From Patescibacteria group bacterium (GTDB lineage Bacteria; Patescibacteriota; Microgenomatia; UBA1400; MFAQ01), in the NCBI GenBank assembly GCA_943355005.1, contig CALRDV010000002.1, positions 131,826 through 195,825 on the forward strand: 64,000 bases of DNA. The letters are read 5' to 3'. Positions 1 to 64,000 of this stretch are shown piece after piece (within the stretch, counting starts at the first letter, position 1; every line of letters starts with the position of its first letter). The notes below the pieces were generated by a model. It was not told the origin of the DNA. It saw nothing but the letters and a program-made list of their open reading frames with translations, and ran no database searches. The position numbers and the translations under genes are program-made.

Positions 1-988
1 CCCAATCTCTAAAAAGCTCTAACGCCACTTCTGCACATTCTTGATGAAATTTCTGAAAACTCTTCGAGCCAGAATCCATTTTCCTTGCAGTCGTGGTTAC
101 ATAATATTTAATTAGACTTGCCAGTACCATTTTATTGGTAATATATTTGTCGATTACCATTTTTCTCAGTTCTTGGTTTGCAGATTTCCCTAGTTGCTGC
201 AATATATTTACTCCCACCACAGCTCTGTCCCTATCTGCATAGCCCATTCTCAAAAATAAAGGATCGACAAAATATGCCTGTTTTTCTGAAAAGCAAATAT
301 TGGCAAAATTAAGATCGTGCATTGTCAAAACCTTATCTTCTTCATCAAAATCCTTCATTGTCTCCTCAACTATGACCTCGGCGAAATTTCTATTACCGGC
401 AAAATAAACCTCGCCATCTGAGTTTGTAAATCCACATTTCTTTTTGTCCCATGCATCAAAAAAGGGTTTATTCTTTTTAGACATTTCTTCCTTATTTAAT
501 TTTTTTGGATGCAATTCTTGTCCAAGCAAAGTCAACACCTCTCCTGAAATTTTCTCAATTTCATCTAAATCAATATCAGACACTTTCTTCGAATGCAACT
601 TTTCCAGTGCAACATCGAGTTTTTCTATTGTTTCTATATTCCAAGGACCACCCCAAGTAACATCGCTTAGATAATCAATTATCAGTATTTTTACTCCATC
701 TTCATCAATTAGTTTTTCATATCTTGGAAACAGTATCTCTGTCAAACCAACCTTCTCCAGAAACTGATATATTTCTGCTTCATACGCAACCAAACTGGCG
801 TCAACACTACTATTTCTAGAGTCTGCTACTTTCAAAAACAACCTCTTTCCCTCAGTTTCTAATAGGTATTTGGAGGCACCTGTAAAACCACCACCAATAA
901 CGGAAATTTTTACTCCATCTTCATTAATTTTCAAGACCCTGGACATTATTCCAAGAACTTTATTCTTTAGCTCAGTATCCATATCCAT
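1..988 (-). CDS. Phosphotransferase (APH/choline-kinase-like) family protein. The gene runs off the window start; only the N-terminal ~329 aa are in the window.
   Basis: Hand translation of the minus strand from the ATG at ~988: MDMDTELKNKVLGIMSRV...MHDLNFANICF...VDPLFLRMGYADRDRA. This resembles the HxDxxxxN catalytic loop and the D-containing motif of the aminoglycoside phosphotransferase / kinase-like fold. It is absent from the ORF track because the ORF is open at the window edge. Confidence 0.5.
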   Translation of the reverse strand, partial: MDMDTELKNKVLGIMSRVLKINEDGVKISVIGGGFTGASKYLLETEGKRLFLKVADSRNSSVDASLVAYEAEIYQFLEKVGLTEILFPRYEKLIDEDGVKILIIDYLSDVTWGGPWNIETIEKLDVALEKLHSKKVSDIDLDEIEKISGEVLTLLGQELHPKKLNKEEMSKKNKPFFDAWDKKKCGFTNSDGEVYFAGNRNFAEVIVEETMKDFDEEDKVLTMHDLNFANICFSEKQAYFVDPLFLRMGYADRDRAVVGVNILQQLGKSANQELRKMVIDKYITNKMVLASLIKYYVTTTARKMDSGSKSFQKFHQECAEVALELFRDW

Positions 989-1112
989 AAATCATACCAA
1001 ATCAAAAAGTTCGAAACCTATCCCGACCCCCTCTATTATAGTGATAAAATCGTGCCTAAAAATTTTTGCTCGCCCGCTGGGACGATTTTCGAACCTATTC
1101 AGCACAATAATA

Positions 1113-1793
1113 TTAAAAACCCTTATATTTATACAATTTTTTAGCATCTGGCTCGTAGATCCATATTATGTTTTCTTTCGGTCTATACAACAAATCCCAT
1201 CCTTCTCTTCCAGCAAGAGGAATCTTTATATCACCTACATGCCTCGTATCACCAACAGCGTTTGACGACGCACACACCTTTAGCATGTCTTTTATTTCTA
1301 AATCAGTTAATCCTAACAAAGTAGACCAGCTCAACTTTCTAGTTTTATCAGATATTTGCATATCACTACCAGACCCAACAATGTCTATCAACTGAGTCAC
1401 ACCTATACGATGAGTTCTTTCTATTCTCTTAAAAGGTAAGCCTCTTGCCGGTTCAGCAATTGTAATTACATCAAGATCATTTGTTTTTTGTAAAGCAAAT
1501 ACTGCACTAGCAGCTTCAGACCACAGTGATTCATGTATTAGAGTAATAATGCCAGATTGACGATTCCTCACAAGCGCCCCCGAACACTCTGAGAAATTAA
1601 CACTATAAATTGACTCACCTTTCGATGAAACTAAAACCGACTTTTCCGATCCAACGAGAAGACCATTAACTTCCTCTCTTGTAGCAAACGGTGGTGTATA
1701 TTTTTGAGTATCGAGTGACCACTCAAAGCCATCTCTAATTTCTAGTGGTTTCCTTTCAAATACTTCTTCTGTTACAAACTCACTTCCAAGCAT
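1113..1793 (-). CDS. Hypothetical protein
   Basis: 226-aa ORF from the track. I recognise no motif with confidence. Confidence 0.4.
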   Translation of the reverse strand: MLGSEFVTEEVFERKPLEIRDGFEWSLDTQKYTPPFATREEVNGLLVGSEKSVLVSSKGESIYSVNFSECSGALVRNRQSGIITLIHESLWSEAASAVFALQKTNDLDVITIAEPARGLPFKRIERTHRIGVTQLIDIVGSGSDMQISDKTRKLSWSTLLGLTDLEIKDMLKVCASSNAVGDTRHVGDIKIPLAGREGWDLLYRPKENIIWIYEPDAKKLYKYKGF

Positions 1794-1832
1794 AGTCTAA
1801 TATACCACAATACAATACTATAAGACTCTATG

Positions 1833-1905
1833 CTCCCCCGCCTGGACTCGAACCAGGGACATCCTCCTTAACAGGGAGGCGCTCTACCAACTGAGCTACA
1901 GGGGA
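1833..1905 (-). tRNA. tRNA-Asn (anticodon GTT)
   Basis: The reverse complement gives TCCCCTGTAGCTCAGTTGGTAGAGCGCCTCCCTGTTAAGGAGGATGTCCCTGGTTCGAGTCCAGGCGGGGGAG. It has a 7-bp acceptor stem, D-arm, anticodon loop CTGTTAA and T-arm GGTTCGAGTCC. Confidence 0.85.
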
Positions 1906-2014
1906 ATATGAACGAACATGGCTATTTTATCAAAACTAGCTACTCGAAGCAAGCCAAATCAGAATATCCCAATATCTAATTTGACAAGTTTGTCCAAAAA
2001 GACTAACTTTAGGT

Positions 2015-2443
2015 ATGGAATACCCAAAAGTAAGCCCTACCAAACGACCTCTTTGGTCTTGGATCCTTCTATATGTCCTAATCGGCAGCCTCATTTATGC
2101 TGGCTTCACTTATACATCTTCCAAGCAAAATCCGAGCACAACACCTACAAATACCGAAAGTTCTACCCCAGCAGAAAACATTAATATTGTTGTAAACAAC
2201 GACGGCTTTGATCCTCGAATAGTAGAGATAAAACCTGGGCAATCTATCACCTGGTCTAACCAAAGCGATGCAACTATTTCGATTGCCAGTGACCCTCACC
2301 CTACCCACACAGACTATCCCCCTTTAAACCTAGGTGCTATCAAAACAGGTGAGTCCAAATCACTTGCATTTCCTACCATCGGCGACTTTAAATACCACAA
2401 CCATCTTTCACCCAGCCAACGAGGAACAGTCACGGTGCAATAA
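2015..2443 (+). CDS. Membrane-anchored cupredoxin-like (plastocyanin/azurin-fold) domain protein
   Basis: N-terminal TM helix followed by a Thr/Ser/Pro-rich linker. The EIKPGQSITWSNQSD ... HPTH ... YHNH pattern is typical of small blue-copper/cupredoxin-like domains. Confidence 0.5.
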   Translation: MEYPKVSPTKRPLWSWILLYVLIGSLIYAGFTYTSSKQNPSTTPTNTESSTPAENINIVVNNDGFDPRIVEIKPGQSITWSNQSDATISIASDPHPTHTDYPPLNLGAIKTGESKSLAFPTIGDFKYHNHLSPSQRGTVTVQ

Positions 2444-2457
2444 TTTTCTGTAAACTT

Positions 2458-2811
2458 TTAAACCAACTTTCCCAGAACTACATTTAGAAGAGAAAGGACT
2501 ACTGCTCCAAGAAGTGCTGTTCCAAAACTATCCACCCTAAACCCAGGTACTATTCCACTCACAATCATTATCATAAAAGCATTAATCACAAAGGTAAACA
2601 ATCCCAAGGTCATAATATTTACCGGCAATGTCAAAAGAATCAAAATAGGTTTCAAAACAATAGACAAGACTCCCCAAACAATAGACACTACTGCTAAAGA
2701 CTGCAAATTTTCAATGTGTATCCCTGGCACAATATAAGCGGTTACATAAAAAGCCAGCGCATTGATGAGTAAGTTAATTAACATACCATATCTTATTCTC
2801 TTTTCTTCCAT
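2458..2811 (-). CDS. Phage holin family 4 / YvlD-like small membrane protein
   Basis: 117 aa with four hydrophobic segments. The N-terminal LINALAFYVTAYIVPGIHIE and central TLGLFTFVINAFMIMIV fit the YvlD/holin-IV-like family. Confidence 0.5.
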   Translation of the reverse strand: MEEKRIRYGMLINLLINALAFYVTAYIVPGIHIENLQSLAVVSIVWGVLSIVLKPILILLTLPVNIMTLGLFTFVINAFMIMIVSGIVPGFRVDSFGTALLGAVVLSLLNVVLGKLV

Positions 2812-2848
2812 ACTGTCAAATTAAACACTTGTATGTATATAATTCTTT

Positions 2849-3325
2849 ATGTCGGAAATTATAGATATTGGAGGCGCTGAAGACGAAAACTTCAGTTACG
2901 AGGACGGAGAGCTGGAAATCCTTGATTATGCGTATATAAAAGTTCGCGTAAAACTAAACGGCATTCAAGTCATTTCTGTTGTCGATAATGACAACAATCC
3001 ACTAGACAATAAAATATCTGCTGATAGTTTACTTATAGACGAAGTTCGCATGGACGCTTTAAGCGAGTATTTTTCTAATAATAACGTAAATTTTATTGGT
3101 GATCCATGGACCACTCCCGATCAGGAAGACTATCTCGGAAGTTTAGAAATTAATTGCCGGAGTTTAAACGAGGCATTAAAAAGCTCCAAAATCTGCATTA
3201 CCAAGATAAATGAATCAGGGACCTATTACTTCGAAGGATTGGATCAATTTGTCAAAGATTATATTGATAAACACTTCGATGATGAAAAATACCAACCTGA
3301 AGAGAGTGAAGATGAGGAAGAATAG
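2849..3325 (+). CDS. Hypothetical acidic protein
   Basis: 158-aa ORF with an extremely acidic C-terminus (EESEDEEE). It sits immediately upstream of tdk. Confidence 0.4.
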   Translation: MSEIIDIGGAEDENFSYEDGELEILDYAYIKVRVKLNGIQVISVVDNDNNPLDNKISADSLLIDEVRMDALSEYFSNNNVNFIGDPWTTPDQEDYLGSLEINCRSLNEALKSSKICITKINESGTYYFEGLDQFVKDYIDKHFDDEKYQPEESEDEEE

Positions 3326-3331
3326 CTTCAA

Positions 3332-3931
3332 ATGACCGAAAAACTCAAAGGCATCGCCGGTTCGATGTTTGCAGGCAAAACAGAAATGTTACTCAAAGAA
3401 ATTTCCCGTGCTGAGTATGCCGGAAAAAAAGTCCAAGTTTTTAAGCCCGCCATCGATACTCGCTGGGAAGCGGGCAGTATCTCCTCTCATTCCGGCGGCA
3501 GTCACGAAGCCACCCCGGTCAATAATTCCTACGAAATTATTGAATATTTAAATCCTGACACATATATGGTCGCTATCGACGAAATTCAATTTTTTGACGC
3601 CGGCATTATTGACGTAGTTCGCTTCCTTCTCGAAGAAGACATTAGGGTAATTTTTGCGGGATTATCACTGGACTTTAGAGCCGAACCATTTGGACCTATG
3701 CCGGAGCTCTTAGCTCTTTGCGACGATATAGATAGACCTACTGCCATATGCAATCAGAACATCGATGGACAAATCTGTGGTGAAGAAGCCACACGGACAC
3801 AAAGATTAATCAATGGCCGACCGGCCAACTACGACGACCCCATCGTCCTTATTGGTGCCTCACAAGAATATCAAGCCCGTTGCCCAAACCACCACAAAGT
3901 CCCCGGTAAACCTCAACCAAAGATAAAATAA
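3332..3931 (+). CDS. tdk: Thymidine kinase
   Basis: P-loop GSMFAGKTE, VAIDEIQFFD, and C-terminal Cys pairs (C..C ... C..H) matching the thymidine kinase zinc ribbon. Confidence 0.85.
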   Translation: MTEKLKGIAGSMFAGKTEMLLKEISRAEYAGKKVQVFKPAIDTRWEAGSISSHSGGSHEATPVNNSYEIIEYLNPDTYMVAIDEIQFFDAGIIDVVRFLLEEDIRVIFAGLSLDFRAEPFGPMPELLALCDDIDRPTAICNQNIDGQICGEEATRTQRLINGRPANYDDPIVLIGASQEYQARCPNHHKVPGKPQPKIK

Positions 3932-3932
3932 C

Positions 3933-5036
3933 CTACTCCAAATAATCCTGAAGTTTCCTTCTACGAGACGGATGTCTAAGTTTACGTAGCGCTTTACTTT
4001 CAATCTGTCTAATTCTTTCTCGAGTAACTCCAAATACTTTACCGACTTCTTCAAGTGTCAGAGGTTTACTTCCGTCCAATCCAAATCTCATTCTGAGAAC
4101 TTTACTTTCGCGTTCAGTCAGAGATCCAAGAGCTTCTTCCAGATTCTCATGCATGAGCTGTCTGGATGTAGCCTCGTATGGAGTCGCTTGTCTTTCGTCA
4201 GGAATAAAGTCCCCCAGTAATGAATCTTCATCATCTCCGATAGGAGTTTCCAGTGAAGTCGTCTTCTGAGCAATCTTTAAAATTTCACGGACCTTTTCCG
4301 GAGTGGTTTCCAGCTCTGCTGCGACCTCTTCATCGGTCGGCTCTCTGCCCAAGTCCTGCATTAATTTACGTTGTGTTCTGATCAATTTGTTGATCGTCTC
4401 CACCATGTGCACCGGAATACGGATAGTTCTGGCTTGGTCGGCAATAGCTCTAGTAATGGCCTGACGAATCCACCAAGTTGCATAAGTCGAAAATTTAAAA
4501 CCCTTCGTCCAATCATATTTTTCTACTGCCCGAATCAAACCCTTGTTACCCTCTTGAATCAAGTCCAGAAAACTCATCCCCCTTCCCATATATTTCTTGG
4601 CAATCGAAACCACAAGTCTGAGATTAGACTTAGTAAGCATGTCCTTAGCTCTTTTGTCTCCTCTTTCCACCTTCTGAGCCAAAGATATTTCTTCATCTCT
4701 TTTTAAGAGAGGAATTCTACCAATCTCTTTAAGATACATTCGGACCGGGTCATTTACCTCAGTGTCTTCCAATTTGGACAATGACTCTAGCTCTTTCTCT
4801 AGGTCACTAGAGGCAGCAGCTATTTCAGCATCCTGGCCGGCCAACACACTCTCAAACACATCAACATCAGCCTTAAAAAGCATTTCATACAAGTAATCCA
4901 AGTCGTTTACTTCGGTCTCAGGGTGAGGAAAATACTCCAAGATATCGTCTTGGGTTACAAATCCCTGTTCCTTACCTAAGGCTAAAATCTCTTTGATTTT
5001 TAGTTGAATGGATAGATCAGTCTTTTTATCGGCCAT
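3933..5036 (-). CDS. rpoD: RNA polymerase sigma factor RpoD (sigma-70 family)
   Basis: Regions 1.2-4.2 are recognisable: [65 protein letters not shown], and C-terminal [31 protein letters not shown]. Confidence 0.95.
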
Positions 5037-5073
5037 AATATTCTCTCCTATTTTAACACAGCTGAAGCCATAA

Positions 5074-6843
5074 TTACCCCAAGAGGACCATTATCTTGTT
5101 CTCTTCTCTATCCAGATCATTCAATTCCTGAGACAACTCTTCTTCTTTTGAGTCCGAACCTCCTGTTTTTACTGTTTTCAGCTCATCAATTAGTATTTTT
5201 CGCTTCTCCCTGATTACCTCCCTCAATAGCTGCACCGCCAAACTCAGAACATCCTTTTCTTCCGTCTCTCCTTCACCTTCTGCCATATAAGCATCTTCTA
5301 TGAGACCTTTGAGCTCTGCTGGAGCTTTTTCTACCAGCCTCGTCGCATCATTTTCATCAGTATCCAAAACCATAGCCAGAGCCTTTCCAAGTGCCCCAGG
5401 CAACTTTGTGTCTTTCACCCACGTCCTTATTTTGGATTTAGCACCTGGACAAATTAGTAAACCACCCACCAATCTCTTTGCTAATTTCTCCATTTTATTA
5501 TCAATTTGTTCGTTTTTATCCGGAACGTTCCTCAATTGATATTTTTCTACCGGACCCCTGCCAAATTTCATTCTCTCTATTTCTTGTTTCACCACCGAAG
5601 GTTCCACTCCAAGTTTTTCGGCCAGTTTTTTCGTCCAAACCTCTCTCACCACACTGTTCTCAATTTTTGCCAAAAATGGCACCACATCTTCTGTTACTTT
5701 TTTAATTCCCGATACTGTCGAGATATCATTTTTTTCCAAAGATTTCAGCATCACAAATTCATAAACATCAATAGCATTCTCCACCAACTCTCTCCATTTA
5801 TCTGGAAACTTTCTTGCGATTTCATCAGGATCTTTTCCTCCTTCAATATTTACCACCTTAATTTCCAAGCCTCGTTTCTCGGCAATATCTACTGCTCTCT
5901 TAATAGCAGCAATCCCTGCCTCATCAGCATCCAGAGATAAGTAGATTGTCTTGGCTAGCCTTGCTAACATTTCTATTTGATCTTCAGTCAGAGCCGTTCC
6001 TCCAACAGCCACTGTTTCAGACACCCCGGCGCCATAAGAACTTATTAGATCCATCTGTCCTTCCACCAAAATAGCTCTTTTCTTTTCTCTGATTGCTTGT
6101 CTTGCTTGGTAGAAGCCAAACAACATTCTACCTTTGTGATAGATTTCTGTTTCCGGTGAATTAAGATATTTTGGTTCACTCTCTTTTGCCAAGCTTGGCA
6201 GAATTCTCCCGGTAAAGCCCACCACTTTTCCACTTGCGTCCTGCAATGGGAACATTATTCTTCCCCGGAATTTATCATAATAACCTCCTCCGGTTCTTTT
6301 ACTTATTAGCCCTGCTTTCTCTAACAGCTCTTCGGAATATCCTTTTTTATTTACCAGATAGTTCATCAAATAGTCCCACCCGGGCATAGCATAGCCCAAA
6401 TTAAAAGTATCAATTAAATTGCTATTAATTTTTCTATCTTCCAAATATTTCCTGGCTTCTTCACCGGACTTCCCTTCGGTCAACAGCCAGTGGAAATATC
6501 TTGCCGCCAAATCCATAACCTCCAAAAGCTTTTGTTTATCATTAGGCACTTCAAATTTTCTGGAAACGAGTTTTACCCCTGCTTTTTCCGCCAGTCTCTC
6601 CAAAGCATCTCTAAAATCTATGCCTTCAATCTCCATCAAAAATTTGAATACATCGCCTCCGGCTCCACACCCAAAACATTTATAGAGTCGCATTTCTTCG
6701 TTTACCATAAATGACGGGGTCTTCTCGCTGTGAAAAGGACAAAGACCTTTTTGGTGCCTTCCTAATTTTTTGAGAGCCACATACTGACCAACCAGACCCA
6801 CAATATCGGTTTTTTGTTTTACTTCTTCGACTTGATCTTCCAT
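5074..6843 (-). CDS. dnaG: DNA primase DnaG
   Basis: CHC2 zinc finger ([11 protein letters not shown]...CFGCG) and a TOPRIM region ([11 protein letters not shown]...DADEAG). It lies directly upstream of rpoD in the conserved macromolecular synthesis operon arrangement. Confidence 0.93.
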
Positions 6844-6917
6844 CTTTGGGTTATATTAGTACAATTCCTCATTGATTGTACCAACTTGACCTTATGAGGG
6901 CAATTATTTTTCTTCTG

Positions 6918-7001
6918 CGGAGGAGGTGGGATTCGGACCCACGAGCGCCGGAGCGCACTCGCTTTCCAAGCGAGCGGAATAGACCACTATCCGACTCCTC
7001 C
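6918..7001 (-). tRNA. tRNA-Ser (anticodon GGA), type II with long variable arm
   Basis: The reverse complement is GGAGGAGTCGGATAGTGGTCTATTCCGCTCGCTTGGAAAGCGAGTGCGCTCCGGCGCTCGTGGGTCCGAATCCCACCTCCTCCG. It has anticodon loop TTGGAAA, a long variable arm and T-arm. Confidence 0.8.
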
Positions 7002-7042
7002 AAGTGAGCAAATGAAAAATTCCTTATTTTTCAGTTGCGAGC

Positions 7043-7066
7043 GCGGAGGTGTTGGATAACTACTGT
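7043..7066. repeat. Near-perfect 18-nt palindrome GGATAACTACTGTTATCC
   Basis: Seen directly in the sequence, downstream of tRNA-Ser(GGA). Its function is unknown; it could be a protein-binding site or part of a terminator. Confidence 0.4.
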
Positions 7067-7109
7067 TATCCGAACTCCTCACACAAACTAACACTCGAAC
7101 TTGTATATT

Positions 7110-7859
7110 TTACCTTAACTTGTCCAAGGCTGCGAGGAATTCACCGATTTCGTTAATGACCACAGTTCTCTCAGGCACCTCACCCTCCCTGTACACTGCC
7201 CAAGGACTAGGCATGTAGATTGTTCTCGACCCCAGTTCATCTCCTGGTTTGATATCCCCACTCAAACTATCTCCCACCACCAAACACCTTTCCGGCGCAA
7301 TTTCCATCGCATCCATTCCTCTTTTCCAATCAATCGATTTTTTGTGTCCATTCTCGTCCACAATCACCACAGTTTCGAAATAATTCCACAGACCAAGACT
7401 ATCTAGTTTGAAGTTCGTCCATTCCACATTCGCATGAGTCACTAGTACCATTTTGACTTTAGCTTTCTTCAAAACTTCCAGCGCCACCTTAGCCCCCTCC
7501 CGCATTCTAGGAACAATAGAGTAAATTCTCATTAACATATCTAAATTTTCCACAATCTCAGATTCACTTCCTTCGAATTCCTTTGCCAACTTCTCCACAA
7601 CTACCGCCCATCTTTTGGGGTTTACCCCCATCTTTTTATGTTCCTCATCATTTATGGGTTGTAATGCTCCCATAATTCTATCCTCTCCTACCCCAATCTT
7701 CTCAGCCACTTCCTCGGCATATTCCTGCATGCACTGAATGAATATTTCACTTGTGTAAATCAAGGTATCATCCAAATCGAAAAATACACCATCAACACCT
7801 AATCTTTTAAGTTTTTCTCCCACCGCGTCACAAACAGGATCGTTTTCCAGTTTAAACAT
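7110..7859 (-). CDS. HAD superfamily hydrolase
   Basis: N-terminal FFDLDDTLIY (HAD motif I) and downstream Asp-containing motifs (VVGDSLSGDI). Confidence 0.7.
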   Translation of the reverse strand: MFKLENDPVCDAVGEKLKRLGVDGVFFDLDDTLIYTSEIFIQCMQEYAEEVAEKIGVGEDRIMGALQPINDEEHKKMGVNPKRWAVVVEKLAKEFEGSESEIVENLDMLMRIYSIVPRMREGAKVALEVLKKAKVKMVLVTHANVEWTNFKLDSLGLWNYFETVVIVDENGHKKSIDWKRGMDAMEIAPERCLVVGDSLSGDIKPGDELGSRTIYMPSPWAVYREGEVPERTVVINEIGEFLAALDKLR

Positions 7860-7897
7860 GCCATATTCTACACCCAGAAACTAAAGAAAATTAATTG

Positions 7898-8060
7898 TGT
7901 ACCCGGTGCGATTCGAACGCACAACCTCGACCTGAGGGGTCTGAGATATTTTTAGAATTATCAATATCTCCCTTGAGGAGATATTGGTAATTAATTTGCA
8001 AAAATATCGAAGAATGCCGGAACCGATCTCGTAACGAGCTCGGTGAGGCGGGGGTGAAGG
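7898..8060 (-). pseudogene. tRNA-Arg-like 3' fragment fused to a degenerate copy of the hairpin repeat element (pseudo-tRNA / chimeric element)
   Basis: The ~31 nt GGTTGTGCGTTCGAATCGCACCGGGTACAC, equal to the T-arm plus 3' acceptor strand of the adjacent tRNA-Arg(CCG), is present. Upstream of it no D-arm or normal anticodon arm can be folded. Instead there is an 8-bp palindrome (ATATCTCC CTTGA GGAGATAT) and a hairpin, CCGAGCTCG-TTA-CGAGATCGG, homologous to the hairpin of the elements at 10489-10854. Confidence 0.45.
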
Positions 8061-8106
8061 TAAAGACGAAGTCTTTAATCCTGAACACAACTAAAAAAAC
8101 TATTTG

Positions 8107-8180
8107 TGTACCCGGTGCGATTCGAACGCACAACCACTTCCTTCGGAGGGAAGTACTCTATCCAGTTGAGCTACGGATAC
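8107..8180 (-). tRNA. tRNA-Arg (anticodon CCG)
   Basis: The reverse complement is GTATCCGTAGCTCAACTGGATAGAGTACTTCCCTCCGAAGGAAGTGGTTGTGCGTTCGAATCGCACCGGGTACA, with anticodon loop CTCCGAA. Confidence 0.8.
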
Positions 8181-8194
8181 ATACAGGTATTATC

Positions 8195-8524
8195 TCACTC
8201 CCCCTTTTTATTCCACACCCTTTTATTATTTATTTCCTCTTTCTCCCGGAACGCCTTCTCAGCATCTATGTTTAAATGGTTAGCCAAATCAATCACATAG
8301 CTAAATACATCAGCCCATTCATGATCTAACTCCATCTTCTCCGAATTATCATCAGTATGCATTTTGGTATATTGTCTCGCAGCTTTAGCGAGCTCTCCAA
8401 CTTCTTCAGAAAGATACATAAACAGTTCAGGGACCGTTGTGTCAGTAAAGTCTCTCTCAATCACCATCTCATTTATATACTCCTGATAATCTCCCAAAGA
8501 CGCTTTATCTTTAATTTTCTTCAT
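8195..8524 (-). CDS. MazG-like nucleotide pyrophosphohydrolase domain protein
   Basis: 109 aa with the EEVGELAKAARQY ... E..DV pattern of the all-alpha NTP-PPase (MazG) fold. Confidence 0.6.
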   Translation of the reverse strand: MKKIKDKASLGDYQEYINEMVIERDFTDTTVPELFMYLSEEVGELAKAARQYTKMHTDDNSEKMELDHEWADVFSYVIDLANHLNIDAEKAFREKEEINNKRVWNKKGE

Positions 8525-8568
8525 ACATCAAAAATTATTATATTTAGCCGGGTCTATCCACCGGTGGG

Positions 8569-8650
8569 CGGAGGATACAGGAGTCGAACCTGTTAGCCCA
8601 AAAGGGCATTGGTTTTCGAAACCAACGCATTACCGTCCTGCCCATCCTCC
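8569..8650 (-). tRNA. tRNA-Ser (anticodon CGA), type II
   Basis: The reverse complement is GGAGGATGGGCAGGACGGTAATGCGTTGGTTTCGAAAACCAATGCCCTTTTGGGCTAACAGGTTCGACTCCTGTATCCTCCG, with anticodon loop TTCGAAA and a long variable arm. Confidence 0.8.
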
Positions 8651-8693
8651 ATCGACTCGCCGTAGCTTTAGCAGAGGCGGTCATCGACATTTG

Positions 8694-8768
8694 TGAGCCC
8701 GGTGCGACTCGAACGCACGACCTCCTCCTTCGCAGGGAGGCGCTCTAATCCAACTGAGCTACGGACTC
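8694..8768 (-). tRNA. tRNA-Arg (anticodon GCG as read; could be ACG-type isoacceptor)
   Basis: The reverse complement is GAGTCCGTAGCTCAGTTGGATTAGAGCGCCTCCCTGCGAAGGAGGAGGTCGTGCGTTCGAGTCGCACCGGGCTCA, with anticodon loop CTGCGAA. Confidence 0.75.
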
Positions 8769-8806
8769 ATACGAGCTCTATTTTATCATCCTACGGGTCT
8801 TTCTCC

Positions 8807-9307
8807 TCATTCCAAGGGCATCTTCTCTCCCGCCCATTTCAAAGCTCTGTCTACCCAGGTCACAGCCGGCTCCTGGTATATCACCTTTTCTAACATCAAA
8901 TTCTTAATTTCATCCTCCTTTTTAGGATCAATTACCACCACCAAATGCCATGGAACGATAGATAGATTTATCCTCATGAGCCTAGTACCCCACTTAGTCT
9001 CAAACCAAAAATTAGTCATCTCTTCATACCTGTAAGTCTTCTCTGTCGATTTTAATCCCCAAGAAGTCAAAGCTGTTTTTATCATCTTCGGTTCAGTCTT
9101 GGCCATGGCCCAAAGCATGAATACAAGCGCCCAAATAACCACTACGGGCATCAGACCCTCAATAAAGTACATAATTATAGACACGAGGAAAGCAATCACG
9201 ATTACGGAACTGTAAAATTCTTTCGTCCAAACTTTATGAGGCCTATCATATGCCTCAAATTCCAAAAGTTCTTTTTCACTGAAATCTAAAGTGTCGGTTT
9301 TAGCCAC
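8807..9307 (-). CDS. Hypothetical membrane protein
   Basis: 166 aa with two central hydrophobic helices (VIVIAFLVSIIMYFIEGLMPVVVIWALVFMLWAM). Confidence 0.4.
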   Translation of the reverse strand: MAKTDTLDFSEKELLEFEAYDRPHKVWTKEFYSSVIVIAFLVSIIMYFIEGLMPVVVIWALVFMLWAMAKTEPKMIKTALTSWGLKSTEKTYRYEEMTNFWFETKWGTRLMRINLSIVPWHLVVVIDPKKEDEIKNLMLEKVIYQEPAVTWVDRALKWAGEKMPLE

Positions 9308-9329
9308 ATTTCATCTTAGCATAAGGCTC

Positions 9330-10085
9330 TCAAAGTAACTTAAATGAAAACTGTGCATCAGATATCACAGATTCGTTGTCCGGCCAAGTTACCATTGGAC
9401 CCGATGCAGTAGCCGCGTAACCATAACCTTTATTGACCGTAATTAAACTTCTACGCCTCATGTCGACCCCACCTACCACATAGTTTCCACCTATCAAATA
9501 ATAAGGTTGGCCTTTTAAGTAAAACAAAGAATCATTTTCAAATACAAAATCAGGAAAATCTTTTGATGTTTTATCTTTAATACTTTTAATTTGATCTGAC
9601 AAAGAACTCTCCTCAACGTTGCGTTTTTCCACAGTTAAGATTGTCGCATAATTAATATTTCCAATTGTTTTTGTAGTTGGATTCAGAAATATCACGATGG
9701 CTCCTGTTTTACCGGTTTCATCTAGCTGCCACCCTGACGGAGGAGTAATTTGAAAACCCTCTTTTTCATTTTTATAAATTCCTCCCCCAATTACACCACT
9801 TTCAGTTGATTGTGAATTGTTTAAGGTGACTACTTGGTTCTTGTTAGTACTAGTCTTTGTAGGCATCGTAATCTCTAGGTCAGGAGCCTCACCCGTCCCT
9901 CTTAGCATAACAATAATAATTAACAACACAACAGGACCAATCCCTAAATATACCAACCATCTCCATGGAATCTTTTTGGAAGGCACCTTTTCAGTTTCCG
10001 TATTCTTCTCTACAAATACCGGAATATCCACTAATACTTGCTGATTTTTTTCACCCTCTTTCTGAATTATATTTTCGAGCTCCAT
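9330..10085 (-). CDS. Hypothetical membrane-anchored protein
   Basis: 251 aa with an N-terminal TM helix (WRWLVYLGIGPVVLLIIIVML), then a Thr-rich linker and a globular domain. No motif recognised. Confidence 0.4.
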   Translation of the reverse strand: MELENIIQKEGEKNQQVLVDIPVFVEKNTETEKVPSKKIPWRWLVYLGIGPVVLLIIIVMLRGTGEAPDLEITMPTKTSTNKNQVVTLNNSQSTESGVIGGGIYKNEKEGFQITPPSGWQLDETGKTGAIVIFLNPTTKTIGNINYATILTVEKRNVEESSLSDQIKSIKDKTSKDFPDFVFENDSLFYLKGQPYYLIGGNYVVGGVDMRRRSLITVNKGYGYAATASGPMVTWPDNESVISDAQFSFKLL

Positions 10086-10127
10086 AACTTCAGTTTAAAC
10101 CATCTGGGCGGACCTGTCCGCCGGTAG

Positions 10128-10212
10128 GCGGAGGGGGCGGGATTCGAACCCGCGGTATCTTGCGATACGGAGGTTTAGTAAACCTCTGCACTCGACCACT
10201 ATGCGACCCCTC
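10128..10212 (-). tRNA. Type II (long variable arm) tRNA with atypical anticodon loop, reading ACU with a canonical 5-bp stem. Identity uncertain: Ser/Leu-like, or a pseudogene.
   Basis: The reverse complement is GGAGGGGTCGCATAGTGGTCGAGTGCAGAGGTTTACTAAACCTCCGTATCGCAAGATACCGCGGGTTCGAATCCCGCCCCCTCCG. Acceptor, D-arm, long variable arm and T-arm are good. The anticodon stem GAGGT/ACCTC encloses loop TTACTAA. Confidence 0.55.
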
Positions 10213-10217
10213 CACGG

Positions 10218-10299
10218 GCGGAGAGTACAGGGGTCGAACCTGTTAGGGCTTACGCCCATTAGTTTTCAAGACTAACGCATTACCGTCCTGCCCACTCTC
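10218..10299 (-). tRNA. tRNA-Ser (anticodon TGA), type II
   Basis: The reverse complement is GGAGAGTGGGCAGGACGGTAATGCGTTAGTCTTGAAAACTAATGGGCGTAAGCCCTAACAGGTTCGACCCCTGTACTCTCCG, with anticodon loop CTTGAAA. Confidence 0.8.
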
Positions 10300-10359
10300 C
10301 GTGTGTGCTTATTTTACCATTCCAAGTGCCTCTACTGGTAAAATAACTCTTGATCGTGA

Positions 10360-10441
10360 TGGAGGCGTCCGATAGTGGTTATTCGAGCGGGTTGCTAACC
10401 CGCGGCCCAAAAGGCCTCGTGGGTTCGAATCCCACCGCCTC
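10360..10441 (+). tRNA. tRNA-Ser (anticodon GCT), type II
   Basis: GGAGGCGTCCGATAGTGGTTATTCGAGCGGGTTGCTAACCCGCGGCCCAAAAGGCCTCGTGGGTTCGAATCCCACCGCCTCCG, with anticodon loop TTGCTAA. Confidence 0.8.
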
Positions 10442-10488
10442 CGCAAATTAAGTCTATTCGCCTTGCGCGAGTAGACTTAAATTTCGTT

Positions 10489-10592
10489 CGTGGGATTCGA
10501 ACAAGCCGGAACTAGTTTCGTAACGAACCTAGTGAGGCAGGTCTTGAGGCACCGAAGGTGACCGAAAGCGAATCCTTCTCCCACCGCCTCCG
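10489..10592 (+). repeat. tRNA-derived structured element, copy A (104 nt; possible small ncRNA)
   Basis: It starts with GTGGGATTCGAAC, the reverse complement of a T-arm. It ends with GCGAATCCTTCTCCCACCGCCTCCGC, whose last 14 nt are identical to the 3' end of tRNA-Ser(GCT), i.e. T-stem 3' strand + acceptor 3' strand + discriminator. It has an internal hairpin CTAG-T-TTCG-TAA-CGAA-C-CTAG and a duplicated heptamer TGAGGCA. It is followed by a strong bidirectional terminator. Confidence 0.6.
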
Positions 10593-10593
10593 C

Positions 10594-10637
10594 TAAAAAT
10601 AAATGTCCTCGCTTGTCGGGGACATTTATTTTTACCT
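10594..10637. terminator. Bidirectional rho-independent terminator
   Basis: A 14-bp perfect stem, AAAAATAAATGTCC / GGACATTTATTTTT, flanked by A-run and T-run. Confidence 0.7.
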
Positions 10638-10639
10638 TA

Positions 10640-10734
10640 AGTGGGATTCGAGTGACGGAGGCAAGCTCGTAACGATCTTGCCGAGTCCGGTACGAGCAAA
10701 ACTTCAGCAGAAGTTTATGCGAGAAAATCCCACC
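10640..10734 (+). repeat. tRNA-derived structured element, divergent copy C (~95 nt)
   Basis: It starts GTGGGATTCGAG and ends GCGAGAAAATCCCACCG followed by T7. It contains the conserved hairpin with compensatory substitutions (GGCAAG-C-TCG-TAA-CGA-T-CTTGCC) and a second 7-bp hairpin (AAACTTC AGCA GAAGTTT). Confidence 0.5.
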
Positions 10735-10750
10735 GATTTTTTTATTGCCA

Positions 10751-10854
10751 TGTGGGATTCGAACGAGTCGGAAGCAGTTTTGTAACAAACCTGCTGAGAC
10801 AGGTCCTGAGACACAGCAGGTGACCGAAGGCGAATCCTTCCCCCACCGCCTCCG
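10751..10854 (+). repeat. tRNA-derived structured element, copy B (104 nt)
   Basis: It is collinear with copy A at ~85% identity. The hairpin stems show compensatory changes (GCAG-T-TTTG-TAA-CAAA-C-CTGC). The duplicated heptamer is TGAGACA in both repeats, a concerted G-to-A change relative to copy A. The 3' end, CCCACCGCCTCCGC, is identical. Confidence 0.6.
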
Positions 10855-10915
10855 CAATAGAAAATTCTCGCGACACGTCCTTGCCTATTCTTTTTTTATT
10901 TGAGAAGATAAGTTA

Positions 10916-11704
10916 ATGAATTCTCGATCACAATTCTTCAAAAAGCTAGATATCTTCCTCCTAATTATTTTTCCAATATTTTCCGTCTTAATCTCACTTA
11001 CCTTAAAATCCAATTTTCTTACCTCCATTCTCTTGTTTTACGGACTTCCTTCGCTATGGTTATCACTAAGAACTCCAAACAGAGTAGCCAAAACTCTTAT
11101 TTTTACTTCCTTGCTTACACCCCCGTTTGGTCTTATTGTCGACTACATAGAAACAATTAATCACTCTTGGTTTATACCTCAGACCTCTTTCTCTTTTCGT
11201 GTTTTTGGAGTAATCCCAATCGAAGATCTAATTTGGGGTTTTTTTGTAGTTTACAGCACAATTATTTTTTACGAACATTTCCTAGATAAAGGGAAACATC
11301 AGCTCGTCGACAAGAGACTTAAGTTTCTTATATGGCCGTTATTTTCTGCATTGACAATATTTCTTGTCACATTAACTTCCAATCCAGACATCTTTATTTT
11401 CAAATACGCCTACCTGTGGCTCGGTTTACTTTTAGTATTTATTCCTTCCGTTACGTTTCTCTCTTTTTTTCCTCGCCTAATTTCAAAATATATCAAAACC
11501 GCCTCATATTTCTTTATTCTTTCCTTGTTGTTCGAGCTCACAGCACTTCAATTAAACCAGTGGACCTTCCCAGGAAACAACTTTATCGGCTGGGTACAAA
11601 TGTTTGGTTTTAAAATCCCCTTGGAAGAATTCTTCTTTTTCTTCATAATGACTTCTATCGGAATTCTCTCATATTACGAATTTTTCGACGACGACAGAAA
11701 ATAA
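10916..11704 (+). CDS. Polytopic membrane protein, hypothetical
   Basis: 262 aa with ~7 predicted TM segments. No catalytic motif recognised. Confidence 0.45.
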   Translation: MNSRSQFFKKLDIFLLIIFPIFSVLISLTLKSNFLTSILLFYGLPSLWLSLRTPNRVAKTLIFTSLLTPPFGLIVDYIETINHSWFIPQTSFSFRVFGVIPIEDLIWGFFVVYSTIIFYEHFLDKGKHQLVDKRLKFLIWPLFSALTIFLVTLTSNPDIFIFKYAYLWLGLLLVFIPSVTFLSFFPRLISKYIKTASYFFILSLLFELTALQLNQWTFPGNNFIGWVQMFGFKIPLEEFFFFFIMTSIGILSYYEFFDDDRK

Positions 11705-12502
11705 CTATCTCTTCTTAAATCCCAAAGACACTACAAAAATAGCCAAGGAAATTAGCACGATAGTTCCTCCTGTCGAAAGGTTCAAATAAAATGAGGTAAA
11801 AATTCCGGCCACCACCGAAAACAATGAAACCAGTTCCCCTATCAAGATTGTCACCCCAAAACTCTGTCGAAACTGCAAAGCCGTCACCACCGGAATTACC
11901 ATCAGAGCTGATATCAAGAGAACTCCTACGATTGGTATTGAAAGAGAAACCGTCAAAGCTGCCAATACTATTAGCCAAGTATTAATGGTTCTAGTGGGTA
12001 TTCCGCTTACTTGAGCCGACTCCTCATCGAAAGTTATGTAGACCAATTCCTTGTAAAACAAGAACAAAACTGTTGCCACCAATGCTCCTAGTATGCCAAT
12101 AATATAAAGATCGCTTTGGTTCACAGTTACAATCGAACCAAAGAGATAGTTGAGCAGGCCAACATTAAAGCCATGTGCCAAACTGATCAGCACAATAGCT
12201 AAAGCCAAGCTTCCGGACAAGAAGATAGCCAAAGCCGACTCTCCATAAACCTTCTTAGAAATTCTCAATCTCTCAATTACCACCGAAGAAAGGACCGTGG
12301 AAATCATTGCTGTCATAATCGGATTTACATTCAGCAGGAATCCAATAGCAATGCCAGCTAGAGATACATGTGCTAAGGTGTCAGCGATCAATGAATATCT
12401 TCGAAGCACCAAAAAGATTCCAATTAGTGGCGCAATCAAACCTATGATTACTCCAGCCACCAACCCTCTCAGGGCAAATCCGTATTGAAATATTTCAAGC
12501 AT
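11705..12502 (-). CDS. znuB: Metal (Zn/Mn) ABC transporter permease, ABC-3 family
   Basis: 265 aa, 8 TM. The ABC-3 signature region is LAHVSLAGIAIGFLL. The gene sits in an operon with an ATPase and an SBP. Confidence 0.8.
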   Translation of the reverse strand: MLEIFQYGFALRGLVAGVIIGLIAPLIGIFLVLRRYSLIADTLAHVSLAGIAIGFLLNVNPIMTAMISTVLSSVVIERLRISKKVYGESALAIFLSGSLALAIVLISLAHGFNVGLLNYLFGSIVTVNQSDLYIIGILGALVATVLFLFYKELVYITFDEESAQVSGIPTRTINTWLIVLAALTVSLSIPIVGVLLISALMVIPVVTALQFRQSFGVTILIGELVSLFSVVAGIFTSFYLNLSTGGTIVLISLAIFVVSLGFKKR

Positions 12503-13256
12503 GGTTGTGATGATGAATAAATTTTTTGTCCCCGTAAAGCTTTTCCATCTCGGATTTTACAAACTTCTTTGGGTTTTCGTCATAAGTTAAAGCTCTATTA
12601 ACGAAAGCTATCTCTGTAACTTCATTAACTACCGCTTCAATATCGTGCGAAATAAACACAAGTGTCAATTCCAGCTCATGATTTAGTTTTTTTAGTAAGT
12701 GATAGAACTGATCTTGAGCTTGTACATCCACTCCTGCCATCGGTTCATCCAGGAATATCACATCAGGCTGTCCCGCGAGAGCTCTAGCAATGAACACTCT
12801 TTGCTGTTGCCCTCCTGACAGATCTCCAATAATCCTATCTTTAAAATCGTACATTTCTACCTGTCTTAGAGAATCGCTAATAATTTTCTTGTCTTCTTTT
12901 CTCAGGTTCTTAAACAATCCAATTTTTCCAAACCTTCCCATAGCCACCACTTCATACACTGTTGCAGGAAAGTTAACGTCAAAATTAATCACCTTTTGTG
13001 GTACATACCCTACTCTAGTCCAATCCTTGAAGGTATGAATATCTTCACCAAACATCTTGACTACTCCCTTAGATGGTTTTAGTAACCCCAAAATAATTTT
13101 TATCAGCGTTGTTTTTCCTCCCCCGTTAGGACCAATCACCCCCAAATAATCACCTTTATGAATATTCAAACTAACTTTCTCCAATACAAGATCCTCATTG
13201 TAAGCAAAGCTCACTTCTTCAATTTCGATAATGTTTTGTGTGTGATCTACCGGCAT
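12495..13256 (-). CDS. znuC: Metal ABC transporter ATP-binding protein
   Basis: Walker A GVIGPNGGGKTTL, signature LSGGQQQRVFIARAL, Walker B VIFLDEP. Confidence 0.85.
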   Translation of the reverse strand: MPVDHTQNIIEIEEVSFAYNEDLVLEKVSLNIHKGDYLGVIGPNGGGKTTLIKIILGLLKPSKGVVKMFGEDIHTFKDWTRVGYVPQKVINFDVNFPATVYEVVAMGRFGKIGLFKNLRKEDKKIISDSLRQVEMYDFKDRIIGDLSGGQQQRVFIARALAGQPDVIFLDEPMAGVDVQAQDQFYHLLKKLNHELELTLVFISHDIEAVVNEVTEIAFVNRALTYDENPKKFVKSEMEKLYGDKKFIHHHNHA

Positions 13257-14170
13257 TCTAGTGCAATTTTTAAGTTTGCTAAATTTTCCTCCATTAAAGT
13301 TAAATAATTTTTCCCTTGCTTTGCATCATTATCACTTATTCCTTCAATCGGGTCTAATACTAAGGTTTTTGCCCCAATCTCTTCAGCTACTGTCTGAGCC
13401 AGCTTTGGACTTACCAATTTTTCAAAAAATATGTACTTCAGATTTTCTTTCTTCGCTAGATTAGAAATCTCTACAAGCTGTTTAGTAGATGGCTCCTCAT
13501 CCGGACTTATCCCGGATATCGAAATTTGTGTTAATCCGTACTCTCGTGTCAAATATCCAAACGCATCATGTGAAGTCACCACTTTGTGTTCCTTGCATTG
13601 CGACAATCCCACTTTAAAGTCCGCGGACAATTTATCCAACTTAGCCAAAATCACTGTTTGATTTTCCAGATAATATCTCGAATTTGATTCATCCATCCTA
13701 ATCAGCTCCATTGTTATCATTTCTACTTCTTTTTTAGCCAACTCTGGCGAAAGCCATACATGGGGATCATTATTCTCCATTAGTCCGGTAGCTAACTCAA
13801 CGACCTTAGCCCCGTCTTTTGCTATTTTTGTCGCCCAAGATTCAAAGCCACCACCATTTATAAAGACTAATTTGCTTTTTTGAATCTGCACCAAATCTCT
13901 GGCAGTCGGTTCGTAATCGTGTGGCTCAACTCCGGAAGGGGTAATGTTTATGACATTAACCTTATCTCCCCCAATTTCCTTGACAAAGAAATAAACCGGA
14001 TAAAACGAAGTCACCACTAACGGTTTTATTTCACTGTCATTGCGAGGCACTGAGTGCTGTGGCCCGCTGGTACCCGAAGGGGTGAATCCAGGATAAATAT
14101 CAATTAATCCCAAAACAGCTATCACAAAAATAAAAACCAATATTACCGTTAGAATCGTATTTCTCTTCAC
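13247..14170 (-). CDS. znuA: Metal ABC transporter substrate-binding protein (TroA/ZnuA, cluster 9 SBP). It carries an in-frame palindromic-repeat insertion after the signal anchor.
   Basis: An N-terminal signal anchor, a His/Asp-rich metal site (HDYEP, HVWLSPE) and the two-lobed SBP pattern. Residues TPSGTSGPQHSVPRNDSE are encoded by a copy of the dispersed repeat family, cattgcgag...ggcccgctggtacccgaaggggtgaatcc. Confidence 0.8.
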   Translation of the reverse strand: MKRNTILTVILVFIFVIAVLGLIDIYPGFTPSGTSGPQHSVPRNDSEIKPLVVTSFYPVYFFVKEIGGDKVNVINITPSGVEPHDYEPTARDLVQIQKSKLVFINGGGFESWATKIAKDGAKVVELATGLMENNDPHVWLSPELAKKEVEMITMELIRMDESNSRYYLENQTVILAKLDKLSADFKVGLSQCKEHKVVTSHDAFGYLTREYGLTQISISGISPDEEPSTKQLVEISNLAKKENLKYIFFEKLVSPKLAQTVAEEIGAKTLVLDPIEGISDNDAKQGKNYLTLMEENLANLKIALECR

Positions 14171-14188
14171 TGCTATTATTGTAATAGA

Positions 14189-14863
14189 TTAATGGGCCAA
14201 TGCCAGCCCCCACACAATTTCTACTCCGGCTTTCTTAAGGACTTTCGTGCATTCCCTCATGTCGGCACCACTGGTAAAAACATCATCCACTAGCAATACT
14301 TTTTTAGCTTTCAGTCTTCCGGACCATTCTTTGCCGACAGAAAACACCCCTTTTATGTTTTCCTCTCTTTCTTCCCTTGTCTTCATTAACACTTGTTGTT
14401 TTGTATTTTTGTTTCTCCTTAACACCCTCTCTATTTTGACACCTGGCATCTGAGATCCAATAACTTGCCCCAGCAATTCCGCTTGATTAAACCCCCGCCA
14501 ATTTTCCCGATAATAATACAATGGCACCGGAACCAGCAAATCAAAAACAATTCCTGTTTCAAACCTGAAATCTCTAAGAACTATACCCGCCAAATCCTTA
14601 TTAAACCCATATTTGATCCCATCCACCACTGCTCTCATGATCGGTTCCTTATATTCAAAAATGGCTATCAACCCATTCATTCCACTTGGTGAATCACACC
14701 TCGGATGAGTCCACCCCATAGGAGAACCTTCACCACACTCAGGACATATCTGGTCTATCGTGTCCAGTCTTTCCATACAATCCTTACACAAAAAGCTTCC
14801 TATTTCTTTGCACCCGACACATATCTTTGGGTATACAAAATCTATAATTGCCTCCAAAATCAT
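14189..14863 (-). CDS. comFC: ComF family protein (competence protein ComFC, PRTase-like)
   Basis: N-terminal Cys-rich zinc ribbon (CVGCKEIGSFLCKDC ... CPECG) and a C-terminal phosphoribosyltransferase motif, VLLVDDVFTSGADM. Confidence 0.8.
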   Translation of the reverse strand: MILEAIIDFVYPKICVGCKEIGSFLCKDCMERLDTIDQICPECGEGSPMGWTHPRCDSPSGMNGLIAIFEYKEPIMRAVVDGIKYGFNKDLAGIVLRDFRFETGIVFDLLVPVPLYYYRENWRGFNQAELLGQVIGSQMPGVKIERVLRRNKNTKQQVLMKTREEREENIKGVFSVGKEWSGRLKAKKVLLVDDVFTSGADMRECTKVLKKAGVEIVWGLALAH

Positions 14864-14889
14864 ATCTAATCTTAATGTAAAATAGCCTT

Positions 14890-15327
14890 GTGAGTGTCCA
14901 AAACAAAAAAGCCTATTTTGATTACGAAGTTATCGAACCTTACGAGGCGGGAATTGAGCTGACCGGAGCCGAAGTTAAGAGCGTTAGAGGTGGTGGTGCC
15001 AACTTTGCCGGCGCCAGAGTCCTCATCCGTGAAGACGGTGCCTACTTATCAGGCCTAAATATTCAGAAATACAAATTCGCCACCGATCCTGACTATAATC
15101 CCTCCCGTATCCGCAGGCTCCTCCTACACAGGAAAGAAATCGTGGCTATGAACACCAAAATGAGGTCGGCAGGTTTGACTTTAGTGCCTCTGAAGCTGTA
15201 TAATAAGGGCAGTCTCGTGAAGGTGCAAATCGCTCTAGTCCGAGGCAAGAAGAAGTTCGAAAAGAGAGAGTTGATTAAAAAAAGGGTCTCAAACCTGAGC
15301 ATAGCGAGACGTTTAAAAAACCAATAG
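14890..15327 (+). CDS. smpB: SsrA-binding protein SmpB
   Basis: Canonical SmpB sequence throughout (KKAYFDYEVIEPYEAGIELTGAEVKS ... RIRRLLLHRKEI ... LTLVPLKLYNKGSLVKVQIALVRGKK). Confidence 0.93.
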   Translation: MSVQNKKAYFDYEVIEPYEAGIELTGAEVKSVRGGGANFAGARVLIREDGAYLSGLNIQKYKFATDPDYNPSRIRRLLLHRKEIVAMNTKMRSAGLTLVPLKLYNKGSLVKVQIALVRGKKKFEKRELIKKRVSNLSIARRLKNQ

Positions 15328-15585
15328 ATGAAAGGACAAAAAATGGATCTGTTCTGGACTAAAATTATGCCCGAATGTGTTTCTAAGTACCCTTGGGCAG
15401 GTGAATTCACGGCTAAAATGAGCTTAAAGAAATTTCAAGAAGGTGTTAAAGCCAAAATTAAAGCTATGGACGAAAACGAATTTGACCTCTTCTTGGCCGC
15501 CGTTGTCATGCAAGCCAGTCGCGATCAAATGATGGGTGTTAACCTTACTGAAAAAATCGGTTTTCTCCGAGGTCTCCGCGCCTAA
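15328..15585 (+). CDS. Hypothetical small protein
   Basis: 85-aa ORF that starts 1 nt after the smpB stop. Confidence 0.35.
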   Translation: MKGQKMDLFWTKIMPECVSKYPWAGEFTAKMSLKKFQEGVKAKIKAMDENEFDLFLAAVVMQASRDQMMGVNLTEKIGFLRGLRA

Positions 15586-15694
15586 CACTCACCACCCAAC
15601 CACTGTCATTCCCGACCTGAGTGGGCCGCTGGTACCCGAAGGGGTAAATCCATAAAAGTTGACCTCTACGCTCATTCATGATATTATAAGACAT

Positions 15695-16109
15695 GGGGAC
15701 GACAGGATTCGATGGGATAGTACGTTTACAGTTGCAAGCCTCCTTTGGTAATAGGAGTCAAAAAGACCAAAAAATACTTGTCAATAAAGAAGACAAAATA
15801 CTTGGTTTCATCTCTAGTGGAGTTAAATCCCTTTTTGGTGAAGTCAAATCTTCCGCTCCCGTTTACGCTTTTGCCTAAATAGTAGCTTTGAAGACGTCTT
15901 GAGAGCCAGCGGATCCCGGGCTTCTCACAAGGCGAAAAAATACCGGATTGAATGCTTCAGGTTTGATTTAGGCCTGAGGACTAACTTTTCTAAATCGACC
16001 ATAAGGTGTTCTTGTTTGCCTGAAGCTTTATGGAAAATCGGCAAACTACGCTTGTAGACTCTGTAGGCTTAATATTTCAGACGAGAGTTCAATTCTCTCC
16101 GTCTCCACA
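15695..16109 (+). ncRNA. ssrA: tmRNA (SsrA), ~413 nt
   Basis: The 5' end GGGGACGACAGGATTCGATGGGA pairs with the 3' end CGTCTCC-A-CA to form a tRNA-like acceptor stem. The 3' T-arm is GAGAGTTCAATTCTCTC. The internal tag reading frame ends ...SSAPVYAFA followed by TAA TAG. It lies immediately downstream of smpB and is followed by a terminator hairpin. Confidence 0.8.
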
Positions 16110-16113
16110 TAAA

Positions 16114-16146
16114 ACAAAGACCCTTCCTTGTGAGGGGTCTTTGTTT
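16114..16146. terminator. Bidirectional terminator hairpin
   Basis: CAAAGACCC-TTCCTTGTGA-GGGGTCTTTG followed by TTT. It sits between the ssrA 3' end and the stop of the convergent 649-aa gene. Confidence 0.6.
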
Positions 16147-18094
16147 ATCTCACCACCCCTACTGTTCCTGCATACAATACCAACAATTGACCTTGTTCAT
16201 CAAATTCAATATCTCCGGCACCAATGAACCTACCTGATTTTAGGACCTGATTGCACACACCCGTATCCTTGAGACAAACAATTACATTTCCCGAGGTACT
16301 ATCAAGAAGAGCTAATTTTGTTCCATTCTGATCTACAGCAATTCTTTTTACTTTTAGATTCACCGGTAATCCACTTAGAGAGAACTGTTCTTTAGCTCCC
16401 CTTCTGAATCTATCCACTTGTCCATTAGAGGCTACTATCCAGATATCCGTATCCATAGCCATATCAACGGGCTCAAACGAAATAACCTGGTCTTGCTTCA
16501 ACCATCTTGTTCTGTCACCAAAACCATCCGCCACCCCGGCGTATTTATATATTTCTTTATTTCCCTGATCCAATACATACAAATTACTTCCAAACTTTCC
16601 TATAGCCACCGGCTTTGCCACTGCAGCATCAAATTTAATTAAGTCCGCTCCCGTCAAAGCATCTCTTACCCCTCCCGAACTTAACATCATAGGTTTACTG
16701 GCCTCTCCTGCTACATCTACCCATCCCAACCCCTCACCTTTTCCGGCCACGACTTTGATATCCTTTGTTTTGGAGTCTGCTGTTACCACCACCCCCATTA
16801 AAGAATCGAGTGACTGAAACTGCGACCCCTTAATAAGCCCCAACCTCTCTCCTTTAAAACCTTGTCTTACCAAATCAATTCTCAAAATCTCATCAACTTC
16901 ACTTTCTTTCTCTCCTGAAGCTGATGTCCAACCATCGTTAATCTTTTTTTCCAAATCCAACAAGTCTTTCTTATATTTACCGGATTCAAACTGGCTTCTA
17001 CCGGAACTAAATTCTGCCTTTACGTCTTCTATCAATTTCTTTGCCCCGGAAGGATTAATACTTATTAAATTTCCGGCCTCCTGAAGACTTTTTTCAATAG
17101 GATCGGAAAAACTTTGCCATTTTTTAAGTTCGGCAGTCTGCTTTATTTTTATGGACCCGGTTATCAAACTTACCAACAATAACACCAAGAATATGAGACC
17201 CAAAAGCATCGACCATTTTTTTCTTTTTACATTCTCTTTTCTGTCCACCAAACCCTTTTGTTTTACTTGACGGAAACCTATCCATTTATTTATCAATTTT
17301 TCCTTAAAACCCAAAGGTCCAACCAATCTGTCTTGAGCTAAATCAAAAGAAGGTCTATTCTCAGTCATTTCAGAATCTTCTTTTACATTGCCCGAAAAAT
17401 CCTCTTCAATATCTTTTATTTCAGATCCCAATTCAGCCACCGGTACCGTAACTTTAAAATTACTATTTTCTACAACTTCAAAATCTTTGTCTTCCATCCC
17501 CACCTCCATCAATTTACCAAAGTTAAAAATAAGCCCGGCAGCTGCATTACCCATATCCACAAGTTCTTTACTCCACTGAGAAATATCCACTTCCGTAGAT
17601 TTAGGTAGTTTATCAGACATCTGTTCGGGGAATATTCCAGAACAAATAACCAGTTTATCTCCCTCCTCCACCACCCCTTTTACCACCTTACCCGGAATTA
17701 AATTTTTTGAAAAATCAAACTCTTTTTCTTGTCTTACCAATGTCACCACTCCCTCACCCCATCTTGTAATTCTTATCTCACGTTTACCATCTCGAACATT
17801 TATCCACACCCACACTCCGGTCATGTCAGGGTATTTTTTCTGCCAACTGTTTCCAAAATCACTCAAATCACCCAAAGAGTCCAATTTATTGAAGTACTCC
17901 TCTACCCATCCCATCAATTCTGCATCGATTTCAGCCCAATCATCTCTCTTTTCTCCAAGTACAACTCCAAAAAGAGCTCCTTTGTTCTGCAATTCTTGAT
18001 CATCATACGGAATTCGTGCATAAATCTGTGCCCATCCATTTGAGCCTTCCTCGTTTACAATTCTCCAAAAAGATAGTCCTAAACCGGTATTCAT
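16145..18094 (-). CDS. Large hypothetical protein with a central TM helix
   Basis: 649 aa. The N-terminal ~270 aa is a soluble domain, there is a central hydrophobic helix (WSMLLGLIFLVLLLVSLITG), and the C-terminal ~330 aa is rich in G/V/D repeats and may be a beta-rich domain. Confidence 0.45.
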   Translation of the reverse strand: MNTGLGLSFWRIVNEEGSNGWAQIYARIPYDDQELQNKGALFGVVLGEKRDDWAEIDAELMGWVEEYFNKLDSLGDLSDFGNSWQKKYPDMTGVWVWINVRDGKREIRITRWGEGVVTLVRQEKEFDFSKNLIPGKVVKGVVEEGDKLVICSGIFPEQMSDKLPKSTEVDISQWSKELVDMGNAAAGLIFNFGKLMEVGMEDKDFEVVENSNFKVTVPVAELGSEIKDIEEDFSGNVKEDSEMTENRPSFDLAQDRLVGPLGFKEKLINKWIGFRQVKQKGLVDRKENVKRKKWSMLLGLIFLVLLLVSLITGSIKIKQTAELKKWQSFSDPIEKSLQEAGNLISINPSGAKKLIEDVKAEFSSGRSQFESGKYKKDLLDLEKKINDGWTSASGEKESEVDEILRIDLVRQGFKGERLGLIKGSQFQSLDSLMGVVVTADSKTKDIKVVAGKGEGLGWVDVAGEASKPMMLSSGGVRDALTGADLIKFDAAVAKPVAIGKFGSNLYVLDQGNKEIYKYAGVADGFGDRTRWLKQDQVISFEPVDMAMDTDIWIVASNGQVDRFRRGAKEQFSLSGLPVNLKVKRIAVDQNGTKLALLDSTSGNVIVCLKDTGVCNQVLKSGRFIGAGDIEFDEQGQLLVLYAGTVGVVR

Positions 18095-18115
18095 TGTTGG
18101 GCAGGTGTTCCTTTC

Positions 18116-18337
18116 CTAAGCTAATAGTACTATAACAGTCACAAAAAGAGACAGAAGAAAGTACCCCCAAGTTAGAACTTTCAAGCTTCCACCGATGGGA
18201 AAGTTAACTACATTGTTCATTAAGTTTTCTTGGCGCACCATTACAAAAGACAAAATCAGAACCAGAACCATCGATATCTTTACCATAACTCCGACTATCA
18301 AACTTAAATTTATGACTAGTCCGGGTATTATTTCCAT
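18116..18337 (-). CDS. Small membrane protein, hypothetical
   Basis: 73 aa with two hydrophobic helices. Confidence 0.3.
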   Translation of the reverse strand: MEIIPGLVINLSLIVGVMVKISMVLVLILSFVMVRQENLMNNVVNFPIGGSLKVLTWGYFLLSLFVTVIVLLA

Positions 18338-18343
18338 ATATTG

Positions 18344-19024
18344 TTATTCCTGATTATTTTGATCATCATGCTCTTCAATTAATTGTGAAATTACCGCCAC
18401 CACTTTGTCAGGGTAAGCTATAGACTCAAAAGTAAAAGCCGAAGATTCATCTCTCGCGTTCGGAACATTCTGTTTTGAGGCAGTTTCTACAATCACATCA
18501 CCGTAATTAAAGAAACTGGCAAGCATCCCTCTTTGAGAATAATTAACATCTTCAATTTTGTTCAGTTGACATACGTTGACATTTTTACTCAGTAGCCCCA
18601 CAAAATCAACATCTATTATTCTCTCATTTGTCACTATGTAAACATTGTAAAACCACATTAAAAAATTCTGCAGTCCGTAAAAAGCCAGAACCATATACCA
18701 AAGCATTGTCATACCAATCAGAGCATTTCCGTCCAACATTTTAATAAAAGGAAATTCTTTCCAAAACATCGGTATAAATAATGAAAAAGAAACTACTGTT
18801 ATCCACCCCAGATTCCTAATTATATGTTTCCTACCCAAAATTACGATTTTTTCATCTTCTTGTTGAGATTCAAACTTTGACCATTCAGGAATCGCCACCA
18901 AAGATCCCCACTGGCTACGAGGACATGATCCTAAAATCTTTTCCACATCATCAACCACATTCTCTGATTTCTTGGCTTTAAAAATCTCCGGCATACCTAA
19001 TTGTACCAAACACCACGTCGTCAT
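18344..19024 (-). CDS. YdbT/YdbS-like bacterial PH (bPH_2) domain membrane protein
   Basis: A two-TM hairpin (RNLGWITVVSFSLFIPMFW ... MLWYMVLAFYGL) followed by a domain containing IVTNERIIDVDF and ending GDVIVETAS, as in bPH_2. Confidence 0.55.
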   Translation of the reverse strand: MTTWCLVQLGMPEIFKAKKSENVVDDVEKILGSCPRSQWGSLVAIPEWSKFESQQEDEKIVILGRKHIIRNLGWITVVSFSLFIPMFWKEFPFIKMLDGNALIGMTMLWYMVLAFYGLQNFLMWFYNVYIVTNERIIDVDFVGLLSKNVNVCQLNKIEDVNYSQRGMLASFFNYGDVIVETASKQNVPNARDESSAFTFESIAYPDKVVAVISQLIEEHDDQNNQE

Positions 19025-19320
19025 TGCGAGACTCGACTTTAGGTCGGCCGTGGCAATCCCACACCACTGTCATTCCCGACCCGCTTCGCCATAGCTTCAG
19101 CGAGGCGAGCCTGAGTGGGCCGCTGGTACCCGAAGGGGGAAATCCCCCTCCACTCGTCATTGCGAGGAGTGAAACGACGTGGCAATCCCACACCACTGTC
19201 ATTCCCGACCTGATCGGGAATCTATATAGATAAATACCAATTTTTAACACCATGACTACTAGCACTTAGAGTTACGAGTGAGTACGGTTTTTGGCGGGCT
19301 TCGAAACGCGATAAAAAAAT
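19017..19320. repeat. Intergenic cluster of dispersed palindromic repeat elements (composite of at least four repeat types)
   Basis: Two copies of cgtcattgcgag-[hairpin]-gtggcaatccc, two copies of (cac)tgtcattcccgacc(tgatcgggaatc), one copy of gagtgggccgctggtacccgaagggggaaatcc, and one copy of agttacgagtgagtacggtttttggcgggcttcgaaac. The same units recur at more than 15 other places in the window. Confidence 0.8.
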
Positions 19321-19323
19321 TGA

Positions 19324-21078
19324 CTATTTTTTCTCAATATTAAACAATCCACTCTTCAGTGATATCTTCCCCGGCGCCCTCAAAGTAAATACTTTGTAAT
19401 ACTCTTGTCCAGAAACCTGGAAAGATCCTCTATTGGTTTGGAAAACAACATTAGCCGTCTGTCCATTATCTCCATAAGTGATACTTAGACTACTAACACT
19501 TGTAATCGCCCCGCCTTGACTATTTGCCTCATTCTTCATCTGTTCCATACTCCAAGGATCACCAGATTTATTAAAACAACCTACATAATCAATAGGCAAA
19601 ATGTGTTCTACCCCACTACCACTCCGATACACAATAATCGCGTTTAAGATATCCGACATCTCCGATTCATTTAGCCAAGGATGAGATCTCCCGCAGCTTT
19701 CCTTGTTTTCATTTCTATACCAAGCCTTATAAAACCACGGACTACCGGCAGTTTTTTCATAAGCTTGCGACGTCCACCCACTTCTCCCTGTCGGCGTATC
19801 CCAAAGCGAAGGAGTCGTATATCCCGCATAGTTATCTGTATAAGACTCTTGATACCCGCCTGATGTTGAAGCATACCAAGATTTAAATGGTTTTCCGTTG
19901 TTCATCATTACCCAGCCTCGAGTTGCATTTACAGCTTCTTCCCACTTCCCCCCCTTATTACTATTTTTATACACCTGGCATGCTTGAGTCGTACAGATTG
20001 CTCCTCCTCTGCCTTCATCTGTCCAAGCAAGAACGTAAGACCTCGCCGCTACGGCTTGTGCCTTCAGAGCTTCCATTCCTCCGTTATCCCCCCAACCACC
20101 GGGCATCTCATAAATTCTCTTGACATATGTTTCTATATCCATTCGTCCATACCCTTGGACACTTATTTGTTTCCCAGCATCATAATCTTTCTTGATAGAG
20201 ATACTTCCTCCGTAATAAGCATGAAGAATATCATCCGCGTTTTGTCCGGCCTTAGCTCTGCCATAAGCTCCATACTGACTCATTCCCTTAAAGTGAGGTG
20301 CCCCAAAAGAAAACGAGGCAAATGCAGGGGAAAATCCAGGGTTGTAATCCGGTCTGGAAGCAGGATCGTCTGCTAGAGGCACATCACCTACTGTTGTTTG
20401 AAAATTTCCTTGTTTCTCAGCCAGTAGTGATTGCTGCTGAGCCGACAAAGCTGCGATTTTCCCGGACAGATCTTTTTGGTATGCTTTCGCTTTGGCCACT
20501 TCTCCAAAGAAGAAGCTGTTCTGCTTATCCAGCTCTGTCTGAAGCTTAGCCAATTGTTCTTTCTGAGTCTCCAAGTTCTTTTTATCTATCTCAAGTTGGC
20601 CTATCTCAGTTACCAAATTTACTATTACAGCCTTATCCCTATCACTACTTTCTTGTCTATAGTTCAGCTCCAATCTGGCTTCACCCATGCTTGTTTTAGA
20701 TAACAGGCTCGCCCATAAAGGCTGTGACCTAAGCCGGATATACATTTCTCTTATCTTTGCAGACAAGACGACATATTGCGTCGAAACCTTCTCACCTCGA
20801 TCTTTTATACCCATTTCTGTTGCCTTAAGTTTCGTAACCGCTAGATTTATCTGTGATTGAATCGATTTAATCCTGGCATTTAGCTTCGTAATTTCCGCTT
20901 CGAGTGGCACCGTAGCATTCTTACTCGCCTGCAAAGAACTATTTAATTCTCCTATTTGAGCTCCCAAACAAGTAATTAGTTCATCCCCGCTTTTGCCATC
21001 GCAGCTAGTATCTGCCTTTACTAGTCCGGCAAAAACACTGAGCAAAACCACCATGATTAATAAATATCTCCACTTCAT
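19324..21078 (-). CDS. SpoIID/LytB domain protein with an N-terminal signal peptide and long coiled-coil region
   Basis: The C-terminal domain has the SpoIID/LytB signature (GMSQYGAYGRAKAGQNADDILHAYYGG, ALKAQAVAARSY). The N-terminal ~250 aa is coiled-coil. Confidence 0.7.
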   Translation of the reverse strand: MKWRYLLIMVVLLSVFAGLVKADTSCDGKSGDELITCLGAQIGELNSSLQASKNATVPLEAEITKLNARIKSIQSQINLAVTKLKATEMGIKDRGEKVSTQYVVLSAKIREMYIRLRSQPLWASLLSKTSMGEARLELNYRQESSDRDKAVIVNLVTEIGQLEIDKKNLETQKEQLAKLQTELDKQNSFFFGEVAKAKAYQKDLSGKIAALSAQQQSLLAEKQGNFQTTVGDVPLADDPASRPDYNPGFSPAFASFSFGAPHFKGMSQYGAYGRAKAGQNADDILHAYYGGSISIKKDYDAGKQISVQGYGRMDIETYVKRIYEMPGGWGDNGGMEALKAQAVAARSYVLAWTDEGRGGAICTTQACQVYKNSNKGGKWEEAVNATRGWVMMNNGKPFKSWYASTSGGYQESYTDNYAGYTTPSLWDTPTGRSGWTSQAYEKTAGSPWFYKAWYRNENKESCGRSHPWLNESEMSDILNAIIVYRSGSGVEHILPIDYVGCFNKSGDPWSMEQMKNEANSQGGAITSVSSLSITYGDNGQTANVVFQTNRGSFQVSGQEYYKVFTLRAPGKISLKSGLFNIEKK

Positions 21079-21098
21079 CTCTCTTAGTTTAACTCATC

Positions 21099-21524
21099 AT
21101 GATAAAATTACCTTGCATGAAATATCTTTCCCGGCTGCTCGCCGCCACACTTCTATCTTGGTTTTTGCTTTTTCCCACTCTTACACACGCTGCAAGTCTC
21201 AACCTTGTCTCTCCCAGAGGTAACTGTGGAAACAACGAAATTGATACTGCTCTTGGCTGTATTTCCACAGAAGTGGGAACGGGTCCAAACACCTTCTTCA
21301 GTTCCATTATTGGCATCGCAGTCGGACTCGGTGGAGGTCTTGCCCTCCTTCTTATGCTTTATGGGGTCTTTATCGTCACCACCTCTGCCGGCATTCCGGA
21401 CAAGCTCAAGGAAGGCCAAGAAATTATTACCTCCGCCATCTCAGGTCTTATTTTTATCCTTCTCTCCGTCTTTCTCCTCAATTTCATCGGTATCAAAGTT
21501 TTAAGCCTACCTGGTTTACAATAG
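21099..21524 (+). CDS. Small two-TM secreted/membrane protein, putative VirB2/TrbC-like T4SS pilin paralog
   Basis: A classical signal peptide (cleavage near THA-AS), a Cys-containing mature region, and then two hydrophobic helices separated by a short polar loop (IVTTSAGIPDKLKEGQEI). Confidence 0.4.
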   Translation: MIKLPCMKYLSRLLAATLLSWFLLFPTLTHAASLNLVSPRGNCGNNEIDTALGCISTEVGTGPNTFFSSIIGIAVGLGGGLALLLMLYGVFIVTTSAGIPDKLKEGQEIITSAISGLIFILLSVFLLNFIGIKVLSLPGLQ

Positions 21525-21528
21525 AAAT

Positions 21529-21873
21529 ATGTTAAATTTCACCAAACAGGTCTATGCAGCTGCCGGTGGCACAGGAGTTGATATTTCAAGTATGGACAGC
21601 CCCGTCAAAGCCTTGATTCCCAACAATGCCGACCTGGGCAAATTATTCTCTCAACCCCTCCTCCGTTTTGTCTTTGTCGCCGTCGGTCTGGTTTTTATGT
21701 TTAATCTGGTCATGGCCGGCTGGGACCTTATGCTTAGCTCCGGAGATCCAAAGAAAGTTGCCACAGCCACCACCAGAGTCACCAACGGTTTTATGGGAAT
21801 AATTATATCGATGACGGCATATGTAGTTGTCAAAATCATCCTGACATTCTTAGGTCTAGGTACCATCATTTAA
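21529..21873 (+). CDS. Putative VirB2/TrbC-like pilin paralog
   Basis: An N-terminal leader MLNFTKQVYAAAGG, a first TM helix, the loop SSGDPKKVATA, and a second TM helix. This is the same architecture and loop motif as the 24167-26784 array. Confidence 0.5.
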   Translation: MLNFTKQVYAAAGGTGVDISSMDSPVKALIPNNADLGKLFSQPLLRFVFVAVGLVFMFNLVMAGWDLMLSSGDPKKVATATTRVTNGFMGIIISMTAYVVVKIILTFLGLGTII

Positions 21874-21900
21874 CAATCTCTTGTTATAATTCAAAACTGA

Positions 21901-22611
21901 ATGGAACCTTCAATAAAACACATTGCAATCTTGATGGACGGCAATCGTCGTTGGGCCAAACAAAAAGGTATGGAGCCTTTCAAGGGGCACGAGTACGCCG
22001 CCAACCATACAATTGAACCCCTTATTGAAAAATGTGTCGATCTAGGCATTCCCTATGTTACCTTTTGGGCCTTCTCCACCGAAAACTGGAAAAGGGATGA
22101 AACTGAAGTCAATGAACTTTTGAGAATATTTCGTTTTGCTTTCGGTGGTTTAGCCACCAGATTTATCAAGAGAGGAGCAAAGCTTAAAATTTTGGGGGAT
22201 ATTTCCCGCTTCCCTAAAGATATTGTTGAAAAATCTATCGAGACCATGAATAAGTCTTCACAGAACCATGCCATCACCGTTTCTTTTGCTCTAAATTATG
22301 GTGGTCGTGATGAGATCCTCCGAGCCGTCAAAAAAATCATTCAAGAAAAACTTACCTCTGACAACGTAAATGAAGAAATTTTTTCAGCTCATCTAGACAC
22401 TTCTGGTATGCCAGACCCGGATATGATCATCCGTACCGGAGGTGAACAAAGAACCTCCGGTTATCTACCTTGGCAGTCCGCCTACTCCGAACTTTTCTTC
22501 ACCCCCACCTTATTTCCCGACTTCACTCCCAACAAACTCGAAGAAATTATCCGCGACTTCAGCCACAGAGATAGACGATTCGGCGGCGACTCCACTCCAA
22601 AGACGAAATAA
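21901..22611 (+). CDS. uppS: Isoprenyl transferase (undecaprenyl diphosphate synthase)
   Basis: HIAILMDGNRRWAKQKG near the N-terminus and the family-typical C-terminal region ending FSHRDRRFGG. Confidence 0.9.
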   Translation: MEPSIKHIAILMDGNRRWAKQKGMEPFKGHEYAANHTIEPLIEKCVDLGIPYVTFWAFSTENWKRDETEVNELLRIFRFAFGGLATRFIKRGAKLKILGDISRFPKDIVEKSIETMNKSSQNHAITVSFALNYGGRDEILRAVKKIIQEKLTSDNVNEEIFSAHLDTSGMPDPDMIIRTGGEQRTSGYLPWQSAYSELFFTPTLFPDFTPNKLEEIIRDFSHRDRRFGGDSTPKTK

Positions 22612-22899
22612 AATCTCATCAGTTGCTGAAACATCAAAACCTTTTCTTTCAAATCTTTGTCTTATTTGCTGATAGCTACCAGTCAAAGGTATCTCTCCTC
22701 CGGGATACTTATAAATATTTAATTCTCGGTGATTCATTCTTTCTCCCGTAAAGCGCATATTAACAGGCTGATTCCGCCAATTTCGTGGTATTTCCATAAA
22801 AACAATCCTAAAACAATCCCCCCACCAAACACTCTCACGATTGTCACTCAGGTAAAGCCGAACATTTGGTGCAGAAGACTAGCCAACAAACCGCACGGA

Positions 22900-22990
22900 A
22901 GCTGTACATAGGAGCCGAAGGGAATCCCGCTAATGCGGGACGAGATAGTTACGAGTGAGTACGGTTTTTGGCGGTCTTCGAACCAACAAG
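22900..22990. repeat. Dispersed repeat copy (agttacgagtgagtacggtttttggcggtcttcgaacc type plus flanking unit)
   Basis: Matches 19265-19315 at ~90% identity. Located between the uppS and polyprenyl synthetase genes. Confidence 0.6.
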
Positions 22991-22995
22991 TGAAG

Positions 22996-24078
22996 CTAGA
23001 CTTCCCTCTCCACCATATACAAAGCAATCCCCTCAAGATAATTCACAGCTTCCTCATTTAATCCTATTCCGTGGAGCTTGGCCACACTACCACTCGCTCG
23101 TTTTGCATAATTCCTAGCCACTTCCACCGAATATTTATAAGAACCGCTTTCTTTAATGGCCTTTTTCGCCACTTCTATTTCATTTTTATTGGCATCCAAT
23201 TTCCCCCAAACTCTCATCAAGTCAATTTTTTGCTCCTTAGATCCTATCTCCATTGTCTTGGACACCAACAAAGTAACCTTTCCTTGTAACAAGTCAGAAT
23301 TTGCCGACTTTCCTGTTTTTTCTTCATCTCCATATACTCCCAGTACATCGTCTTGAAGTTGAAATGCGATACCCGCATCTACCGAATAATCATGCAGGAC
23401 ATCCATCGTCTCACGATTTAGCCCGGAAAGAATTCCTCCTATCAATAGTGGGTTTTCATAAGTATAAATCGCTGTCTTTGCCCTATGAAGACTCATTACT
23501 TTCTCTTCGGACATGTCTCCAAGTTTTGGCAAACTCGTGTCATACGCTTGTCCATAAGCAGTATTAGTTATCCCTCTCAGAAATTGTTTCATTGCATTAT
23601 TTACCTTTTCCGAGTCAAAACCACTAGTCAAAAGCCTCTCAAAACCCAGGCATAAGACAGCATCTCCCACATTCACCGCCATACTATCTCCATAATGTTC
23701 ATCACCATTTGCAAAAAATACTTGAGTTGTCGGCAAACCCCTTCTCACCAAATCTCTATCCATAAAATCGTCATGCATTAATAATGCTGTGTGAACAAGT
23801 TCCACTGCCTCCGCAGCCCTCCAAACTCTTTCATCAGACTTTATTCCACCAAGTAAAAAGCTGTAATAAATAAATGATGCCCTAATTCTCTTGGCTTTTC
23901 TTAAATTGTGTTCCTTAGCGTGAAGCAACATCTTTCTTATCAATTCTTTTTGTGATTGATTGAATCCAAAATTACTGGCAATCTCTTCCTCCCAATACTT
24001 TTCCAGCCTAGAATCAGCCTCTTTGGCTAACAGCTCCAATCTAGCTTTTGCCCGTCTACCTAAGTCATTTGTTTCCAT
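22996..24078 (-). CDS. Polyprenyl synthetase family protein (trans-isoprenyl diphosphate synthase)
   Basis: First and second Asp-rich motifs (LMHDDFMDRD and FQLQDDVLGVYGDEEKTGKS). Confidence 0.85.
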   Translation of the reverse strand: METNDLGRRAKARLELLAKEADSRLEKYWEEEIASNFGFNQSQKELIRKMLLHAKEHNLRKAKRIRASFIYYSFLLGGIKSDERVWRAAEAVELVHTALLMHDDFMDRDLVRRGLPTTQVFFANGDEHYGDSMAVNVGDAVLCLGFERLLTSGFDSEKVNNAMKQFLRGITNTAYGQAYDTSLPKLGDMSEEKVMSLHRAKTAIYTYENPLLIGGILSGLNRETMDVLHDYSVDAGIAFQLQDDVLGVYGDEEKTGKSANSDLLQGKVTLLVSKTMEIGSKEQKIDLMRVWGKLDANKNEIEVAKKAIKESGSYKYSVEVARNYAKRASGSVAKLHGIGLNEEAVNYLEGIALYMVEREV

Positions 24079-24093
24079 GTCTCCAATTTTACT

Positions 24094-24113
24094 GTAAAAT
24101 GACAGTAATCCAT
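24094..24113. promoter_or_regulatory. Inverted repeat TTACTGTAAAATGACAGTAA in the divergent promoter region upstream of the pilin array
   Basis: Half-sites TTACTGT(A) / (T)GACAGTAA. The site is ~55 nt upstream of the first pilin ATG and ~20 nt upstream of the divergently transcribed polyprenyl synthetase gene. Confidence 0.35.
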
Positions 24114-24166
24114 AAATTAATAAGGATTACGTCATCCTCGACCTGATCGAGGATCCACAAATACAT

Positions 24167-24487
24167 ATGATTATTCGACCAGCCCTGGCAGCCTTAGAAC
24201 CTCTAGAAGGACTTTATGCCCCGGGAAAAGCCATGGGAGGTAGTGGGGCTACTCTATCCACTCTACTAAATCCGCTAATTTATAATTTCCTCATCATCTC
24301 CGGAATTCTTGCTTTCATTGTCATTATTTTCGCCGGTTTTAGCTACATCACCGCTTCAGGGGACAAAGGAAAAATTGAGATGTCCCAGAACATGCTAAAC
24401 TATGGCATACTAGGTTTAATTGTTGTTGTTTTGGCCTTTTTAATTACTCGAGTTATTGGAGCCGTCTTTGGCTTTAAATTCTTTTAA
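24167..24487 (+). CDS. VirB2/TrbC-like pilin paralog 1
   Basis: 106 aa: TM1 (LIYNFLIISGILAFIVIIFAGF), loop TASGDKGKIEMSQN, TM2 (ILGLIVVVLAFLITRVIG). Confidence 0.55.
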   Translation: MIIRPALAALEPLEGLYAPGKAMGGSGATLSTLLNPLIYNFLIISGILAFIVIIFAGFSYITASGDKGKIEMSQNMLNYGILGLIVVVLAFLITRVIGAVFGFKFF

Positions 24488-24493
24488 ATACTT

Positions 24494-24862
24494 ATGATAA
24501 ATAATTTAAAATATTTTACATCTACCGTCTACGCAGCAGCTGGTGATGTCGTAGGAATTATAGATCTACCGGTAGGTGTTCCAAAAGAAGTTGTTCAAAC
24601 TACAGATATTATATCTGCCCTCATCCGCTTTTTAATCGTTATTGCCGGACTTTTCTCTCTTTTTCAATTTATAACCGGAGGTATCGCTTTTATTTCCTCT
24701 GGTGGTGACAAAGGTAAAATCACAGAAGCCCAAAACAAAATTCAAATGAGTATTATTGGACTAGTCATTATTACTGCTAGTTTTATAATCATCGCTCTCG
24801 TCAGTAGAATACTTTTCGGATCTTTTACCGCCATACTCGCACCAAAATTACAATCAATCTAA
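24494..24862 (+). CDS. VirB2/TrbC-like pilin paralog 2
   Basis: Leader MINNLKYFTSTVYAAAGD, TM1, loop SSGGDKGKITEAQ, TM2. Confidence 0.55.
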   Translation: MINNLKYFTSTVYAAAGDVVGIIDLPVGVPKEVVQTTDIISALIRFLIVIAGLFSLFQFITGGIAFISSGGDKGKITEAQNKIQMSIIGLVIITASFIIIALVSRILFGSFTAILAPKLQSI

Positions 24863-24863
24863 A

Positions 24864-25232
24864 ATGTTTAAAATTATATCTCCCATCTATGCATCTAACC
24901 CTATTGATTTAGGAAAGGAAATAGAGGGGTCCGGAGTATACCAAACAGGCATAAGTTCTACTGTTCAAACCAGTTTTGGAGGTTTTATTTCTTCTGTTAT
25001 TACTACACTAACTGTTGTTGGTAGTCTAGCCTTCGTTGTTTACTTTACTGTCGCGGGACTAAAATGGATTAGCGCCGGCGGCGACAAGGGCAAAGTAGCC
25101 GAAGCTCAAACCCAAATGACCCAATCCGCCATCGGCCTAATCGCCATTGTAGCCTCTTACTTTATCATCGGCATTGTCGGTGCCGTCCTTGGTTTAGATA
25201 TTCTCAATCCATTTAAAGCGCTTAAATTTTAA
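24864..25232 (+). CDS. VirB2/TrbC-like pilin paralog 3
   Basis: Leader MFKIISPIYASNP, TM1, loop SAGGDKGKVAEAQ, TM2. It starts 2 nt after paralog 2. Confidence 0.55.
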   Translation: MFKIISPIYASNPIDLGKEIEGSGVYQTGISSTVQTSFGGFISSVITTLTVVGSLAFVVYFTVAGLKWISAGGDKGKVAEAQTQMTQSAIGLIAIVASYFIIGIVGAVLGLDILNPFKALKF

Positions 25233-25236
25233 TAAC

Positions 25237-25590
25237 ATGATCATACAAATAGCCCAACCTGCTCTAGCTGCCGATGAAATAGTAAACAATGCCATCTCTA
25301 GCAAAGTCACCAGTTTAGGTGCGGGTGGAGGTCTAGCTTTTTACATTGCCACTCTCTGGCAAACCGTAATCACCGTAGGAGGCATCGCCTTCATTATTTA
25401 TCTCGTTTGGGGTGGCATAGAGTATCTCACTTCAGGGGGTGACAAGGGTCGGATTGACGATGCTCAGAAAAAAATTACCAGTTCTGTAATCGGTATTGTG
25501 ATCCTTGTTGCTTCCTACTCCATCACCTATTTCATCCAACAGGTCTTCAAGATTAACATTCTCAAACCTGTATTTCCCAACGCACTATGA
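25237..25590 (+). CDS. VirB2/TrbC-like pilin paralog 4
   Basis: Leader MIIQIAQPALAADE, TM1, loop TSGGDKGRIDDAQ, TM2. Confidence 0.55.
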   Translation: MIIQIAQPALAADEIVNNAISSKVTSLGAGGGLAFYIATLWQTVITVGGIAFIIYLVWGGIEYLTSGGDKGRIDDAQKKITSSVIGIVILVASYSITYFIQQVFKINILKPVFPNAL

Positions 25591-25949
25591 TCACAAGTTT
25601 TATTCCCAAAGTATTCGCCGCCGCCGATATAGAACTCCCTATCGGCGACACTGTTACCAAAAATAACTTTTTTGGCTATACATGCATCGGCCATCTCGTT
25701 AGCAACTTAGTTAGCGCCGCTTTTATTATTTCAGGTATCGCTTTCTTTGTTATCTTGGTCATGGGTGGAGTCCAGTGGCTGGTCTCAGGTGGCGACAAGG
25801 GTAAAGTCGAAAGTGCTCAGAAAAGTATTTCTGCAGCTCTCATCGGTTTAGCTATAGTTGCCAGTAGTTACGCTGTTTATATCTTAGTTCTTGAGTTCTT
25901 CGGTATCAATCTCGACGCGCTCTGTACAGCTAACCCACTAGGAAATTGA
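25587..25949 (+). CDS. VirB2/TrbC-like pilin paralog 5
   Basis: Leader MITSFIPKVFAAADI, TM1, loop VSGGDKGKVESAQ, TM2. It overlaps paralog 4 by 4 nt. Confidence 0.55.
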   Translation: MITSFIPKVFAAADIELPIGDTVTKNNFFGYTCIGHLVSNLVSAAFIISGIAFFVILVMGGVQWLVSGGDKGKVESAQKSISAALIGLAIVASSYAVYILVLEFFGINLDALCTANPLGN

Positions 25950-26011
25950 CAAGACTAAAATCATATATAATAGTAAGTATTACGAATATCAATTATTAAA
26001 AAATAAAAAAT

Positions 26012-26353
26012 ATGTCCTTTATTTCCCAAGTCTACGCAGCTACCGGCCAACTAGGAGTTCCCCAACCAACGGGTATGAAAATCACCGATATCGGTGTTCT
26101 TATTAGTCGTGTCATTTCCGTCGCCTTTATTATTGCCGGCATCCTTACCTTCGCTTTCTTAGTCATGGGTGGTATCGAGTGGCTAACTTCAGGTGGAGAC
26201 AAAGGTAAAACCGAAAGCGCCAGAAACCGTATCACTGCCGCTATCGTCGGTCTTGCCATCGTCGCCGCATCATGGGCTCTAATGAAACTCATTGCCTACT
26301 TCTTCGGTGTCGACGTCTTCGAGGGAAACATCAATATCCCTAAACCTTACTAA
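26012..26353 (+). CDS. VirB2/TrbC-like pilin paralog 6
   Basis: Leader MSFISQVYAATGQ, TM1, loop TSGGDKGKTESAR, TM2. Confidence 0.55.
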   Translation: MSFISQVYAATGQLGVPQPTGMKITDIGVLISRVISVAFIIAGILTFAFLVMGGIEWLTSGGDKGKTESARNRITAAIVGLAIVAASWALMKLIAYFFGVDVFEGNINIPKPY

Positions 26354-26372
26354 GCATTTAGGATTAGAAAAT

Positions 26373-26402
26373 AAAAAATCCCGGTTACCCGGGTTTTTTT
26401 AT
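26373..26402 (+). terminator. Rho-independent terminator
   Basis: AAAAAATCCCGGTTACCCGGGTTTTTTTAT: a GC-rich 7-bp stem followed by T7. Confidence 0.7.
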
Positions 26403-26418
26403 AATATATAATCAAATC

Positions 26419-26784
26419 ATGTCATTCCAATTAGTTACACAAGCTTATGCTGCGAGCTGGGCTTCAATTGATCCAGCATGTGTCGGCTCACAAATTGGCT
26501 CTGTAGATGCCAGTGATGTCGTCACCATTGGTGGTATTAAATGTTTAATTGCTAACCTTCTTTCTCCCATTCCTGGACTCATCGCTCTAGTGGCTGTCGG
26601 TGTACTCATCATGGCAGGTATTCGTCTTATGTCTGCCGGAGCCGAGCCCAAAGCCATCGCCAGCGCTTGGAACATGTTCACTTACGCCATCATCGGTCTC
26701 ATTCTTCTTGCAGTAGTTTGGCTAGTTCTTGTAATAATCGAGAACTTCACCGGAGCTCAGGTAACCAAATTCGGAATCCCTTAA
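26419..26784 (+). CDS. VirB2/TrbC-like pilin paralog 7 (divergent)
   Basis: Leader MSFQLVTQAYAASWA, TM1 (LLSPIPGLIALVAVGVLIMAGI), loop SAGAEPKAIASAW, TM2. Its own promoter-like ATAATATATAAT box follows the upstream terminator. Confidence 0.5.
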   Translation: MSFQLVTQAYAASWASIDPACVGSQIGSVDASDVVTIGGIKCLIANLLSPIPGLIALVAVGVLIMAGIRLMSAGAEPKAIASAWNMFTYAIIGLILLAVVWLVLVIIENFTGAQVTKFGIP

Positions 26785-26824
26785 AAGCTATTCTCATTCT
26801 TACTTACCACGTATAATCATTTTA

Positions 26825-29800
26825 GTGAAGAAATCCTTTTTGATAGTTACCGTTACTTTCCTTCTGGCTCTAGTTCTGACTAGTATATCTTTGAATGCAA
26901 AAATAAGTTTTGCCGCCAACCCGGCACCGGAAGCAACACCAACAACAGACCCTAGTACTTCAACATCAGTTGCCGAACAAGCCAACCCCGGTCCACCGAT
27001 AGGTATTCCTTGTGGCAAAACCATGTGTCTCGATAATGAAGTCTGTGTTCAATACAAAGGTGATGTTGATATGCACTGTGCTCCTGCAGTTCCAACCCCT
27101 TCTATTTCAGGACCAACAACACCTACCCCCACCCCATCAGGTGTCATCACCCCCACCACTGCTCCCATTCCCGCTGCCCCTCTTCCTGACAAATGCCCGG
27201 AAGGTACAGGAGTATTTCCTCCAAACGGAAAATGCTACAGCAACATCAAGAGTACTCCCAAAGACCCCAATATTTATGACAAAACTTGTATCTATCAGCC
27301 AGTTGTCCAATACACCGATACTCGTAGTTACAACACCCCAAACAAACAATCCTTTGTTCAATGTGGAAAAGGTGACAGCCCTTTTGGACCTGGTCCTGGT
27401 GGAAAAGACCCAAATTGCGATGTTGCACTTCTAGTAAACACCGATGTCAAACAAGCCGAGCTTGGAAGCTACGGACCCAGTCTTCCTGCTGAATATGTCT
27501 ACTCTCCGGATTTTCTGGCTCAAAATTATCTCTACAATTCTTTATTCGGTCGACCCATGGACTTCTCCAATAGCGGTGAGAATAACGGTGAAGTTCCAAA
27601 CAGGGAAGCTTATCGTACATACTGGCGCCTTATGCCGGCTAGCAACCAAGCCAATCTACGCTCATTTATATTGAATATGGCGAACGATAATCAAATTGAT
27701 AATATCTTTTTTGATTTTACGGATACCAACGGTCTACAGAAAAAAACCGACTTTAAATCCCTCTATAAAGCTTTAGAAAAACAAGTCATCTTATTTTGGA
27801 AGTTCCCTTTCATTAGAGTTGGTTGCCTTATAACCTACCCTGTATGTCCTGAATATGCACAAGCCACAAGAGAATTAAAGCCAGTATTTCAAGATTTATT
27901 CGACACTGCACTTAGACTAGATCTTCCCTTAGCTACCCCCGCAATACAAGCATACAATCTGGCCATCGCAGCTTTTGATAAAGATCTTGACGGTCCATAT
28001 AATGCTTTCGTCCCTTTAGACTTCAACAGTGTTCGAAGTTATATCCTAAAAAAACCGGACGTAAAAGAAAACGATGCATATAAATTCTTCAAATATTTTG
28101 AGCCACTACCTAGATATAAACTCTACAATGTCTCATTCGAACACTTACCTTACGTTGGTGCTATCTACCAAGGATTGCTTTCTCCCAAATTCGGCATGTT
28201 ACCCGCACTTCAACCACAGTGGGTAGTTGATAAATATACTACTCCTGATGGTCTCTCAGACTACAGAATGGGAAACAAGCCCGAAGAACTACCGGAAGTT
28301 GCTATAGCTCACCAGGGATTTATAGATCAGCTAGAAGCCGAAGCCAAAGCAATAATCACCAGTCCTCTTGGGTGGATAGCTGATAAGATTTCAGGAATTT
28401 TCTCAGATGAAAAAACTCTAAAAAAAGGATACATCACAGCAGACAAAGACAAATATACCGATGATGAGCGCATTGGCGAAATCAGAGAGGTCTATACCAA
28501 CCCCGTAGGTTGTCCCCTTCCCCTTAGTTATCATGTCTTAGCTCCCAAAACAGCCGCCAAATCTGTTGACGATCACCATCAAGTAATTATTATTCCCGGA
28601 CAGAGACTTGCTTGGTTCTACACGCCGTCTTGTAGTAATCTCGGGGAAAAATGTTCAGTTGTAGGAGGTAAAACTGTTTGTGTTCCCGCCACTTGCACAG
28701 GAAAAGGTAAATACATTGAAGGAGATCAGTGCTGTGAACCAGCCTGGAGCGTCGAAGCCACCGAAGATGCCAAAGCTTTTGATGTCCTAAACAATCCCAA
28801 ACAGGCCGACATCAGAGAGGCTGTGGCCACCAATCCGGAATACTCCTTTTATACTATGATGTTGCCGGATGGTAAACAGAGTATTCCTGAAGCTTCCATT
28901 GATGCTCCGGTAGCTCATCACATTGCAGTCAAAACCCTGCCCAATGGTAAAGGTGAAGTTCTAAATGAATATGAACCTATAAACCGCATCAGCAATGGAG
29001 CCCAAGACTCAATACATTACCTTCAAAACTGCTGGACTGTCCCAGGGAGTCTTCAAAACTCACCCAGATGCAGTCTTACAATAGCCTCAGCTTCCGCATG
29101 CGCCGAACCCCCTGTTTTTACCCCAGATCCTAGCTGTAAAATTAAAAACAACACTCTCAAACTCCCAGACTCTTTAGTAAAAGCAATCGAAGCCGCAGCG
29201 ACCGCCTTCAAAGTTCCTCCTAGTTTAATTATTGGCTTATTCTATGGTGAAGGAGCTTTTAACCCTGGTTCCAAATACTTGCAAGAAGACTTTGTCTCCC
29301 AAAATCTTGCTGCGTGCACCGTAATCCCAGGTTGCAATCCTAGTGCAAATTCGATAAATTCCATTGTCCAGTATCCATCAATCTGGCTGAAACCATATGT
29401 AGACGCAGTCAAAGTCTTTGATCCGGCTCGAAAACCAAATTTATGTAATCTTTTGGATGGCATTTTTGCTATGACCAAAGGAATCGCTCAAACACAGTAT
29501 GGCAATCCTCTCTTTACCGGAAAAACTTGTTTCAATATTCCATTAAACAATGGCTCAGCCAAATCATCAGGCACCTGTTCTTGGGACGAAAGAAATGTCG
29601 AAACCGCTATTCGTGTTTGGGAACTAGGTACTACTTATTCCGAAGGCAATAGTTGTCTTACCAAGGCCGGGAGCTGTCTTACCGGTGGCGGTTACGCAGC
29701 ACAGTGTCCCACAGGAGGAGATACATGCGAAACCAAAGATAGGAGATATTCTCAAGCCAGTCATAACGGCTGTGTTTACGACATTTACAAAGAAAACTAA
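26825..29800 (+). CDS. Large secreted Cys-rich protein (~991 aa) with Pro/Thr-rich linker. Hypothetical, co-located with the pilin array.
   Basis: A signal peptide/anchor (LIVTVTFLLALVLTSISLNA) and a PT-rich low-complexity segment (PTPSISGPTTPTPTPSGVITPTTAPIPAAP). It has numerous Cys residues spread over the length and no ATPase or enzymatic motif I can recognise with confidence. Confidence 0.5.
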   Translation: MKKSFLIVTVTFLLALVLTSISLNAKISFAANPAPEATPTTDPSTSTSVAEQANPGPPIGIPCGKTMCLDNEVCVQYKGDVDMHCAPAVPTPSISGPTTPTPTPSGVITPTTAPIPAAPLPDKCPEGTGVFPPNGKCYSNIKSTPKDPNIYDKTCIYQPVVQYTDTRSYNTPNKQSFVQCGKGDSPFGPGPGGKDPNCDVALLVNTDVKQAELGSYGPSLPAEYVYSPDFLAQNYLYNSLFGRPMDFSNSGENNGEVPNREAYRTYWRLMPASNQANLRSFILNMANDNQIDNIFFDFTDTNGLQKKTDFKSLYKALEKQVILFWKFPFIRVGCLITYPVCPEYAQATRELKPVFQDLFDTALRLDLPLATPAIQAYNLAIAAFDKDLDGPYNAFVPLDFNSVRSYILKKPDVKENDAYKFFKYFEPLPRYKLYNVSFEHLPYVGAIYQGLLSPKFGMLPALQPQWVVDKYTTPDGLSDYRMGNKPEELPEVAIAHQGFIDQLEAEAKAIITSPLGWIADKISGIFSDEKTLKKGYITADKDKYTDDERIGEIREVYTNPVGCPLPLSYHVLAPKTAAKSVDDHHQVIIIPGQRLAWFYTPSCSNLGEKCSVVGGKTVCVPATCTGKGKYIEGDQCCEPAWSVEATEDAKAFDVLNNPKQADIREAVATNPEYSFYTMMLPDGKQSIPEASIDAPVAHHIAVKTLPNGKGEVLNEYEPINRISNGAQDSIHYLQNCWTVPGSLQNSPRCSLTIASASACAEPPVFTPDPSCKIKNNTLKLPDSLVKAIEAAATAFKVPPSLIIGLFYGEGAFNPGSKYLQEDFVSQNLAACTVIPGCNPSANSINSIVQYPSIWLKPYVDAVKVFDPARKPNLCNLLDGIFAMTKGIAQTQYGNPLFTGKTCFNIPLNNGSAKSSGTCSWDERNVETAIRVWELGTTYSEGNSCLTKAGSCLTGGGYAAQCPTGGDTCETKDRRYSQASHNGCVYDIYKEN

Positions 29801-29827
29801 TCTGCCTCTTTTCCTGTATAATTTTCA

Positions 29828-31570
29828 TTGACTATGCGACGACTTCAAAAACACCTCAGCCTCATTCTTTTGTTTATTTTTGTATCAATTTCAGTAACTC
29901 TTGCACCAATTACCAGCGCCGCCTCAGGCCCCACTCTCAAAGAAAATCTTTTTGGGCAAGACAACCTTAAAGCTCCCCAAGACTACATAAAGGAATATTG
30001 TGACAAAAGATCGGGTGACCTTATGAATTTAGAAACTTGGTACTCTGGAAAATGTTCTCCAGGAATAGATTCCATGAGTGGTGATGGTGTTGGATTTGCC
30101 GACATAGTGATACTACAGGGTTTGGAATGGTTGTATGGACCACAATACAGTTCTTTTTTAGACAGTCTTATAAAATCTCTAAAATTTATTGAGTCGATAA
30201 AGTCCAAAGCAATATCTGGAGAAATAAAACCAAGTGAAATTGCGTTTGTAGATATGGGTAACATAGGGCTGGTTGGTTCCCTTGGTCGTATAACTACCGG
30301 GCTGGCCAGTGTCAGACCTGCCAGTTCCATGGATTACTTAGCTTATGTCTCCACAAACCTAAAACAACACAAAATCATACCCGATACTTACGCAGCCGGT
30401 CCAGGATATGGATACTCAGCACTAGCACCAATCCTTCCACTCTGGAGAGCTTTTAGAAACATTTCATATCTTATGTTTGCTTTCGCTTTTGTTCTTTATG
30501 GAATGATGATTATGTTTAGAGTCAGAATCGATTCCAAAACCGCAGCTACTATTCAGCTCGCTATTCCAAAATTGATAGCTACTTTAATAATGATTACATT
30601 TTCTTACGCTATTGTTGGATTGCTTGTTGACCTCTCCACTGTGGCCACAGCTATGAGCATAAATATTCTAAAAGCAGGCGGTATTTTAACCTCCTCAGGA
30701 GTAGGAGAGTTCATTCCGCTTGTTGTAAGTGGCCAATCAATATTTGGAGCAATTGGCTCCTTCATTGTTAACACGATAGTAGCAATATTGGTTTCTCCAT
30801 TTATTTTTTTCAATCTTATGGTAGGCGGTTTACTAGGCATAGTTGTAGCCGGCGCAACAGCAATCGTTACAACCTTTGTTCCTTATATAAATGGTATTGG
30901 TCTATTCGTAGGATCACTAATCTTATTCGGAGTCATCATTTCATACGTAAGACTAATAGGTAAACTTTTCCAAGCTTTTATAAGCATTATCGTAAATCTT
31001 ATTTTCGCTCCGATAATATTACTCGGGAATCTATTACCAGGATCAACATCTTTTAGTGATTGGTTAAAAAGTATTTATGGTAATCTAGCTGTCTTCCCTG
31101 TTGCCTGCTTTTTCTTAACCCTTTCTTATGCTCTTATGTGTCAACCCATCCTATCTATTATTGGAAACTTTGGTAGCAGTATTCCCGGCATAAGCCGAGG
31201 ATTTCTTGAATCACTTTTAGGTGTCAACTCACTCTCAACACTAGGAAACATTTGGACACCACCGATGACGATACCTGGTGGAGGAGCAATAGTTAGTGCA
31301 GGAGGAGGCGGATTGGGTAATTTGACAGGTAGTGCTGGAAGCCTAATGCTTGCCACCATCGGCTTTGGACTACTACTTATGTCCAGTAAATATGTCGAAA
31401 TGGTTGAGAAAGCTCTCAAAACTCCTCCATTCCCATACGGAGCTGCCATTGGTGAAGCTCTAAAATCAGGACTAAAACAATCAACTGAACTTGCAAACAG
31501 GAGACCTGGTCCGTCTGTAGCAAAGGATACAGCAAATGTCTTAAACAAAGTGGTTGAGGTAACAAAATAA
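29828..31570 (+). CDS. Polytopic membrane protein, putative VirB6/TrbL-like T4SS channel component
   Basis: 580 aa: a signal anchor, a ~200-aa extracytoplasmic domain, then at least 7 TM helices (FAFAFVLYGMMIMF, LIATLIMITFSYAIVGLLV, FIVNTIVAILVSPFIFFNLMVGGLLGIVVAG, and others). The assignment rests mainly on topology and gene context. Confidence 0.4.
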   Translation: MTMRRLQKHLSLILLFIFVSISVTLAPITSAASGPTLKENLFGQDNLKAPQDYIKEYCDKRSGDLMNLETWYSGKCSPGIDSMSGDGVGFADIVILQGLEWLYGPQYSSFLDSLIKSLKFIESIKSKAISGEIKPSEIAFVDMGNIGLVGSLGRITTGLASVRPASSMDYLAYVSTNLKQHKIIPDTYAAGPGYGYSALAPILPLWRAFRNISYLMFAFAFVLYGMMIMFRVRIDSKTAATIQLAIPKLIATLIMITFSYAIVGLLVDLSTVATAMSINILKAGGILTSSGVGEFIPLVVSGQSIFGAIGSFIVNTIVAILVSPFIFFNLMVGGLLGIVVAGATAIVTTFVPYINGIGLFVGSLILFGVIISYVRLIGKLFQAFISIIVNLIFAPIILLGNLLPGSTSFSDWLKSIYGNLAVFPVACFFLTLSYALMCQPILSIIGNFGSSIPGISRGFLESLLGVNSLSTLGNIWTPPMTIPGGGAIVSAGGGGLGNLTGSAGSLMLATIGFGLLLMSSKYVEMVEKALKTPPFPYGAAIGEALKSGLKQSTELANRRPGPSVAKDTANVLNKVVEVTK

Positions 31571-31689
31571 AATTAAGATTTTCTTCTATACATATCTTGT
31601 TTTCCTATATATCAGTCACCGTATCCTTGAATTCCCAGTCATAAAGATGATAAAAAAACATCTTTATAAACACTTTTCCAAGCCACAAG

Positions 31690-34566
31690 CTAGAAGGTTC
31701 TTCTAGAATTTAGGTAGTCTTTTAACATATCTGCTCCCGGAACTGCATCCGAAATACGGTCGACTATGCTTCGAGCCACTTTTTCACCTGGAGTAAATAC
31801 CACATCAGCTGTTTTTAAGAGAGGGTTTGTAGAATGTCGAATTAATGGACCACCTTGATATTCAGGTAATTCGATTGCCTTTAAATCCCTGGTTTCATCG
31901 TCAATTTTCTTTTGATCATTTTCACCAAAGATCATTCCTCCATCATTAGCGTGTCGCTTGAAGGTCTTTAAAGAATCTACTCTAGCCTTGCCTACCCAAG
32001 CCTTTAACTGATCATAGTATTCTGGAGCCATCAACACATCTGCTGCTTTACCGGCATATCCACCAAAGACGATCATCAGATCAGCCAGTTTCGAAGGTAA
32101 TAAAAATTTTGGCTTATCTCTAGTTTGAGTTGATAAATCCCGGACGTTCAACGGATTATATATACTTAATTCCCAAAGCACGTTTAAACTCTCGTCGAAC
32201 ACTTGTTTATCCGCATCTTTCTTTTTTATCACCCCCAAATCCACCAAAGTATTTAGACTGGTTCTAATATCCGAGAGAAGAACTTGTGCTTTTGGTATTG
32301 CCGAAATTTTATCGGTTTCCGCACCTAGTGCCCCTATTCCAACCGTGATTGCAGTTCTGACTTTATCTCCTGCTTTAAAAGTATTATAGGCATCCATTTC
32401 TGGATGGTTTTTAACCCAGACTGGGTCAGTTAGCTCAGTTGCTTGCAAGAATTCTCCACTCATAGCTCTTTCGTAGTACAGGGCACGCTCTTTAACATCT
32501 TTTCCTTGAGCATCAATCCCTACTTTCCCCGGAACGCGCAGAGCAGAGTTCGCCAAAACTTTAACTTCGTCTGAAAAAGGAACAAACCCTTCAGTTTCTA
32601 TTTTTTTCTTATAGACTTCCAACACTCTTCGAGACCCTGTATAAACTTTCAACTTTACTGCCGCAGCTCTCGATTCTGAAAATTTAAATAATCCATTTAG
32701 ATAATGCTTCCATGTATAGTTTCCTTCTTCCTTGTACGCTTGAAATAGTTGCCAAGCCAAATCTCGAGCATCTTCTCCATATATCGTACCAATCATTTCC
32801 ATAGCTCTAGCTCTATCAGCTGATAGGTATTCAGGGTGAAAGATGTTTTGATCTCGACCTACAAATTGATTTAATCGAGCGTCCCATGGACCGCCAGGAT
32901 CTTTTACATTATTTCCTAACTTTAACAGAACCGAGAAAGCAGCATCAACCTTTTTTGTTGTTGCACCCTCAGCCTCTCCCAAGGAATCTATAGATCTTAA
33001 AAAATCATAAGTTTCATTCAGTATTATCGAAGGACTTGCTGGATTTGATTCGTTCCCCTTCATGTCGCTAATAAACTTTTTCAACCCTTCTGAACTTTCA
33101 TAAGATTTATATGTTTCTTCTTGTATTTGCAACCGTCTTAAATTTACTCTAGCGGAGATTTCTGCTTCCACTTCATTCTTAATTTTCTCTCTCTTTCTTA
33201 AGTCTCCTCCCTCAAGTGAAGTAGGGAAGAGATATACTCCTCCCCCTTTCGAGGTATCTAATCCCATTTCTCTAGAAATTTCTAGAATTAAAGCTTTTTC
33301 GATATCACTCAGTGAAAGTTGAGATTCTTTATCAGTTAATCTTATAATTTCTCGAACTCGTTTACGCATTTCTCGTTTAAAACCAAGTTCGTCGTTAGGA
33401 ATTTCAACAGAACCGGTTTTAACCTCTTTGATCCCAAGAGAAGCATATGCCCTATCTAGGGTGGCCAAATCAGAGGTTAAATTGTTATTTATCCAAGCTC
33501 TTACCAAATTATTCCGTTCTTCGCCAGGATCTTTAGATAGTATCCAATCGATTCCCACACTATTAGTTGCCTCCGTAGCTCTTGGAGTGGGAGTCGGCTC
33601 AGGTGTAGGAGTGGGAATGGGTTCAGGTGCTGCAGTAGGACCATCACCCTCGAATTTCACCCCAAGACTCCTAAGATAATCAGCAGCTACATCCTTACTA
33701 ATCCATCCAATATTGCTTCCATCGCGTCTTCTTCTCGGTTCGAAAGTTTGATCTACATAACCTGCTGCTTCTCTAAGTCGCTGCCTTTCCCATACACCAT
33801 CAGGAGAATCTTCGAGCACAGTATCTCGCAAGTTGACTCCTTGAATCCTTAACTTTTCGACCAACTGTTCTCTTTCGACAGCCGTCATCTCCCCCCCAAT
33901 TTGCTTCAAGTCATCCAATATACTTTGATTATCCTCACCATTTTCAGCTCCACCAACAACCACACCCTCCAGAGGCTTACCGTCACCCTCCTCTTCCCCG
34001 AGAAGTCTGTCAAAATGTGCTCTTAATTCTACTTGATTCTTGTATCTTGATTCATATCTATGATCGGGGTCATCTTCACCTTTAACTGAAATCCATTCCG
34101 CGGAAATAGAACCATCATCTTTAAATTTCTCATATCTAGGTTCATTTTGCCAAGAAGTGTCAGTCTCTGCCGTAACAAGTTCGATTGATTTATCTAACAA
34201 ATCAGGCTCTTTGACTTCGGGGATAACCATATTCACCTTTGCTTGTTCAAAAAGTATGTCTAGCTTTTCTTTCCCTACTCCTAAACCCTCAAGTTCAGCT
34301 AAAACATGTAAACCTTCGCCTTCCAAAGAAGTCAATCCTTCTGACAATGCTACAAGTTTCTCTATGGTTTCAACTTCTAGAACCCCGAGTCCATATGACT
34401 CGGCAAGTTTTTTAAAAATCTCTTCATCCTTATTCCAACCCCACCCATCAGCAGCAAACTTAAGGTCAGCCGCAAAAGTTTCCCCATATCCGGGGTCAGA
34501 CTCATCTGGATGAAAAGAATCATCTTTCCATGATTCTGTGCGTGATGTGATAGTTTCTTTCTCCAT
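31690..34566 (-). CDS. Large hypothetical acidic protein (958 aa)
   Basis: No TM segment, an internal PTPTPEPTPTP linker, and no recognisable catalytic motif. Confidence 0.45.
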   Translation of the reverse strand: MEKETITSRTESWKDDSFHPDESDPGYGETFAADLKFAADGWGWNKDEEIFKKLAESYGLGVLEVETIEKLVALSEGLTSLEGEGLHVLAELEGLGVGKEKLDILFEQAKVNMVIPEVKEPDLLDKSIELVTAETDTSWQNEPRYEKFKDDGSISAEWISVKGEDDPDHRYESRYKNQVELRAHFDRLLGEEEGDGKPLEGVVVGGAENGEDNQSILDDLKQIGGEMTAVEREQLVEKLRIQGVNLRDTVLEDSPDGVWERQRLREAAGYVDQTFEPRRRRDGSNIGWISKDVAADYLRSLGVKFEGDGPTAAPEPIPTPTPEPTPTPRATEATNSVGIDWILSKDPGEERNNLVRAWINNNLTSDLATLDRAYASLGIKEVKTGSVEIPNDELGFKREMRKRVREIIRLTDKESQLSLSDIEKALILEISREMGLDTSKGGGVYLFPTSLEGGDLRKREKIKNEVEAEISARVNLRRLQIQEETYKSYESSEGLKKFISDMKGNESNPASPSIILNETYDFLRSIDSLGEAEGATTKKVDAAFSVLLKLGNNVKDPGGPWDARLNQFVGRDQNIFHPEYLSADRARAMEMIGTIYGEDARDLAWQLFQAYKEEGNYTWKHYLNGLFKFSESRAAAVKLKVYTGSRRVLEVYKKKIETEGFVPFSDEVKVLANSALRVPGKVGIDAQGKDVKERALYYERAMSGEFLQATELTDPVWVKNHPEMDAYNTFKAGDKVRTAITVGIGALGAETDKISAIPKAQVLLSDIRTSLNTLVDLGVIKKKDADKQVFDESLNVLWELSIYNPLNVRDLSTQTRDKPKFLLPSKLADLMIVFGGYAGKAADVLMAPEYYDQLKAWVGKARVDSLKTFKRHANDGGMIFGENDQKKIDDETRDLKAIELPEYQGGPLIRHSTNPLLKTADVVFTPGEKVARSIVDRISDAVPGADMLKDYLNSRRTF

Positions 34567-34622
34567 ATAATCGAATTACTTAACCAATTATACCAAAATT
34601 ACAGCCTCAACACTCCTCCCCA

Positions 34623-36224
34623 TTAGAGCTTAGTAACATCAATTCCGGCGTCCTGAAGACGTTTCACTACAATTTTATAGCTTTCGGTATTACAAAATGC
34701 AGGTATTATTGCCAATTTAAGGTCAAAATTCATTCCTGCATATTCCAAAAGCTCACGCCCTTCTAGTATGGGGTAGTTTTCAATCACAGGAGCTTCTGGT
34801 TCTGATTCTTCGGGACCACTCGCAATTCCAACACCGTTTAAATAAATCAAAGCTTCTGATTTACTCTTATAAAATTCATTCTTTTTCAGCTTTGGATCCC
34901 ACAAAAACTCTGCGGCGGCGGCAACGAATTCTCTATTCCTAAATCTTTCTATCTCTCCGGGAGAATCCTGAGTCAAAGACATCCTTGGGAGATTAATTCC
35001 CATTTTTCTCATTTTATCTACAACTTCCCATCTATTTTTTCTTTGCTCTGGAGTTAAGGATTCATCAAAAAAAGTAGCGTTTTTCAAATCACCAACGATT
35101 TCAGGATACCAAATAAGTTTCCTTTCTCCGGTCTCTACTTTTTCGATTCTCCCTCCGGCGACATCAACTTCTTGATCTTTCAATATTTTGCTTTCCGCCG
35201 AATCTTCCTCAACCTTTTGAGCCTTCACATTTTCTACTTCTTCGACAAACACCTCCTTTCTTCTTCTCGCCTCTCTCAAGAGATTAAGGTTTATACCTGA
35301 TTTATGTAGTGCTGAATCCATATCTTCCCATTCCTTTGGTTCATCTATTTTTATTTTCAAGAAATCATCTATTTCCTTAAGTATTTTCTTGCCTCCCTTA
35401 TAATCTCTCGACGATTTTTCGGTCACTGGAGGCAACCAACGAATACCGTTTTTTTTGCTTCTATTCTTAACGTCTATCCAAATCTCATTCGAATACTCCT
35501 TATCTGGATATATTACTCTCAAATCAGAAACCAAATGCTCCGTATAGTACTTAATCAAATCCTCCTCAGATACTACTTCTTTTTTTTCAGCTATATTCTT
35601 TTTTCTTTCAACTGCTTCCGTTAACCCCAAAATTCCCATATCTATTGGAAGAACCGTTTTAGTTTCTTTCTTCCAATTTAACAATCCTGCGTCTGGTTGG
35701 GTTTTTTCTGGTAAATCCATATCTATCTGACTGACCACTCTTGCGCGTTCAATTCTCCTTTTCACTTTACCAGGTATTTCGTCAACAACCTCATCTTGAA
35801 TCTCATCTTCCCGCCTCTCTTCTTTTTCACCACTACTTTTTTTAACAATCCCTTCAATTACATCTTTCTTCCAGTTCAAAATCGTAAAATCATCAGGAAT
35901 GTTACCATCTCCTCGTATTATTTCTCTGAGCTGCTTAATTTGATCCCTGAATTCTTCATAAGCAACGCCATTAGTAAAATTCAAAATCTCCCCTTTCTTT
36001 TTAATCGCGACAACCACTATTCCCAGCTCAGAAAAATCATACAAATCTCTCAAATTATTATAAGCATCCACTGTCGCCTGCCTCTGCACCAGATCTTTCA
36101 TATCATCCATCACTTTAAACTCCGTCAAACCTCCAATTTTGAGCAAACTACGATAAACATCAACTTTCTTCCGCACTTCATGCTCAGGCGTTATTTTCCC
36201 TTTATCATCATAATCGAATGGCAT
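34623..36224 (-). CDS. Hypothetical protein (533 aa)
   Basis: A charged, Lys/Glu-rich ORF with no recognised motif. It is convergent or divergent with the neighbouring T4SS-like genes. Confidence 0.45.
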   Translation of the reverse strand: MPFDYDDKGKITPEHEVRKKVDVYRSLLKIGGLTEFKVMDDMKDLVQRQATVDAYNNLRDLYDFSELGIVVVAIKKKGEILNFTNGVAYEEFRDQIKQLREIIRGDGNIPDDFTILNWKKDVIEGIVKKSSGEKEERREDEIQDEVVDEIPGKVKRRIERARVVSQIDMDLPEKTQPDAGLLNWKKETKTVLPIDMGILGLTEAVERKKNIAEKKEVVSEEDLIKYYTEHLVSDLRVIYPDKEYSNEIWIDVKNRSKKNGIRWLPPVTEKSSRDYKGGKKILKEIDDFLKIKIDEPKEWEDMDSALHKSGINLNLLREARRRKEVFVEEVENVKAQKVEEDSAESKILKDQEVDVAGGRIEKVETGERKLIWYPEIVGDLKNATFFDESLTPEQRKNRWEVVDKMRKMGINLPRMSLTQDSPGEIERFRNREFVAAAAEFLWDPKLKKNEFYKSKSEALIYLNGVGIASGPEESEPEAPVIENYPILEGRELLEYAGMNFDLKLAIIPAFCNTESYKIVVKRLQDAGIDVTKL

Positions 36225-36369
36225 ATTACTCTCATCTTATCATTTTCAACCCCCCTCAAACAAGTTCAAAACACCCATCCTTTTTCCGAGGGCAAACATC
36301 AAAATAGAGTATATCACTCTTTAAAGATAGACTTGATTTGCCCGTCTTTTTATCCCACAATTTACTTTC

Positions 36370-38055
36370 ATGAAGTATATATTTGTTTCCGGTGGAGTTG
36401 TTAGTGGATTAGGTAAAGGTATCACCTCCTCCAGTATCGGCACACTCCTTCAATCTCAGAGTTTAAAGGTATCCATAATGAAGATCGATATGTATCTAAA
36501 TATCGACGCCGGCACCATCCGTCCCCAGGAACACGGAGAGGTATTTGTCACTGAAGACGGTCTTGAAACAGATCAAGATCTCGGCAACTATGAAAGATTT
36601 TTAGGAATATCTCTAAGAAGAGAAAATTACATGACCGCCGGACAAGTATACAAATCAGTTATCGACCGCGAACGTGCTTTTGGTTACGAAGGAGAAGATG
36701 TTGAAGCTGTTCCTCATGTAACCGACGAAATCATAAACCGTATAACCAACTCCGGCAAAATAAATAACGCTGACATTGTCATTATCGAGCTGGGTGGCAC
36801 TGTCGGCGAATATCAGAATGGTATTTTCTTTGAAGCCAGCCGCATCCTCAAACTTAGAAACCCCAAAGATGTTCTCCAAGTCCATGTTACATATGTACCT
36901 TTCATCAAAACCATAGGCGAGCTGAAAAGCAAACCAGCTCAGCAATCAGTCCAGCTTCTTAACGGTATGGGTATTCAGCCGGACTTTGTAGTCATTCGAA
37001 GCGAACTGCCTATCGACCAAAAGCGGAAGGAAAAAATTGCTGTTTTTAGCAATCTAAATCAACAAGACATTATTAGCAATCCGGATATTCAAAGTATTTA
37101 CAGTCTACCGATGCTCTTCGAAGATCAAAGCTTTGCCGAGAAAATTATCAAAAAGCTAAGTCTTAAGAAAAGAAAAAATTCCTCAGGATTATTAGCTTGG
37201 AAAAAATTCGAGACTGCCCACCAAACATCGAAGAAGAAAATAAAAATTGCCTTAGTCGGCAAATACTTTACTACCGGTGATTACAAGCTGACCGATTCTT
37301 ATGTCTCCGTCATCGAAGCTATCAAACAAGCCGCTTGGACTCAAAGCTTAGATCCGGAACTGGAATGGATAGATAGTACCGAATTTGAAAGAGGAAATAT
37401 TAGCCTAAAAGAGTTCGCCGGCATTATTGTTCCTCAGGGTTGGGGTCACCGAGGAGTAGAAGGAAAACTGATGGCAGTCAAATACGCCAGAGAAAACAAA
37501 ATCCCCTATCTTGGTTTATGTTTTGGTATGCAGATGGCTACCATTGAATTCGCCCGCAATGTTTTGAAATTAAAAAATGCCAACTCTACCGAGGTGGATT
37601 CTAAAACCAAATACCCGGTCGTCCACGTCATGCCGGAGCAAGCCGAATATCTAAAGAAGAAACAATATGGCGGTACGATCCGTCTGGGATCCTGGCCTTG
37701 TCTTTTAAAGCCCGGCTCCACACTGTCAAAAATCTATGAAAAATATAGTATCAACCCAGACTCGCCTTGGTTAACAGACCGAAATATAAATGACACTTCC
37801 AAAAATAAAGCCCAACTCGTTTTCGAACGCCACCGCCACCGCTATGAATTCAATAACGAATATCGGGAAGTTTTCGAAAAAGCTGGTTTTGTTATCTCCG
37901 GTACTTCCCCTGATGGCAAACTTGTGGAAGCTATCGAGCTAAAAAATCATCCTTTCTTTATTGGTACTCAATTCCATCCGGAATATATTGCAAGACCTCT
38001 GACTCCACATCCCATCTTCATGGCTTTTATCCAGGCCTCTTCAAAGAAGAAATAA
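36370..38055 (+). CDS. pyrG: CTP synthase
   Basis: N-terminal KYIFVSGGVVSGLGKGITSSSIG, and a glutamine amidotransferase domain (GLCFGMQMATIEFARN ... H..YE). Confidence 0.95.
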   Translation: MKYIFVSGGVVSGLGKGITSSSIGTLLQSQSLKVSIMKIDMYLNIDAGTIRPQEHGEVFVTEDGLETDQDLGNYERFLGISLRRENYMTAGQVYKSVIDRERAFGYEGEDVEAVPHVTDEIINRITNSGKINNADIVIIELGGTVGEYQNGIFFEASRILKLRNPKDVLQVHVTYVPFIKTIGELKSKPAQQSVQLLNGMGIQPDFVVIRSELPIDQKRKEKIAVFSNLNQQDIISNPDIQSIYSLPMLFEDQSFAEKIIKKLSLKKRKNSSGLLAWKKFETAHQTSKKKIKIALVGKYFTTGDYKLTDSYVSVIEAIKQAAWTQSLDPELEWIDSTEFERGNISLKEFAGIIVPQGWGHRGVEGKLMAVKYARENKIPYLGLCFGMQMATIEFARNVLKLKNANSTEVDSKTKYPVVHVMPEQAEYLKKKQYGGTIRLGSWPCLLKPGSTLSKIYEKYSINPDSPWLTDRNINDTSKNKAQLVFERHRHRYEFNNEYREVFEKAGFVISGTSPDGKLVEAIELKNHPFFIGTQFHPEYIARPLTPHPIFMAFIQASSKKK

Positions 38056-38080
38056 CACGATATACTTAAGGTAGTTCTCT

Positions 38081-39136
38081 ATGGCTATTCAACAGCATCC
38101 ACTACCACAGGACATTAGCTCCTATCGCTTCCGCCTAATTGGCGATATGACTATCAAGCAGTTTGCCTCTCTTGGCATCTGTATTGTTTTAGCCATTATT
38201 GCGTACAGTATGCCCCTCCCTTTCTTTTTTAAATACCCTTTAGCCTTTATGTTTATCGTACTAGGCGTAGGTATGGCTTTTGTCCCCGTTCAAGGACGTT
38301 CTCTGGATGTTTGGATTCTTGCTTTTATCCGTTCCATTTATTCTCCGACTCAATATACATGGAAACGTTCTGAAGAAACTGTTTCAAATGAAATGTCTAT
38401 GAAGAGTAATGGAGTGGGTACTCAAGCAGTTACAAACGCCAGAATCGAACTCACCCAAGCTCCCGCTTCAGTCCCCAATACTCCATCTGTCTCCATCACC
38501 CCTCCTGCATCAGAGCCAAAAACAGAAGAGAGACTCGAAATAACTCCTCCACCATCCGTCATTGCGAACCCGCCTTCAGAGGGTGTGGCAATCCAGGCTA
38601 CAAATCAAACCGAAGTCCCAGTTCCTGAATTAGGAAAAATTATAACTTCCTTAGCCCCAGTAATACCTACCGAGCCGGAAAAACCCACCCAACCAATAAC
38701 ACTTACTGTCATTCCGGGCTTGACCCGGAATCCATCTGGTACATCAGACGCCCAATCGACACCATCCGTCATTGCGAGAGACCTACCCGCTGTGGAAGGA
38801 GCACGGCAATCTAGTTTACCAGCCACCCCATCAACTAACCCTCCCCAGCAAACCCAGCTCCCCATCCCCTACACCCCCACTACCCCAAACACTCTCGTTG
38901 GACTTACGTTGTCTCCGGAAGGTAAAATTTTGGACGGGGTCATGGTAGAAATTCAGAGAAACGGTCTAACTTCCAGAGCCACCAAAAGTAACAAACTTGG
39001 CCAATTTATGTTCGCCAGACCTTTGGAAAATGGCTTGTATCAAATCCTCGCCGAAAAAGATTCTTTTACCTTTTCACCATACTCTTTAGATCTTACCGGC
39101 ACTATTATCCGACCTCTTAAAATCCAAGCACAATAA
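38081..39136 (+). CDS. PrgI/VirB3-like membrane protein with C-terminal carboxypeptidase-regulatory-like domain. It contains in-frame palindromic repeat insertions.
   Basis: The N-terminus (YRFRLIGDMTIKQFASLGICIVLAIIAYSMP ... AFMFIVLGVGMAFVP) has the two-TM PrgI-like pattern. The C-terminus (LTLSPEGKILDGVMVEIQRNGLTSRATKSNKLGQFMFARPLENGLYQILAEKDSFTF) resembles a CarboxypepD_reg beta-sandwich. The central Pro/Thr linker includes VIPGLTRNPSGTS and PSVIARDLP, which are encoded by copies of the dispersed repeats. Confidence 0.45.
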   Translation: MAIQQHPLPQDISSYRFRLIGDMTIKQFASLGICIVLAIIAYSMPLPFFFKYPLAFMFIVLGVGMAFVPVQGRSLDVWILAFIRSIYSPTQYTWKRSEETVSNEMSMKSNGVGTQAVTNARIELTQAPASVPNTPSVSITPPASEPKTEERLEITPPPSVIANPPSEGVAIQATNQTEVPVPELGKIITSLAPVIPTEPEKPTQPITLTVIPGLTRNPSGTSDAQSTPSVIARDLPAVEGARQSSLPATPSTNPPQQTQLPIPYTPTTPNTLVGLTLSPEGKILDGVMVEIQRNGLTSRATKSNKLGQFMFARPLENGLYQILAEKDSFTFSPYSLDLTGTIIRPLKIQAQ

Positions 39137-39138
39137 TC

Positions 39139-39789
39139 ATGGCAGACAACGTTAAATCCTCCACCCAAGAAAGCCTCGATATTTACACTATCAAAAACCA
39201 TTTGGTTTTTCTCAAAGATGGTTCTTGTTCTCTGGTACTAAAAACTACCGCTATCAACTTCAATTTATTATCTGAAGAAGAACAAGACGCCACTATTTAT
39301 GGCTACGCCGGATTACTCAACTCTCTCTCATTTTCTATTCAAATCCTTGTTCGATCTCAACGAAAGAATATTTCCGATTATATAAATCTTCTGGATACCC
39401 GTATTCAAAGTACTCCTTCCCAAAAAGTCAAAGAACAGCTTCTTTCCTATCGTCAATTTGTAAAATCTCTAGTTAAAGAAAATCGCGTTTTGGAGAAAAA
39501 GTTCTATATTATTATTTCTTTCTCTGCTGTTGAGCTTGGAGTTACTAAATCAACCTTTAATCCGTTTGCCAAAACTCCCCAAAAACCTCCTTTTGATATC
39601 GAATATATTGAAGAAAAAGCCTCCATGGCTCTCTATCCTCGACGCGACCACATCATCCGACAATTTGCCAGAATTGGTCTCAAGGCAAGCCAACTCACCA
39701 CCAGCGAACTCGTCACACTCTTCTATACTATTTACAATCCTGGTAGCGTCACCCAACAAATCACTCCGGGTAAATCCGTCGCCTCCTAA
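39139..39789 (+). CDS. Hypothetical protein, possibly a separately encoded VirB4 N-terminal-like domain
   Basis: 216 aa, translationally coupled with both neighbours. Weak resemblance to T4SS ATPase N-terminal domains (LVFLKDGSCSLVLKTTAINFNLLSEEEQDA). Confidence 0.35.
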   Translation: MADNVKSSTQESLDIYTIKNHLVFLKDGSCSLVLKTTAINFNLLSEEEQDATIYGYAGLLNSLSFSIQILVRSQRKNISDYINLLDTRIQSTPSQKVKEQLLSYRQFVKSLVKENRVLEKKFYIIISFSAVELGVTKSTFNPFAKTPQKPPFDIEYIEEKASMALYPRRDHIIRQFARIGLKASQLTTSELVTLFYTIYNPGSVTQQITPGKSVAS

Positions 39790-39818
39790 ATCTTCTTTTC
39801 TTAAGTTATACTTAAAGC

Positions 39819-41693
39819 ATGGCTCTGAATCTATTTTCTCTTGGCAAAAAAGCCGCTCCGACAACAGCTGTTGAATCAACGGTACCAGCCAACACGCCTC
39901 CTCATAACTCCAACACTTCGGGGTTAAAGTCCACCGCTTCTAGCCAGTCAGTTCAAGATATTATTGCTCCATCGGCTGTCGAAGTAGATTTTTCTTTTAT
40001 CAAAATAGATGATAACTACGTCCGAACTCTTTTTGTCACTGGCTACCCGCGTTACGTTTCGGCTAATTGGCTCTCCCCCCTGATCAATTTCAACCACTCC
40101 TTGGATATTTCCATGTTTGTTTACCCCTCCGACTCCAAAGATACTTTAGATAGTCTCAGGCGACGCATTGCCGAAATGGAAGCAGAAATAAATACTGATA
40201 TCGAACGAGGTCGTATCCCCCGCGCTGCCACCGAAGCCGGATTAGAAGACGCCAAGGTTCTCCAATCTCAACTTGTTAAAGGAGCAGAAAGATTTTTTCA
40301 ATTCTCTTTGTATATCAGCATCTCCGGAGACTCAGTCAAAGAGCTAGACACTGTTACTGCTCAAGTTCAATCCATGTTGGCTTCCCTCCTTATCATCAGC
40401 AAGGTCGCCTCTTTATCTATGGAGGATGCTTTCAAAACCACTTTGCCGTATTGCAAAGATAAATTAATGTTAACTCGGAACATGGATACCACAGCCCTCT
40501 CTACTACTTTTCCATTTACATCTTCTGAACTCTCTGATAATCAAGGTATTCTTTACGGCGTCAACGCTCATAATGATTCTCTCGTAATTTTTGATCGCTT
40601 CTCTCTTGAGAATGCCAATATGCTCATACTCGCCACTTCCGGTGCCGGTAAGTCTTATGCAGTAAAGCTCGAAATTCTTCGTTCTCTTATGTTCGACTGC
40701 CAAGTTATTATTCTAGACCCGGAAAACGAATACGAAATGGTCACCAAATCTGTCGGTGGCAACTATCTCTCTTTCTCCACCGGTGCTACTCACAAAATTA
40801 ACCCCTTCCAAATCGCCAGACCACAAGATAGCAGTGAAGATGAGATGGGTTACAAATATCTTTTCCTTATGTCGCTTCTAAAAATCATGATTGGTGTCAT
40901 GGATCCTATTGAAGAAGCCACTATGAACCGCGCTTTAGTTCTCACTTATCGTCAGAAGGGCATTTCGGAAGATCCAACTACTCACATTCTGGAGGCACCC
41001 AGAATGGAAGATCTTTATCGTGCTCTTATCGGCATGGAAGAAAGTGTTTCCAAGACTTTAGCTGCCAGACTAGAAAGATATGTCATGGGTGGTGTAAAAG
41101 GTATTTTTGATCAGCAAAGCAATATCGACATCAATGCTCCCGTCACCGTTTTTACTTTAAGGGACACTGCCGACGAAATTCGCCCTATTATCATGTTTAT
41201 GATTCTAGACTTTGTTTGGAACCAAGTCCGCAAAGACTTACGCAAAAGAATTCTCGTTGTCGATGAGGCTTGGTACCTCATGAGATACGAAGATTCCGCC
41301 AAAATTCTTCAGGGTTTTGTCAAACGCGCACGTAAATATTACTTTGGTGTATCTATCATTTCTCAGAACGTCGACGACTTTCTTGGTTCAGCTTACGGCA
41401 AAGCTATTATTACCAACTCTGCCCTCAAACTCCTCCTTAAACAATCCTCAGCTGCCATCAATCAGATCTCTGAAGTCTTCTATCTCTCTCAAGGAGAGAA
41501 ACAACTTCTTCTCTCTGCTGGCCAAGGTGAAGGTATTTTCTTCGCCGGTATGAATCACGTAGCTATCAAAATTATTTCCTCTGCCGACGAACATGCACTT
41601 GCTACCAGTAAACCGGCCGAAATTCTCGAAGCCAGAAAGAAAGAAAAAGAAGCTCGAGAAGCTGAAATCGCAGCCGATAAAGCCAACACCTAA
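39819..41693 (+). CDS. VirB4/TrbE/CagE-family T4SS ATPase
   Basis: Walker A NMLILATSGAGKSYAV, Walker B RILVVDEAWYLM, and an N-terminal YVRTLFVTGYPRYVSANWL segment typical of the VirB4 family. 624 aa. Confidence 0.75.
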   Translation: MALNLFSLGKKAAPTTAVESTVPANTPPHNSNTSGLKSTASSQSVQDIIAPSAVEVDFSFIKIDDNYVRTLFVTGYPRYVSANWLSPLINFNHSLDISMFVYPSDSKDTLDSLRRRIAEMEAEINTDIERGRIPRAATEAGLEDAKVLQSQLVKGAERFFQFSLYISISGDSVKELDTVTAQVQSMLASLLIISKVASLSMEDAFKTTLPYCKDKLMLTRNMDTTALSTTFPFTSSELSDNQGILYGVNAHNDSLVIFDRFSLENANMLILATSGAGKSYAVKLEILRSLMFDCQVIILDPENEYEMVTKSVGGNYLSFSTGATHKINPFQIARPQDSSEDEMGYKYLFLMSLLKIMIGVMDPIEEATMNRALVLTYRQKGISEDPTTHILEAPRMEDLYRALIGMEESVSKTLAARLERYVMGGVKGIFDQQSNIDINAPVTVFTLRDTADEIRPIIMFMILDFVWNQVRKDLRKRILVVDEAWYLMRYEDSAKILQGFVKRARKYYFGVSIISQNVDDFLGSAYGKAIITNSALKLLLKQSSAAINQISEVFYLSQGEKQLLLSAGQGEGIFFAGMNHVAIKIISSADEHALATSKPAEILEARKKEKEAREAEIAADKANT

Positions 41694-41695
41694 CC

Positions 41696-44695
41696 ATGGC
41701 TAACTACGAAAAAGAAATTAAGGAAGCAGTTGGAGTCCTTGATTATCTCGATAGAAAAATCGATTACAACGAGGAACCAGAAGCCGCAAAATGGTTATCT
41801 TCTGGATTCTTTTACTACAAAGAATACTTTCGTTTAAACAAAAATCCAGAGTTCAAATTTGACCAAAAAGTCGAAAATTACGATTCTTTTCAAAAGAATG
41901 TAGAAAAACCAGTCTTCAACAAGATTATTCAATTTTATATTTCTCTACAGAATCTTCCGGATGAAGTTTATCGTAATGTTCCAATTCGTTTTTTAGGAGA
42001 ACCAGAATTAGTTAGTGATGGCAGAGTAAAGATAAAAATTCATTTTAATGAAATATTTGTCAGAGGGTTACTCTCAGACATTCCCAGCTATCTCGAACTA
42101 GATACAGGGTCTATTTCCAATATTGATGATGTCTTAAAAGTCGGAGATATTAAGACTCCAGACAATATAAAAGTAATAACCAGTGAAAATGAAATTATAG
42201 TTTCCCTTACAGACCTCCAAGAAAAGGAAACTCCTACTACAGTATCAACAACCGATGAAAAAATAAGTGAAGAAGAGGTAGCTGATACGAAAGAATTAAC
42301 AGAGCAGGCTAACCTTGAAGAAGAATCGATAAAACCCAAAGAACTGAATGTTGGCGATGCTGGAAGTGTCCCTCCCGAAATAGAAAGTCTTGTTGGTGAA
42401 TACAAAAAGAATCTTAATCGTTTAAATGAGCAAGAGATCAAAGATAATCATCAAAAATCCGTTGCAGAACAAGTAAAAATCGCAATTGAACACTCAAATC
42501 GACGAGAATTAATATTGGCGAACCGGCGAGAACGAGAAGCAAAGGGTGAAAAATTTCAAGACCCGGACCAGGTAATTGTTAGTTATGGCTCTCCTAAGGA
42601 CAACACTAAAGAGGATGCTCTTCAACTATCCTTTAATGCAATTGAACGAACGGCGACACTTTACAGTGGTTTCAAAACACTTCCTAAAAACATACAAAAA
42701 CAAATAGTCTTTCAGGCAGTAGAACTAAATACTATTGGAATTTTCGATTTGGATGCCGCTATTCAAACAGCTTCATACCAATTAGGAATTAAGGGTATAA
42801 CCTCACCTTTTGTCTCAAGTATCTTCGAAGAAATAGATCACGAGGACAACTTTTTAAAAGAAACCGAATCAAAACTTCATCAAAATGAAAAATCAATCGA
42901 TTTCTTGAAGTCTAAAAACACTCTTACCGAATCAGAACGACAGTCTCTTATTAAACTAATCAAGGAAAACGGAGATCTTTCGACAAACCTTGGAAAAATC
43001 CCCACAAATTTTAATAGTTTTCTTTTATCCAATGAAGACAAATTTAAAGAATATTCCAAAATCATAGACCACAAAGATGCTGATCCTAAAGACGTTCTAG
43101 ACCTAAAAGAAAACACTTTAGATGCCAACAAAAAGATACTATCTATCCAAAAAAACTTACTTCTTAACGGTATCCAACCTAAAACATTCACAGATTTAGA
43201 TAAAATTAATGGTCTCGCTGAAGCCATTCAAAAGGATTTAAAAGTTCTAAATAAAAACGCTACTTATGAAGGATCATATTCCGCAGCTGTTGTCGGAATG
43301 GCTCCTGGAGGCTCCGGCGAAGCCCTTGTAATTCTAAATTTTTCCAAAGGATTAACAGGTGAAACTCTTCGCAAAGCAGAGGCCTTTGCTTTAGCAAATC
43401 CAAAATCAGCTACAGCTATATTTTTAAGGAACAACACTAAGACCGTTGAGATTGCTCGAAGTTACATTAGAAAAATAGAAAATTCCCCTCTAGGAAAAGA
43501 AATTCTACCCGCTATAGGGAAAGCCAATTTTATTATTAGTGCAGTAACAAACCCCGTTGGAGCCTTAAAAAGCTGGGCCGGCAAAAAAGCCGGCGAACAA
43601 TTGGCTATCCGCATTTCGGAAAAAATTGGAAATGAAGTACTCAAAAATGCGGCAAATACCCTACTTACTCAAGGAATGAAGGGGGGGGTAAAAAAACTAG
43701 CATCAGAAGCGGCTACCAAAATGGCCGCTAAAGTTGCCACTTGGGCAGCGGTCAAACTCGGTATAAGTCTTTCAGCTGAATCCCTAAACGCTATCATGCC
43801 TGGTCTTGGAGTAATTGTGGATATTGTCATCCAAGCAATCATATGGGTTGCTGAAAAAACAATCGGTCAAGTTAAGAAAAATTTAGATTCTCTATGGAGA
43901 GAGATGGGCTGGGGAGAAGAATTCCGCACGCGAGATATCATAGTTCCTGTAGTAGCAGTCGTCGCAACAGCAACCACCTTCGTCATCGCCAAAGGTTTTA
44001 TTATAAAAAAAGCGACCCAAATAGCGGCCATCTCAGCTGTCAAGATACTCCTTTCCGCAGGAGGTTTTATTCTTGCTTATGTCATGTTCGCCTACCTTGT
44101 TGCTCCAATTCTATCCACTTTAGTCCAGTTCGACAGTCTCGAAAAAGTCGAGTACCCATCTGCAACATCAAACGAACCGGCTATTCCGGGGTGTCCGTCT
44201 CGATGGCCTGTCACAGGTTCATTCAGAATCACTCAAGGACCGGGTGGTAAATATTCACATTACAGCTCCGGATACGACCAATCTGTAGATATTGCTGCCC
44301 CATCAGGTACAACTGTATTTAGCACCTCAGATGGAATTGTCAGTTTTGCCGCCGTCTCCGGACCATATTTAAATACAAATGTTGTTTTTGTTGACTCTAA
44401 ATTACCAGACGGAAAGTCTTTTCAAGTTATCTATGCTCACTTAAGTTTTATGAAAGTACACAAAAACGACAAAGTTAAAGTTGGAGATATAATTGGATCT
44501 TCAGGTACAGCCGGCTCCGGAGCTCACTTACACTATGAGTACAAGGGGATTAAGTACAATCAGTGTCCGGCCGGAAACTTAAAATTAGCCGAAAACTGCG
44601 ATTCCCACTCAGTTCCGGGAGCAGGCTTCAGATGTGTACCCGACGTCGGCACCTTCTTATATACTAATGGTGGAGCTGGAATAGTAGGGCATTAA
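41696..44695 (+). CDS. Large (999 aa) membrane-associated protein with C-terminal M23 (LytM) peptidase domain, a putative T4SS-associated cell-wall hydrolase (VirB1 analog)
   Basis: The C-terminus has YDQSVDIAAPSGTTVFSTSDGIVSF ... YAHLSFMKVHKNDKVKVGDIIGSSGTAGSGAHLHYEY (HxxxD / HxH M23 metallopeptidase signature). There is a long coiled-coil/charged middle and TM helices around residues 740-790. Confidence 0.65.
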   Translation: MANYEKEIKEAVGVLDYLDRKIDYNEEPEAAKWLSSGFFYYKEYFRLNKNPEFKFDQKVENYDSFQKNVEKPVFNKIIQFYISLQNLPDEVYRNVPIRFLGEPELVSDGRVKIKIHFNEIFVRGLLSDIPSYLELDTGSISNIDDVLKVGDIKTPDNIKVITSENEIIVSLTDLQEKETPTTVSTTDEKISEEEVADTKELTEQANLEEESIKPKELNVGDAGSVPPEIESLVGEYKKNLNRLNEQEIKDNHQKSVAEQVKIAIEHSNRRELILANRREREAKGEKFQDPDQVIVSYGSPKDNTKEDALQLSFNAIERTATLYSGFKTLPKNIQKQIVFQAVELNTIGIFDLDAAIQTASYQLGIKGITSPFVSSIFEEIDHEDNFLKETESKLHQNEKSIDFLKSKNTLTESERQSLIKLIKENGDLSTNLGKIPTNFNSFLLSNEDKFKEYSKIIDHKDADPKDVLDLKENTLDANKKILSIQKNLLLNGIQPKTFTDLDKINGLAEAIQKDLKVLNKNATYEGSYSAAVVGMAPGGSGEALVILNFSKGLTGETLRKAEAFALANPKSATAIFLRNNTKTVEIARSYIRKIENSPLGKEILPAIGKANFIISAVTNPVGALKSWAGKKAGEQLAIRISEKIGNEVLKNAANTLLTQGMKGGVKKLASEAATKMAAKVATWAAVKLGISLSAESLNAIMPGLGVIVDIVIQAIIWVAEKTIGQVKKNLDSLWREMGWGEEFRTRDIIVPVVAVVATATTFVIAKGFIIKKATQIAAISAVKILLSAGGFILAYVMFAYLVAPILSTLVQFDSLEKVEYPSATSNEPAIPGCPSRWPVTGSFRITQGPGGKYSHYSSGYDQSVDIAAPSGTTVFSTSDGIVSFAAVSGPYLNTNVVFVDSKLPDGKSFQVIYAHLSFMKVHKNDKVKVGDIIGSSGTAGSGAHLHYEYKGIKYNQCPAGNLKLAENCDSHSVPGAGFRCVPDVGTFLYTNGGAGIVGH

Positions 44696-44697
44696 TT

Positions 44698-45720
44698 ATG
44701 AAAAACTTAAAAGAATTTTTCCAAAAAATTACTCAATCCCCAAAAATACTTGTACTTGTAGGTATTTTTCTGTTTTTCTTCATCATCGTACTTATAATTC
44801 TTTTTAGCGGTAAACCTACGGAAAAAGATGCCACTTCCATTACTCCAACACCTACACCGGTGGTCGGAATTATTACCATGGAGGAACCTGTCCCCACCCC
44901 AACGCTTAAAATTGTCTGGACTACTCAAGATTTAAATGTCCCAGAGACTATGGACATATTCTCTATTAAAAATCCTCTAATAAATCAAAAAACAGGCGAT
45001 CTTTTGGCTCAAAAGCTTGGATTCGAATCAAGCAACGAACAAGAATCTATCAGTGAAAATCTCCGGATCTGGTCAAAAGGCTCCGCTTCCATCATTCTCA
45101 ATTTTGAAGACAATTTACTTCAATACTCCGCAGGAACATTACCTCAACTAGCAGTACAAAACGTTACTGACGATACCTATTTTGTTACGGCCAGAAATTA
45201 CTCTCAGAATGTCTTTGGAATTGGTACAGCTCAGGGATTAATAAACCACAGTGTTACGTATTTAGATGAACACGACGCCCCCATTAGTTCGGATAAGGCA
45301 GTGGTCATTAGGGTTTCTTTTTACCAGTCGGTAAATGTTTTACCTGTAGCCACCATTTCACAATCAGGTGCAGTTTTCACCCTTTATCTAGACAAAAAAC
45401 TATCACTCCTAAGTATGTCCGTCAAAAATGCCTACTCAGAATTATCTTCGCTTGGCAAATTCAAGACAACGCCCCTAGTTGATTTAATAAGCAACTCGGA
45501 TTCCATGGCATTAAGAATAAATGCTTCCAGTAATCAAGATATCAGTTCAGAAATGGTGTCTTCAAAAACAATTACTTTTAATCAGGCTTCAGCCCAAACT
45601 GCCTATCTCTCAAAAGAAAATCAGTTAATACCAGTATATCTATTAAGTGGCACTGTTAGAGCCGGTATCGTTCAAAATCAACCTGGTCTATACATCCTCC
45701 CCATTATTCTTCCACAATAG
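44698..45720 (+). CDS. Membrane-anchored hypothetical protein, candidate VirB8-like component
   Basis: 340 aa: an N-terminal TM anchor (ILVLVGIFLFFFIIVLIILF), a PT linker, then a globular domain. The assignment is by position after the M23 protein and by the bitopic topology only. Confidence 0.3.
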   Translation: MKNLKEFFQKITQSPKILVLVGIFLFFFIIVLIILFSGKPTEKDATSITPTPTPVVGIITMEEPVPTPTLKIVWTTQDLNVPETMDIFSIKNPLINQKTGDLLAQKLGFESSNEQESISENLRIWSKGSASIILNFEDNLLQYSAGTLPQLAVQNVTDDTYFVTARNYSQNVFGIGTAQGLINHSVTYLDEHDAPISSDKAVVIRVSFYQSVNVLPVATISQSGAVFTLYLDKKLSLLSMSVKNAYSELSSLGKFKTTPLVDLISNSDSMALRINASSNQDISSEMVSSKTITFNQASAQTAYLSKENQLIPVYLLSGTVRAGIVQNQPGLYILPIILPQ

Positions 45721-45767
45721 AACTAATCGTTTTTTAGACTAAATATAAAATCTAAAATTAAAAATAT

Positions 45768-46880
45768 TTAAGTCTGTGTCCTCACCGGCATTACTACTTG
45801 TACCCAGCCATCATCATCTTCACGCTTAAACACACTTGGCTTCAATTCACCTTCCGTCTCCCAAACCACTCTCTCAGAATTATTCACCCCCAAGTAATCT
45901 AGCAAATACCTGGCGTTAAAAGCTACAGTTAATCCGTCGCCTTCAACTTCAGTTTCCAACTCTGTAGAATTACTACCTAGTTGACTACTTTCTGCCTTCA
46001 CAATTAGTTTTTCTTCATCAATAGACATTTTTACAATATTTGCATTATCCCGCGCAAACAAATTGGCCCTCTTGACCGCTTCCAATAGCTCTTCTCGGTT
46101 AAACACCGCCTTAGTTGAATAAGTATTCGGCATGATTTGTTGATAGGGTGGAAACTCCCCTGCAATCAGTCGAGATGAAACTTCCAAATCGGCAATAGTA
46201 AAAATTACTTGTTGGTTCTCTTTATCAAATTCAATTCCAAAACTATCCTCCCCTGTCTCGGCTAATACTTTTGAGATTTCTTGTAGAGATCTGGCCGGCA
46301 GAATAAATCTGGTATTTTTTTCTATCGTCGTTTTAACCACACTTAGTTTGTCTACACTAAGTCTGTATCCATCCGTCGCGGCCAAAATAGTTTTATTTTC
46401 ATCCAGTTCCCAAAGTACCCCAGTTAACACCGGTCTAGTATCATCTCTGGCAGCCGAAATACAAACTCTATCCATCTTCTGGCGAAATTCTCCACTCTTC
46501 AAAGTAATCTGTACTTTCTTGGCTCTAGGAATACTTGGATAGTCTTCCACACCTTGTCCTACCACTTCGGCATTGATTCCCTTAGCTGACACAGTCAATG
46601 TGTTTTTATCCGAAGAAAGAGTTACATTCCCGACAGGTAAACTGGAAACCAGTTCTCCAAAAAGTTTGGCTGGTACCACCATCTCACCCTCTTCGTCGAT
46701 CTTGGCCGGCAACTTCACCCAGAAACTTACTTCCAAGTCGGTCGAGACCAAGTTTACTTCATTTTTAGTTACTTTCAAAAGTACTCCTGAAAGAATCGGC
46801 AACTGAGGCCTTGCCCCAATTCCCCTATTTACGATTCCCAAATATTTCTTTAAATCTGTTGCTTGGACTGTTATCTTCAT
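45768..46880 (-). CDS. dnaN: DNA polymerase III beta subunit (sliding clamp)
   Basis: 370 aa: MKITVQATDLKKYLGIVNRGIGARPQLPILSGVLLKV, a three-domain clamp pattern. Confidence 0.9.
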   Translation of the reverse strand: MKITVQATDLKKYLGIVNRGIGARPQLPILSGVLLKVTKNEVNLVSTDLEVSFWVKLPAKIDEEGEMVVPAKLFGELVSSLPVGNVTLSSDKNTLTVSAKGINAEVVGQGVEDYPSIPRAKKVQITLKSGEFRQKMDRVCISAARDDTRPVLTGVLWELDENKTILAATDGYRLSVDKLSVVKTTIEKNTRFILPARSLQEISKVLAETGEDSFGIEFDKENQQVIFTIADLEVSSRLIAGEFPPYQQIMPNTYSTKAVFNREELLEAVKRANLFARDNANIVKMSIDEEKLIVKAESSQLGSNSTELETEVEGDGLTVAFNARYLLDYLGVNNSERVVWETEGELKPSVFKREDDDGWVQVVMPVRTQT

Positions 46881-46983
46881 TCTTTAAATATTGTATATGT
46901 ATTCTTTTAATTAAATGCTTCTTGTTTGCTTACTAATATATTATTTATCTTAAATAAATATAGTAGTTATTAGTAATAGGTGA

Positions 46984-47229
46984 CGTGGATAAGTGGAGAC
47001 TAGCTTCAGCACGTGCCTGTTTTTCGTGTTACTAAGTTTTTATCGACTCATACATCCATCCTTTTGTCTCTTTGTCTCAGAATCTACTCACAAAAATAAA
47101 CTAACAACTCTATATTCTTGTGGATTCTTTTCTGGATAACTTGGCGACTTGTCCACCTACTTTTAAAATTTTAAAGACTTCTGCACACTTTGAATAGATA
47201 TCCACAGCACGTGGATAACTTGTGGATAT
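46984..47229. promoter_or_regulatory. oriC-like DnaA-box cluster between dnaA and dnaN, with adjacent AT-rich unwinding region (~46881-46980)
   Basis: Matches to TTATCCACA or its complement: CGTGGATAA (~46984), TGTGGATTC (~47119), CTGGATAAC (~47132), TTGTCCACC (~47149), ATATCCACA (~47198), CGTGGATAA (~47210), TGTGGATAT (~47221). There is another box, CTATCCACA, at ~48672 upstream of dnaA. Confidence 0.65.
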
Positions 47230-48681
47230 TTACGTGTATAACGCTTGTTTTAGTGCATTAACTTTTCGCCTGATATCCACGTTTTCTTCTATCTGCACTT
47301 TCATTTTTTCGACCGCGTGCATTACTGTTGTATGATCTCTCCCGCCCATCAGTTCGGCAACTTCGGTCAAATTTAGGTCGAGGATATCTCTCAAGATATA
47401 CATCGTAATGTGTCTAGCTACCACCAAGTCCGCTTTTCTACTGGTACCCAAAAGATCTTTATTTCGGAAATCAAAGTATTTGGCGACGGTAGAAATTACT
47501 TTGAGTGGTCTGACTTTAATATCCTTCACTGTGCTTGATGGTAGTCCTAGGTTCTTCTGTACCATTTCTTTGGTCAGCACTACCCCGTCCAAGTTTGCTG
47601 TTGCCGCCAACTGTCCAAAAGTTCCCTCCAGTTCTCTGGCATTCGTAGGGAAGCTGGTAGCCATAAGCTCAAACGCGCCATCGTCAACATCCACTTTAAG
47701 ATCAAGTGCTCTCTGTTTGAGTATTGCGAGTCTCATTTCATAATCAGGTAAGCCAATATCCACCATCATTCCTCCGAGGAATCTACTACGGAGCCTTGCT
47801 TCCAATCCCACAATCTCTTGGGGCTTGCGATCGCTCGTCATAATTATTTGTACTTGCCTATTCGTCAATTCATTGAAAGTGTGGAAGAACTCTTCTTGTG
47901 TTGAATCTTTTCCTCCAAAAAACTGTACATCGTCGACGAGAAGAGCTCCCACTTGGCGATACTTCTTCTTAAAAGCGTCAACAAGTTTAGATTTAAAAGA
48001 ACCGACCAGGTCGTTGGTAAACTGTTCGCTGGTAATGCACATAATTTTTCCAACTCCTTTTTTGACCAGTTCGTGCCCTACTGCATGCATCAAGTGAGTC
48101 TTCCCTACTCCAACCCCTCCATATATAAATAGAGGATTATGTCTCGTCCCGGGGAAATCTACCACTGCCTTGCCGGCAGCGAAAGCCAACCTATTCGAAC
48201 TTCCGACCATATAAGATTCAAAGTGATATCTGGGATTAAGATTTGTGTTGGTAGACTTGCTATCTTCTTGTGGTGCGAAGAGACCGATGTTTGTCTCATT
48301 AGGTTTTGCGCTTTCAAAATCCTTTTTCGGGTATTTTGTCTCTTTGTTTTGCTCTATTACAAGCAGTGCAATGTCACATCTTTTTCCTGAAATTTTCTCA
48401 GCAGACTGCTTTATGATGCTGTAATACTTGGTTTCAACTGTGTGACTCAGAAATGCCGACGGAGTTACTAGTTCAAGGAGTAGTCTTTCTTCATCAATGG
48501 AAGTAATAGAACGTAAATAACAAGGCTTGATAAAGCCCGCAAAACTTGCCGGAGTCATAGATACACCAAGCTCTCCGCAAATACTATGCCATAATTTCTC
48601 ACTGTCCATACCGTCATTCTCAACACTTATCCACATTTTTACAACCCCCAATTTACCCAAAAAGACTACTACTATCCACAT
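47230..48681 (-). CDS. dnaA: Chromosomal replication initiator DnaA. The true start is probably the internal ATG at ~48609.
   Basis: AAA+ Walker A GGVGVGKTHLMHAVG, Walker B LLVDDVQF, and the C-terminal DNA-binding domain (ADLVVARHITMYILRDILDLNLTEVAELMGGRDHTTVMHAVEKM). The first 24 codons of the track ORF overlap a DnaA box. Confidence 0.9.
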   Translation of the reverse strand: MWIVVVFLGKLGVVKMWISVENDGMDSEKLWHSICGELGVSMTPASFAGFIKPCYLRSITSIDEERLLLELVTPSAFLSHTVETKYYSIIKQSAEKISGKRCDIALLVIEQNKETKYPKKDFESAKPNETNIGLFAPQEDSKSTNTNLNPRYHFESYMVGSSNRLAFAAGKAVVDFPGTRHNPLFIYGGVGVGKTHLMHAVGHELVKKGVGKIMCITSEQFTNDLVGSFKSKLVDAFKKKYRQVGALLVDDVQFFGGKDSTQEEFFHTFNELTNRQVQIIMTSDRKPQEIVGLEARLRSRFLGGMMVDIGLPDYEMRLAILKQRALDLKVDVDDGAFELMATSFPTNARELEGTFGQLAATANLDGVVLTKEMVQKNLGLPSSTVKDIKVRPLKVISTVAKYFDFRNKDLLGTSRKADLVVARHITMYILRDILDLNLTEVAELMGGRDHTTVMHAVEKMKVQIEENVDIRRKVNALKQALYT

Positions 48682-48755
48682 CAGTTCTCTTCCGTTGCTT
48701 TTCTAGGGTATAATACTAAACAGTCACGTGATTCTCACGCAACAAACAAAACCCT

Positions 48756-48893
48756 ATGCCAAAAAGAGTATACCAACCAAAAAAAGTCAAACGTATTAGA
48801 AAGCACGGTTTTCGTATCAAGATGGCCTCAGCTGGTGGTCGAAACGTAATCAAACGTCGCCGAGCCAAAGGTAGAACCAAGTTAGCCCTCTAA
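48756..48893 (+). CDS. rpmH: 50S ribosomal protein L34
   Basis: Hand translation gives [45 protein letters not shown], which matches the L34 consensus (...THGFRARM...GR.V...RR.KGR..L). The stop appears to overlap the rnpA ATG (TAATG). It is too short for the supplied ORF track. Coordinates are +/-1. Confidence 0.7.
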
Positions 48894-49240
48894 TGCCTCT
48901 TCCGGCCATAAACCGGCTTCCCCTTCGATTTGAAAGAGATCGCCTTACACGTGAGGGTCGTTCATTCCACACCCGTCACTTTACCCTCGTCACCGCACCC
49001 TTTGACTCGCCAGAGCTGAAAGCGACGGCGAGCCGCTTCTCCATCCTCCTCTCGAAAAAAACCGCCCGCCTAGCCGTCGACCGCAATCTCATTAAACGCC
49101 GTACCTCCGCCATCCTGGCCCAAATACTCCTCTCCTTCCCTCCGGCCGATTACCTAATCATCCCCAAACGCTCCGTTCTGGACACCCCCCTCCCCGAACT
49201 TCTCTCCGACCTCTCCACTGCCATCCCCAAACTCAGATAA
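48893..49240 (+). CDS. rnpA: Ribonuclease P protein component
   Basis: 115 aa, basic, with LLSKKTARLAVDRNLIKRR (the RnpA RNR-like motif). It is in the conserved rpmH-rnpA order. The gene is conspicuously GC-rich (~57%) relative to its surroundings. Confidence 0.8.
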   Translation: MPLPAINRLPLRFERDRLTREGRSFHTRHFTLVTAPFDSPELKATASRFSILLSKKTARLAVDRNLIKRRTSAILAQILLSFPPADYLIIPKRSVLDTPLPELLSDLSTAIPKLR

Positions 49241-49242
49241 TG

Positions 49243-49277
49243 TTGTCATTCCCGACCCGATCGGGAATCCATTCTCT
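49243..49277. repeat. Dispersed palindromic repeat copy (gtcattcccgacccgatcgggaatcc)
   Basis: Located immediately after the rnpA stop codon. Stem TTCCCGA/TCGGGAA. Confidence 0.7.
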
Positions 49278-49365
49278 CTATTCACCCCATAACTATACTT
49301 TTGCTTGATTTACAGCTACAATCCCCTCAGAAAGTATCCGCACGTTTAAAAAGGAGAAAAACCAA

Positions 49366-49887
49366 ATGTCCGACTCAAATTGGATTACTGACGCAATTGA
49401 AAAAGGAAAAAGCAAAAAGAATAAGTCCGACGAACTTAGAAAACAAATAGAAGTTCAAAAACAACTAGACAAAAAGAGAAAAATCGAAGAAAGTAAAACA
49501 CTATTTTGGATGGTCTGTGGAAAAAGTTATTCTGAAATAGAGAATCTATTGTCGAATAGGTCTGGGTTGAACATTACAACTTACCGTGGTGAAATTGTGA
49601 GTCATGTACATACACCTATAGTCACCTCATACTATGATGAAGTCCATGTCGACAATGAAGGAGGATCCGTTTACCAACATGCATGTACATATGGGGTAAC
49701 TTGGACAATTAACTTTCACGATAAACAGATGGAATTTTCTTTAGTTGTGAAAAGATACACAAATACTAAAATGGTATTATTTGTGATACCTTTTGAAGAA
49801 GTAAAATACACCCCATCTACAAACGTAGAAAAGGTTAAAAAAATGATCGAGGATTGGCTCATCGAGATTTATTCCGAACAAAAATAA
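49366..49887 (+). CDS. Hypothetical protein
   Basis: 173-aa ORF with a good RBS (AAAAAGGAGAAAAACCAAATG) and a rho-independent terminator just downstream (ACAGGGCCGAGACCCTGTTTTTTT). Confidence 0.5.
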   Translation: MSDSNWITDAIEKGKSKKNKSDELRKQIEVQKQLDKKRKIEESKTLFWMVCGKSYSEIENLLSNRSGLNITTYRGEIVSHVHTPIVTSYYDEVHVDNEGGSVYQHACTYGVTWTINFHDKQMEFSLVVKRYTNTKMVLFVIPFEEVKYTPSTNVEKVKKMIEDWLIEIYSEQK

Positions 49888-49944
49888 CCACCGAACAGGG
49901 CCGAGACCCTGTTTTTTTATACAAAAAAGCAGGGTCTCCCCTGC

Positions 49945-50280
49945 TTAAAATTCTAAATCAACAATTAATTTCTTATTCAAGATACTATTTGTTTTAACTT
50001 CAATATAAAGTTTTGCTCGGGCAATCTTAAGCTCAAAATCAAGCTGTGCAATCGACACTGCCATATCAACAATCTCTTGCGGTACATCTACTGTTCCTAG
50101 TAAAGCATAATCTTCTTGATCAAGATTAAAGCCGGTAAATGCGTAAACTTGCTTGTCGACGACATTGATACATAATCTACCCAGCTCCTCAATTATCAAC
50201 CTTCGCATTAATCTTCCTCCCCCGCGACCAAAGTCCAAAACACTATCCGGAACCCTCTGACTAATTAGTTTAGCTTTCAT
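49945..50280 (-). CDS. Hypothetical protein (111 aa)
   Basis: ORF with its own terminator hairpin on the minus strand (AAGCAGGGGAGACCCTGCTTTTTT). No motif recognised. Confidence 0.4.
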   Translation of the reverse strand: MKAKLISQRVPDSVLDFGRGGGRLMRRLIIEELGRLCINVVDKQVYAFTGFNLDQEDYALLGTVDVPQEIVDMAVSIAQLDFELKIARAKLYIEVKTNSILNKKLIVDLEF

Positions 50281-50330
50281 GATAGCTCCTTTTAAAGTCC
50301 TAAGTCTTGCCCCTATTCTATCAGAATCAA

Positions 50331-50930
50331 TTATTTTATAGACGAGTTTAAAATCTTCGCCATTTCCTCTATTACTTGCTCCCCACTCTCATACTTAATT
50401 CCTTTAATCCCAAATTCTTTAGATGCTTCCAAATTATCCTCAGAATCATCTACATATATACATTCCTCACCTTTCAAATCGTTCTCAATCAGCAAGTTTT
50501 GAAAAGCCATTGGATCCGGTTTTACAAATCCTGTTTCCCAGGAAAAATAAGACTTATCAACTACTTCAAATAGCTCCGGAAAATATTTTCTGTAATACTC
50601 AGTCCTCTCCTTAAAATTATTTGAAAGGGTAAAAACCTTAAATCCACCATCTCTTAAAGATCTGGCATAATTACACATCTGATCGTTTATAGACTCACCA
50701 GAGAAGTAAAATTCAAAAAACTCATCCAATCTCATACCGACCAAATTCAATAAAGGTGTCCAGACCTCTTCACCTTTGCGGACAGTGTTCCTTACCTCCT
50801 TAAGGATTGGCTTCATCACCCCAAGAATCTCCTCTAAGGATTTATCTGATTTTTCCGCCAGTCTTTCACTGAGGTTTTTACTTAGTAGGAAGACTCCATT
50901 CAAATCAAAGATTACTGCTTTTATGGGCAT
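50331..50930 (-). CDS. HAD superfamily hydrolase
   Basis: N-terminal VIFDLNGVF (motif I) and a C-terminal YVDDSEDNLEASKEFGI (motif IV region). Confidence 0.65.
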   Translation of the reverse strand: MPIKAVIFDLNGVFLLSKNLSERLAEKSDKSLEEILGVMKPILKEVRNTVRKGEEVWTPLLNLVGMRLDEFFEFYFSGESINDQMCNYARSLRDGGFKVFTLSNNFKERTEYYRKYFPELFEVVDKSYFSWETGFVKPDPMAFQNLLIENDLKGEECIYVDDSEDNLEASKEFGIKGIKYESGEQVIEEMAKILNSSIK

Positions 50931-50966
50931 ACGGCTAATTTTATCAGTTCGAGATATAATTCAACC

Positions 50967-51197
50967 GTGATTTCCTTCTACCAAAAATACATTTCTCCTT
51001 ACTACCACGCCCTAGGTCATGCCCTTTTTGGGGATACTTTTGCTTGTCGTTTCTCTCCTACTTGTTCCGAGTACTCCAGACAAGCCTATTCTTCATATGG
51101 TATTATTGTCGGGACAAAACTCTCCGTCAGTCGCTTCCTCCGATGTCAACCTTTTAGTAAAGGCGGACTAGACCCACTACCTGCTAAAATCAAATAA
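50967..51197 (+). CDS. yidD: Membrane protein insertion efficiency factor YidD
   Basis: 76 aa: YQKYISPYY ... CRFSPTCSEYSRQA ... G..KG..RLLRCHP-like pattern. Confidence 0.8.
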   Translation: MISFYQKYISPYYHALGHALFGDTFACRFSPTCSEYSRQAYSSYGIIVGTKLSVSRFLRCQPFSKGGLDPLPAKIK

Positions 51198-51199
51198 CT

Positions 51200-51937
51200 A
51201 TGCTCGCACCACTAAACAACCTTCTCTATCAATCTCTCGTCTTTTTCTATCATCTCTTTGGTGGTAATTTGGGCTTACCTATCATTGCTATTACTCTCAT
51301 CACAAAGTTAGTTCTCCTTCCTTTAGTTCTTCCGTCCATGAAATCAGCCAAGAAGATGCAAGATCTAAAGCCACATCTAGATAAACTAAAATCTAAACAT
51401 ACAGACAAGAAAGATCTCCAGACAGCACAAATGGCTCTTTACAAAGAGCACGGTATCAATCCTGCTGCCGGATGTCTCCCTCAAATTGTTCAGATTATCA
51501 TTCTCATTGCCCTCTACGGAGTCTTTATAGACTTTATTAAACAGCCTTCTATTGGCGGTGTAGTGGTTAATCCGCATTTCTTATATTTAGATCTTACAAA
51601 ACCTGACCATACCTATATCATGCCGGTACTTGCAGGATTAACTCAGCTAATCTTCTCTCTTATGATGCAGTCAGGGGTTGAATCACATGTTGTCAATCCA
51701 AAAAATAAAGAAGAGAAGAAAAAAGAAGAAGATAACTTGGAAATGGCAGCCAGTATGCAACAGCAGATGATCTACATGATGCCTCTAATGACTGTCCTTA
51801 TTTCACTCAACTTCCAATCTGGTCTTATCCTCTACTGGGTTGCTTCCACCGTTTTCTCCATTATTCAGCAGTACTACTTCTCCGGTCTAGGCGGTCTCAA
51901 ACCCGTCCTACTTAAACTAAAGATTATTAAACAATAA
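51200..51937 (+). CDS. yidC: Membrane protein insertase YidC/Oxa1 family (short Gram-positive type)
   Basis: 245 aa, 5 TM: IITKLVLLPL, QMALYKEHGINPAAGCLPQIVQIIILIALY, PLMTVLISLNFQSGLILYWVASTVFSIIQQ. Confidence 0.8.
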   Translation: MLAPLNNLLYQSLVFFYHLFGGNLGLPIIAITLITKLVLLPLVLPSMKSAKKMQDLKPHLDKLKSKHTDKKDLQTAQMALYKEHGINPAAGCLPQIVQIIILIALYGVFIDFIKQPSIGGVVVNPHFLYLDLTKPDHTYIMPVLAGLTQLIFSLMMQSGVESHVVNPKNKEEKKKEEDNLEMAASMQQQMIYMMPLMTVLISLNFQSGLILYWVASTVFSIIQQYYFSGLGGLKPVLLKLKIIKQ

Positions 51938-51942
51938 TAAAA

Positions 51943-52404
51943 ATGGACCAATCAAAAGTAACCGAAATACTTTCTAATGTCTTAACTCAGCTGGAGTTAA
52001 AAGATGAACAAATTAAAATTGAAGTCGCCGACGAAGATAATATCAGTATCTTGCTTACTCCTTCCACGGACGCTGCCGGTATTTTTGTTGGTCACCACGG
52101 TGAAGGTCTCGCTTCTCTTCGGATGATTTTCTCACTCATGATCTACCAGCGATTTGGTGTCTGGCCCAAACTTCATCTAAATGTAAATGACTACCAAGAG
52201 CGTCGAGAAGACTCTCTCAAAGAACTGGCTCAAAATGCAGCCGATCGCGCCATCTCTCTACAGAAAGAAATCATTCTTCCTAATCTCAGTTCCTATGAGC
52301 GACGAATAATTCACCTATTCTTGGAAGAAGTTCCGGGTGTCCGCACCGAATCCCGAGGTGAAGCCCCCTATCGCCAGATGGTAATCATCCCCACGGCAGA
52401 ATAA
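51943..52404 (+). CDS. jag: Jag/KhpB-like RNA-binding protein (KH + R3H domains)
   Basis: The C-terminal LSSYERRIIHLFLEEVPGVRTESRGEAPYRQMVIIP is the R3H motif region. It sits in the conserved position after yidC. Confidence 0.7.
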   Translation: MDQSKVTEILSNVLTQLELKDEQIKIEVADEDNISILLTPSTDAAGIFVGHHGEGLASLRMIFSLMIYQRFGVWPKLHLNVNDYQERREDSLKELAQNAADRAISLQKEIILPNLSSYERRIIHLFLEEVPGVRTESRGEAPYRQMVIIPTAE

Positions 52405-52601
52405 TAATAAAAATTCTCAATAAGTACGTTCATGTACTTTGCTGAAATCATATGAGTAATTTTTTTTCGAACAAATCCGTCGCAGTGCGTCGTAAATCTG
52501 TTTTGAATTCAATGAAATAGTGGCGAGTGCGGCACACTCTTGACGTGTGCGGTTTGAGACCACGTAGATGAGAAATAGATTTACAGCAACCGACGTTCCC
52601 T

Positions 52602-53789
52602 GTGAGAAAAAGATTTGCGAACATGAAAGAACGAAGTACAATCGTCATAGTGTTTTCAACCATCCTTCTAAATCTAATAGTATTCTTCCTCCCCACACAG
52701 TTGGGTATACATTTTTGGCCGGATTTCTCCCGCGCCGCCGGCATCAAGGTGGATTATCTCTCCCCCACTTTATATTTCACAGACCTCCTTCTTATTTCAT
52801 ACATCATCGCTAGTTTCTCAAAACTACTAACCTGGTCGAAGAAAAACATCAAAGTTCTACTAATATTTTTGCTGTTTATCTCTTTCAATTCTATCTTTGG
52901 CATCTCCACTCTCAACACACTGTTTTGGTGGCTTAGACTTTCACTGTACCTGGCTCTCTTTGTCGCTTTTCGTCAAAATAAAATCACCTGGTCGCAAATC
53001 AAAAATCCTCTTATCGTCTCTACTGCGCTAGTGGTTGTCTTGCAAGCAATTCAGACATATCTTCAACACTCCCTAGGCGGACCCTTATATTTGCTAGGTG
53101 AAAGAACATTTAACACATCCACCACAGGGCTGGCACGGATGAATTTGTTCGGTCTCGACTTTGTCCGTTCACCTGCCACATTCTCACATCCGAACTCCTT
53201 ATCAGGCTATCTGCTGATGGTCTACTGTCTTCTGGATTTTTACAAATCCCCTCTCTGGCAGCGACTAATAGTCTTTCTTGGTCTAATTCTTACTTTTTCA
53301 AAAGCTTCTTTATTAGCCTTTCTTTTGACAATCAGCTTTCACATAAATTCAGTGATGTTAATAAACCTCACTATTGTGTTTTCTTTTTTACAGCCTTTTC
53401 TGCCTGCTATCCCCAGTGCAGTTCAATTTATCTCTGATCGTCTCTTTTTACTTCTTCCGGCAAAAAACATAATTTATGGTTCATCATTGCTTGGAGTAGG
53501 ACTTGGAAACTTCATCCCGGCTCTCGTCTCTTATATTCCTGGGTCATTTCTGATACCTGAGAAGTTACAGCCGGTTCACAACTTACTTCTCTTGCTCATA
53601 TCAGAGATTGGCTTTGTAGGCCTCACTCTCCTTCTGATTATCATTAAGACTAATATAAAAAGAGTTAACAAACAGAGATTTTTGGTAATTTTGGCCATTG
53701 TTCTAATTACAGGTATTTTTGATCATTATTGGTGGACCCTTCCCCAAAACAAAATAATCTTCCTTCTCGCCACCGCCATTATGCTTTAG
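52602..53789 (+). CDS. Polytopic membrane protein, O-antigen ligase/polymerase (Wzy_C)-like
   Basis: 395 aa with ~11 TM segments and a large loop. The membrane topology is typical of the family. Motif-level confidence is modest. Confidence 0.45.
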   Translation: MRKRFANMKERSTIVIVFSTILLNLIVFFLPTQLGIHFWPDFSRAAGIKVDYLSPTLYFTDLLLISYIIASFSKLLTWSKKNIKVLLIFLLFISFNSIFGISTLNTLFWWLRLSLYLALFVAFRQNKITWSQIKNPLIVSTALVVVLQAIQTYLQHSLGGPLYLLGERTFNTSTTGLARMNLFGLDFVRSPATFSHPNSLSGYLLMVYCLLDFYKSPLWQRLIVFLGLILTFSKASLLAFLLTISFHINSVMLINLTIVFSFLQPFLPAIPSAVQFISDRLFLLLPAKNIIYGSSLLGVGLGNFIPALVSYIPGSFLIPEKLQPVHNLLLLLISEIGFVGLTLLLIIIKTNIKRVNKQRFLVILAIVLITGIFDHYWWTLPQNKIIFLLATAIML

Positions 53790-53792
53790 AAT

Positions 53793-54233
53793 ATGGCTAT
53801 GTCGAAAACAATTGAACTCCTCGAAATAAACACTGATGGTGGCTCACGTGGTAATCCGGGTCAGGCGGCTATTGGTGTGATTGCAGTTTCTGGTGGACAA
53901 AAAGTATTTTCACTTTCCGAAAGAATTGGAGAAACTACGAATAATGTAGCTGAATATACTGCAGTACTTCGAGCTCTCGAGACTATAGAGGAAAAAGAAA
54001 TTTACACCGAAAAGATTCGCTTTATTTTAGATTCGGAATTAATCCTAAAACAAATTACCGGCGCTTACAAAGTTAAACAGCCGCACCTACAAGTCCTTCG
54101 TAAAAAAATAGTGGACCTAATCAAAAAGTTACGCGATTCTGGACAGATAAAGTTAATGTCATTTGTGAATGTACTGCGTGAGAAAAACAAAGAAGCTGAC
54201 AAGCTTGTAAATGACGCTCTCGATAACCAATAG
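53793..54233 (+). CDS. rnhA: Ribonuclease HI
   Basis: INTDGGSRGNPGQAAIGV ... NNVAEYTAVLRALE ... D..NKEADKL, the RNase H catalytic DEDD pattern. Confidence 0.85.
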   Translation: MAMSKTIELLEINTDGGSRGNPGQAAIGVIAVSGGQKVFSLSERIGETTNNVAEYTAVLRALETIEEKEIYTEKIRFILDSELILKQITGAYKVKQPHLQVLRKKIVDLIKKLRDSGQIKLMSFVNVLREKNKEADKLVNDALDNQ

Positions 54234-54242
54234 AAATTTCAA

Positions 54243-54282
54243 ATTCGTCTTGTCATTCCGGGCTTGACCCGGAATCCATCCC
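54243..54282. repeat. Dispersed palindromic repeat copy (gtcattccgggcttgacccggaatcc variant)
   Basis: Immediately after the rnhA stop. The stem has compensatory substitutions (TTCCGGG/CCCGGAA) relative to the TTCCCGA/TCGGGAA variant. Confidence 0.7.
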
Positions 54283-54490
54283 AAAAATACCTGATATTTT
54301 CTAAGTAATAATTTATGTGGATAAGTCTAATCGAAGCTATGCCTAAATTTTCACATGTAGAATGTACATACAGAAAAGAAAATATAGTGTGCGTAGAAGA
54401 AATTTTGAACAAGCCTAAAAATATATAGAGAAACTGTACGAACAGTAGAGTCTTAAAAAGTAAAAAGAGTAAATCCTCTATACTAAATTA

Positions 54491-57214
54491 ATGTCAGCCG
54501 GAACTACTAAATTTGCTCTTTGGAGTAACAACTCTTATCTTGAGGATGCTTTTTTAGGAGAAACTTCTTTGGAGGATATTAAGTTTCTGGAGTATCGGGA
54601 ATCTAATTCCCTTCCATATGTGCTCATATTAATTGATCTAATGGAAGACTTAAGTAACATTAGTCAGAAGCTAATCAATTTTTACAAACATGTTCGTGAA
54701 AACAATCAAAAACTTACTGTATTGCTTCTTCATGGAGAAAATATAGATACCGAAAAGAATATATATTTCGAGGAATTGTTAAATAAAATTTCCGACGGCA
54801 AACCGTTACACCGATTAGTAATAACCAAAGATTTGTTTCAATCCGCTCTTATAACTTCTGATACTTACATTGAGAAATATATACTTGAGGCTATATCAAA
54901 TCGCAAAGTTAATATCTCTGCCAAAGGTGAAAATCAATACTTCCCTATTACTTTTCCTGACCTAATCAACAGTTTAAAAAAAATCTTCTTTTTAAATGCT
55001 ACTTCAGGTAAAACATTTTGGATTCTGGGTGATCCTGTTACAGACTTAGAAATCGCCTACCTGGTCAAGAAAAATTTAGAAGATACTGAGGGTCAGGAAT
55101 TTGAGATAGATTCCTCTGGAGAAAATATAAAAAACTCCGTAGATATGAACTCCTTGGGAAATCAGTCCAGAGCTCTATTAAATTGGGAACCAAAAGACGA
55201 TTTTAATTTAATTCTTAAAGATGCAATAAAAAGACTTGGGGAGGATAGATCACTTCTTATAACCAGGTTGCATCATGTCAAGGAACAAAATAAGTACCCT
55301 CAAGCCAAAAAGATTGGTGTGTTATTTGAAAATATTGGTCAATTTATAAATAAAATAAAACCTAAAAATAGGAATAAAAAAACAATAGAATCAGGTAGGG
55401 AACTAATAAAAATATTTTTTGAGTACACTGTAGCAATCGCTTGTTTAATATATCTCACGGTCTCTTTGGCATTTATCTCTTTTACAGGCTTATCTCTTCA
55501 AGCATTGGAAGGTAGTGTTGCCAATTTAAGAAAAGGGGATATTGCTGGATCGGTGAAAGAATTAAACAATTCCACAAAATACTTAGTAATAGGAGAAAAC
55601 AGCTATTCCTTTGTATCACCGATAATTGCCTTAATTGCTCCTGATTTTCACTTAAAAAATTACAACCTATTTATCTTTCTTCATTATTCTCAGACAAGTT
55701 TGACAAATTTACAACAAACTTACAATTTGGCAGAAAAGATCTATCAGACAATAGGAGATACAACCCCAAAGCAGTTTTACTCCGACTCAAGCCTTGCGCT
55801 GAGGTCTAACCTGGGACAGCTCTATGAAAATCTAAATCAAATAGATTTACTTACTAAGTCAGGCAAATTACCTAAAATCTTGGAAGAAAAGCTGAATAGT
55901 AGTAATGAGTTCAAAAATCTGAATAAAATTGAGCAACAAGTGACAGATTTACTCAAAACAGCCGAACTGATTCCGTCAATGCTGGCAGGGGACTCGGCCA
56001 AAAACATTGTAGTACTCTTTCAAAATAGTTTTGAAATACGACCCACGGGAGGAGCTATTGACTATGTCTTATCTTTGGTGATTGATAATGGTCGAATAGT
56101 GTCTAGAAAAATATATCGTAGTGACGAAATAGATGCACTATCGGCAGGCGTCGTTTCAGCACCTCCACTTGTTCGTCTCTATACGGGTATTGAAGATTGG
56201 AAAATGAGAGATTTAAACTTCAATCCAGACTTTCCACAAACATCTGGCAACCTATCCTGGTTCATTGAGAAAAATCTAAAATTCAAGCCGGACATCATAC
56301 TCGGAGTAACGGAAAATCTATTTGTCAGTCTGCTAATTGAAAACCAAGGAATTCTTCTAAATGGCCAAAATATTACATCTGATACTCTTACGTCTGAAAT
56401 GTCAAAAATCTCACCGAGTCCCCTTTACCATAAGTTAATAGATTATTATCTCGATAGGATAATAGACCACAAACTTACCTTGGTATCCTTGGGTAGGGTG
56501 GTTGCTTCACTATCTCAAAACAATCAGATGTTGTTTTGGACGGCAGATACAAACATTGAGAAAGTAATAATTAGTCAGTCATATTCCGGCTCAATCTTTC
56601 CTCATTCCTGTATTGGAGGTCTCTCGTCTACCAAAAATTGTTTAAGTGAGACAACTTACTTTAATGAATCCAATTTTTCATTAGTGCCTTTAGGTTCCAA
56701 ACTTCAAAGAAAAATTAGGCATACTGTCACTTTGGAACAGAACAGTGTCAAACATGAATATAGAGTTGAATATCAGTTTAATTCTCAAGTGTCTGATATA
56801 AATCGCGACTTGAATGAAGTAATCCAGATTTATGGACCACAAAATTCGGTCTTAAATAAAGTAGTTTTGGACGACAAGAATATATCTCTAGCTGGAGTAT
56901 TAAATCAGCAGGATAACTTGCTTGAACGTTTTCAAATCCCCTTGAGTATGTCCTTCAATCAACCTCACACTTTGATAATCCAATTTACTTCTCTTGTTTC
57001 TCAGCCGAATGTTCTACCTTTCTCTTACTCCCTAACAGAATATCACCAGACAGGATTCACTGTCGAGGATACTGAGTTAGTCTTAAACTATCCTGAATCG
57101 GCAAAACCTAGTGTGATTTCAGCACCAGTAACTATGGGGCCGAATAGTCTAAACCTAGTGCTGCCTGCCAAAACTACAACTTTTGGAGTGAGTTTGACCA
57201 CCTCCAATCAATAA
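54491..57214 (+). CDS. Large membrane-anchored hypothetical protein (907 aa), possibly DUF4012-like
   Basis: A soluble N-terminal ~300 aa, a TM helix (FFEYTVAIACLIYLTVSLAFISF), and a large C-terminal domain containing FEIRPTGGAIDYVLSLVIDNGRIV. The family assignment is tentative. Confidence 0.4.
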   Translation: MSAGTTKFALWSNNSYLEDAFLGETSLEDIKFLEYRESNSLPYVLILIDLMEDLSNISQKLINFYKHVRENNQKLTVLLLHGENIDTEKNIYFEELLNKISDGKPLHRLVITKDLFQSALITSDTYIEKYILEAISNRKVNISAKGENQYFPITFPDLINSLKKIFFLNATSGKTFWILGDPVTDLEIAYLVKKNLEDTEGQEFEIDSSGENIKNSVDMNSLGNQSRALLNWEPKDDFNLILKDAIKRLGEDRSLLITRLHHVKEQNKYPQAKKIGVLFENIGQFINKIKPKNRNKKTIESGRELIKIFFEYTVAIACLIYLTVSLAFISFTGLSLQALEGSVANLRKGDIAGSVKELNNSTKYLVIGENSYSFVSPIIALIAPDFHLKNYNLFIFLHYSQTSLTNLQQTYNLAEKIYQTIGDTTPKQFYSDSSLALRSNLGQLYENLNQIDLLTKSGKLPKILEEKLNSSNEFKNLNKIEQQVTDLLKTAELIPSMLAGDSAKNIVVLFQNSFEIRPTGGAIDYVLSLVIDNGRIVSRKIYRSDEIDALSAGVVSAPPLVRLYTGIEDWKMRDLNFNPDFPQTSGNLSWFIEKNLKFKPDIILGVTENLFVSLLIENQGILLNGQNITSDTLTSEMSKISPSPLYHKLIDYYLDRIIDHKLTLVSLGRVVASLSQNNQMLFWTADTNIEKVIISQSYSGSIFPHSCIGGLSSTKNCLSETTYFNESNFSLVPLGSKLQRKIRHTVTLEQNSVKHEYRVEYQFNSQVSDINRDLNEVIQIYGPQNSVLNKVVLDDKNISLAGVLNQQDNLLERFQIPLSMSFNQPHTLIIQFTSLVSQPNVLPFSYSLTEYHQTGFTVEDTELVLNYPESAKPSVISAPVTMGPNSLNLVLPAKTTTFGVSLTTSNQ

Positions 57215-57257
57215 AAGTCATTTCGAAAATTGTTAGTGGGTTGAGAACAGAGGCTGG

Positions 57258-57944
57258 TTGGGTTACAATACCGTCATGAACAAATACATCCTTAAAGCAG
57301 AGAAGCGTGTCCTTCTTGGTAGTAAAGTTAAGAAACTTAGGCGTTTGGGGACTATTCCGGCTAACGTTTTTGGACACACCATCGTAAGTCAGGCCATCCA
57401 AGTTTCGGAAGTTGAATTTAATCGTGTATACAAGCAAGCCGGCGAAACCAGTCTTATTTGGATCAAGATTGAAGGTGAAGACAAAGAAAGACCCACCTTA
57501 GTTAAGGCCCTTACAAACAATCCAATTACCGGTCAGAAATACCACATCGATTTTCACCAGGTGAATCTAAAGGAAAAAGTTACTGCGAACATCCCTGTCG
57601 AGTTAGTGGGGGAAGCTCAGATGGTCAAAGATGGTCAAGCTATTATTGATCTCAACCTTCATGAAATTGAAGTTGAAGCACTCCCCACAGATTTACCAGA
57701 GAGTATCGATTTTGACATCTCTCTTCTTAAAGAAATTGGTGATTCCCTCAAAGTTGGTGATGTTAAGTTGTCATCCGAAGTTACTGTTCTAACCGATTCT
57801 GAGATGACCGTCGTCGCTCTTGGAGCTTTACAGAAAGAGGAAGCTCCTCTGGAAACCGAAGTCTCCGAAGATGTTACCGGAGCCGTCGAAGGCGCTGAGG
57901 GTGAAACCAAAGAAGGTGATAAAGCAGAAGCCAAAACTGAATAA
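57258..57944 (+). CDS. rplY: 50S ribosomal protein L25 / general stress protein Ctc
   Basis: The N-terminal beta-barrel domain (LGSKVKKLRRLGTIPANVFGH ... VEFNRVYKQAGETSLIWIKIEG ... VKALTNNPITGQKYHIDFHQV) and an acidic C-terminal tail. Confidence 0.85.
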   Translation: MGYNTVMNKYILKAEKRVLLGSKVKKLRRLGTIPANVFGHTIVSQAIQVSEVEFNRVYKQAGETSLIWIKIEGEDKERPTLVKALTNNPITGQKYHIDFHQVNLKEKVTANIPVELVGEAQMVKDGQAIIDLNLHEIEVEALPTDLPESIDFDISLLKEIGDSLKVGDVKLSSEVTVLTDSEMTVVALGALQKEEAPLETEVSEDVTGAVEGAEGETKEGDKAEAKTE

Positions 57945-57946
57945 AC

Positions 57947-57995
57947 AACCGTCATTGCGAGGCTCGACTTTAGGTCGGCCGTGGCAATCCAGGGT
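57947..57995. repeat. Dispersed palindromic repeat copy (cgtcattgcgaggctcgactttaggtcggccgtggcaatcc)
   Basis: Near-identical to the copy at 19017-19062. It is followed by a bidirectional terminator hairpin (AACAGCCACT-TGA-GTGGCTGTTTTTTG) at ~58008-58035. Confidence 0.7.
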
Positions 57996-58073
57996 TTAAT
58001 TCAACAAAACAGCCACTTGAGTGGCTGTTTTTTGTTGTTCTATCTTGAAGGAGTCTCTTCGTTAAAATCCGGT

Positions 58074-60221
58074 TTATTCTTTCGGCCAATTTGCGGATAT
58101 TAACAGCCCTTCCTGGGGGAACACTTCCTTCCACGCCGACTCTGTCACAAAAGGGACAAAAGGGTGAAGCATTATTAAGAAAGACTTGTAGCCGTTTTTA
58201 AGAAGTTCAAGTGATACTTTCCCAGATTTGCAATTCTCGATAGATTCATCACAGAACCAGTGCCAAAACTCATTATAAACAGACTCCGCTGCCAGACCTA
58301 CCTTGTTAGCTTCCAATAATCTAGTTAACTCCTTTTGAACCTCTTGTAGTTTAGTTTTAAAATTCTCATTGCCTTCTCCTGTAAATTCGTCATTGCGAGG
58401 AGCGGAGTGACGTGGCAATCTCACTCCATCCACAATTTCCTGACCTTCACTCTTGGAATCGCCTTCTCTAGGGGTTTCCATCTCTGTAATAAATCTTCCG
58501 GCGTTCCAGATTTTGTTTCCAAAATTTCTCATTCCTCGAACTTTATTTTCCCCTGTATTACTATCTTGCCCCGGAGTTGTGCTCATCACCAATGCCATTC
58601 GAAGCGAGTCGGCACCATATTTATCTGTAAGTTCAAGTGGGTTGATTACATTACCAATACTCTTGCTCATCTTTCTGCCTTGCTCGTCTCTCACCAATCC
58701 GTGCAAATAAACGCATTTGAAAGGAGACTTGCCTGTCATATATATTCCTAACAACATCATCCTCATTACCCAGAAGGGGAGAATATCATAAGCTGTCTCC
58801 ATGACGTCAGTGGGGTAGTATACGTCGAAGTCTCCTTGCTTACTTGTCTTGAGTGTCACCACTGGCCACTGTCCGGAAGAGAACCACGTGTCAAAAGTAT
58901 CTGTTTCTTGAGTGTATCCTTTGCCCGGGCTCATTTCACTCACCACAAATTCTGTTTTAGTCTCATCTTTGTACCAAACCGGCATTCTAATTCCCCATAC
59001 GATTTGTCTGCTTACATTCCAATCTCTAAGATTGCTCAACCAATGTCTTAAGATTTTGTCGTGCCCGGATCCCATAACTACGGACTCTTCGGTATCTAGA
59101 GATTTCAGGGCATTTTCAGCCAAGGTCTTAACCTTTATAAAGAATTGTTTCATTGGCAAAGGTTCAATTGTTCGATGACAGCGATAACAAGTGCCCACAC
59201 TGTGCGTATATGGCTTTGTCTCTATTAGAGCGCTGCCTAAGTCGGTAACTATCTTTTCTCTGGCTTCACTTACATTCATACCTTCATAAAGCCCTGCATT
59301 GGCCGTCATTTTCCCTTTTGTTCCAATTACCTGGTGATTCAAAACAATCTCATCCATATTCCAACCTTGTCGCACAGCCACATCCCAATCGTTCTGGTCG
59401 TGTGTTGGTGTAATTTTTACGGCTCCGGTGCCGAACTCCATATCCACCATTGCATCTCCGACAATAGGGATTTCCCTGCCCACCAGTGGTAGTGTTACTT
59501 TCTCCCCAATTAAATTTTTGTATCTTGGGTCTTCCGGATTTACAGCCACAGCCACATCTCCAAGCATTGTTTCAGGCCTTGTGGTGGCTACCGAGAGCTT
59601 TCCGTAATTAATCTTGTATATCTTATCTTCTCTCTCCTCGTGGTCCACCTCAAGTTCGGAATATGCCGTTCCACACTTCGTACAGAAATTTACCAGCCTG
59701 ACTCCACGATAGATCAATCCATCTTCATGCAGTTTTATAAAAGTCTTGGTTACTTCCTTTACAATTTCCGGGTCGAGCGTAAATTTGTATCTACTCCAAT
59801 CTGCACTGGCTCCCAATTTCTTCACTTGGTCGATAGCAACTCCGGAATTTTCGTGTACATAATCCCAAATCATTTTGTAGAGAGTGTCTCTGTCAAAATC
59901 AAATCTACTTTTTCCTTGCTTGGCTAATTTTTTCTCAAACACAAACTGAGTTTCAATCCCTGCATGATCTGTACCCGGCAGCCAAAGAACTGCTTCACCC
60001 TTCATCCTATGAAAGCGTACCAAGATGTCCTCTATAGTTACGAACATTGCATGACCAACGTGTAAGGGGTCATTCGCGTTAGGAGGAGGCATAATTACAG
60101 TAAATGGTTTTTGACCCGTTTTTTTTACATCATCTCCCGACGGTGGGGTAAAAGCTCCACTCTTTTCCCACTCAGCATAAATCTCTGCTTCGGTTTCTTT
60201 GTGCTCGTAATTTTTATTCAT
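58074..60221 (-). CDS. valS: Valyl-tRNA synthetase (short form) with an in-frame palindromic repeat insertion near the C-terminus
   Basis: PPPNANDPLHVGHAMFVTIEDILVRFHRMKGEAVLWLPGTDHAGIETQ (HIGH region, ValRS-like), and KMSKSIGNVI. The residues GVRLPRHSAPRNDEF near the C-terminus are encoded by a copy of cgtcattgcgaggagcggagtgacgtggcaatc (~58385-58430). Confidence 0.8.
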   Translation of the reverse strand: MNKNYEHKETEAEIYAEWEKSGAFTPPSGDDVKKTGQKPFTVIMPPPNANDPLHVGHAMFVTIEDILVRFHRMKGEAVLWLPGTDHAGIETQFVFEKKLAKQGKSRFDFDRDTLYKMIWDYVHENSGVAIDQVKKLGASADWSRYKFTLDPEIVKEVTKTFIKLHEDGLIYRGVRLVNFCTKCGTAYSELEVDHEEREDKIYKINYGKLSVATTRPETMLGDVAVAVNPEDPRYKNLIGEKVTLPLVGREIPIVGDAMVDMEFGTGAVKITPTHDQNDWDVAVRQGWNMDEIVLNHQVIGTKGKMTANAGLYEGMNVSEAREKIVTDLGSALIETKPYTHSVGTCYRCHRTIEPLPMKQFFIKVKTLAENALKSLDTEESVVMGSGHDKILRHWLSNLRDWNVSRQIVWGIRMPVWYKDETKTEFVVSEMSPGKGYTQETDTFDTWFSSGQWPVVTLKTSKQGDFDVYYPTDVMETAYDILPFWVMRMMLLGIYMTGKSPFKCVYLHGLVRDEQGRKMSKSIGNVINPLELTDKYGADSLRMALVMSTTPGQDSNTGENKVRGMRNFGNKIWNAGRFITEMETPREGDSKSEGQEIVDGVRLPRHSAPRNDEFTGEGNENFKTKLQEVQKELTRLLEANKVGLAAESVYNEFWHWFCDESIENCKSGKVSLELLKNGYKSFLIMLHPFVPFVTESAWKEVFPQEGLLISANWPKE

Positions 60222-60228
60222 ATTTATA

Positions 60229-60310
60229 TCGTCATTCCCGACCTGATCGGGAATCTATATAGATCGTCATTGCGAGTTTCGGTATTCCGAACCGCGGCAA
60301 TCCAGGTTAA
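60229..60310. repeat. Two adjacent dispersed palindromic repeat copies upstream of valS
   Basis: gtcattcccgacctgatcgggaatc followed by cgtcattgcgagtttcggtattccgaaccgcggcaatcc. A third copy is at ~60415-60450, and a perfect 12-bp inverted repeat (CCCTCGTCAATC...GATTGACGAGGG) is at ~60322-60362. Confidence 0.7.
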
Positions 60311-60557
60311 TAATTTAAAAAACCCTCGTCAATCTCCATTATAAAGGGGATTGACGAGGGCCAATTAGGCGGTACCACCTCGCATTATACTTAATTCGTT
60401 TGGGTTCTACTTCCATTGTCATTCCCGACCTGATCGGGAATCCATAAATAGTTTCCTCCCTAGCTCAGAGGTGACTAATCTCTTCATCGCTCTCTTGCTA
60501 ATTCTATCACAATCGAATAAAATAACCCATAGAGTTTGAACAAAAGGAGATATTAAT

Positions 60558-60803
60558 ATGTCCTCTAATCTTTTGATTGTCTTACTACTTGCTTTTGTAG
60601 TTCTTTCAAACATTTTTTCCGTTAAACAACCACATAGGCCGACTTGGGTAGACTATTTCTACTTCATTGTCTTTCTTGCCATGGCTGTATATTCTTTTTC
60701 TACAGTGAAGACATTGTTCCTTATTTTTGGATATACAATTGCAGCTTTTTCGGAATTCTACTATCACAATCTATTTGTAAACTTCAACAAAAAACAGAAA
60801 TGA
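60558..60803 (+). CDS. Small membrane protein, hypothetical
   Basis: 81 aa, two TM helices, with a strong RBS (AAAGGAGATATTAATATG). Confidence 0.45.
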   Translation: MSSNLLIVLLLAFVVLSNIFSVKQPHRPTWVDYFYFIVFLAMAVYSFSTVKTLFLIFGYTIAAFSEFYYHNLFVNFNKKQK

Positions 60804-60849
60804 TACCATCACTCCCATCTTATTTGATGGGAGTTTTTAGTGGAGAAAA

Positions 60850-61947
60850 TTAAACCACTCCCAAACTAGGATCAGGCTTCAAATCCAACCCTGTTTCCTC
60901 AGGCCTTAGAATTGCCGCGGCCCCCACCATCGCCGCATTATCTCCACAATACTTCAGTTCAGGCACGAAGAAATTGATTCCATATTTTTCAACTTCATTT
61001 CTTAAAGCCTCTCTTAGTTTCTTGTTTGCCGCCACTCCTCCGGCGAGCAATACACTTCTTGGTTGATACTTCTCTACGGCGAGCATTGTCTTCTTTACTA
61101 GAACCTCGGTCACTGCCTCACTAAACTCCCTCGCCAACAGATTCCTTTTAAGTTCGTCATTCCGAGCGACCGGCACACCGTGACGGGAGTCGAGGAATCT
61201 CACTCCACCTTTTACGTCATTCCGGGCTTGACCCGGAATCCAGGTTTTAAAATCTTCACTCTCCACCATTCGAGCAATCGCCGCCTTAATTCCCGAAAAA
61301 CTCATATCCAAACGTGGGTCATGGATCAGTGGTCTTGGAAGTTTAAATACATTTTTATTTTTATTCCATTCTTCTTCAGTGATTTTACTCGCCGCCTTAT
61401 CCATCTCCGGCCCACCCGGATAGGGCAGACCCAGTATTCTGGCTGCTTTATCGTAAACCTCACCAGCAGCATCATCCCGAGTTCCCCCAATCCACGTCCA
61501 TTTTGTAAGGCTTTCCAAAAGAATCAAATCTGTGTGTCCACCACTTACCACAAGTCCCACCGCCGGCAATTCCGGCACATTATTCTCCCCAATCCAGTTC
61601 GCCAACACATGTGCAGTCATATGGTTTACTCTTAGCAGAGGTTTCTTCCATGACCAAGCCAAAACCTTTGCCGTCTCGACACCAATTAACAAACTTCCCA
61701 TCAAACCCGGACCATAACTCACCGCAACAGCATCTACTTCGGTGTCTACTAGGGCTTCGATAATTACGGGGATAATACTTCTGATTTGCTCACGTGCCGC
61801 CACTTCAGGTACGATTCCACCATATTTCTGATGCATTTCCATTGAACTGGCCACGATATTCTTAATTACTCTCACTCCATCACCAAAATTCTCCACTACA
61901 GCCGCAGCAGTTTCATCACAGGTACTTTCAATAGCCAAAACTTTCAT
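60850..61947 (-). CDS. tsaD: tRNA N6-adenosine threonylcarbamoyltransferase TsaD (Kae1/YgjD family) with an in-frame ~30-aa palindromic repeat insertion
   Basis: MKVLAIESTCDETAAAVV ... GGHT ... and the C-terminal GGVAANKKLRE. Residues IPGQARNDVKGGVRFLDSRHGVPVARNDE are encoded by tandem repeat copies at ~61150-61255 (gtcattccgagcgaccggcacaccgtgacgggagtcgaggaatc + gtcattccgggcttgacccggaatcc). Confidence 0.85.
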   Translation of the reverse strand: MKVLAIESTCDETAAAVVENFGDGVRVIKNIVASSMEMHQKYGGIVPEVAAREQIRSIIPVIIEALVDTEVDAVAVSYGPGLMGSLLIGVETAKVLAWSWKKPLLRVNHMTAHVLANWIGENNVPELPAVGLVVSGGHTDLILLESLTKWTWIGGTRDDAAGEVYDKAARILGLPYPGGPEMDKAASKITEEEWNKNKNVFKLPRPLIHDPRLDMSFSGIKAAIARMVESEDFKTWIPGQARNDVKGGVRFLDSRHGVPVARNDELKRNLLAREFSEAVTEVLVKKTMLAVEKYQPRSVLLAGGVAANKKLREALRNEVEKYGINFFVPELKYCGDNAAMVGAAAILRPEETGLDLKPDPSLGVV

Positions 61948-61956
61948 TCTCCTATT

Positions 61957-63684
61957 TTACCTCGAAGCAGCTTCTCCCGTGCCTCTCATGTAAATTGCTT
62001 GCCATGGCTGGTAGTTACTAACGAAAGTTTTTTCATAAATACTTTCCCCATTTTTTTCTACTTTGTAATCAAAAGAGACCTTCGCCCCCCAAGCTGCCCA
62101 ATCAATCTGTTTTATTGTCCCGGCAGGAAGAGTAGGGTCGTCAACATACATAGTAGCCGGTGGTGCTGATTGGTTAGAAATTCTTGGTTTGGAAACTGTT
62201 GATTTTCTACCATCACTCGTTCCATAAATATCCACTTTCATAGATAAATTTTTGGTATCTACGGTTTCTTGAATCAAAATATAGTTGCCCGTATCGTTCA
62301 AAAATTTGAAGTCAGCACTTGGATAAAAAACAGTCGCATCAATTCCGGGGGGACTATCTTGCTCATAATAACCCACTCGGTAGGCATGGGCCTTTCGCTC
62401 AGTAATTGGAAGTCCGGCGTTCAGTGCCGCTCTAAAAGTAGTTGTTGAGACTTGGCAAACCCCTCCGCCATCACCGAGGACTGTTCTGCCACCACTGATA
62501 ATATATGCGCTTTGGTAACCGGTAGCTCTTGAAATATCTCCAATCGTGTTAATAAAAGAAAACTCCTCACCAGGTGCTACCAGTGTTCCATTTACTCTTG
62601 AAGCAGCTAGATTTACATTAAATACTCTTCCTGGGATCGAGTGAAAAAAGGTGGATTTACCTGAGCCGATGAGTTCTTTGATACCTAAATTGTTTATGTC
62701 TCCTGTTTTGACTTTTGGATAGGCGAGAATTACCGGAATTTCGAATTGTGCATCTTCACCTTCAGCTAAGTAGCTAGCTAGACCGGTTCTCAATTTTGGG
62801 ATATCTATAGTGGCTCCGACAACTTCAGGTTTGAATTCATTTACCTTATTCTCTTCAAAAATAAATACGGCATCTTTTGGCTCCACTTCGACCGATGTTT
62901 TGATATTCGCCACCAAGGCTTCAAAACTTTCTTGATCAATTGGATCACTAACCAAACCAAACAGATTAATCAATTCACTCGAGCTTAATTTTCTCTCAAA
63001 ATCTCTAAAGTGAAGTTTGGGTTGTTTGTTTTGCCATTTTTCTAGACTGGTAATTGCATTTTTTACAAGGTCTGGGTTTTCTTTTGTCTCTACTACGGTA
63101 GTAGGGACTTGGATTACATGAATTCCGGGTAGTCCAAATTCTTTAACAATTTGGTTATTCAAAAGGTCAGTGTTTATTTCTTCGCCATTTTTCCCGGGGA
63201 CTAGCTTAAAATTGTCTCCCTCCTTAATTATCTTAGGCCAGCTTGGCTTTTGGTTTATAGAATCAGAAATTTGACCAATCATATCCGCAAGCTCATCTTT
63301 GCTATAGCTTACAGGTACTTCGATAATCCTTCCATCTATAAGAGTTTTTATCTCTTCAGAGATTTGTGTCAGAATATTTCCATTTCTTCCAACTCCCATA
63401 GCCTGGTCCACTGCCCAAGCCAAATCATATGTGGTTTTTATGCCGTCGAGGTTCGTAATTTTCTTCCCTTTATACTCCAGTGTAATTTTGCTTGGCTGGG
63501 CACCGAAGTAATTGTTAGTTAATTTAAGCCCGGATACTCTGTCCATACCTGTCATATCCAAGCCTGCGATATAAACCTTTGGAAGTATTAGATTTCTAAA
63601 AGCCAGTCTAAAACCGGTATAAATAGTAATCACCACCAAAAAGATGATAATAAGTGAGCTTAATATGTATTTTAATTTTCGCAT
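61957..63684 (-). CDS. VanW family protein (membrane-anchored)
   Basis: An N-terminal TM helix, and the C-terminal VanW signature GDGGGVCQVSTTTFRAALNAGLPITERKAH. Confidence 0.7.
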   Translation of the reverse strand: MRKLKYILSSLIIIFLVVITIYTGFRLAFRNLILPKVYIAGLDMTGMDRVSGLKLTNNYFGAQPSKITLEYKGKKITNLDGIKTTYDLAWAVDQAMGVGRNGNILTQISEEIKTLIDGRIIEVPVSYSKDELADMIGQISDSINQKPSWPKIIKEGDNFKLVPGKNGEEINTDLLNNQIVKEFGLPGIHVIQVPTTVVETKENPDLVKNAITSLEKWQNKQPKLHFRDFERKLSSSELINLFGLVSDPIDQESFEALVANIKTSVEVEPKDAVFIFEENKVNEFKPEVVGATIDIPKLRTGLASYLAEGEDAQFEIPVILAYPKVKTGDINNLGIKELIGSGKSTFFHSIPGRVFNVNLAASRVNGTLVAPGEEFSFINTIGDISRATGYQSAYIISGGRTVLGDGGGVCQVSTTTFRAALNAGLPITERKAHAYRVGYYEQDSPPGIDATVFYPSADFKFLNDTGNYILIQETVDTKNLSMKVDIYGTSDGRKSTVSKPRISNQSAPPATMYVDDPTLPAGTIKQIDWAAWGAKVSFDYKVEKNGESIYEKTFVSNYQPWQAIYMRGTGEAASR

Positions 63685-63749
63685 TCTTGGTATACTTTAA
63701 CTGTAATCAGTTCTCTCTGCTTATACATTTTAACTTGACTACTTAACTT

Positions 63750-64000
63750 ATGGATAATCAATTTCCTCTTCCCGGCCCATCTTCCACACTACCGGAACCA
63801 TCTTTAGTACCTCAAGCTACAGAAATTTCTCCTTTACCAAACCCGGAGGAGGCTGCTCCACCACCTCCCGGATATATACCACCGGCATCAGTGAACCCAC
63901 CCACCATTAAATCATCTCCTTTCAAAATTATCGGACCAATTCTCATTGGTTTAGTTGTTGTTGGACTAATTGCCTTTATTTTGTTCAAGCTACTTGCTAA
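63750..64000 (+). CDS. Pro-rich membrane protein, partial (runs off window end)
   Basis: Hand translation gives MDNQFPLPGPSSTLPEPSLVPQATEISPLPNPEEAAPPPPGYIPPASVNPPTIKSSPFKIIGPILIGLVVVGLIAFILFKLLA... The ORF is open to the window edge, so it is absent from the track. Confidence 0.4.
   Translation, partial: MDNQFPLPGPSSTLPEPSLVPQATEISPLPNPEEAAPPPPGYIPPASVNPPTIKSSPFKIIGPILIGLVVVGLIAFILFKLLA

Follow-up and report, generated by a model that had tools for sequence, protein, structure and literature searches.

Positions 7895-8105 of the window (the whole 64,000-nucleotide stretch of DNA analyzed here) are probably one unit, about 210 bp long, of a tRNA-linked, lineage-specific repeat inserted right after the 3' end of tRNA-Arg(CCG), and the apparent pseudo-tRNA at its far end would be the terminal direct repeat of this unit. 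The initial annotation had described the locus as a chimeric pseudo-tRNA, with a duplicated tRNA-Arg 3' end fused to a degenerate hairpin. We abandon the reading as a chimeric or decayed tRNA; the insert is a canonical member of a repeat family of about 100 copies. That the hairpin unit belongs to a lineage-specific, multi-copy family linked to tRNA genes in Collierbacteria is likewise the reading we favor. The unit and its tRNA are composed as follows, with strands given relative to the window:

7895..7926, minus strand: the "pseudo-tRNA", probably the terminal direct repeat of the unit; a 32-nt exact copy from tRNA-Arg(CCG).
7927..7939, minus strand: junction TCGACCTGAGGGG, or CCCCUCAGGUCGA on the tRNA strand; according to the comparison of orthologous loci, it is what remains, after divergence, of the 3' strand of the anticodon stem and of the loop.
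7940..8013, plus strand: long hairpin H, composed of UCU-GA-GAUAUUUUU, an apical 16-bp palindrome (7956-7992) and AAAAAUAUC-GA-AGA (inverted repeats I12 and I18).
8016..8049, plus strand: module P2, the signature hairpin of the family, composed of GCC-G-GA-A, a 9-bp stem in which a U.C mismatch is conserved and which is capped by a UAA loop, and U-GA-GGC; 64.4 bits and E 4e-15 with model R2.
8053..8088, plus strand: hairpin P3x, GGU-GA-AGG (UAAAGAC GAA GUCUUUA) AU CCU-GA-ACAC, an inner stem-loop with GA on each side, according to single-sequence folds.
8089..8105, minus strand: spacer, A-rich on the plus strand, which on the tRNA strand reads CAAAUAGUUUUUUUAG, a U-run straight after tRNA-Arg(CCG); read directly from the sequence.
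8106..8180, minus strand: intact tRNA-Arg(CCG), called by ARAGORN and scoring 62.8 bits with the Rfam tRNA model; the repeat unit begins right past its 3' end.

The sequence GTTGTGCGTTCGAATCGCACCGGGTACA has exactly two occurrences on the minus strand, at 7898-7925 and 8107-8134, with 0.00 expected by chance. Aligning the two 3' copies, as the initial annotation had proposed, shows the identity extends over 32 nt (7895-7926 = 8104-8135), where approximately 31 nt had first been reported. Included in it are the variable loop, T-arm and acceptor 3' strand, together with the discriminator and 3 nt of trailer. The two copies enclose 177 nt of DNA. In this stretch ARAGORN called no tRNA, also with the intron search and lowered thresholds (-i -ps), returning only 8106-8180, and Rfam yielded no tRNA match at E<=10 within 7870-8105. 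Upstream, no 7-mer fully pairs with the acceptor 3' strand CGGGUAC, the best one pairing at 6/7 positions. Given the 7895-7926 copy is without a 5' acceptor strand, a D-arm and an anticodon arm, as had been recognized from the start for the last two, it is neither a tRNA nor part of an intron-containing tRNA.

The three hairpins of the unit, H, P2 and P3x, each present tandem GA/GA internal loops, with all GA on the plus strand of the window. Hairpin H has a fold z of -5.9 on this strand. Its apical palindrome, first described as 8 bp long, has arms of 16 nt (7956-7971 and 7977-7992) that are 94% complementary, and it is surrounded by a second inverted repeat (7940-7953 and 8000-8013). The TTA-loop hairpin element is indeed present on the plus strand (TTA/TAA loop, 8023-8043), yet it is not the degenerate copy it had been taken for, since it is the best one in the window; the element also does not end at 8060, as had been assumed, but extends to about 8088. 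The P2 module scores 64 bits on the plus strand versus about 12 bits on the tRNA strand, and the core of the unit is therefore a plus-strand core, antisense to tRNA-Arg. In the folds of this unit there is no arm complementary to the T-loop or T-stem and no closing helix, and hairpin H stands in that place. No promoter-like site was found on the plus strand upstream of this copy. We refer to this arrangement as X-type. All three hairpins recur in the consensus fold of eight X-type copies, where 31 of 49 pairs, among them pairs of H and P3x, have undergone compensatory changes.

Model R2 was built from 94 P2 copies, none of which comes from the window. Four P2 copies exist in the window, all on the plus strand (8012-8052, 10501-10541, 10650-10690 and 10763-10803), and the first of these obtains the highest score of the four with this independent model. 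All four adjoin the only two tRNAs of the window with copies of their 3' ends, tRNA-Arg(CCG) and tRNA-Ser(GCT), while six of the eight tRNAs in the window are without an element. When the four copies are compared, 7 of 12 pairs are changed on both sides.

Scanning one genome per species with a degenerate P2 pattern yielded 75 loci (L-numbers below designate such loci in other genomes), of which 73, with about 100 P2 copies in them, were confirmed by the covariance model. Nearly all are in metagenome-assembled genomes of Candidatus Collierbacteria, with a few in Woesebacteria or unplaced Patescibacteria, some of the records being evidently mistitled; the pattern had no match in viral contigs. 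Among 82 distinct copies, 91% of the cells pair, 227 cells present double-sided changes, distributed over 11 of 13 pairs, and one-sided changes are almost absent. A pyrimidine-pyrimidine mismatch in the P2 stem is conserved. The GA strand of the copies is the C-rich strand in 44 cases and the G-rich strand in 32, which is an enrichment relative to tRNAs; a replication-strand rule for GA orientation was rejected, since 44 versus 32 is not a rule.

The ordinary members of this family, which we call T-type, follow a tRNA on the same strand. Of 89 strict P2 matches, 53 are located 49-68 nt downstream of a same-strand tRNA, and in all 53 the core is on the tRNA strand. The tRNAs involved are of 13 or more isotypes: Lys, Glu, Leu, Tyr, Val, Arg, Asp, His, Trp, Thr, Ser, Gln and Gly. 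The order of elements is the tRNA, a near-perfect terminator-like hairpin, an anti-T arm, P2, P3, a copy of the tRNA 3' end and usually another hairpin, with a period of about 140-150 nt. The anti-T arm is the reverse complement of the T-loop and the T-stem 3' strand of the unit's own tRNA, and P3 is a second GA-flanked hairpin. As a rule, the repeat extends from the T-loop, at 18-19 nt before the tRNA end, to 0-4 nt beyond that end; in a few apparently young copies it covers the terminator hairpin as well. Among 54 distinct T-type units, the last 14 nt of the tRNA are copied exactly in 24 and with at most two mismatches in 34. Single-sequence folds present a three-way junction closed by P1, in which the anti-T arm pairs with the T copy (8-13 bp); P2 and P3 make up the other two branches, and the acceptor 3' strand protrudes as a tail. 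In the consensus fold of 26 units, compensatory changes occur at 16 of 19 pairs, with P2 and P3 covarying. In terms of their cores, 38 of the 54 units have their nearest relative at a different tRNA in a different genome, while their ends are specific to the local tRNA.

The initial annotation had proposed a search for further tRNA 3' duplications beside this hairpin element. The tRNA-Arg(CCG) copy is indeed not the only one: in the window, tRNA-Ser(GCT) also has 3'-end copies next to P2 modules. Each of the units in this array has a closing arm complementary to the T part, unlike the tRNA-Arg unit. The array is organized as follows:

10361-10444: tRNA-Ser(GCT), followed by units A, B and C.
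10490..10596, plus strand: unit A, T-type, with anti-T arm GUGGGAUUCGAAC, P2, P3, the tRNA-Ser 3'-end copy CCCACCGCCUCCGC and then a terminator hairpin.
10641..10733, plus strand: unit B, with closing helix GUGGGAUU/AAUCCCAC, P2 (60.8 bits), a long A/U-rich P3 and a U-run, without an acceptor copy; fold z -4.2.
10752..10858, plus strand: unit C, 82% identical to unit A, ending with a second copy of the tRNA-Ser(GCT) 3' end.

Tandem arrays of units are also found in L019, L050 and L060.

The comparison of orthologous sites shows how the tRNA-Arg unit varies among genomes. An antisense X-type unit beside tRNA-Arg(CCG) is present in four genomes, namely the window's own, L038, L070 and L019, the last of which has two tandem units and three fragments; the window is syntenic with L070 and L038, which would place it in or near Collierbacteria. 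In L037 and L077, tRNA-Arg(CCG) is followed within 15-17 nt by the start codon of the same HAD-hydrolase gene, with no insert, and with HAD identities of 51% and 67%, respectively. Given these empty sites have the same flanking gene, the tRNA-Arg unit is an insertion polymorphism. Filled and empty sites are not cleanly sorted by HAD similarity, hence gains are not separable from losses. None of the six loci examined has tRNA-Arg(CCG) and the hairpin core without the 3' fragment. A metagenome scan with the HAD protein returned two loci only, one of which is L077, an empty site, and the exact look-up of the MazG-like protein returned no match. The empty sites agree with the part of the initial annotation that proposed an insertion into a tRNA gene, or a recombination with it, that duplicated the tRNA 3' end. 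A reading as the scar of a gene-carrying island is not supported.

The fragments themselves are informative as to where the repeat began. In L038 and L070, the tRNA-Arg fragment still holds the 3' strand of the anticodon stem, GGAAGUGGUU, which indicates the repeat first began at or near the anticodon loop and that this part has diverged in the window. In L019, one of the fragments has an acceptor strand, CCGGGUACA, that differs from that of the adjoining tRNA, CUAGGUGCA; hence, at least sometimes, the fragment travels with the unit instead of being copied from the target. In all three of these loci the fragment has diverged from its tRNA. X-type units are also found in other settings. In L015, one is nested in the T-type unit that follows tRNA-Trp, taking the position of P3; in L066 and L074 they are located between two ORFs; and in L064 and L068 they form the terminus of an rplO-like ORF, which has the TAA of the P2 loop as its stop codon.

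Among known systems, the closest in design are the RtT elements, the 178-bp repeats of tyrT (RF00391; rttR). Although these tandem repeats of E. coli were described decades ago, they are not known to have an accepted function. In E. coli K-12, the tyrT locus presents four RtT units with scores of 133-137 bits: one is located in the interval from tyrT to tyrV, and the other three follow tyrV. The first of the four is annotated in the genome record as the small RNA RttR. The start of every unit, GGGGAAGGAU, is the complement of AUCCUUCCCC, and its end, AAUCCUUCCCCCACCACCA, equals the last 19 nt of tRNA-Tyr. All four contain hairpins with GA on either side, as in CUC-GA-GC-GCCA-GC-GA-GAG and in CGAAG-hairpin-CUGAG, the latter directly preceding the T copy. 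As is the case with the T-type units, RtT units are located on the same strand directly downstream of a tRNA, often in tandem; they end with a copy of the tRNA 3' end from the T-loop on (19 nt in E. coli); their fold is closed by a 5' arm that is the complement of this copy in its T-loop and T-stem part, leaving the acceptor 3' strand as a tail; and their internal hairpins have GA on both sides. The differences are that the P2 and P3 modules are not alike in sequence, that RtT is found at few tRNA isotypes whereas the Collierbacteria family is found at many, and that no CCA is encoded in the Collierbacteria units.

When Rfam 15 was run at the gathering threshold and at E<=10, RtT (RF00391) matched unit A with 24.4 bits, below its 45-bit threshold; this was the only non-trivial match, the rest being noise, and RtT had no match over 7870-8110. 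Given no significant sequence is shared, homology with RtT cannot be claimed. The tRNA-Arg unit follows its tRNA directly and ends with an exact 32-nt 3' copy, as RtT units do, yet it is without a closing helix, and its core runs opposite to the tRNA. In terms of design, the tRNA-Arg feature appears to be a novel, lineage-specific variant among tRNA-linked repeats of the RtT kind. We found no description of these Collierbacteria elements in the literature and nothing new on RtT function; in one recent paper that mentions RtT, the mode of action of rttR is called unknown.

Other systems are similar in some respects only. The att repeats of integrases (in islands, prophages and miniature integrase-less derivatives) also present an intact tRNA, an inserted segment and a displaced 3' copy, with a repeat that runs from a tRNA loop to the 3' end and with serial fragments in arrays. 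The units described here differ in having a gene-free insert of 140-210 bp, no nearby integrase, an arm complementary to the repeat, and one core that serves many tRNAs. REP/BIME/REPIN sequences, Rickettsia palindromic elements and MITEs are, like these units, short, non-coding and hairpin-forming, with many copies per genome in one lineage. They share with the units the nested copies (L015), the copies that enter the end of an ORF (L064, L068), the presence/absence polymorphism, the strictly Watson-Crick stem changes and the conserved stem mismatch, but not the tight, oriented coupling to tRNA 3' ends or the tRNA-specific ends. Neither generic terminal inverted repeats nor the usual short target-site duplication were seen in the units, and there was no transposase among the window ORFs tested. 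The GA hairpins resemble kink-turns, or tandem sheared G.A motifs, in that GA in both strands separates a short Watson-Crick helix from a second one, and in that the GA is consistently assigned to one strand; their bulge, however, is of 1 nt in P2 (GCC-G-GA...GA-GGC) and of 0-1 nt elsewhere, versus 3 nt in a standard kink-turn. Judged from the sequence, this resemblance may serve as a lead and nothing further. Hammerhead ribozymes, SRP RNA, 5S rRNA, group II domain V, attC and box C/D were also compared by eye and rejected, their conserved positions being unfitting.

The neighborhood of the tRNA-Arg unit encodes a HAD hydrolase, a MazG-like protein, DnaG, RpoD and ZnuABC, and the window, which contains a tmRNA as well, is a housekeeping region of the chromosome. 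A phage origin was rejected given this region, with its tmRNA, and the absence of matches in viral contigs. As noted in the initial annotation, no integrase is nearby: neither an integrase nor a transposase was found near the tRNA-Arg unit or among the window ORFs tested.

Taken as an inserted repeat, the locus would be explained by units that arise and turn over as DNA, through duplication or recombination. The duplicated segment would begin in a tRNA loop, ordinarily the T-loop and here the anticodon loop or its vicinity, and extend to the 3' end of the tRNA, so that an intact tRNA would persist in every case alongside a residual 3' fragment. Cores of hairpins would be exchanged among tRNA loci, and ordinary units would be co-transcribed with their tRNA. 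No enzyme linked to the units was identified, nor one that would copy part of the target tRNA both directly and inverted. As for the origin of the tRNA-specific complementary arm, a long target duplication, hairpin opening and quasi-palindrome template switching were considered, none of which is convincing. Reverse transcription of the mature tRNA was excluded as the source of the units, since the copies hold genomic trailer bases and no CCA.

The main competing explanation, which we consider rather unlikely but by some distance the strongest of the alternatives, is that the units are working RNA genes. According to it, RtT-like RNAs mimic the 3' end of their own tRNA by means of a T-stem-like helix and a free acceptor 3' strand, and would either act on a factor that recognizes tRNA 3' ends, by titrating or guiding it, or pair with the 5' acceptor strand of the tRNA. 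The window copy would then be a plus-strand transcript whose 5' part is complementary over 32-45 nt to the 3' half of tRNA-Arg(CCG), i.e., an antisense regulator. The architecture shared with E. coli RtT, with its unit annotated as RttR, argues for this, as do the GA/GA loops, which are on the transcribed strand in all of the 53 or more T-type units and in the five X-type copies located inside transcription units. The copy of the tRNA end is often identical while the flanking hairpin has diverged, with a sharp boundary at the tRNA end, and the hairpins that follow the units favor the same strand (G.U 49 versus 26). The wobble pairs of the element helices, however, tell otherwise: G.U versus A.C is 4 versus 7 in P2, 22 versus 36 in P1 and 9 versus 18 in P3, without strand bias, whereas the adjacent terminator hairpins at the same loci present 43 versus 1. 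The P2, P1 and P3 helices change only by Watson-Crick double substitutions, and the near-absence of G.U, together with the lack of strand bias, argues against selection on RNA. The X-type helices do have a weak G.U excess on the plus strand (25 versus 7, or 13 versus 5 with one copy per lineage), which would fit an RNA. Strand assignment by wobble pairs was thus discarded as a criterion for the element helices, for which it is uninformative or contradictory, although it is decisive for the terminators. Also against an RNA gene are the patchy distribution of the elements, as seen in the six element-free tRNAs of the window and in the empty orthologous sites, the fragments that have drifted from their tRNAs in L038, L070 and L019, and, for the window copy, the missing promoter-like site and closing helix. 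As its core is antisense to the tRNA transcript, and given these last two observations, the tRNA-Arg unit is most likely a passive insertion relic and not a working RNA.

An integration scar is improbable. It would suppose a tyrosine-integrase element that entered tRNA-Arg(CCG) at the anticodon loop, brought its own 3' half and was mostly deleted later, leaving attL and attR 209 bp apart. Integrases that target tRNA genes classically use segments from the anticodon loop or the T-loop through to the 3' end, and the direct repeat runs to the 3' end from approximately the anticodon stem/loop (L038, L070) or, in ordinary units, from the T-loop; the serial fragments of the L019 tandem arrays and the empty sites in relatives also fit. 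At the tRNA-Arg unit, however, the direct repeat bounds an insert with neither an integrase nor cargo, and the 177 nt between the repeats are a complete, conserved family member, with the same form in four genomes, instead of island debris. Moreover, the design recurs behind the 13 or more isotypes, each with its own tRNA sequence and with a complementary arm that is foreign to att sites, and the pattern is missing from the viral contigs. Given ordinary units carry their own tRNA 3' copy and a complementary arm, a design that is RtT-like and not att-like, the island reading is disfavored. Even less probable is a local tandem duplication of the tRNA trailer, by replication slippage or unequal crossover, with chance hairpins and no element family behind it. 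Tandem arrays do exist, as in units A to C, in L019, L050 and L060 and at E. coli tyrT, but doubling of the fragment and trailer predicts two trailers where the window has one, this trailer is a dispersed family member found in unrelated contexts, and the empty sites are without the whole trailer, not merely one copy of it. Finally, an intron-containing, split or permuted tRNA gene, with its 5' part hidden upstream or elsewhere in the genome, was rejected on the basis of ARAGORN, Rfam and acceptor pairing, and we give it practically no credence. The T-arm and acceptor 3' strand are complete and the minus-strand fold is a cloverleaf-like four-way junction, yet the acceptor 5' strand, D-arm and anticodon arm are missing, and both ARAGORN with the intron search and Rfam returned no such tRNA over the region. 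The fragment has also diverged from a workable tRNA in L019, L038 and L070, and its would-be arms are conserved hairpins of the family in reverse complement.

For the family as a whole, the evidence on RNA versus DNA is mixed, and the two readings are not mutually exclusive. The site polymorphism, the tandem arrays, the nested and in-ORF copies, the exchanged cores and the unbiased helices favor dynamics at the DNA level within this mixed picture. A broader conjecture, doubtful at present, is that RtT-type elements are a widespread unrecognized class, in which a small structured RNA shadows each tRNA, showing its T-stem and acceptor 3' strand together with protein-binding GA hairpins; in Collierbacteria, these would have spread to most tRNAs and given rise to derivatives that are free-standing or antisense, as at tRNA-Arg(CCG). 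An equally conjectural alternative is that the units are mobile DNA of a new kind, whose ends would be made by copying the 3' segment of the target tRNA, once direct and once inverted.

With these results, an RtT-like design is found in a distant, small-genome lineage, with dozens of copies behind many tRNAs, filled and empty sites, nested copies and arrays. The Collierbacteria units hence constitute a comparative data set on how such units form and on whether they act as RNA. The family also explains a class of partial tRNA 3' duplications in genomes of the Candidate Phyla Radiation (CPR), which could otherwise be annotated as pseudo-tRNAs or mistaken for the integration scars of islands.

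The window holds a full-length tmRNA and a set of five tRNA-Ser genes within 3.6 kb (6917-10444), one of which is called with the anticodon ACU and directly adjoins tRNA-Ser(UGA).

15695-16110, (+) strand: full-length tmRNA (Rfam, 111 bits)
10127-10213, (-) strand: tRNA-Ser, anticodon ACU (ARAGORN; Rfam tRNA, 55 bits)

The tmRNA has a predicted tag peptide ending in ...SSAPVYAFA, and its presence at full length confirms the window is part of a bacterial chromosome. Serine tRNAs with A34 are unusual among bacteria.

The GC skew of the + strand is strongly negative throughout positions 1-64000, with a mean of about -0.19 and no sign change, and the minus strand carries the majority of the window's genes. 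A similar strand disparity has been reported for a Microgenomates genome (PMC7143001). Considering all loci, the unit-carrying tRNAs present a count of 44 versus 32 for the C-rich strand, while the overall set of tRNAs in these loci presents 44 versus 93. Hence, the C-rich strand is relatively more common for unit-carrying tRNAs than for tRNAs in general, an excess that could be related either to a replication-strand preference or to a sampling effect.

Next to the tRNA-Arg fragment (i.e., the copy of the 3' part of tRNA-Arg(CCG) that ends the inserted unit), in loci L038 and L070 of other genomes, a 7-8-nt unit (AAGAACT / AAGAACTC) is repeated in tandem to form long arrays, which lie between the fragment and the HAD gene. 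Two degenerate copies of this unit are found at 7872-7893 of the window, in the orientation opposite to that of these arrays. The empty sites, i.e., tRNA-Arg(CCG) loci without an insert, do not contain these tandem units.

In L064 (2725-2760) and L068 (7692-7727), an rplO-like ORF extends into P2, the family's GA-flanked hairpin module, where the TAA of the P2 loop terminates it; the element therefore supplies the final codons and the stop codon. A short P2 variant, GCC-G-GA-G GUGC GACG GCAC C-GA-GGC, occurs in an ordinary tRNA-linked (T-type) unit at L015 1040-1135, which shows the conserved part of P2 is its GA-flanked base, the distal stem being replaceable.

In T-type units of L006, L031, L036, L042, L025 and L060, the tRNA-end copy itself holds a second, smaller hairpin insert (e.g., CCGCCACAGGCGGACAGGC), nested so that it separates the T-stem part of the copy from the acceptor part. 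A similar hairpin is borne by a 66-nt insert in L076 (about 2130-2260); on either side of this insert, 20 nt from the 5' end of tRNA-Arg(GCG) are duplicated. Given these nested inserts and the L076 insert, tRNA ends in these genomes attract small inserts of at least two kinds.

Follow-up and report, generated by a model that had tools for sequence, protein, structure and literature searches.

In the textbook and review view, adenosine at the wobble position (A34) occurs in bacterial tRNAs essentially only in tRNA-Arg(ACG), as inosine, and split codon boxes avoid it (PMC6103715, PMC3711424). The deaminase TadA is reported to be specific for tRNA-Arg(ACG), no other bacterial A34 tRNA being a TadA substrate, and in Mollicutes lineages without TadA the ACG species is replaced by a tRNA-Arg with anticodon GCG (PMC3711424). 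Very few tRNAs with unmodified A34 exist, A34 being almost always converted to inosine (I34) in nature; this rarity has been put down to the failure of A34 to discriminate in split boxes, and elsewhere unmodified A34 is a poor discriminator in tRNA-Gly(ACC), tRNA-Pro(AGG) and the Mycoplasma tRNA-Thr(AGU) (PMC6103715). The anticodon ACU has been placed on an orthogonal tRNA in E. coli, which read AGU at 9.4% and AGG at 0.36%, with AGC and AGA below detection, and in which no inosine was detected (PMC11066159). A published description of a natural bacterial tRNA-Ser(ACU) was not found in the full-text literature, subscription journals being outside the scope of the search.

Such a gene is present in the window, i.e. 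the whole 64,000-nt stretch of DNA analysed here. ARAGORN predicted a tRNA-Ser with anticodon (act) on the minus strand at 10127–10213, and Rfam RF00005 matched 10129–10213 over the full length of the model (positions 1–71) with 55.1 bits (E=1.2e-9), above the curated gathering score of 29. We place the gene at 10129..10213 (minus strand), with the anticodon A34-C35-U36 at 10177..10179 and A34 itself at 10179, as the sequence itself and the Rfam alignment both show. The 5' half reads GGAGGGG-UC-GCAU-AGUGGUCGA-GUGC-A-GAGGU-UUACUAA-ACCUC-C, and the 3' half continues as GUAUCGCAAGAUAC-C-GCGGG-UUCGAAU-CCCGC-CCCCUCC-G. These form an acceptor stem (GGAGGGG/CCCCUCC), a D stem (GCAU/GUGC), a 5-bp anticodon stem (GAGGU/ACCUC) closing the 7-nt loop U32-U33-A34-C35-U36-A37-A38, and a T arm (GCGGG-UUCGAAU-CCCGC), with the canonical G18-G19, T loop UUCGAAU and G-C-rich T stem. 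The 14-nt variable arm has a stem-loop of its own (GUAUC-GCAA-GAUAC), which makes this a class II tRNA. The discriminator is G73, and a complete CCA is not encoded, the bases after G73 being CC at 10128–10127. The cloverleaf has a minimum free energy of -38.9 kcal/mol (z = -4.1 against shuffles). G73 and the acceptor GGAG...CUCC (G1-C72, G2-C71, A3-U70) are shared by the five Ser tRNAs of the window and by all orthologues described below; class II Leu and Tyr tRNAs carry A73.

An earlier sequence-only reading of this DNA had described a type II tRNA with anticodon ACU in the stem GAGGT/ACCTC around TTACTAA. ARAGORN and Rfam agree on this, the Rfam alignment giving the same 7-nt loop, and ARAGORN returned ACU rather than a conventional Ser or Leu anticodon. 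The gene is thus confirmed as a real class II, Ser-type tRNA with a true A34 anticodon. A 9-nt loop register, also put forward in that reading, needs a broken U31-A39 pair and did not hold up, as both standard models form this pair; being invariant in the orthologues, the pair itself offers no covariation. ACU is the exact complement of the Ser codon AGU and lies outside the known set of bacterial Ser anticodons (UGA, CGA, GGA and GCU); the novelty is a Ser tRNA whose anticodon falls outside the known bacterial repertoire.

In a GTDB species set, the DnaG of the window has its relatives in Candidatus Collierbacteria (Microgenomates, CPR), at 60–81% identity; the window is from this group, which bears out the earlier suggestion of a CPR-related genome. 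ARAGORN and Rfam located six further Ser and Arg tRNA genes around tRNA-Ser(ACU): Ser(GGA) (6917–7001, minus), Arg(CCG) (8106–8180, minus), Ser(CGA) (8565–8651, minus), Arg(GCG) (8693–8768, minus), which has GCG instead of the usual bacterial ACG, Ser(UGA) (10216..10301, minus) and Ser(GCU) (10361..10444, plus). The last, the conventional AGY reader, had been noticed as a neighbour in the sequence-only reading and is divergent from tRNA-Ser(ACU); its loop UUGCUAA differs from that of tRNA-Ser(ACU) only by G34. tRNA-Ser(UGA) lies directly upstream of tRNA-Ser(ACU) in the same orientation, and since only 5 nt (CCCGU) separate its discriminator from the first base of tRNA-Ser(ACU), the two are probably co-transcribed, the spacing being the evidence for this. 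A scan of 9900–10700 gave no sigma-70-like promoter site, and the only terminator-like hairpin there falls after tRNA-Ser(GCU). The UGA-ACU adjacency was found again in most Collierbacteria loci, and the Ser(GGA), Ser(CGA), Arg(CCG) and Arg(GCG) genes are present in the Collierbacteria relatives as well. The cluster adjoins dnaG and rpoD. A ComFC-like gene (14189..14863, minus; Pfam DZR_2 and Pribosyltran) serves as a synteny marker: tblastn placed it close to the Ser(ACU)/Ser(GCU)/Ser(UGA) genes in about 24 loci, and in the highly divergent loci among these ComFC is just 25–36% identical to that of the window.

Several other features of the region are worth recording. For the tmRNA of the window (15695–16108, plus) the predicted tag, of 32 residues (VNKEDKILGFISSGVKSLFGEVKSSAPVYAFA), is unusually long; tags have 25–32 residues in relatives and 12 in a relative resembling Microgenomates bacterium DG_75. 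Just 3' of tRNA-Ser(GCU), at 10448–10870 (plus), are three repeat units of about 110–150 nt each, two of which (10490–10607 and 10752–10869) are 82% identical, with a partial unit near 10641–10740. Each begins with GTGGGATTCGA, the reverse complement of the tRNA T arm, and two finish in a copy of the Ser(GCU) 3' end, CCCACCGCCTCCGC; hairpins follow the Ser(GCU) 3' end (10442–10486) and the first copy (10594–10634). The repeats resemble the RtT repeats 3' of E. coli tyrT, with a weak Rfam RtT match that, at 24.4 bits, falls short of the gathering score (45). They are specific to this genome, the nearest relative (L012) having only a trace, and an overlapping 126-aa ORF (10477–10857, minus) is probably spurious. 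Weak matches to VirB3 (8807–9307, minus) and to a TraG/VirB4-type P-loop ATPase (39819–41693, plus) suggest a type IV secretion or conjugation-like module in a small genome, and homologues of the ATPase occur near tRNA-Ser(ACU) in four metagenome loci. All 4-kb bins of positions 1–64000 have a negative GC skew (cumulative -3.0), which puts the entire window on a single replichore, with a C-rich plus strand.

The sequence-only reading had allowed that the gene could be a pseudogene and had proposed a search for orthologues. Fourteen Collierbacteria loci covering the tRNA cluster were fetched via DnaG, with no use of the tRNA itself, which leaves the anticodon invariance unbiased. tRNA-Ser(ACU) is present in 15 of 15 loci (the window and 14 relatives), in the relatives usually beside Ser(UGA) and Ser(GCU). 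The stretch U31-UUACUAA-A39 is invariant across the 15 orthologues whereas the stems vary. In their alignment, 96.6% of the cloverleaf cells have standard pairs, and both sides have changed in 11 of the 26 stem pairs, spread over all five helices; none of 500 shuffles matched the observed pairing or covariation, and controls with slid 3' partners were 39–60% paired. The variable-arm helix is also kept: in one of its pairs both bases have changed, and in two others a single base has. Because the gene is conserved in relatives with compensatory stem changes, it is, on this comparative evidence, a conserved gene and not a pseudogene.

The distribution of the gene outside Collierbacteria was surveyed with the metagenome search pattern TTTACTAAA-N18-30-GGTYCGAWTCC-N6-CTCCG, which gave at least 120 loci. 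ARAGORN found in these at least 132 Ser(ACU) genes, representing at least 112 distinct sequences and at least 33 clusters at 85% identity. Among the matches listed, pairwise identity goes down to 47%, and about half of the Ser(ACU) genes have a separate Ser(GCU) gene on the same contig. Over all scanned loci at least 71 GCU genes were counted, and since most are on contigs with an ACU gene, the two are separate genes. Loop invariance in the metagenome set is imposed by the pattern, which fixes about 25 positions; the unbiased sample consists of the 15 Collierbacteria genes and three from Parcubacteria relatives. The latter were retrieved with their flanks through RecG, independently of any tRNA pattern. 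The RecG of metagenome cluster L050 is 80–85% identical to proteins of Parcubacteria group bacterium GW2011_GWF1_40_6, Candidatus Paceibacterota, Nomurabacteria and Minisyncoccia, and among the metagenome clusters only cluster 20 is tied to named taxa, via RecG. In all three RecG-fetched relatives (RecG named Parcubacteria, Pacebacteria or Nomurabacteria), tRNA-Ser(ACU) adjoins tRNA-Ser(GCU) and the anticodon ACU is again unchanged; in one of them (L174) the acceptor stem is GGAUGAG, outside the search pattern. tRNA-Ser(ACU) thus appears to be widespread in CPR/Patescibacteria lineages, Parcubacteria included. One relative, with a ComFC that bears the name Microgenomates bacterium DG_75, has the same gene order (SmpB-tmRNA-ComFC-Ser(GCU)-Ser(UGA)-Arg(GCG)-Ser(CGA)-Arg(CCG)-Ser(GGA)-DnaG-RpoD) but lacks tRNA-Ser(ACU), and the trait is therefore patchy. 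A 2026 survey of complete Patescibacteria genomes, which gives counts only, lists 5 Ser tRNAs in some Microgenomatia/Paceibacteria and 4 in others; these counts are consistent with a patchy fifth Ser tRNA and are not direct evidence for it.

Some matches call for separate comment. One locus adjoining a RibD gene (L087) was considered as an occurrence outside CPR and set aside, as its tRNA gene (about 180–270, minus) has ACT where locus L175, from another assembly of the same organism and 99.9% identical over 3657 nt (gene at 11436–11528), has GCT. This single-base wobble difference is a population variant or an error, is evidence neither way, and shows that sporadic G34A versions enter pattern searches. 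Twenty-six IMG/VR contigs classified as viral (L146–L171) match the pattern; at least one of these is 289,070 bp long, like metagenome contig L056, so that many may not be phages but CPR genomic sequence or contigs with a provirus. The Parcubacteria-related contigs also encode a tRNA-Ile(UAU) (L172, 13064–13138; L173, 13572–13646; L174, 8183–8257), as do five metagenome loci, which implies that AUA is read there without lysidine, likewise the case in Mycoplasma mobile.

As to origin, the window and its relatives hold ACU and GCU as separate genes that are only about 62% identical. Median identity is 0.70 among ACU genes and 0.62 between them and the co-resident GCU genes, in a set selected by a pattern with about 25 fixed positions. 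A single origin is not claimed from this likeness, given the pattern bias and the fact that in some lineages the 5' half equals that of Ser(UGA): in three loci (L119, L024 and L038) the ACU 5' half is identical or nearly so to the adjacent Ser(UGA) gene, suggesting either that neighbouring Ser genes underwent gene conversion or that the ACU gene derives from UGA and not GCU. The GCU genes have a peculiarity of their own. U33 is almost universal in tRNAs, and the Ser(GCU) gene of the window keeps it, but in 18 of 71 Ser(GCU) genes, all from Collierbacteria-like lineages (L007, L009, L010, L011, L013, L014, L015, L018 and several metagenome loci), it is replaced by C33 (U32-C33-G-C-U-A-A). The constraint on tRNA-Ser(GCU) may be relaxed where tRNA-Ser(ACU) is present.

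The meaning of the codons concerned was examined in alignments with Collierbacteria orthologues. Columns with AGA in the window have Arg codons in 82% (41% AGA, 40% CGN plus AGG) and Ser codons in none, while AGU columns are mostly AGU or AGC, with a Ser share of 55% against 56% for UCU columns. In a comparison with a non-CPR outgroup (L019), 18 of 35 AGA codons of RpoD and DnaG are aligned with Arg and none with Ser, and in one locus (L021) a tRNA-Arg(UCU) gene lies 29 nt from tRNA-Ser(ACU). Table 11 ORFs span 53 of the 64 kb, coding density is normal, and all three stop codons end long ORFs (TAA 33, TAG 12, TGA 4). By these comparisons the genetic code is standard, with AGA as Arg, AGU as Ser, and no reassignment of AGR or stop codons. 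AGU is 2.5 times as common as AGC (15.9 and 6.3 per 1000 codons), and AGA is the most used Arg codon (18.5 per 1000). Codon usage was rejected as an explanation of tRNA-Ser(ACU), the AGU share of AGY (0.31–0.79 in ACU-bearing lineages vs 0.53–0.56 in the ACU-lacking relative) tracking GC content without clearly separating the two.

With a probability of about 0.7, we propose that tRNA-Ser(ACU) is a functional fifth Ser isoacceptor, a dedicated reader of AGU with a probably unmodified A34, conserved in Collierbacteria and wide in CPR. The sequence-only reading was right about the ACU/A34 identity, but this best-supported reading, a conserved AGU-specific isoacceptor, was missing from its options. 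Because the tRNA has the long variable arm, G73 and the GGAG acceptor present in every Ser tRNA of the window, SerRS is predicted to charge it with Ser. On the ribosome it would pair with AGU, the commoner AGY codon, through A34:U3, C35:G2 and U36:A1, acting alongside tRNA-Ser(GCU), which would read AGC and, by wobble, AGU; for decoding the two are formally redundant. With A34 unmodified, AGU would be read almost exclusively and the abundant AGA/AGG Arg codons would be left untouched, as the orthogonal ACU tRNA suggests by analogy. The poor discrimination of A34 in other contexts predicts some misreading of AGR and so counts against AGU-only reading. The selective reason may be that, in small genomes whose tRNA genes are probably single-copy, the preferred codon AGU is read by Watson-Crick pairing. 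In the 7-nt loop, A37 stands beside U36, the usual t6A site in tRNAs reading ANN codons. The window encodes a TsaD homologue for t6A37 synthesis (60850..61947, minus; Pfam PF00814), which this position of A37 would link to tRNA-Ser(ACU).

A bolder version, to which we give only a low probability, is that CPR bacteria broke the exclusion of A34 from split boxes, with an ancient and vertically kept tRNA-Ser(ACU) whose fidelity is secured by a lineage-specific factor, and with relaxed constraint on GCU leading to C33. Candidate factors would be an unknown A34 modification that restricts reading to U, or a peculiar CPR ribosome or tRNA body.

Whether A34 is deaminated bears most directly on the proposed dedicated AGU reader. 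The sequence-only reading had considered an A34-to-I34 tRNA, and a TadA-like enzyme of relaxed specificity might indeed produce I34, in which case the tRNA would be a general AGY reader of AGU, AGC and partly AGA. This appears unlikely, even though i) A34 nearly always becomes I34 in nature (PMC6103715), ii) the loop U33-A34-C35-U36-A37 departs from the UACG core of TadA substrates (U33-A34-C35-G36) at position 36 alone, and iii) the range of TadA is reportedly widened to tRNA-Leu(AAG) in some Firmicutes. I34 suits boxes in which U-, C- and A-ending codons are synonymous, whereas here AGU and AGC mean Ser and AGA means Arg; an ICU anticodon, whose inosine would also pair with the most frequent Arg codon, AGA, should be strongly selected against. 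U36, where the known TadA substrate has G36, also speaks against deamination. The TadA of E. coli left an ACU anticodon undeaminated (PMC11066159), and tRNA-Ser(GCU) is kept beside tRNA-Ser(ACU). In addition, Arg(GCG) stands where the canonical TadA substrate would be: among all loci scanned, the CGY-reading Arg tRNA is encoded by at least 22 GCG genes and no ACG gene. This is the pattern of the Mollicutes that lost tadA, which points away from deamination of A34 and suggests a lineage without a TadA/inosine system. No deaminase gene was seen in the approximately 84 kb of the 255-kb contig and the Collierbacteria flanks that were looked up. Within this scope, a six-frame regular-expression search for (H/C)AE...PCxxC found no ORF in the window and L001–L019, a small part of the genome, and the 20 kb flanking the window (10 kb on each side) held neither a deaminase Pfam match nor a further Arg tRNA. 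By these arguments A34 of tRNA-Ser(ACU) is probably unmodified, in line with the AGU-specific role proposed here.

It is rather improbable that the tRNA is charged with Ser but serves mainly outside the ribosome, as an aminoacyl donor for cell wall or lipids or as a regulatory ligand, the odd anticodon barring it from translation. Dedicated non-proteinogenic tRNAs exist in Gram-positive bacteria (PMC6103715), and the redundancy with GCU would leave tRNA-Ser(ACU) free for such a task, but an invariant loop and closing pair among stems that all vary is the signature of selection on decoding. The canonical G18-G19, T loop and T stem also speak against this role, and no Fem/MurM-like gene was noticed among the neighbours scanned. 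There is very little to be said for the view that tRNA-Ser(ACU) is a decaying copy of tRNA-Ser(GCU), or that it reflects a sporadic G34A mutation or a sequencing error in that gene: variants of this kind exist, as L087 against L175 shows, but here ACU and GCU are separate genes of low identity, and ACU is kept across 15 species with compensatory changes and in the three Parcubacteria relatives. A recoding or suppressor tRNA, reading a stop or quadruplet codon through a shifted or 8–9-nt loop, is just as remote, for although some CPR classes reassign UGA and U31-A39 and U32/A38 could in principle open into a larger loop, both ARAGORN and Rfam model a 7-nt loop, none of its standard-frame triplets matches a stop codon, and the absence of AGR or stop reassignment also disposes of the altered decoding raised in the sequence-only reading.

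A tRNA-Ser(ACU) that is conserved, its anticodon invariant, over many CPR lineages is a natural counter-example to the rule that split boxes avoid A34, and a test system for the discrimination achieved in vivo by an A34 tRNA. It could mark parts of the CPR tree, being present in Collierbacteria and the three Parcubacteria relatives and absent from the DG_75-like one, and it gives those who wish to reassign AGU specifically as a sense codon a template from nature. Annotation pipelines should be used with caution here, since they may flag or discard such genes as odd.

Compared with known systems, the only listing of the anticodon in a natural genome that we found is a tRNA-Ser(ACU) tabulated in a review (PMC4810235) for chlorovirus ATCV-1; this lone viral entry comes with no description of conservation or function and may be a slip in codon/anticodon labelling. 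The nearest relative in kind is the bacterial tRNA-Ser(GCU), encoded about 150 nt away in the window, which is likewise class II with G73, a GGAG acceptor and the loop U32-U33-N-C35-U36-A37-A38; tRNA-Ser(ACU) differs from it in having A34 instead of G34, in a body only about 62% identical, and in the expected reading of AGU only as against AGC and AGU. The I34 tRNAs, such as bacterial tRNA-Arg(ICG) and eukaryotic tRNA-Ser(IGA), also have a gene-encoded A34, but they serve boxes with synonymous U-, C- and A-ending codons, which the ICU box is not. To our knowledge, no domain of life uses ICU. Natural unmodified A34 is found in the Mycoplasma capricolum tRNA-Thr(AGU) and the yeast mitochondrial tRNA-Arg(ACG) (PMC6103715, PMC3711424). 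In these, as in tRNA-Ser(ACU), A34 is encoded in a reduced genome apparently without the ACG/TadA system, to judge here from Arg(GCG). The known cases, however, belong to four-codon boxes in which loose reading by A34 is harmless, whereas tRNA-Ser(ACU) serves a box split between AGY and AGR, in which misreading would insert Ser in place of Arg. The engineered ACU tRNA (Schmitt, Tittle & Fisk 2024, PMC11066159) has the same anticodon on a synthetic M. jannaschii tRNA-Tyr scaffold in E. coli, where tRNA-Ser(ACU) is a natural Ser tRNA of CPR bacteria; it prefers AGU over AGC by at least 95:5, with no detectable reading of AGA and no inosine, which is the behaviour proposed here for tRNA-Ser(ACU).

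Follow-up and report, generated by a model that had tools for sequence, protein, structure and literature searches.

A candidate family of structured RNAs linked to tRNA and tmRNA genes in candidate-phyla-radiation bacteria

Four elements in the window (the whole stretch of DNA analysed here, 64 kb in length) belong to a large, multi-copy and apparently uncatalogued family of structured RNAs in bacteria of the candidate-phyla-radiation type (Microgenomates-like). The elements, about 95–110 nt long, are organized around a three-way junction, and the majority directly follow a tRNA gene and share its strand, often ending with a copy of the 3' end of that very tRNA. The best reading, which we hold with moderate confidence, is that of a predicted RNA family linked to tRNA trailers, an analogue of the RtT RNA of Escherichia coli.

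Elements in the window

The elements A, C and B form a tandem array 3' of the tRNA-Ser(GCT) gene (Table 1). The original prediction, made from the sequence of the window, had placed three structured elements near this gene, and all three are present, although the coordinates given for them begin one base too early. Each element opens with GTGGGATTCGA (exact matches on the + strand at 10490, 10641 and 10752), which is the reverse complement of the T-arm of tRNA-Ser(GCT) (10425–10435), just as had been claimed. The last 14 nt of this tRNA, CCCACCGCCTCCGC, have three exact sites, one in the gene itself (10431–10444) and the others at the predicted places, the ends of A (10580–10593) and B (10842–10855); the chance expectation for such matches is about 0.12. 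From the tRNA 3' end, copy C retains just CCCACCG. A and B share 82% identity across 118 nt. A core motif, CGGAR-N6-TYGTAACRA-N-C-N4-YGAG, is matched four times in the 64 kb, always on the + strand (8018, 10507, 10656 and 10769), where 100 shuffles of the window give an expectation of zero. The match at 8018 falls in copy D, a fourth element lying apart from the array. Copy B is absent from the matches of the covariance model R1 (described below) solely through a 2-nt overlap with the match of copy C. ARAGORN and Rfam gave no tRNA call on the copies, in agreement with the prediction that they are not tRNAs.

Table 1. Coordinates of the elements, their anchor genes and the adjacent hairpins in the window
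Feature	Position	Strand	Basis or remark
Duplicated 3' half of tRNA-Arg(CCG)	7895–7941	-	32 nt identical to 8104–8135
16-bp hairpin, loop CTTGA, upstream of copy D	7956–7992	+	
Copy D	8007–8104	+	R1 56.9 bits; diverged relative of A, B and C
tRNA-Arg(CCG), anchor gene of copy D	8106–8180	-	ARAGORN, Rfam
tRNA-Ser(GCT), anchor gene	10361–10444	+	ARAGORN; Rfam tRNA 52.4 bits
Terminator-type hairpin of tRNA-Ser(GCT), 14 bp, loop CCTTGCG, followed by ATTT	10448–10480	+	
Copy A	10490–10593	+	Sequence, fold and family structure; R1 covariance model 88.7 bits
18-bp hairpin between copies A and C, 94% complementary, A-rich and T-rich flanks	10594–10634	+	
Copy C	10641–10735	+	R1 95 bits; fold z-score -5.3
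Copy B, collinear with A	10752–10855	+	Sequence comparison, core-pattern match, tail match

A T-run or a terminator follows each copy of the array, as anticipated: a strong hairpin with a T-run is found 3' of A, a T-run (10737–10743) 3' of C and a weak hairpin with a T-run 3' of B. The hairpin between A and C looks like a bidirectional terminator. Copy B contains GAATCCTTCCCCCACC, which is identical to a typical tRNA-Tyr 3' end. A minus-strand ORF at 10477–10857 is spurious and is explained by the elements. A membrane protein gene lies 3' of the array (10916–11704); homologues of its product carry the names Gottesmanbacteria, Roizmanbacteria, Azambacteria and Peribacteraceae, by which the source of the window is recognized as a Microgenomates-like bacterium of the candidate phyla radiation. 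The proteins of the window are singletons.

Secondary structure and covariation

The family fold is a three-way junction of the helices P1, P2 and P3, with strong covariation. In copy A, the 5' arm of P1 (10490–10499) faces a 3' arm (10569–10584) that consists of CGAATCC, a 6-nt bulge and CCCAC; P2 (10505–10538) runs through GCC, a G+GA bulge, a stem, a UAA loop, GA and GGC; P3 (10543–10568) contains tandem G.A pairs; the joining strands are AACAA (J1/2) and AGG (J2/3), and the tail CGCCTCCGC (10585–10593) is single-stranded. In copy C, GTGGGATT (10641–10648) pairs with AATCCCAC (10726–10733) to form P1, followed inward by P2 (10654–10687) and P3 (about 10691–10724). Copy B has its P1 5' arm at 10752–10761 and P2 at 10767–10800, and its tail ends with the same 14 nt of the tRNA as that of A. 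The stems of the inner hairpin differ wholly among the four copies and are nevertheless complementary in each of them (CTAG/CTAG in A, GCAG/CTGC in B, GCAAG/CTTGC in C and CCGA/TCGG in D), which bears out the compensatory substitutions described in the original prediction. A heptamer, TGAGRCA, had been described there as a tandem duplication changed in concert between A and B. Its two copies are in fact 12 nt apart and belong to two helices, the first lying 3' in the internal loop of P2 and the second 5' in that of P3; compensation of the G-to-A change is seen for the first copy (GCC to GTC at the partner) and not for the second.

Fifty-six distinct canonical copies were aligned (alignment A2), and the alignment was tested against the hand-drawn three-way junction. 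Paired cells amount to 88.9%, as compared with 70% in shuffles and 23–50% in slid controls, and there are 381 double-change cells versus 119 in shuffles. One pair of P2 occurs as all four Watson-Crick types (GC 20, UA 15, AU 12, CG 7). The covariation expected by the original prediction from a collection of homologues extends beyond the local copies. At 3 bp from the junction, P2 and P3 are each interrupted by an internal loop with tandem G.A pairs, and the strands of the junction (CGAA, GG) are conserved. The invariance of 19 core positions in A2 is in part imposed by the search pattern; the features that are conserved across the copies found by the model alone as well are the junction CGAA, the P2 base GNC-G-GA...GA-GN'C, the GG(U) between P2 and P3 and the YGA...GAR of P3. 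In these model-only copies, the apex of P2 (UCGUAACGA) is variable or is swapped for a short hairpin. The unpaired conserved bases are purine-rich on the + strand; G.U and A.C counts (43 vs 39) make the wobble pairs uninformative on the strand. The transcribed strand is probably the + strand.

Family size and distribution

The corrected core pattern, which has 19 fixed bases, matches 81 metagenome loci, some contigs having several matches. A control pattern with an equal number of fixed bases that does not match A–D gave three unstructured matches in 596 Gb of genomes; one of them falls in a coding sequence, and all three are due to chance. The covariance model R1, built on the 56-member alignment and run on 610 kb of fetched loci, gave 121 matches, 93 of them distinct. 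In a subset of 18 loci, 26 of the 47 R1 matches fall outside the core pattern. The core pattern has no match in the viral contigs searched, and a Gottesmanbacteria contig with six tRNAs has no copy.

Identity is 0.68 between copies on the same contig, 0.69 between copies on different contigs and 0.72 between copies behind the same tRNA type. Because identity within a contig is no higher than that between contigs, the family is, as judged from sequence, an old one without recent mobility. No family of Rfam 15 reaches its threshold on the copies, and literature searches retrieved no published description, in keeping with the novel sRNA-like family that had been one of the original suggestions.

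Association with tRNA and tmRNA genes

Fifty-five of the 93 distinct copies come directly after a tRNA gene of their own strand; no copy comes directly after one of the opposite strand. The others follow another element (10 copies), lie at contig edges (8) or do neither (20, of which at least 6 are D-type). The upstream tRNAs represent 14 amino-acid types. The distance from the tRNA end to the start of the element is constant within a few nucleotides (median 43 nt, interquartile range 41–45), and the gap consists of an A-run, a hairpin whose loop is CYTTGYG and a T-run, the element beginning a few nucleotides past the U-tract. In the fetched loci, which were preselected for an element, 64 of 156 distinct tRNA genes followed by at least 200 nt of sequence carry one.

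A terminator-type hairpin precedes nearly all members of the family at a fixed distance. It was considered as a part of the element and rejected as such, for it persists behind the tmRNA gene of the window, which has no element, and similar hairpins occur elsewhere. Because it is kept at this element-less site, the hairpin belongs to the tRNA or tmRNA gene.

In 36 of the 55 copies, the tail reproduces the neighbouring tRNA exactly over its 3'-terminal 10 nt or more, and in 17 of the 55 the match extends to at least 18 nt, while tails match other, non-neighbour tRNAs in 0.24% of control comparisons. The copied stretch mostly runs from G57/A58 of the T-loop to the discriminator or one base further. 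Its T-loop and T-stem 3' strand constitute the 3' arm of P1; the rest of it, which comprises the acceptor 3' strand and ends with the discriminator, is unpaired. The 5' arm of P1 complements the T-loop/T-stem copy and follows variants of the T-loop (pair 10-95 is CG in 21 copies and UA in 20). GTGGGATTCGA at the 5' end is no more than the pairing strand of the T-loop/T-stem copy. The elements had been called tRNA-derived as a whole; this applies to the 3' terminal 18–26 nt or so, and the body is one common P2/P3 module found behind 14 tRNA types and tmRNA. The upstream flank offers a pairing partner for the acceptor-strand tail no better than mismatched controls do (p = 0.46), which tells against the tRNA-mimic minihelix that had also been proposed. 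Since the tail has no pairing partner in cis, its retention is not explained by the fold.

The tmRNA gene is likewise a neighbour of the family. At the locus L088, from a relative of the window, an element of 69 bits is situated 45 nt 3' of the tmRNA gene, and it ends in a degenerate version of the 3' end of the tmRNA.

The D subfamily and turnover among relatives

Copy D has P2 (core 8016–8052) and P3 as in the rest of the family, and CGAAGA...CCTGAAC in place of the usual P1. It is convergent with tRNA-Arg(CCG), and this gene and its duplicated 3' half bracket both copy D and the hairpin upstream of it. The original prediction had recognized a degenerate fourth copy here and regarded it as fused to a pseudo-tRNA-Arg; the copy is real and has a core match, and it lies between the tRNA gene and the duplicated half without being fused to the latter. 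The bracketing repeat is 32 nt long in the window and 45 nt long at the locus L016, where it extends to the anticodon loop. The module of D is inverted relative to the tRNA-end repeats, and the P1 region of D is not built from them; because of this inversion, the tRNA-end repeat is at least partly a feature at the DNA level.

Orthologues of D (L088, L089, L020, L016, L017, L021 and L065) make up, with that of the window, a subfamily that occupies the same place in at least eight contigs. Among the orthologues of four related genomes, the P2 stems are entirely different and still complementary, and the loops are conserved. Because the stems have been swapped in a compensatory manner while the loops were kept, D orthologues bear the signature of selection acting on the fold, at least in this lineage.

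Two syntenic relatives, L088 and L089, were compared with the window; a neighbouring protein of L088 is 94% identical to that of the window. Behind tRNA-Ser(GCT), L088 has no A and only a C-like copy that is split by a 65-nt insertion and runs into a B-like copy reduced to its 3' half; near the same tRNA gene of L089, R1 has no match. Behind the tmRNA gene, L088 has a full element, L089 a truncated element and the window the terminator hairpin only. Single elements thus come and go and are individually dispensable, their loss causing no obvious harm, and the units multiply locally as tandem repeats.

Comparison with known systems

The closest parallel is the RtT RNA of the E. coli tyrT locus (RF00391, gene rttR, 178-bp repeats), which was examined directly in strain MG1655. 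There, the tRNA is followed by a spacer of about 50–55 nt, a 5' arm (GGGGAAGGAT), a module and the last 19–20 nt of tRNA-Tyr, in four units, each of which comes after the tRNA or another unit and in each of which GGGGAAGGAT pairs with ATCCTTCCCC. RtT and the present family are thus alike in their location 3' of a tRNA on the same strand, in the closing helix formed from a T-loop/T-stem copy, in the continuation of this copy to the tRNA 3' end and in the tandem arrangement. They differ in that RtT is bound to one tRNA (Tyr), whereas the family occurs behind at least 14 tRNA types and tmRNA, in length (about 130 nt vs about 100 nt) and in the internal fold; furthermore, the family is located behind an intrinsic terminator and its tails lack an encoded CCA, unlike RtT. 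RtT is, to our knowledge, confined to enterobacteria. With the RF00391 model, copy A reaches 24.4 bits (E = 0.015, 456 nt searched) against a gathering threshold of 45, with B, C and D unlisted, while genuine E. coli RtT units score 133–137 bits; conversely, R1 gives at most 7.2 bits on the four E. coli units. As judged by these scores, the bodies of the two are not detectably homologous, and the family stands outside RtT, either as its analogue or as a very distant relative. A score of 24.9 bits for RsaE of Rfam on the region is a match to the terminator.

Small structured RNAs directly behind a tRNA gene are also represented by plant dicistronic tRNA-snoRNA genes, which are processed by RNase Z, and by bacterial sRNAs from 3' external transcribed spacers, such as 3'ETS-leuZ (examples in part from references cited in PMC12045711). 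A precursor shared with the tRNA may be presumed by analogy for the present family too, and its tandem G.A motifs recall the k-turns of box C/D RNAs. The family conserves GGA/GA in P2, with a 1-nt bulge, as well as GA/GA in P3; it lacks a 3-nt bulge and single-stranded guides, and UGAUGA...CUGA is found only in some D-type copies. Unlike the family, these tRNA-linked RNAs do not have a copy of the tRNA 3' end. Resemblances to hammerhead, 5S rRNA, the GTPase centre and helix 44 of 16S rRNA were dropped after comparison by eye, as was, more tentatively, that to box C/D RNA.

Among DNA elements, REPINs and MITEs resemble the family in being short, non-coding, multi-copy, structured, located beside terminators and individually dispensable. 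The family is, however, not a simple hairpin, is bound to the 3' ends of tRNAs with its orientation fixed and consists of old, diverged copies with conserved loops. The attL/attR duplications made by tyrosine integrases and the integrase-less, cis-mobilisable remnants (CIMEs) share with it the direct repeats of tRNA 3' ends from the T-loop or anticodon loop, the use of tmRNA, tandem accretion and patchy presence. Unlike these, the family has an inter-repeat segment of about 130–150 bp that is free of genes and holds a resident terminator, and it represents one conserved module behind many tRNAs, with no near-identical copies per genome.

Possible function and origin

If the elements are RNAs linked to tRNA trailers, each would be transcribed within a read-through or trailer transcript of the tRNA. 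With no promoter of its own visible (no sigma-70-like promoter is seen before A, B, C or D, and the anchored upstream profile has no conserved -35/-10), we infer transcription by read-through, which may be rare, given the strong terminator between the tRNA and the element. No reading frame is conserved across the family, nor is any frame consistently open. The purine-rich conserved loops would form a platform for protein binding or tertiary contacts, and the copy of the tRNA end would chiefly provide for the formation of P1 and for a tRNA-like boundary at the 3' end of the RNA. The gene lies about 150 nt upstream, and gene conversion between the two could hold this copy identical. The element may in this way be a functional analogue of the RtT RNA of tyrT.

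A different explanation, which we consider unlikely without its being far-fetched, places the family at the DNA level: the elements would be miniature or remnant integrative elements at attachment sites in tRNA and tmRNA genes, the repeats would be attL/attR, and the fold would serve recombination, for example as folded single-stranded DNA or as an element-borne RNA. Tyrosine integrases classically cross over at the T-loop and the anticodon loop of tRNAs. The direct repeats start at the T-loop (18–21 nt) and, in the tRNA-Arg of L016, at the anticodon loop (45 nt), and because these starts coincide with the classical crossover positions, an origin from attachment sites is conceivable. The use of tmRNA as a target, the tandem arrays, the variable presence among close relatives, the module lying in either orientation between repeats (in the D subfamily) and the otherwise fixed orientation relative to the tRNA also suit this explanation. 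On the other hand, the repeats of the window enclose only a hairpin and a module of about 100 nt, with no integrase or cargo, and because the terminator hairpin is resident, staying behind the element-less tmRNA gene of the window, no insert is directly flanked by the repeats. Divergence among copies is as great in one genome as it is between genomes, which argues against recent spread, and viral contigs have no matches. A site-specific recombinase could not have provided 14 tRNA types with a matching tail apiece and still have left the tRNA undamaged. The resident terminator, the lack of a recombinase or cargo, the age of the copies and the one module behind many tRNAs speak against an integrative element that is active or wholly selfish. 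The integrative-element remnant suggested in the original prediction is a possible origin, with which the repeats agree, and leaves the structure-preserving, compensatory evolution of the D orthologues unexplained.

The copy of the tRNA 3' end could also be a functional address, a quite doubtful proposal in which each tRNA or tmRNA would have its own RNA directing the common module to the neighbour. The single-stranded tail matches the acceptor strand of the neighbour, and the 5' arm complements its T-arm; a protein-binding or catalytic module would then have as its specific target the gene, the transcript or the 5' acceptor strand of that tRNA. It is very unlikely that the elements are new self-cleaving or otherwise catalytic RNAs that process read-through of tRNA and tmRNA, with internal loops docking as in the hairpin ribozyme, a proposal made wholly by structural analogy. 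A compact core clustered at the junction, two pseudo-symmetric loops 3 bp from it, a fixed site in tRNA trailers and many copies per genome would be appropriate for such a ribozyme, but no Rfam ribozyme (hammerhead, twister, pistol, hatchet, hairpin or HDV-like) is matched even at E < 10 (7700–11000 and 10445–10900), comparison by eye of the strands CGAA, GG and CCGARRG of the junction with CUGANGA/GAAA/UH of the hammerhead shows no fit, and no conserved candidate cleavage site is evident.

An extremely improbable role is that of a cis-regulatory leader or riboswitch for the downstream gene, such as that of the membrane protein at 10916–11704. Three-way junctions are common aptamer folds, terminator-like hairpins follow several copies, and for 53 of the 93 copies there is an ORF of the same strand within 350 nt; the downstream ORFs nevertheless form 61 unrelated clusters, the ORF is convergent for 23 copies and absent for 12, and the constant partner is the upstream tRNA rather than the downstream gene, by which this role is largely refuted. 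The chance that the elements are decayed tRNA pseudogenes or halves of split or permuted tRNAs is close to negligible: their 3' ends do copy tRNA, the YGTAAC of P2 is like the anticodon loop of tRNA-Tyr and copy B has the tRNA-Tyr-like 3' end mentioned above, but there is no + strand score with the tRNA model even at E < 10, one body occurs behind 14 tRNA types whose upstream tRNAs are complete, no 5' acceptor strand exists and the apex of P2 is replaceable, which refutes this origin for the body of the element. An ancestry of P2 from tRNA-Tyr, suggested by its GUA loop, was dropped on account of the same replaceable apex.

Implications

As a family of RNAs linked to tRNA trailers, the elements would provide the first structural analogue of the E. 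coli RtT repeats outside enterobacteria, with comparative data that are richer than those for RtT in comprising 14 tRNA types, tmRNA, orthologues, gains and losses. It may be tested with this family why an RNA carries the 3' end of the neighbouring tRNA, and how such copies arise. If the copy does act as an address, the elements would represent an RNA-guided or ribozyme-type system for the expression, processing or protection of tRNA, and RtT of E. coli would be explained as well. In annotation, the elements account for "tRNA 3'-end repeats" and spurious ORFs. Bacteria of the candidate phyla radiation have very small genomes with little spare DNA, and despite this the elements stand behind many tRNA genes of the loci chosen here for carrying them, and the structure has been kept by compensatory evolution in at least the D lineage.

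Features in the neighborhood of the element (L-numbers, fetched metagenome loci)
Feature	Location	Strand	Remark
tmRNA gene	window 15695-16108	+	then terminator hairpin 16109-16145
CYTTGYG-type hairpins	window 10448-10480; 10594-10634; 7956-7992
tRNA-Arg(CCG) 3' half copy	window 7895-7941	-	HAD hydrolase starts immediately downstream, at 7859
Tandem GAGTTCTT repeats	L021 about 3400-3540; L017; L088 about 1800-1850
~40-nt motif, GCACAAACCGGTTCYAAGA..TCATMATCAAG	L062 about 440-490; L070 about 5010-5060
RNA behind tRNA-Gln	L036 1385-2640; L074 about 3620-3706; L056; L034	- (L036, L074)
tRNA-Ser, anticodon ACT	window 10127-10213	-
Large serine recombinase genes	L089 1-1196; L092 17093-18337
ORF, 126 aa, TTG start	window 10477-10857	-	covers copies A, C and B

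Downstream of the tmRNA gene, the window has the terminator hairpin only, without the element, whereas in two syntenic relatives the tmRNA gene is followed by a full element (the close relative L088, 10242-10354) or by a truncated one (L089, 10297-10414), a clean presence/absence contrast. Hairpins that follow tRNA genes, tmRNA genes or the element itself have the loop consensus CYTTGYG in common, in the window and in most loci; of the 70 distinct hairpins of this type in the fetched loci, 47 stand ahead of an element.

The 3' half copy of tRNA-Arg(CCG), which bears a short hairpin of its own (GACC CCTCA GGTC), is kept in L088, L089, L020, L016, L017 and L065, and it may be a processing signal ahead of the hydrolase mRNA, not a dead fragment. 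Tandem GAGTTCTT repeats lie between the element of the D-type subfamily and the HAD hydrolase gene in some relatives; in L021 they take the place of the half copy, which is absent.

Elements are also found apart from the tRNA gene that their tails resemble. Those of L062 and L070 have tRNA-His-like tails without an adjoining tRNA-His, and in L070 the tRNA-His is 4.6 kb away, with transposase fragments among the intervening genes. The motif shared by these loci stands before the hairpin preceding the element. In some loci tRNA-Gln is followed by an RNA that, compared by eye, looks like RNase P RNA at its 5' and 3' ends; an Rfam search with it gave no match. It is split into two parts by an antisense 243-aa hydrolase ORF in L036, where the Gln-tailed element is downstream of it; in L074 the element is upstream.

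The window's tRNA-Ser(ACT) gene adjoins tRNA-Ser(TGA), opposite tRNA-Ser(GCT), and the same gene is present in the relatives L088, L089, L020 and L045. In bacteria, A34 is unusual except in tRNA-Arg(ACG). tRNA-Ser(GGA) adjoins large serine recombinase genes in two relatives, at a position where the window carries DnaG instead.

The minus-strand ORF over the three copies is spurious, because no conserved reading frame was found across the element family; such an ORF risks misleading annotation.

Follow-up and report, generated by a model that had tools for sequence, protein, structure and literature searches.

Repeats of the NTS/dRS3 type have so far been treated as intergenic signals tied to transformation and recombination in Neisseria, and REPs, which are extragenic by definition, have a conserved head of their own (GTAG-type) and a Y1 HUH enzyme (RAYT). 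SsnA, a single-domain GIY-YIG nuclease, has NTS/dRS3 repeats and 'Ssn-related motifs' (SRM) as its ssDNA targets (Chenal et al. 2025, Nat Commun, PMC11893778). This cognate nuclease of the NTS repeats was first described in 2025, and the published activity of SsnA-type enzymes is a cleavage of ssDNA that affects transformation (PMC11893778). The NTS reads CGTCATTCCCGCGMAVGCGGGAATCYRG; three bases before the palindrome and a C after it determine cleavage and binding, and the SRM search pattern was derived from 29 genomes (PMC11893778). For REPs and NTS-type repeats alike, a small enzyme of their own that would act on them as hairpins of ssDNA is discussed (PMC11893778). Rickettsia palindromic elements (RPE; Ogata et al. 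2000, as summarized in PMC10969869) are described there as selfish palindromic repeats of about 150 bp that encode a conserved peptide and lie in frame in many unrelated housekeeping genes, in a manner compatible with protein fold and function. A literature search on CPR in combination with REP or intragenic palindromes found nothing relevant, and the terms 'in-frame', 'lagging' and 'Patescibacteria' are absent from PMC11893778.

The window analysed here, a continuous stretch of 64 kb of DNA, harbours 19 copies of a hairpin-repeat family, all on the + strand and 26-77 nt in length. The ends of these units are constant (5' GTC-ATT and 3' AAT-C(C)) and enclose a variable stem-loop; indeed, the GTCATT and AATC columns are invariant across R1, R2 and module-bearing units (alignment A2). 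The pattern GTCATYSY..RATCY gives 17 matches in the window versus 2.7 expected, and every one of them lies on the + strand. The R1 unit reads GTCATTCCCGACCTGATCGGGAATCC in the window and GTCATTCCCGCGAAAGCAGGAATCC in L001, a metagenome locus syntenic with part of the window, while the inner hairpin is variable in the R2 subtype. The R1 unit at 19198-19223 folds as DNA at -7.6 kcal/mol (z = -3.5). A further element, the 21-nt 'R3' module, is nested at one fixed junction of the units on at least 17 different metagenome scaffolds. In the window, the R3 core CCGCTGGTACCCGAAGGGGT is present at 14064, 15626 and 19120 (one mismatch), with 0 occurrences expected from 100 dinucleotide-preserving shuffles.

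Many of these units are intergenic. The two intergenic R3 copies reported in the initial annotation of this DNA are real and belong to larger units on the + strand: an R1-type unit with the module at 15605-15651, flanked by an 85-aa ORF and the tmRNA gene (alignment A2), and a long unit of the R1 type, whose module has one mismatch, at 19069-19145, within a cluster of four units spanning 19020-19223. L001 carries a unit cluster at the same intergenic site as the latter. Pattern matches upstream of the ValRS gene correspond to three more units, namely R1 at 60231, R2 at 60266 and R1 at 60418 (span 60231-60443, + strand). Thus, both in the window and in L001, the units form mosaic intergenic clusters. 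No RNA family covers them: at gathering thresholds, Rfam detected tRNAs and tmRNA alone over the whole window, and at E <= 1 it detected tmRNA alone over 13900-19400.

One copy is situated within znuA (13247-14170, minus strand), coding for a ZnuA/TroA-family metal ABC-transporter substrate-binding protein (PF01297) of 307 aa from a conserved GTG. This unit spans 14036-14089 on the + strand, antisense to the gene, and is oriented GTCATT-to-AATCC on the + strand. Read in the antisense frame with the ending ...R-N-D, its 54 nt amount to exactly 18 codons, none of them a stop, and specify residues 28-45 of the protein, GFTPSGTSGPQHSVPRND; the peptide GLIDIYPGFTPSGTSGPQHSVPRNDSEIKPLVVTSF quoted in the initial annotation comes from translating this minus-strand ORF (13247-14170). 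The initial annotation had recognised translated repeat DNA between the N-terminal anchor and the mature domain of ZnuA, which is confirmed by this in-frame, stop-free stretch. It had placed the repeat at 14040-14100, where a unit indeed exists but with somewhat different limits.

The znuA unit is made of two parts. The R2-type 5' part (14036-14063, + strand; GTCATTGCGAGG; listed as family D11) contains the inner hairpin GCAC-TGA-GTGC followed by TGTGGC. The R3 module CCGCTGGTACCCGAAGGGGTG (14064-14084, + strand), with its own hairpin ACCC-GAAG-GGGT, sits between the 3' stem arm and AATCC. Since the first 28 nt of the unit (GTCATTGCGAGGCACTGAGTGCTGTGGC) match an ordinary R2 unit of L001 (GTCATTGCGAAGCACGAAGTGCTGTGGCAATCT) at 25 of 28 bases, its earlier description as a composite of R2-like and R3 sequences is correct; more precisely, it is a 33-nt R2-type unit with the 21-nt module directly before AATCC (alignment A2). 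In the DNA fold the module breaks up the outer stem, and the composite is weakly structured, with -9.4 kcal/mol versus -6.6 for shuffled sequences (z = -1.5). The znuA unit may be an immobile relic.

The host protein is a regular member of the ZnuA/TroA family. A database search yielded 6700 homologues, the nearest of which, apart from the identical copy P0001, shares 71% identity; PF01297 is carried by P0001, the database protein identical to the ZnuA of the window. This domain, the ligand histidines (columns H84, H137 and H201, invariant in alignment A1) and the adjacent ABC ATPase and permease genes place the protein in cluster A-I. The latter genes, znuC (ABC_tran) and znuB (ABC-3), lie downstream of znuA, and the order comF-znuA-znuC-znuB is common to the window, L001 and a second metagenome locus, L003. 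The GTG start of znuA is kept in both of these loci. On the other hand, the database call P0001 is 292 aa long and starts at the internal codon 16, which is still upstream of the repeat unit; this annotation begins at the wrong codon.

The AlphaFold2 model of ZnuA has a mean pLDDT of 86.6 and is confident outside the linker. It shows a 23-residue helix at residues 3-25 (14096-14164, minus strand), and the beta-strands of the binding domain start with residues 51-54; the repeat-encoded residues 28-45 sit between these two elements. The helix corresponds to a hydrophobic stretch, MKRNTILTVILVFIFVIAVLGLI, which aligns with the orthologues and is conserved in L001, L003 and P0003. Residues 26-45 are predicted to be disordered because their pLDDT is below 50. 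The initial annotation had spoken of an insertion at a lipobox/linker position. The lipobox has to be abandoned, since alignment A1 shows no Cys in the N-termini of ZnuA of the window or of its orthologues, and ZnuA is therefore devoid of a lipobox. As modelled, the helix 3-25 fits better with an uncleaved signal anchor than with a cleaved signal peptide. The 18 repeat-encoded residues fall in a tether predicted to be disordered and are probably a neutral passenger rather than an adaptation.

Comparison with orthologues, as proposed in the initial annotation, revealed that the linker is variable. The closest syntenic orthologue, that of L001 (71% identity), keeps the GTG start and the anchor but has no unit. 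Its linker reads ...GLWRIMPEVQDSQNSELPTVTTS and that of P0003 reads ...SITGKTSSKIETGKP, both without the 18-residue stretch; the closest orthologues have a 15-residue linker. The 12.8-kb locus of L001 nevertheless gives 7 pattern matches, six of which are R1/R2 units. Conservation of the linker in genomes free of the repeats, the observation that would have spoken against a repeat origin, was thus not found, since the closest orthologues lack the stretch and their genomes hold R1/R2 units elsewhere. Furthermore, the ZnuA linker of L003 carries an R2 unit (peptide RLPHPDGIGVRND; DNA GTCATTGCGAACCCCGATTCCATCGGGGTGTGGCAATCT), which folds at -11.4 kcal/mol (z = -4.7), and in the znuA of L187 that codon position is occupied by an R2 unit in a decayed state. 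The units of L003 and L187 differ from that of the window, and they occupy almost the same codon of znuA. Another orthologue, P0004 (L188), has a longer linker with no recognisable unit. The net length gain of the window ZnuA over its orthologues is about 12 aa instead of 18, 54 nt in the window standing in place of 21 nt in L001. A clean 54-nt insertion into the present orthologue linker was therefore rejected, and the event is not reconstructable in this form.

The presence of translated units is not limited to znuA: seven of the 19 units of the window are intragenic and translated. For instance, the ValRS gene (58074-60221, minus strand) contains an R2 unit at 58389-58421 (+ strand, antisense and in frame), read as RLPRHSAPRND, which falls in about 19 residues that are extra with respect to T. 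thermophilus ValRS (1gax). Two units are found in the TsaD gene (60850-61947, minus strand), at 61156-61200 and 61216-61241 (+ strand, antisense and in frame), where they are read as RFLDSRHGVPVARND and WIPGQARND. In the TsaD structure 6nak nothing corresponds to residues 232-270 of this TsaD, where about 32 aa are inserted with respect to the chain segment from residue 223 to residue 231. The gene of a PrgI-family membrane protein (38081-39136, + strand) includes three units read in the sense direction and in frame, at 38558-38594, 38708-38733 and 38768-38812 (+ strand), in a Pro/Thr-rich region; PF12666 covers residues 8-91 of the protein. The 10-kb flank of the window has five more units inside called genes. 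On other contigs, module-bearing units are in frame in MnmA, TatD, MiaA (twice) and NYN; a unit in LigD lies ahead of any recognised domain, and translation may truly start downstream of it. The initial annotation had concluded that the elements colonise linkers of exported proteins as well as intergenic DNA. Both locations are indeed observed, but this view is too narrow, as the essential cytoplasmic enzymes ValRS and TsaD, as well as MnmA, MiaA and TatD, are also affected. Several reading frames of the units are open: sense frame 0 is stop-free in 18 of the 19 units, antisense frame 0 in 17 and antisense frame 2 in all 19, whereas antisense frame 1 is stop-free in none, and across loci the units are read in at least five frames.

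Collectively, these data make it likely that, at 14036-14089, a copy of a dispersed and oriented hairpin repeat has become coding sequence of znuA, where it is tolerated as an extra disordered tether. Selection would spare only copies that leave the reading frame intact and are located in linkers or surface loops, as in the case of Rickettsia palindromic elements. A different possibility is an adaptive exaptation, in which a longer flexible tether (Pro/Ser/Gly/Thr-rich, TPSGTSGP...) helps the anchored ZnuA to reach the permease and the repeats serve as linker material under positive selection. Three ZnuA lineages with R2-type units at nearly the same linker codon would agree with such a role, as would the linker-like, predicted disordered peptide and the variation of linker length among orthologues. 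The motifs RNGDG, RNRDV or VNDK, present in several Collierbacteria-like orthologues where L003 has RNDG, could be remnants of units and suggest a long retention. We nevertheless consider exaptation unlikely: the closest orthologues manage with a linker of 15 residues that contains no unit, and because intergenic DNA and the loops of unrelated cytoplasmic enzymes harbour units too, tolerance fits better than a benefit specific to ZnuA.

The orientation of the units is strikingly uniform, with a ratio of 19:0 in the window, where GC skew is negative throughout, and 5:0 more in the flank. In both, GTCATT lies on the C-rich strand without exception. In low-GC metagenome loci, the orientation relative to strand composition is 46:7. 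A cross-phylum sample of R1 units does not support such a rule (37 vs 51), which we therefore claim for CPR-like contigs alone. The uniform orientation could result from strand-specific insertion at the replication fork, or from selection against a cleavable strand exposed as the lagging-strand template.

A candidate enzyme is found outside the source contig, 84 kb of which (the window, searched by motif regex, plus 10 kb on each side) contain no GIY-YIG gene. The 93-aa protein P0126, with PF01541 alone, is encoded on contig k141_147785 of assembly ERZ27280309, to which the contig of the window also belongs. An R1 unit makes up its C-terminus, ...DWIPGQARNDKS*, and the next 110 nt or so hold another three units. 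Given the shared assembly accession, a similar G+C and a Collierbacteria-like synteny, k141_147785 presumably originates from the same organism as the window. In a Flavobacteriales MAG, an exact R1 25-mer is present, in inverted orientation, on both sides of a single-domain GIY-YIG gene whose product is 39% identical to P0126. The nearest solved structures to the candidate protein are the UPF0213 proteins 1zg2 and 1ywl. NCBIfam, which includes no cd10448 model, returned no family above cut-off for the GIY-YIG proteins and only sub-threshold GIY-YIG matches. Collierbacteria loci L189-L192 possess a homologous GIY-YIG gene with no units within 2 kb. A wider regex applied to 1.36 Mb of loci retrieved two true GIY-YIG genes alone (L046 and L135/L155). 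Finally, all ORFs within 600 bp of 120 cross-phylum R1 loci were clustered, and no recurrent gene family emerged, as expected for dispersed copies.

As regards the mode of spread, we infer that the znuA unit arrived by the process that disseminates these repeats; it would most likely be ssDNA-based and involve a small single-domain GIY-YIG (Ssn-like) nuclease. Alternatively, the units could be REP/BIME elements moved by a RAYT (IS200/IS605-like Y1) or MITEs moved by an IS transposase, with no link to Ssn. Short oriented hairpins in mosaic intergenic clusters do resemble REPs in BIMEs, and the strand asymmetry recalls the replication-coupled ssDNA transposition of IS200/IS605, an analogy discussed in PMC11893778. 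Yet the units lack a GTAG-type head, and the copies inspected show neither terminal inverted repeats beyond the stem nor target-site duplications. The 84 kb formed by the window and its 10-kb flanks do not contain a Y1 or any other transposase-like gene, as judged from Pfam labels in the flanks and from ORF inspection. With flanks identical to those of NTS and a GIY-YIG gene adjoining units in the same assembly, this origin appears quite improbable.

Still less probable is that the znuA unit remains untranslated, the true znuA start being downstream, or the gene being a pseudogene, and the upstream anchor ORF being in frame by chance. The P0001 call uses another, internal start, but even this start at codon 16 includes the unit. 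GTG codons are present at V52 and V53, and a random 18-codon stretch would be stop-free about 30% of the time, as estimated from base composition; an initiation this far downstream, however, would produce a binding protein without anchor or signal, which could not be exported, whereas the anchor and the GTG start are kept in L001, L003 and P0003. In all 31 aligned homologues besides the identical copy, a continuous linker joins the N-terminal region to the domain. Most of these 31 keep a hydrophobic N-terminus, and truncated calls (e.g. P0002) regain it upstream, as L001 does. The domain itself is fully conserved, metal ligands included. An assembly artefact, in which a repeat-induced short-read chimera joined an anchor to the body of znuA, is scarcely credible even for a k141 short-read metagenome assembly with repeats as classic misassembly points, given that the 54-nt unit is shorter than the assembly k-mer, that both flanks belong to the same gene with frame and anchor preserved and with the order comF-znuA-znuC-znuB of L001 and L003, and that independent assemblies place units at the same site in other ZnuA genes.

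A tolerated repeat copy thus remains the preferred reading of the znuA unit, and it has several consequences. It extends the notion of 'selfish DNA in protein-coding genes' from Rickettsia to a further lineage with a reduced genome and to an element of far smaller size. Such units account for many odd RND, VIP or SLRG peptides, and for spurious small ORFs, in the annotation of CPR genomes, and both gene calling and orthology pipelines have to reckon with in-frame passengers. Testable predictions on how Ssn-type nucleases interact with replication follow from the orientation rule and from the nested module of 21 nt. More tentatively, it is conceivable that Collierbacteria-like CPR possess an active ssDNA system in which a resident Ssn-like GIY-YIG enzyme writes short cassettes into the chromosome, all oriented the same way with respect to replication, and hits or rewrites the same codons of orthologous genes again (ZnuA linker, MiaA N-terminal loop), and that this system is parasitised or extended by the 21-nt module at one junction. 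If true, this would be a previously undescribed route for tiny genomes to remodel loops of essential proteins.

How, then, do the units relate to the described systems? Judged by their sequence, they belong to the NTS/dRS3 or 'Ssn-related motif' class. The NTS flanks, CGTCATTCCCG...CGGGAATCY, are the same as those of the window R1 (GTCATTCCCGACCTGATCGGGAATCC); each is an oriented hairpin with a length of about 26 nt, and the positions critical in NTS, GTC before the palindrome and C after it, are precisely the invariant positions of the window family. The published SRM pattern, HGTCWYN(0-2)YYVSBRHN(0-5)WNVSBRGN(0-2)RNCYNB, was searched on both strands of the window and gave 0 matches. Since inspection by hand located the mismatch in the loop and 3'-stem letters of R1 and not in the flanks, this regex was dropped as a membership criterion. 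The hairpin expected of an SRM is formed by R1 and by the R2 of L003, and weakly by the znuA composite. Like NTS and SRM, the units build mosaic intergenic clusters, and the window-type family is spread across many phyla. A GIY-YIG gene, single-domain and of roughly 90 aa, adjoins units in the Flavobacteriales MAG and on k141_147785, which may recall NTS and ssn; the 84 kb of the source contig contain none. In contrast to NTS, seven of the 19 window units are intragenic, a 21-nt module occupies a fixed junction, and orientation tracks strand composition in the CPR-like contigs.

With REP/BIME the units share the short, oriented, imperfect palindromes arranged in mosaic clusters, but the intragenic position of these seven units and the lack of a RAYT in 84 kb set them apart. 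The resemblance to RPE lies in their in-frame presence in the unrelated ZnuA, ValRS, TsaD, PrgI-like, MnmA, MiaA and TatD proteins. Compared by description, RPE are elements of about 100-150 bp with a conserved peptide, whereas the units are of 26-77 nt and are read in several frames; the host is Rickettsia in one case and an uncultured, Collierbacteria-like CPR/Patescibacteria lineage in the other. An element of the NTS/dRS3 class is thus routinely translated in a reduced CPR genome, under a strict strand rule.

The znuA gene, encoding a ZnuA/TroA-family binding protein of 307 amino acids, occupies positions 13247-14170 of the minus strand in the ORF list and is followed in the window by znuC and znuB. 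Translation of this ORF gives the N-terminus MKRNTILTVILVFIFVIAVLGLIDIYPGFTPSGTSGPQHSVPRNDSEIKPLVVTSF. The sequence 14036-14089, which reads GTCATTGCGAGGCACTGAGTGCTGTGGCCCGCTGGTACCCGAAGGGGTGAATCC on the plus strand and is hence antisense to znuA, covers exactly codons 28-45 and is stop-free. It is composed of an R2 unit, belonging to an oriented hairpin-repeat family, and a 21-nt module (33 + 21 = 54 nt), and 25 of its first 28 bases are identical to an R2 unit of L001, the syntenic locus of the closest orthologue. The initial annotation had correctly described this repeat, with boundaries off by a few bases. It is quite probable that this stretch is a translated and tolerated repeat unit.

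The conserved GTG at 14170 is likely the start of znuA. The GTG start and the membrane anchor are kept in L001 and in L003, another znuA-bearing locus, so that export of the protein requires translation through the unit. In an identical database copy (P0001), the gene call begins at an internal GTG, codon 16 (window 14126-14170 concerned), with the anchor truncated and the unit still included. The AlphaFold2 model of ZnuA (alignment of 32 sequences, mean pLDDT of 86.6) presents a helix at residues 3-25, a segment with pLDDT below 50 at residues 26-45 and the first domain strand at residues 51-54. According to this model, the repeat-coded residues would form a disordered tether between the membrane anchor and the binding domain. 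Since no Cys is present, ZnuA has no lipobox, and the long hydrophobic helix of the model points to a signal anchor that is not cleaved.

Identical copies aside, the most similar homologue is P0002 (71% identity), encoded in the fully syntenic locus L001; translated from its true GTG start, it reads ...GLWRIMPEVQDSQNSELPTVTTS, without the unit; P0003 (65% identity) is likewise devoid of it. The idea that the linker is simply conserved in repeat-free orthologues does not hold, because L001 lacks a unit in the znuA linker, yet carries six R1/R2 units (among 7 pattern matches) elsewhere in 12.8 kb, including a cluster at the intergenic site that corresponds to window 19020-19223. At the DNA level, L001 has 21 nt where the window has 54 nt. 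The protein has gained about 12 residues net, and a simple insertion into the present-day orthologue sequence is therefore excluded. The ZnuA linker of L003 (Collierbacteria, GCA_001000865.1) contains a complete R2 unit in the same antisense frame, read as RLPHPDGIGVRND; in a third znuA-bearing locus, L187, the linker retains a decayed R2 unit that shares frame and codon position but differs in its inner hairpin. This recurrence would mean either that the ZnuA linker acts as a hot spot (or is the one place where units are tolerated) or that one unit replaces another in situ. Two miaA genes (L159 4368-4414 and L165 11678-11731) present a parallel to these three linkers with different R2 units: in both, a module-bearing unit occupies the same N-terminal position, but the two scaffolds differ, one being R1-type and the other R2-type. 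The MiaA and ZnuA patterns together suggest either a hot spot or an exchange of units in place.

With a looser family pattern, 17 matches were counted in the window where 2.7 are expected; the curated total is 19 bona fide units. All of them share the ends 5' GTC-ATT and 3' AAT-C(C/T), between which the stem-loop varies (alignment A2 of the units). R1 is a 26-nt hairpin, GTCATTCCCGACCTGATCGGGAATCC, with a DNA fold of -7.6 kcal/mol (z = -3.5), whereas R2 has the outer arms GTCATTGCGA...GTGGCAATC and an inner hairpin varying between copies. The G+C content of the units is 60%, compared to 41% for the window. Three units, at 49245, 54252 and 57951, start 5-18 nt past the stop codons of plus-strand genes and might be 3'-end hairpins; no T-run follows these three.

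The element previously named R3 is not a separate unit but a 21-nt module, CCGCTGGTACCCGAAGGGGT(A/G), inserted between the final base of the 3' arm and the AATCC of an otherwise normal R1 or R2 unit. Three copies of its core CCGCTGGTACCCGAAGGGGT are present in the window, at 14064-14084, 15626-15646 and, with one mismatch, 19120-19140, where chance predicts none. Scanning of metagenome contigs (L128-L184) revealed an unchanged copy of the module at this very junction, before AATCC or GATCC, in at least 17 different R1/R2 scaffolds, with no visible target-site duplication. A module variant also lies inside a canonical scaffold of the Neisseria Transformation Sequence (NTS) in the flank of the source contig, 10 kb outside the window. 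The outer stem is interrupted by the module, and the folds of units that bear it are no more stable than those of shuffled sequence. One such unit is located 44 nt upstream of the tmRNA gene (15695-16108), at a site where L001 has an R2 unit; the predicted tag of this tmRNA is unusually long, VNKEDKILGFISSGVKSLFGEVKSSAPVYAFA. Unrelated to the GTCATT family is a 36-nt repeat, AGTTACGAGTGAGTACGGTTTTTGGCGGGCTTCGAA, whose two copies (19270-19305 and 22947-22982, 97% identical) each lie just past the stop codon of a minus-strand gene. A 118-nt direct repeat (10490-10607 and 10752-10869, 82% identical) adjoins a tRNA cluster at 6917-10444 with five tRNA-Ser and two tRNA-Arg genes.

Translated units are not restricted to ZnuA: 7 of the 19 are in frame, in four genes. 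In ValRS, one unit, read as RLPRHSAPRND, falls among about 19 residues that the T. thermophilus enzyme (1gax) lacks. Two units of TsaD lie in an insertion that adds about 32 residues compared to the TsaD structure 6nak, and three units are in sense orientation in a PrgI-family membrane protein. The ValRS-TsaD spacer contains, between two R1 units, a near-perfect 12-bp hairpin at 60325-60362 (ccctcgtcaatc...gattgacgaggg), a region called as an 81-aa ORF in the database. Five further units lie within called genes of the 10-kb flank, and module-bearing units occur within MnmA, TatD and an NYN protein of other CPR-like contigs. LigD is possibly another host, its unit preceding the first recognised domain and perhaps the true start. 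Most frames of the units are stop-free (sense frame 0 in 18 of 19, antisense frame 0 in 17 of 19, antisense frame 2 in all 19), only the antisense frame with TGA being always closed, which partly explains the survival of in-frame copies. The interpretation of the initial annotation, with units in linkers of exported proteins as well as in intergenic DNA, was essentially right but too narrow, given the copies in the cytoplasmic enzymes ValRS and TsaD, and the element class already has a name.

This class is the NTS and the Ssn-related motifs (SRM). The NTS, CGTCATTCCCGCGMAVGCGGGAATCYRG, encompasses the dRS3 repeat (Chenal et al. 2025, PMC11893778). SsnA, a 94-aa single-domain GIY-YIG nuclease, binds it exclusively as single-stranded DNA and cleaves a few nucleotides upstream, on the forward strand only; the three bases preceding the palindrome matter for cutting and the C following it for binding (PMC11893778). 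Repeats of the SRM type are widespread, as are ssn genes, and the two frequently occur in an NTS-ssn-NTS arrangement (PMC11893778). The NTS flanks are the same as those of the window R1, L001 even carries GTCATTCCCGCGAAAGCAGGAATCC, and the SsnA determinants are exactly the invariant positions of alignment A2. The literal published SRM regular expression has no match in the window, so that the units are classed as NTS-like by flanks and architecture and not by that expression; nothing was found for them in Rfam. The R1 25-mer pattern occurs at more than 120 loci in many phyla, and at one of these (a Flavobacteriales MAG) a single-domain GIY-YIG gene stands between inverted exact copies.

No GIY-YIG gene is present in the 84 kb of source contig read. 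A module-bearing contig (L135) encodes a GIY-YIG protein with close homologues in Collierbacteria, Daviesbacteria, Woesebacteria and other Patescibacteria. One of these homologues, P0126 (93 aa, PF01541 only; L193 2001-2390), is encoded by the 223-kb contig k141_147785 of ERZ27280309, the assembly accession of the window, in a Collierbacteria-like synteny with adk and then a nadD-like gene. P0126 shares 39% identity with the NTS-flanked protein of the Flavobacteriales MAG; an R1 unit forms its own C-terminus, ...DWIPGQARNDKS*, and about 110 nt directly behind it hold three further units. P0126 is a candidate cognate nuclease of the units, and the spread of the znuA-type unit may tentatively be attributed to an Ssn-like enzyme.

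All 19 units of the window and five of the flank carry GTCATT on the same, C-rich strand (24:0), independently of transcription, since host genes lie on both strands. GC skew is negative over the entire window. Among low-G+C metagenome loci with units, GTCATT is on the C-rich strand in 46 versus 7 cases (17 loci versus 4, p = 0.007), and in Collierbacteria-like loci in 23 versus 2, while the cross-phylum R1 sample has no orientation bias (37 versus 51). The G-rich strand is usually the leading strand. If so here, the cleavable forward strand of the units would stay off the lagging-strand template. Such a rule could result from strand-specific insertion or from counter-selection of self-cleavage at the replication fork.

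Three features appear to be new in the literature searched: the strand rule, the nesting of a 21-nt module, and the fact that NTS-like units are often translated in frame within CPR housekeeping genes. The same in-frame behaviour is described for Rickettsia palindromic elements (PMC10969869), but the units described here are much smaller.
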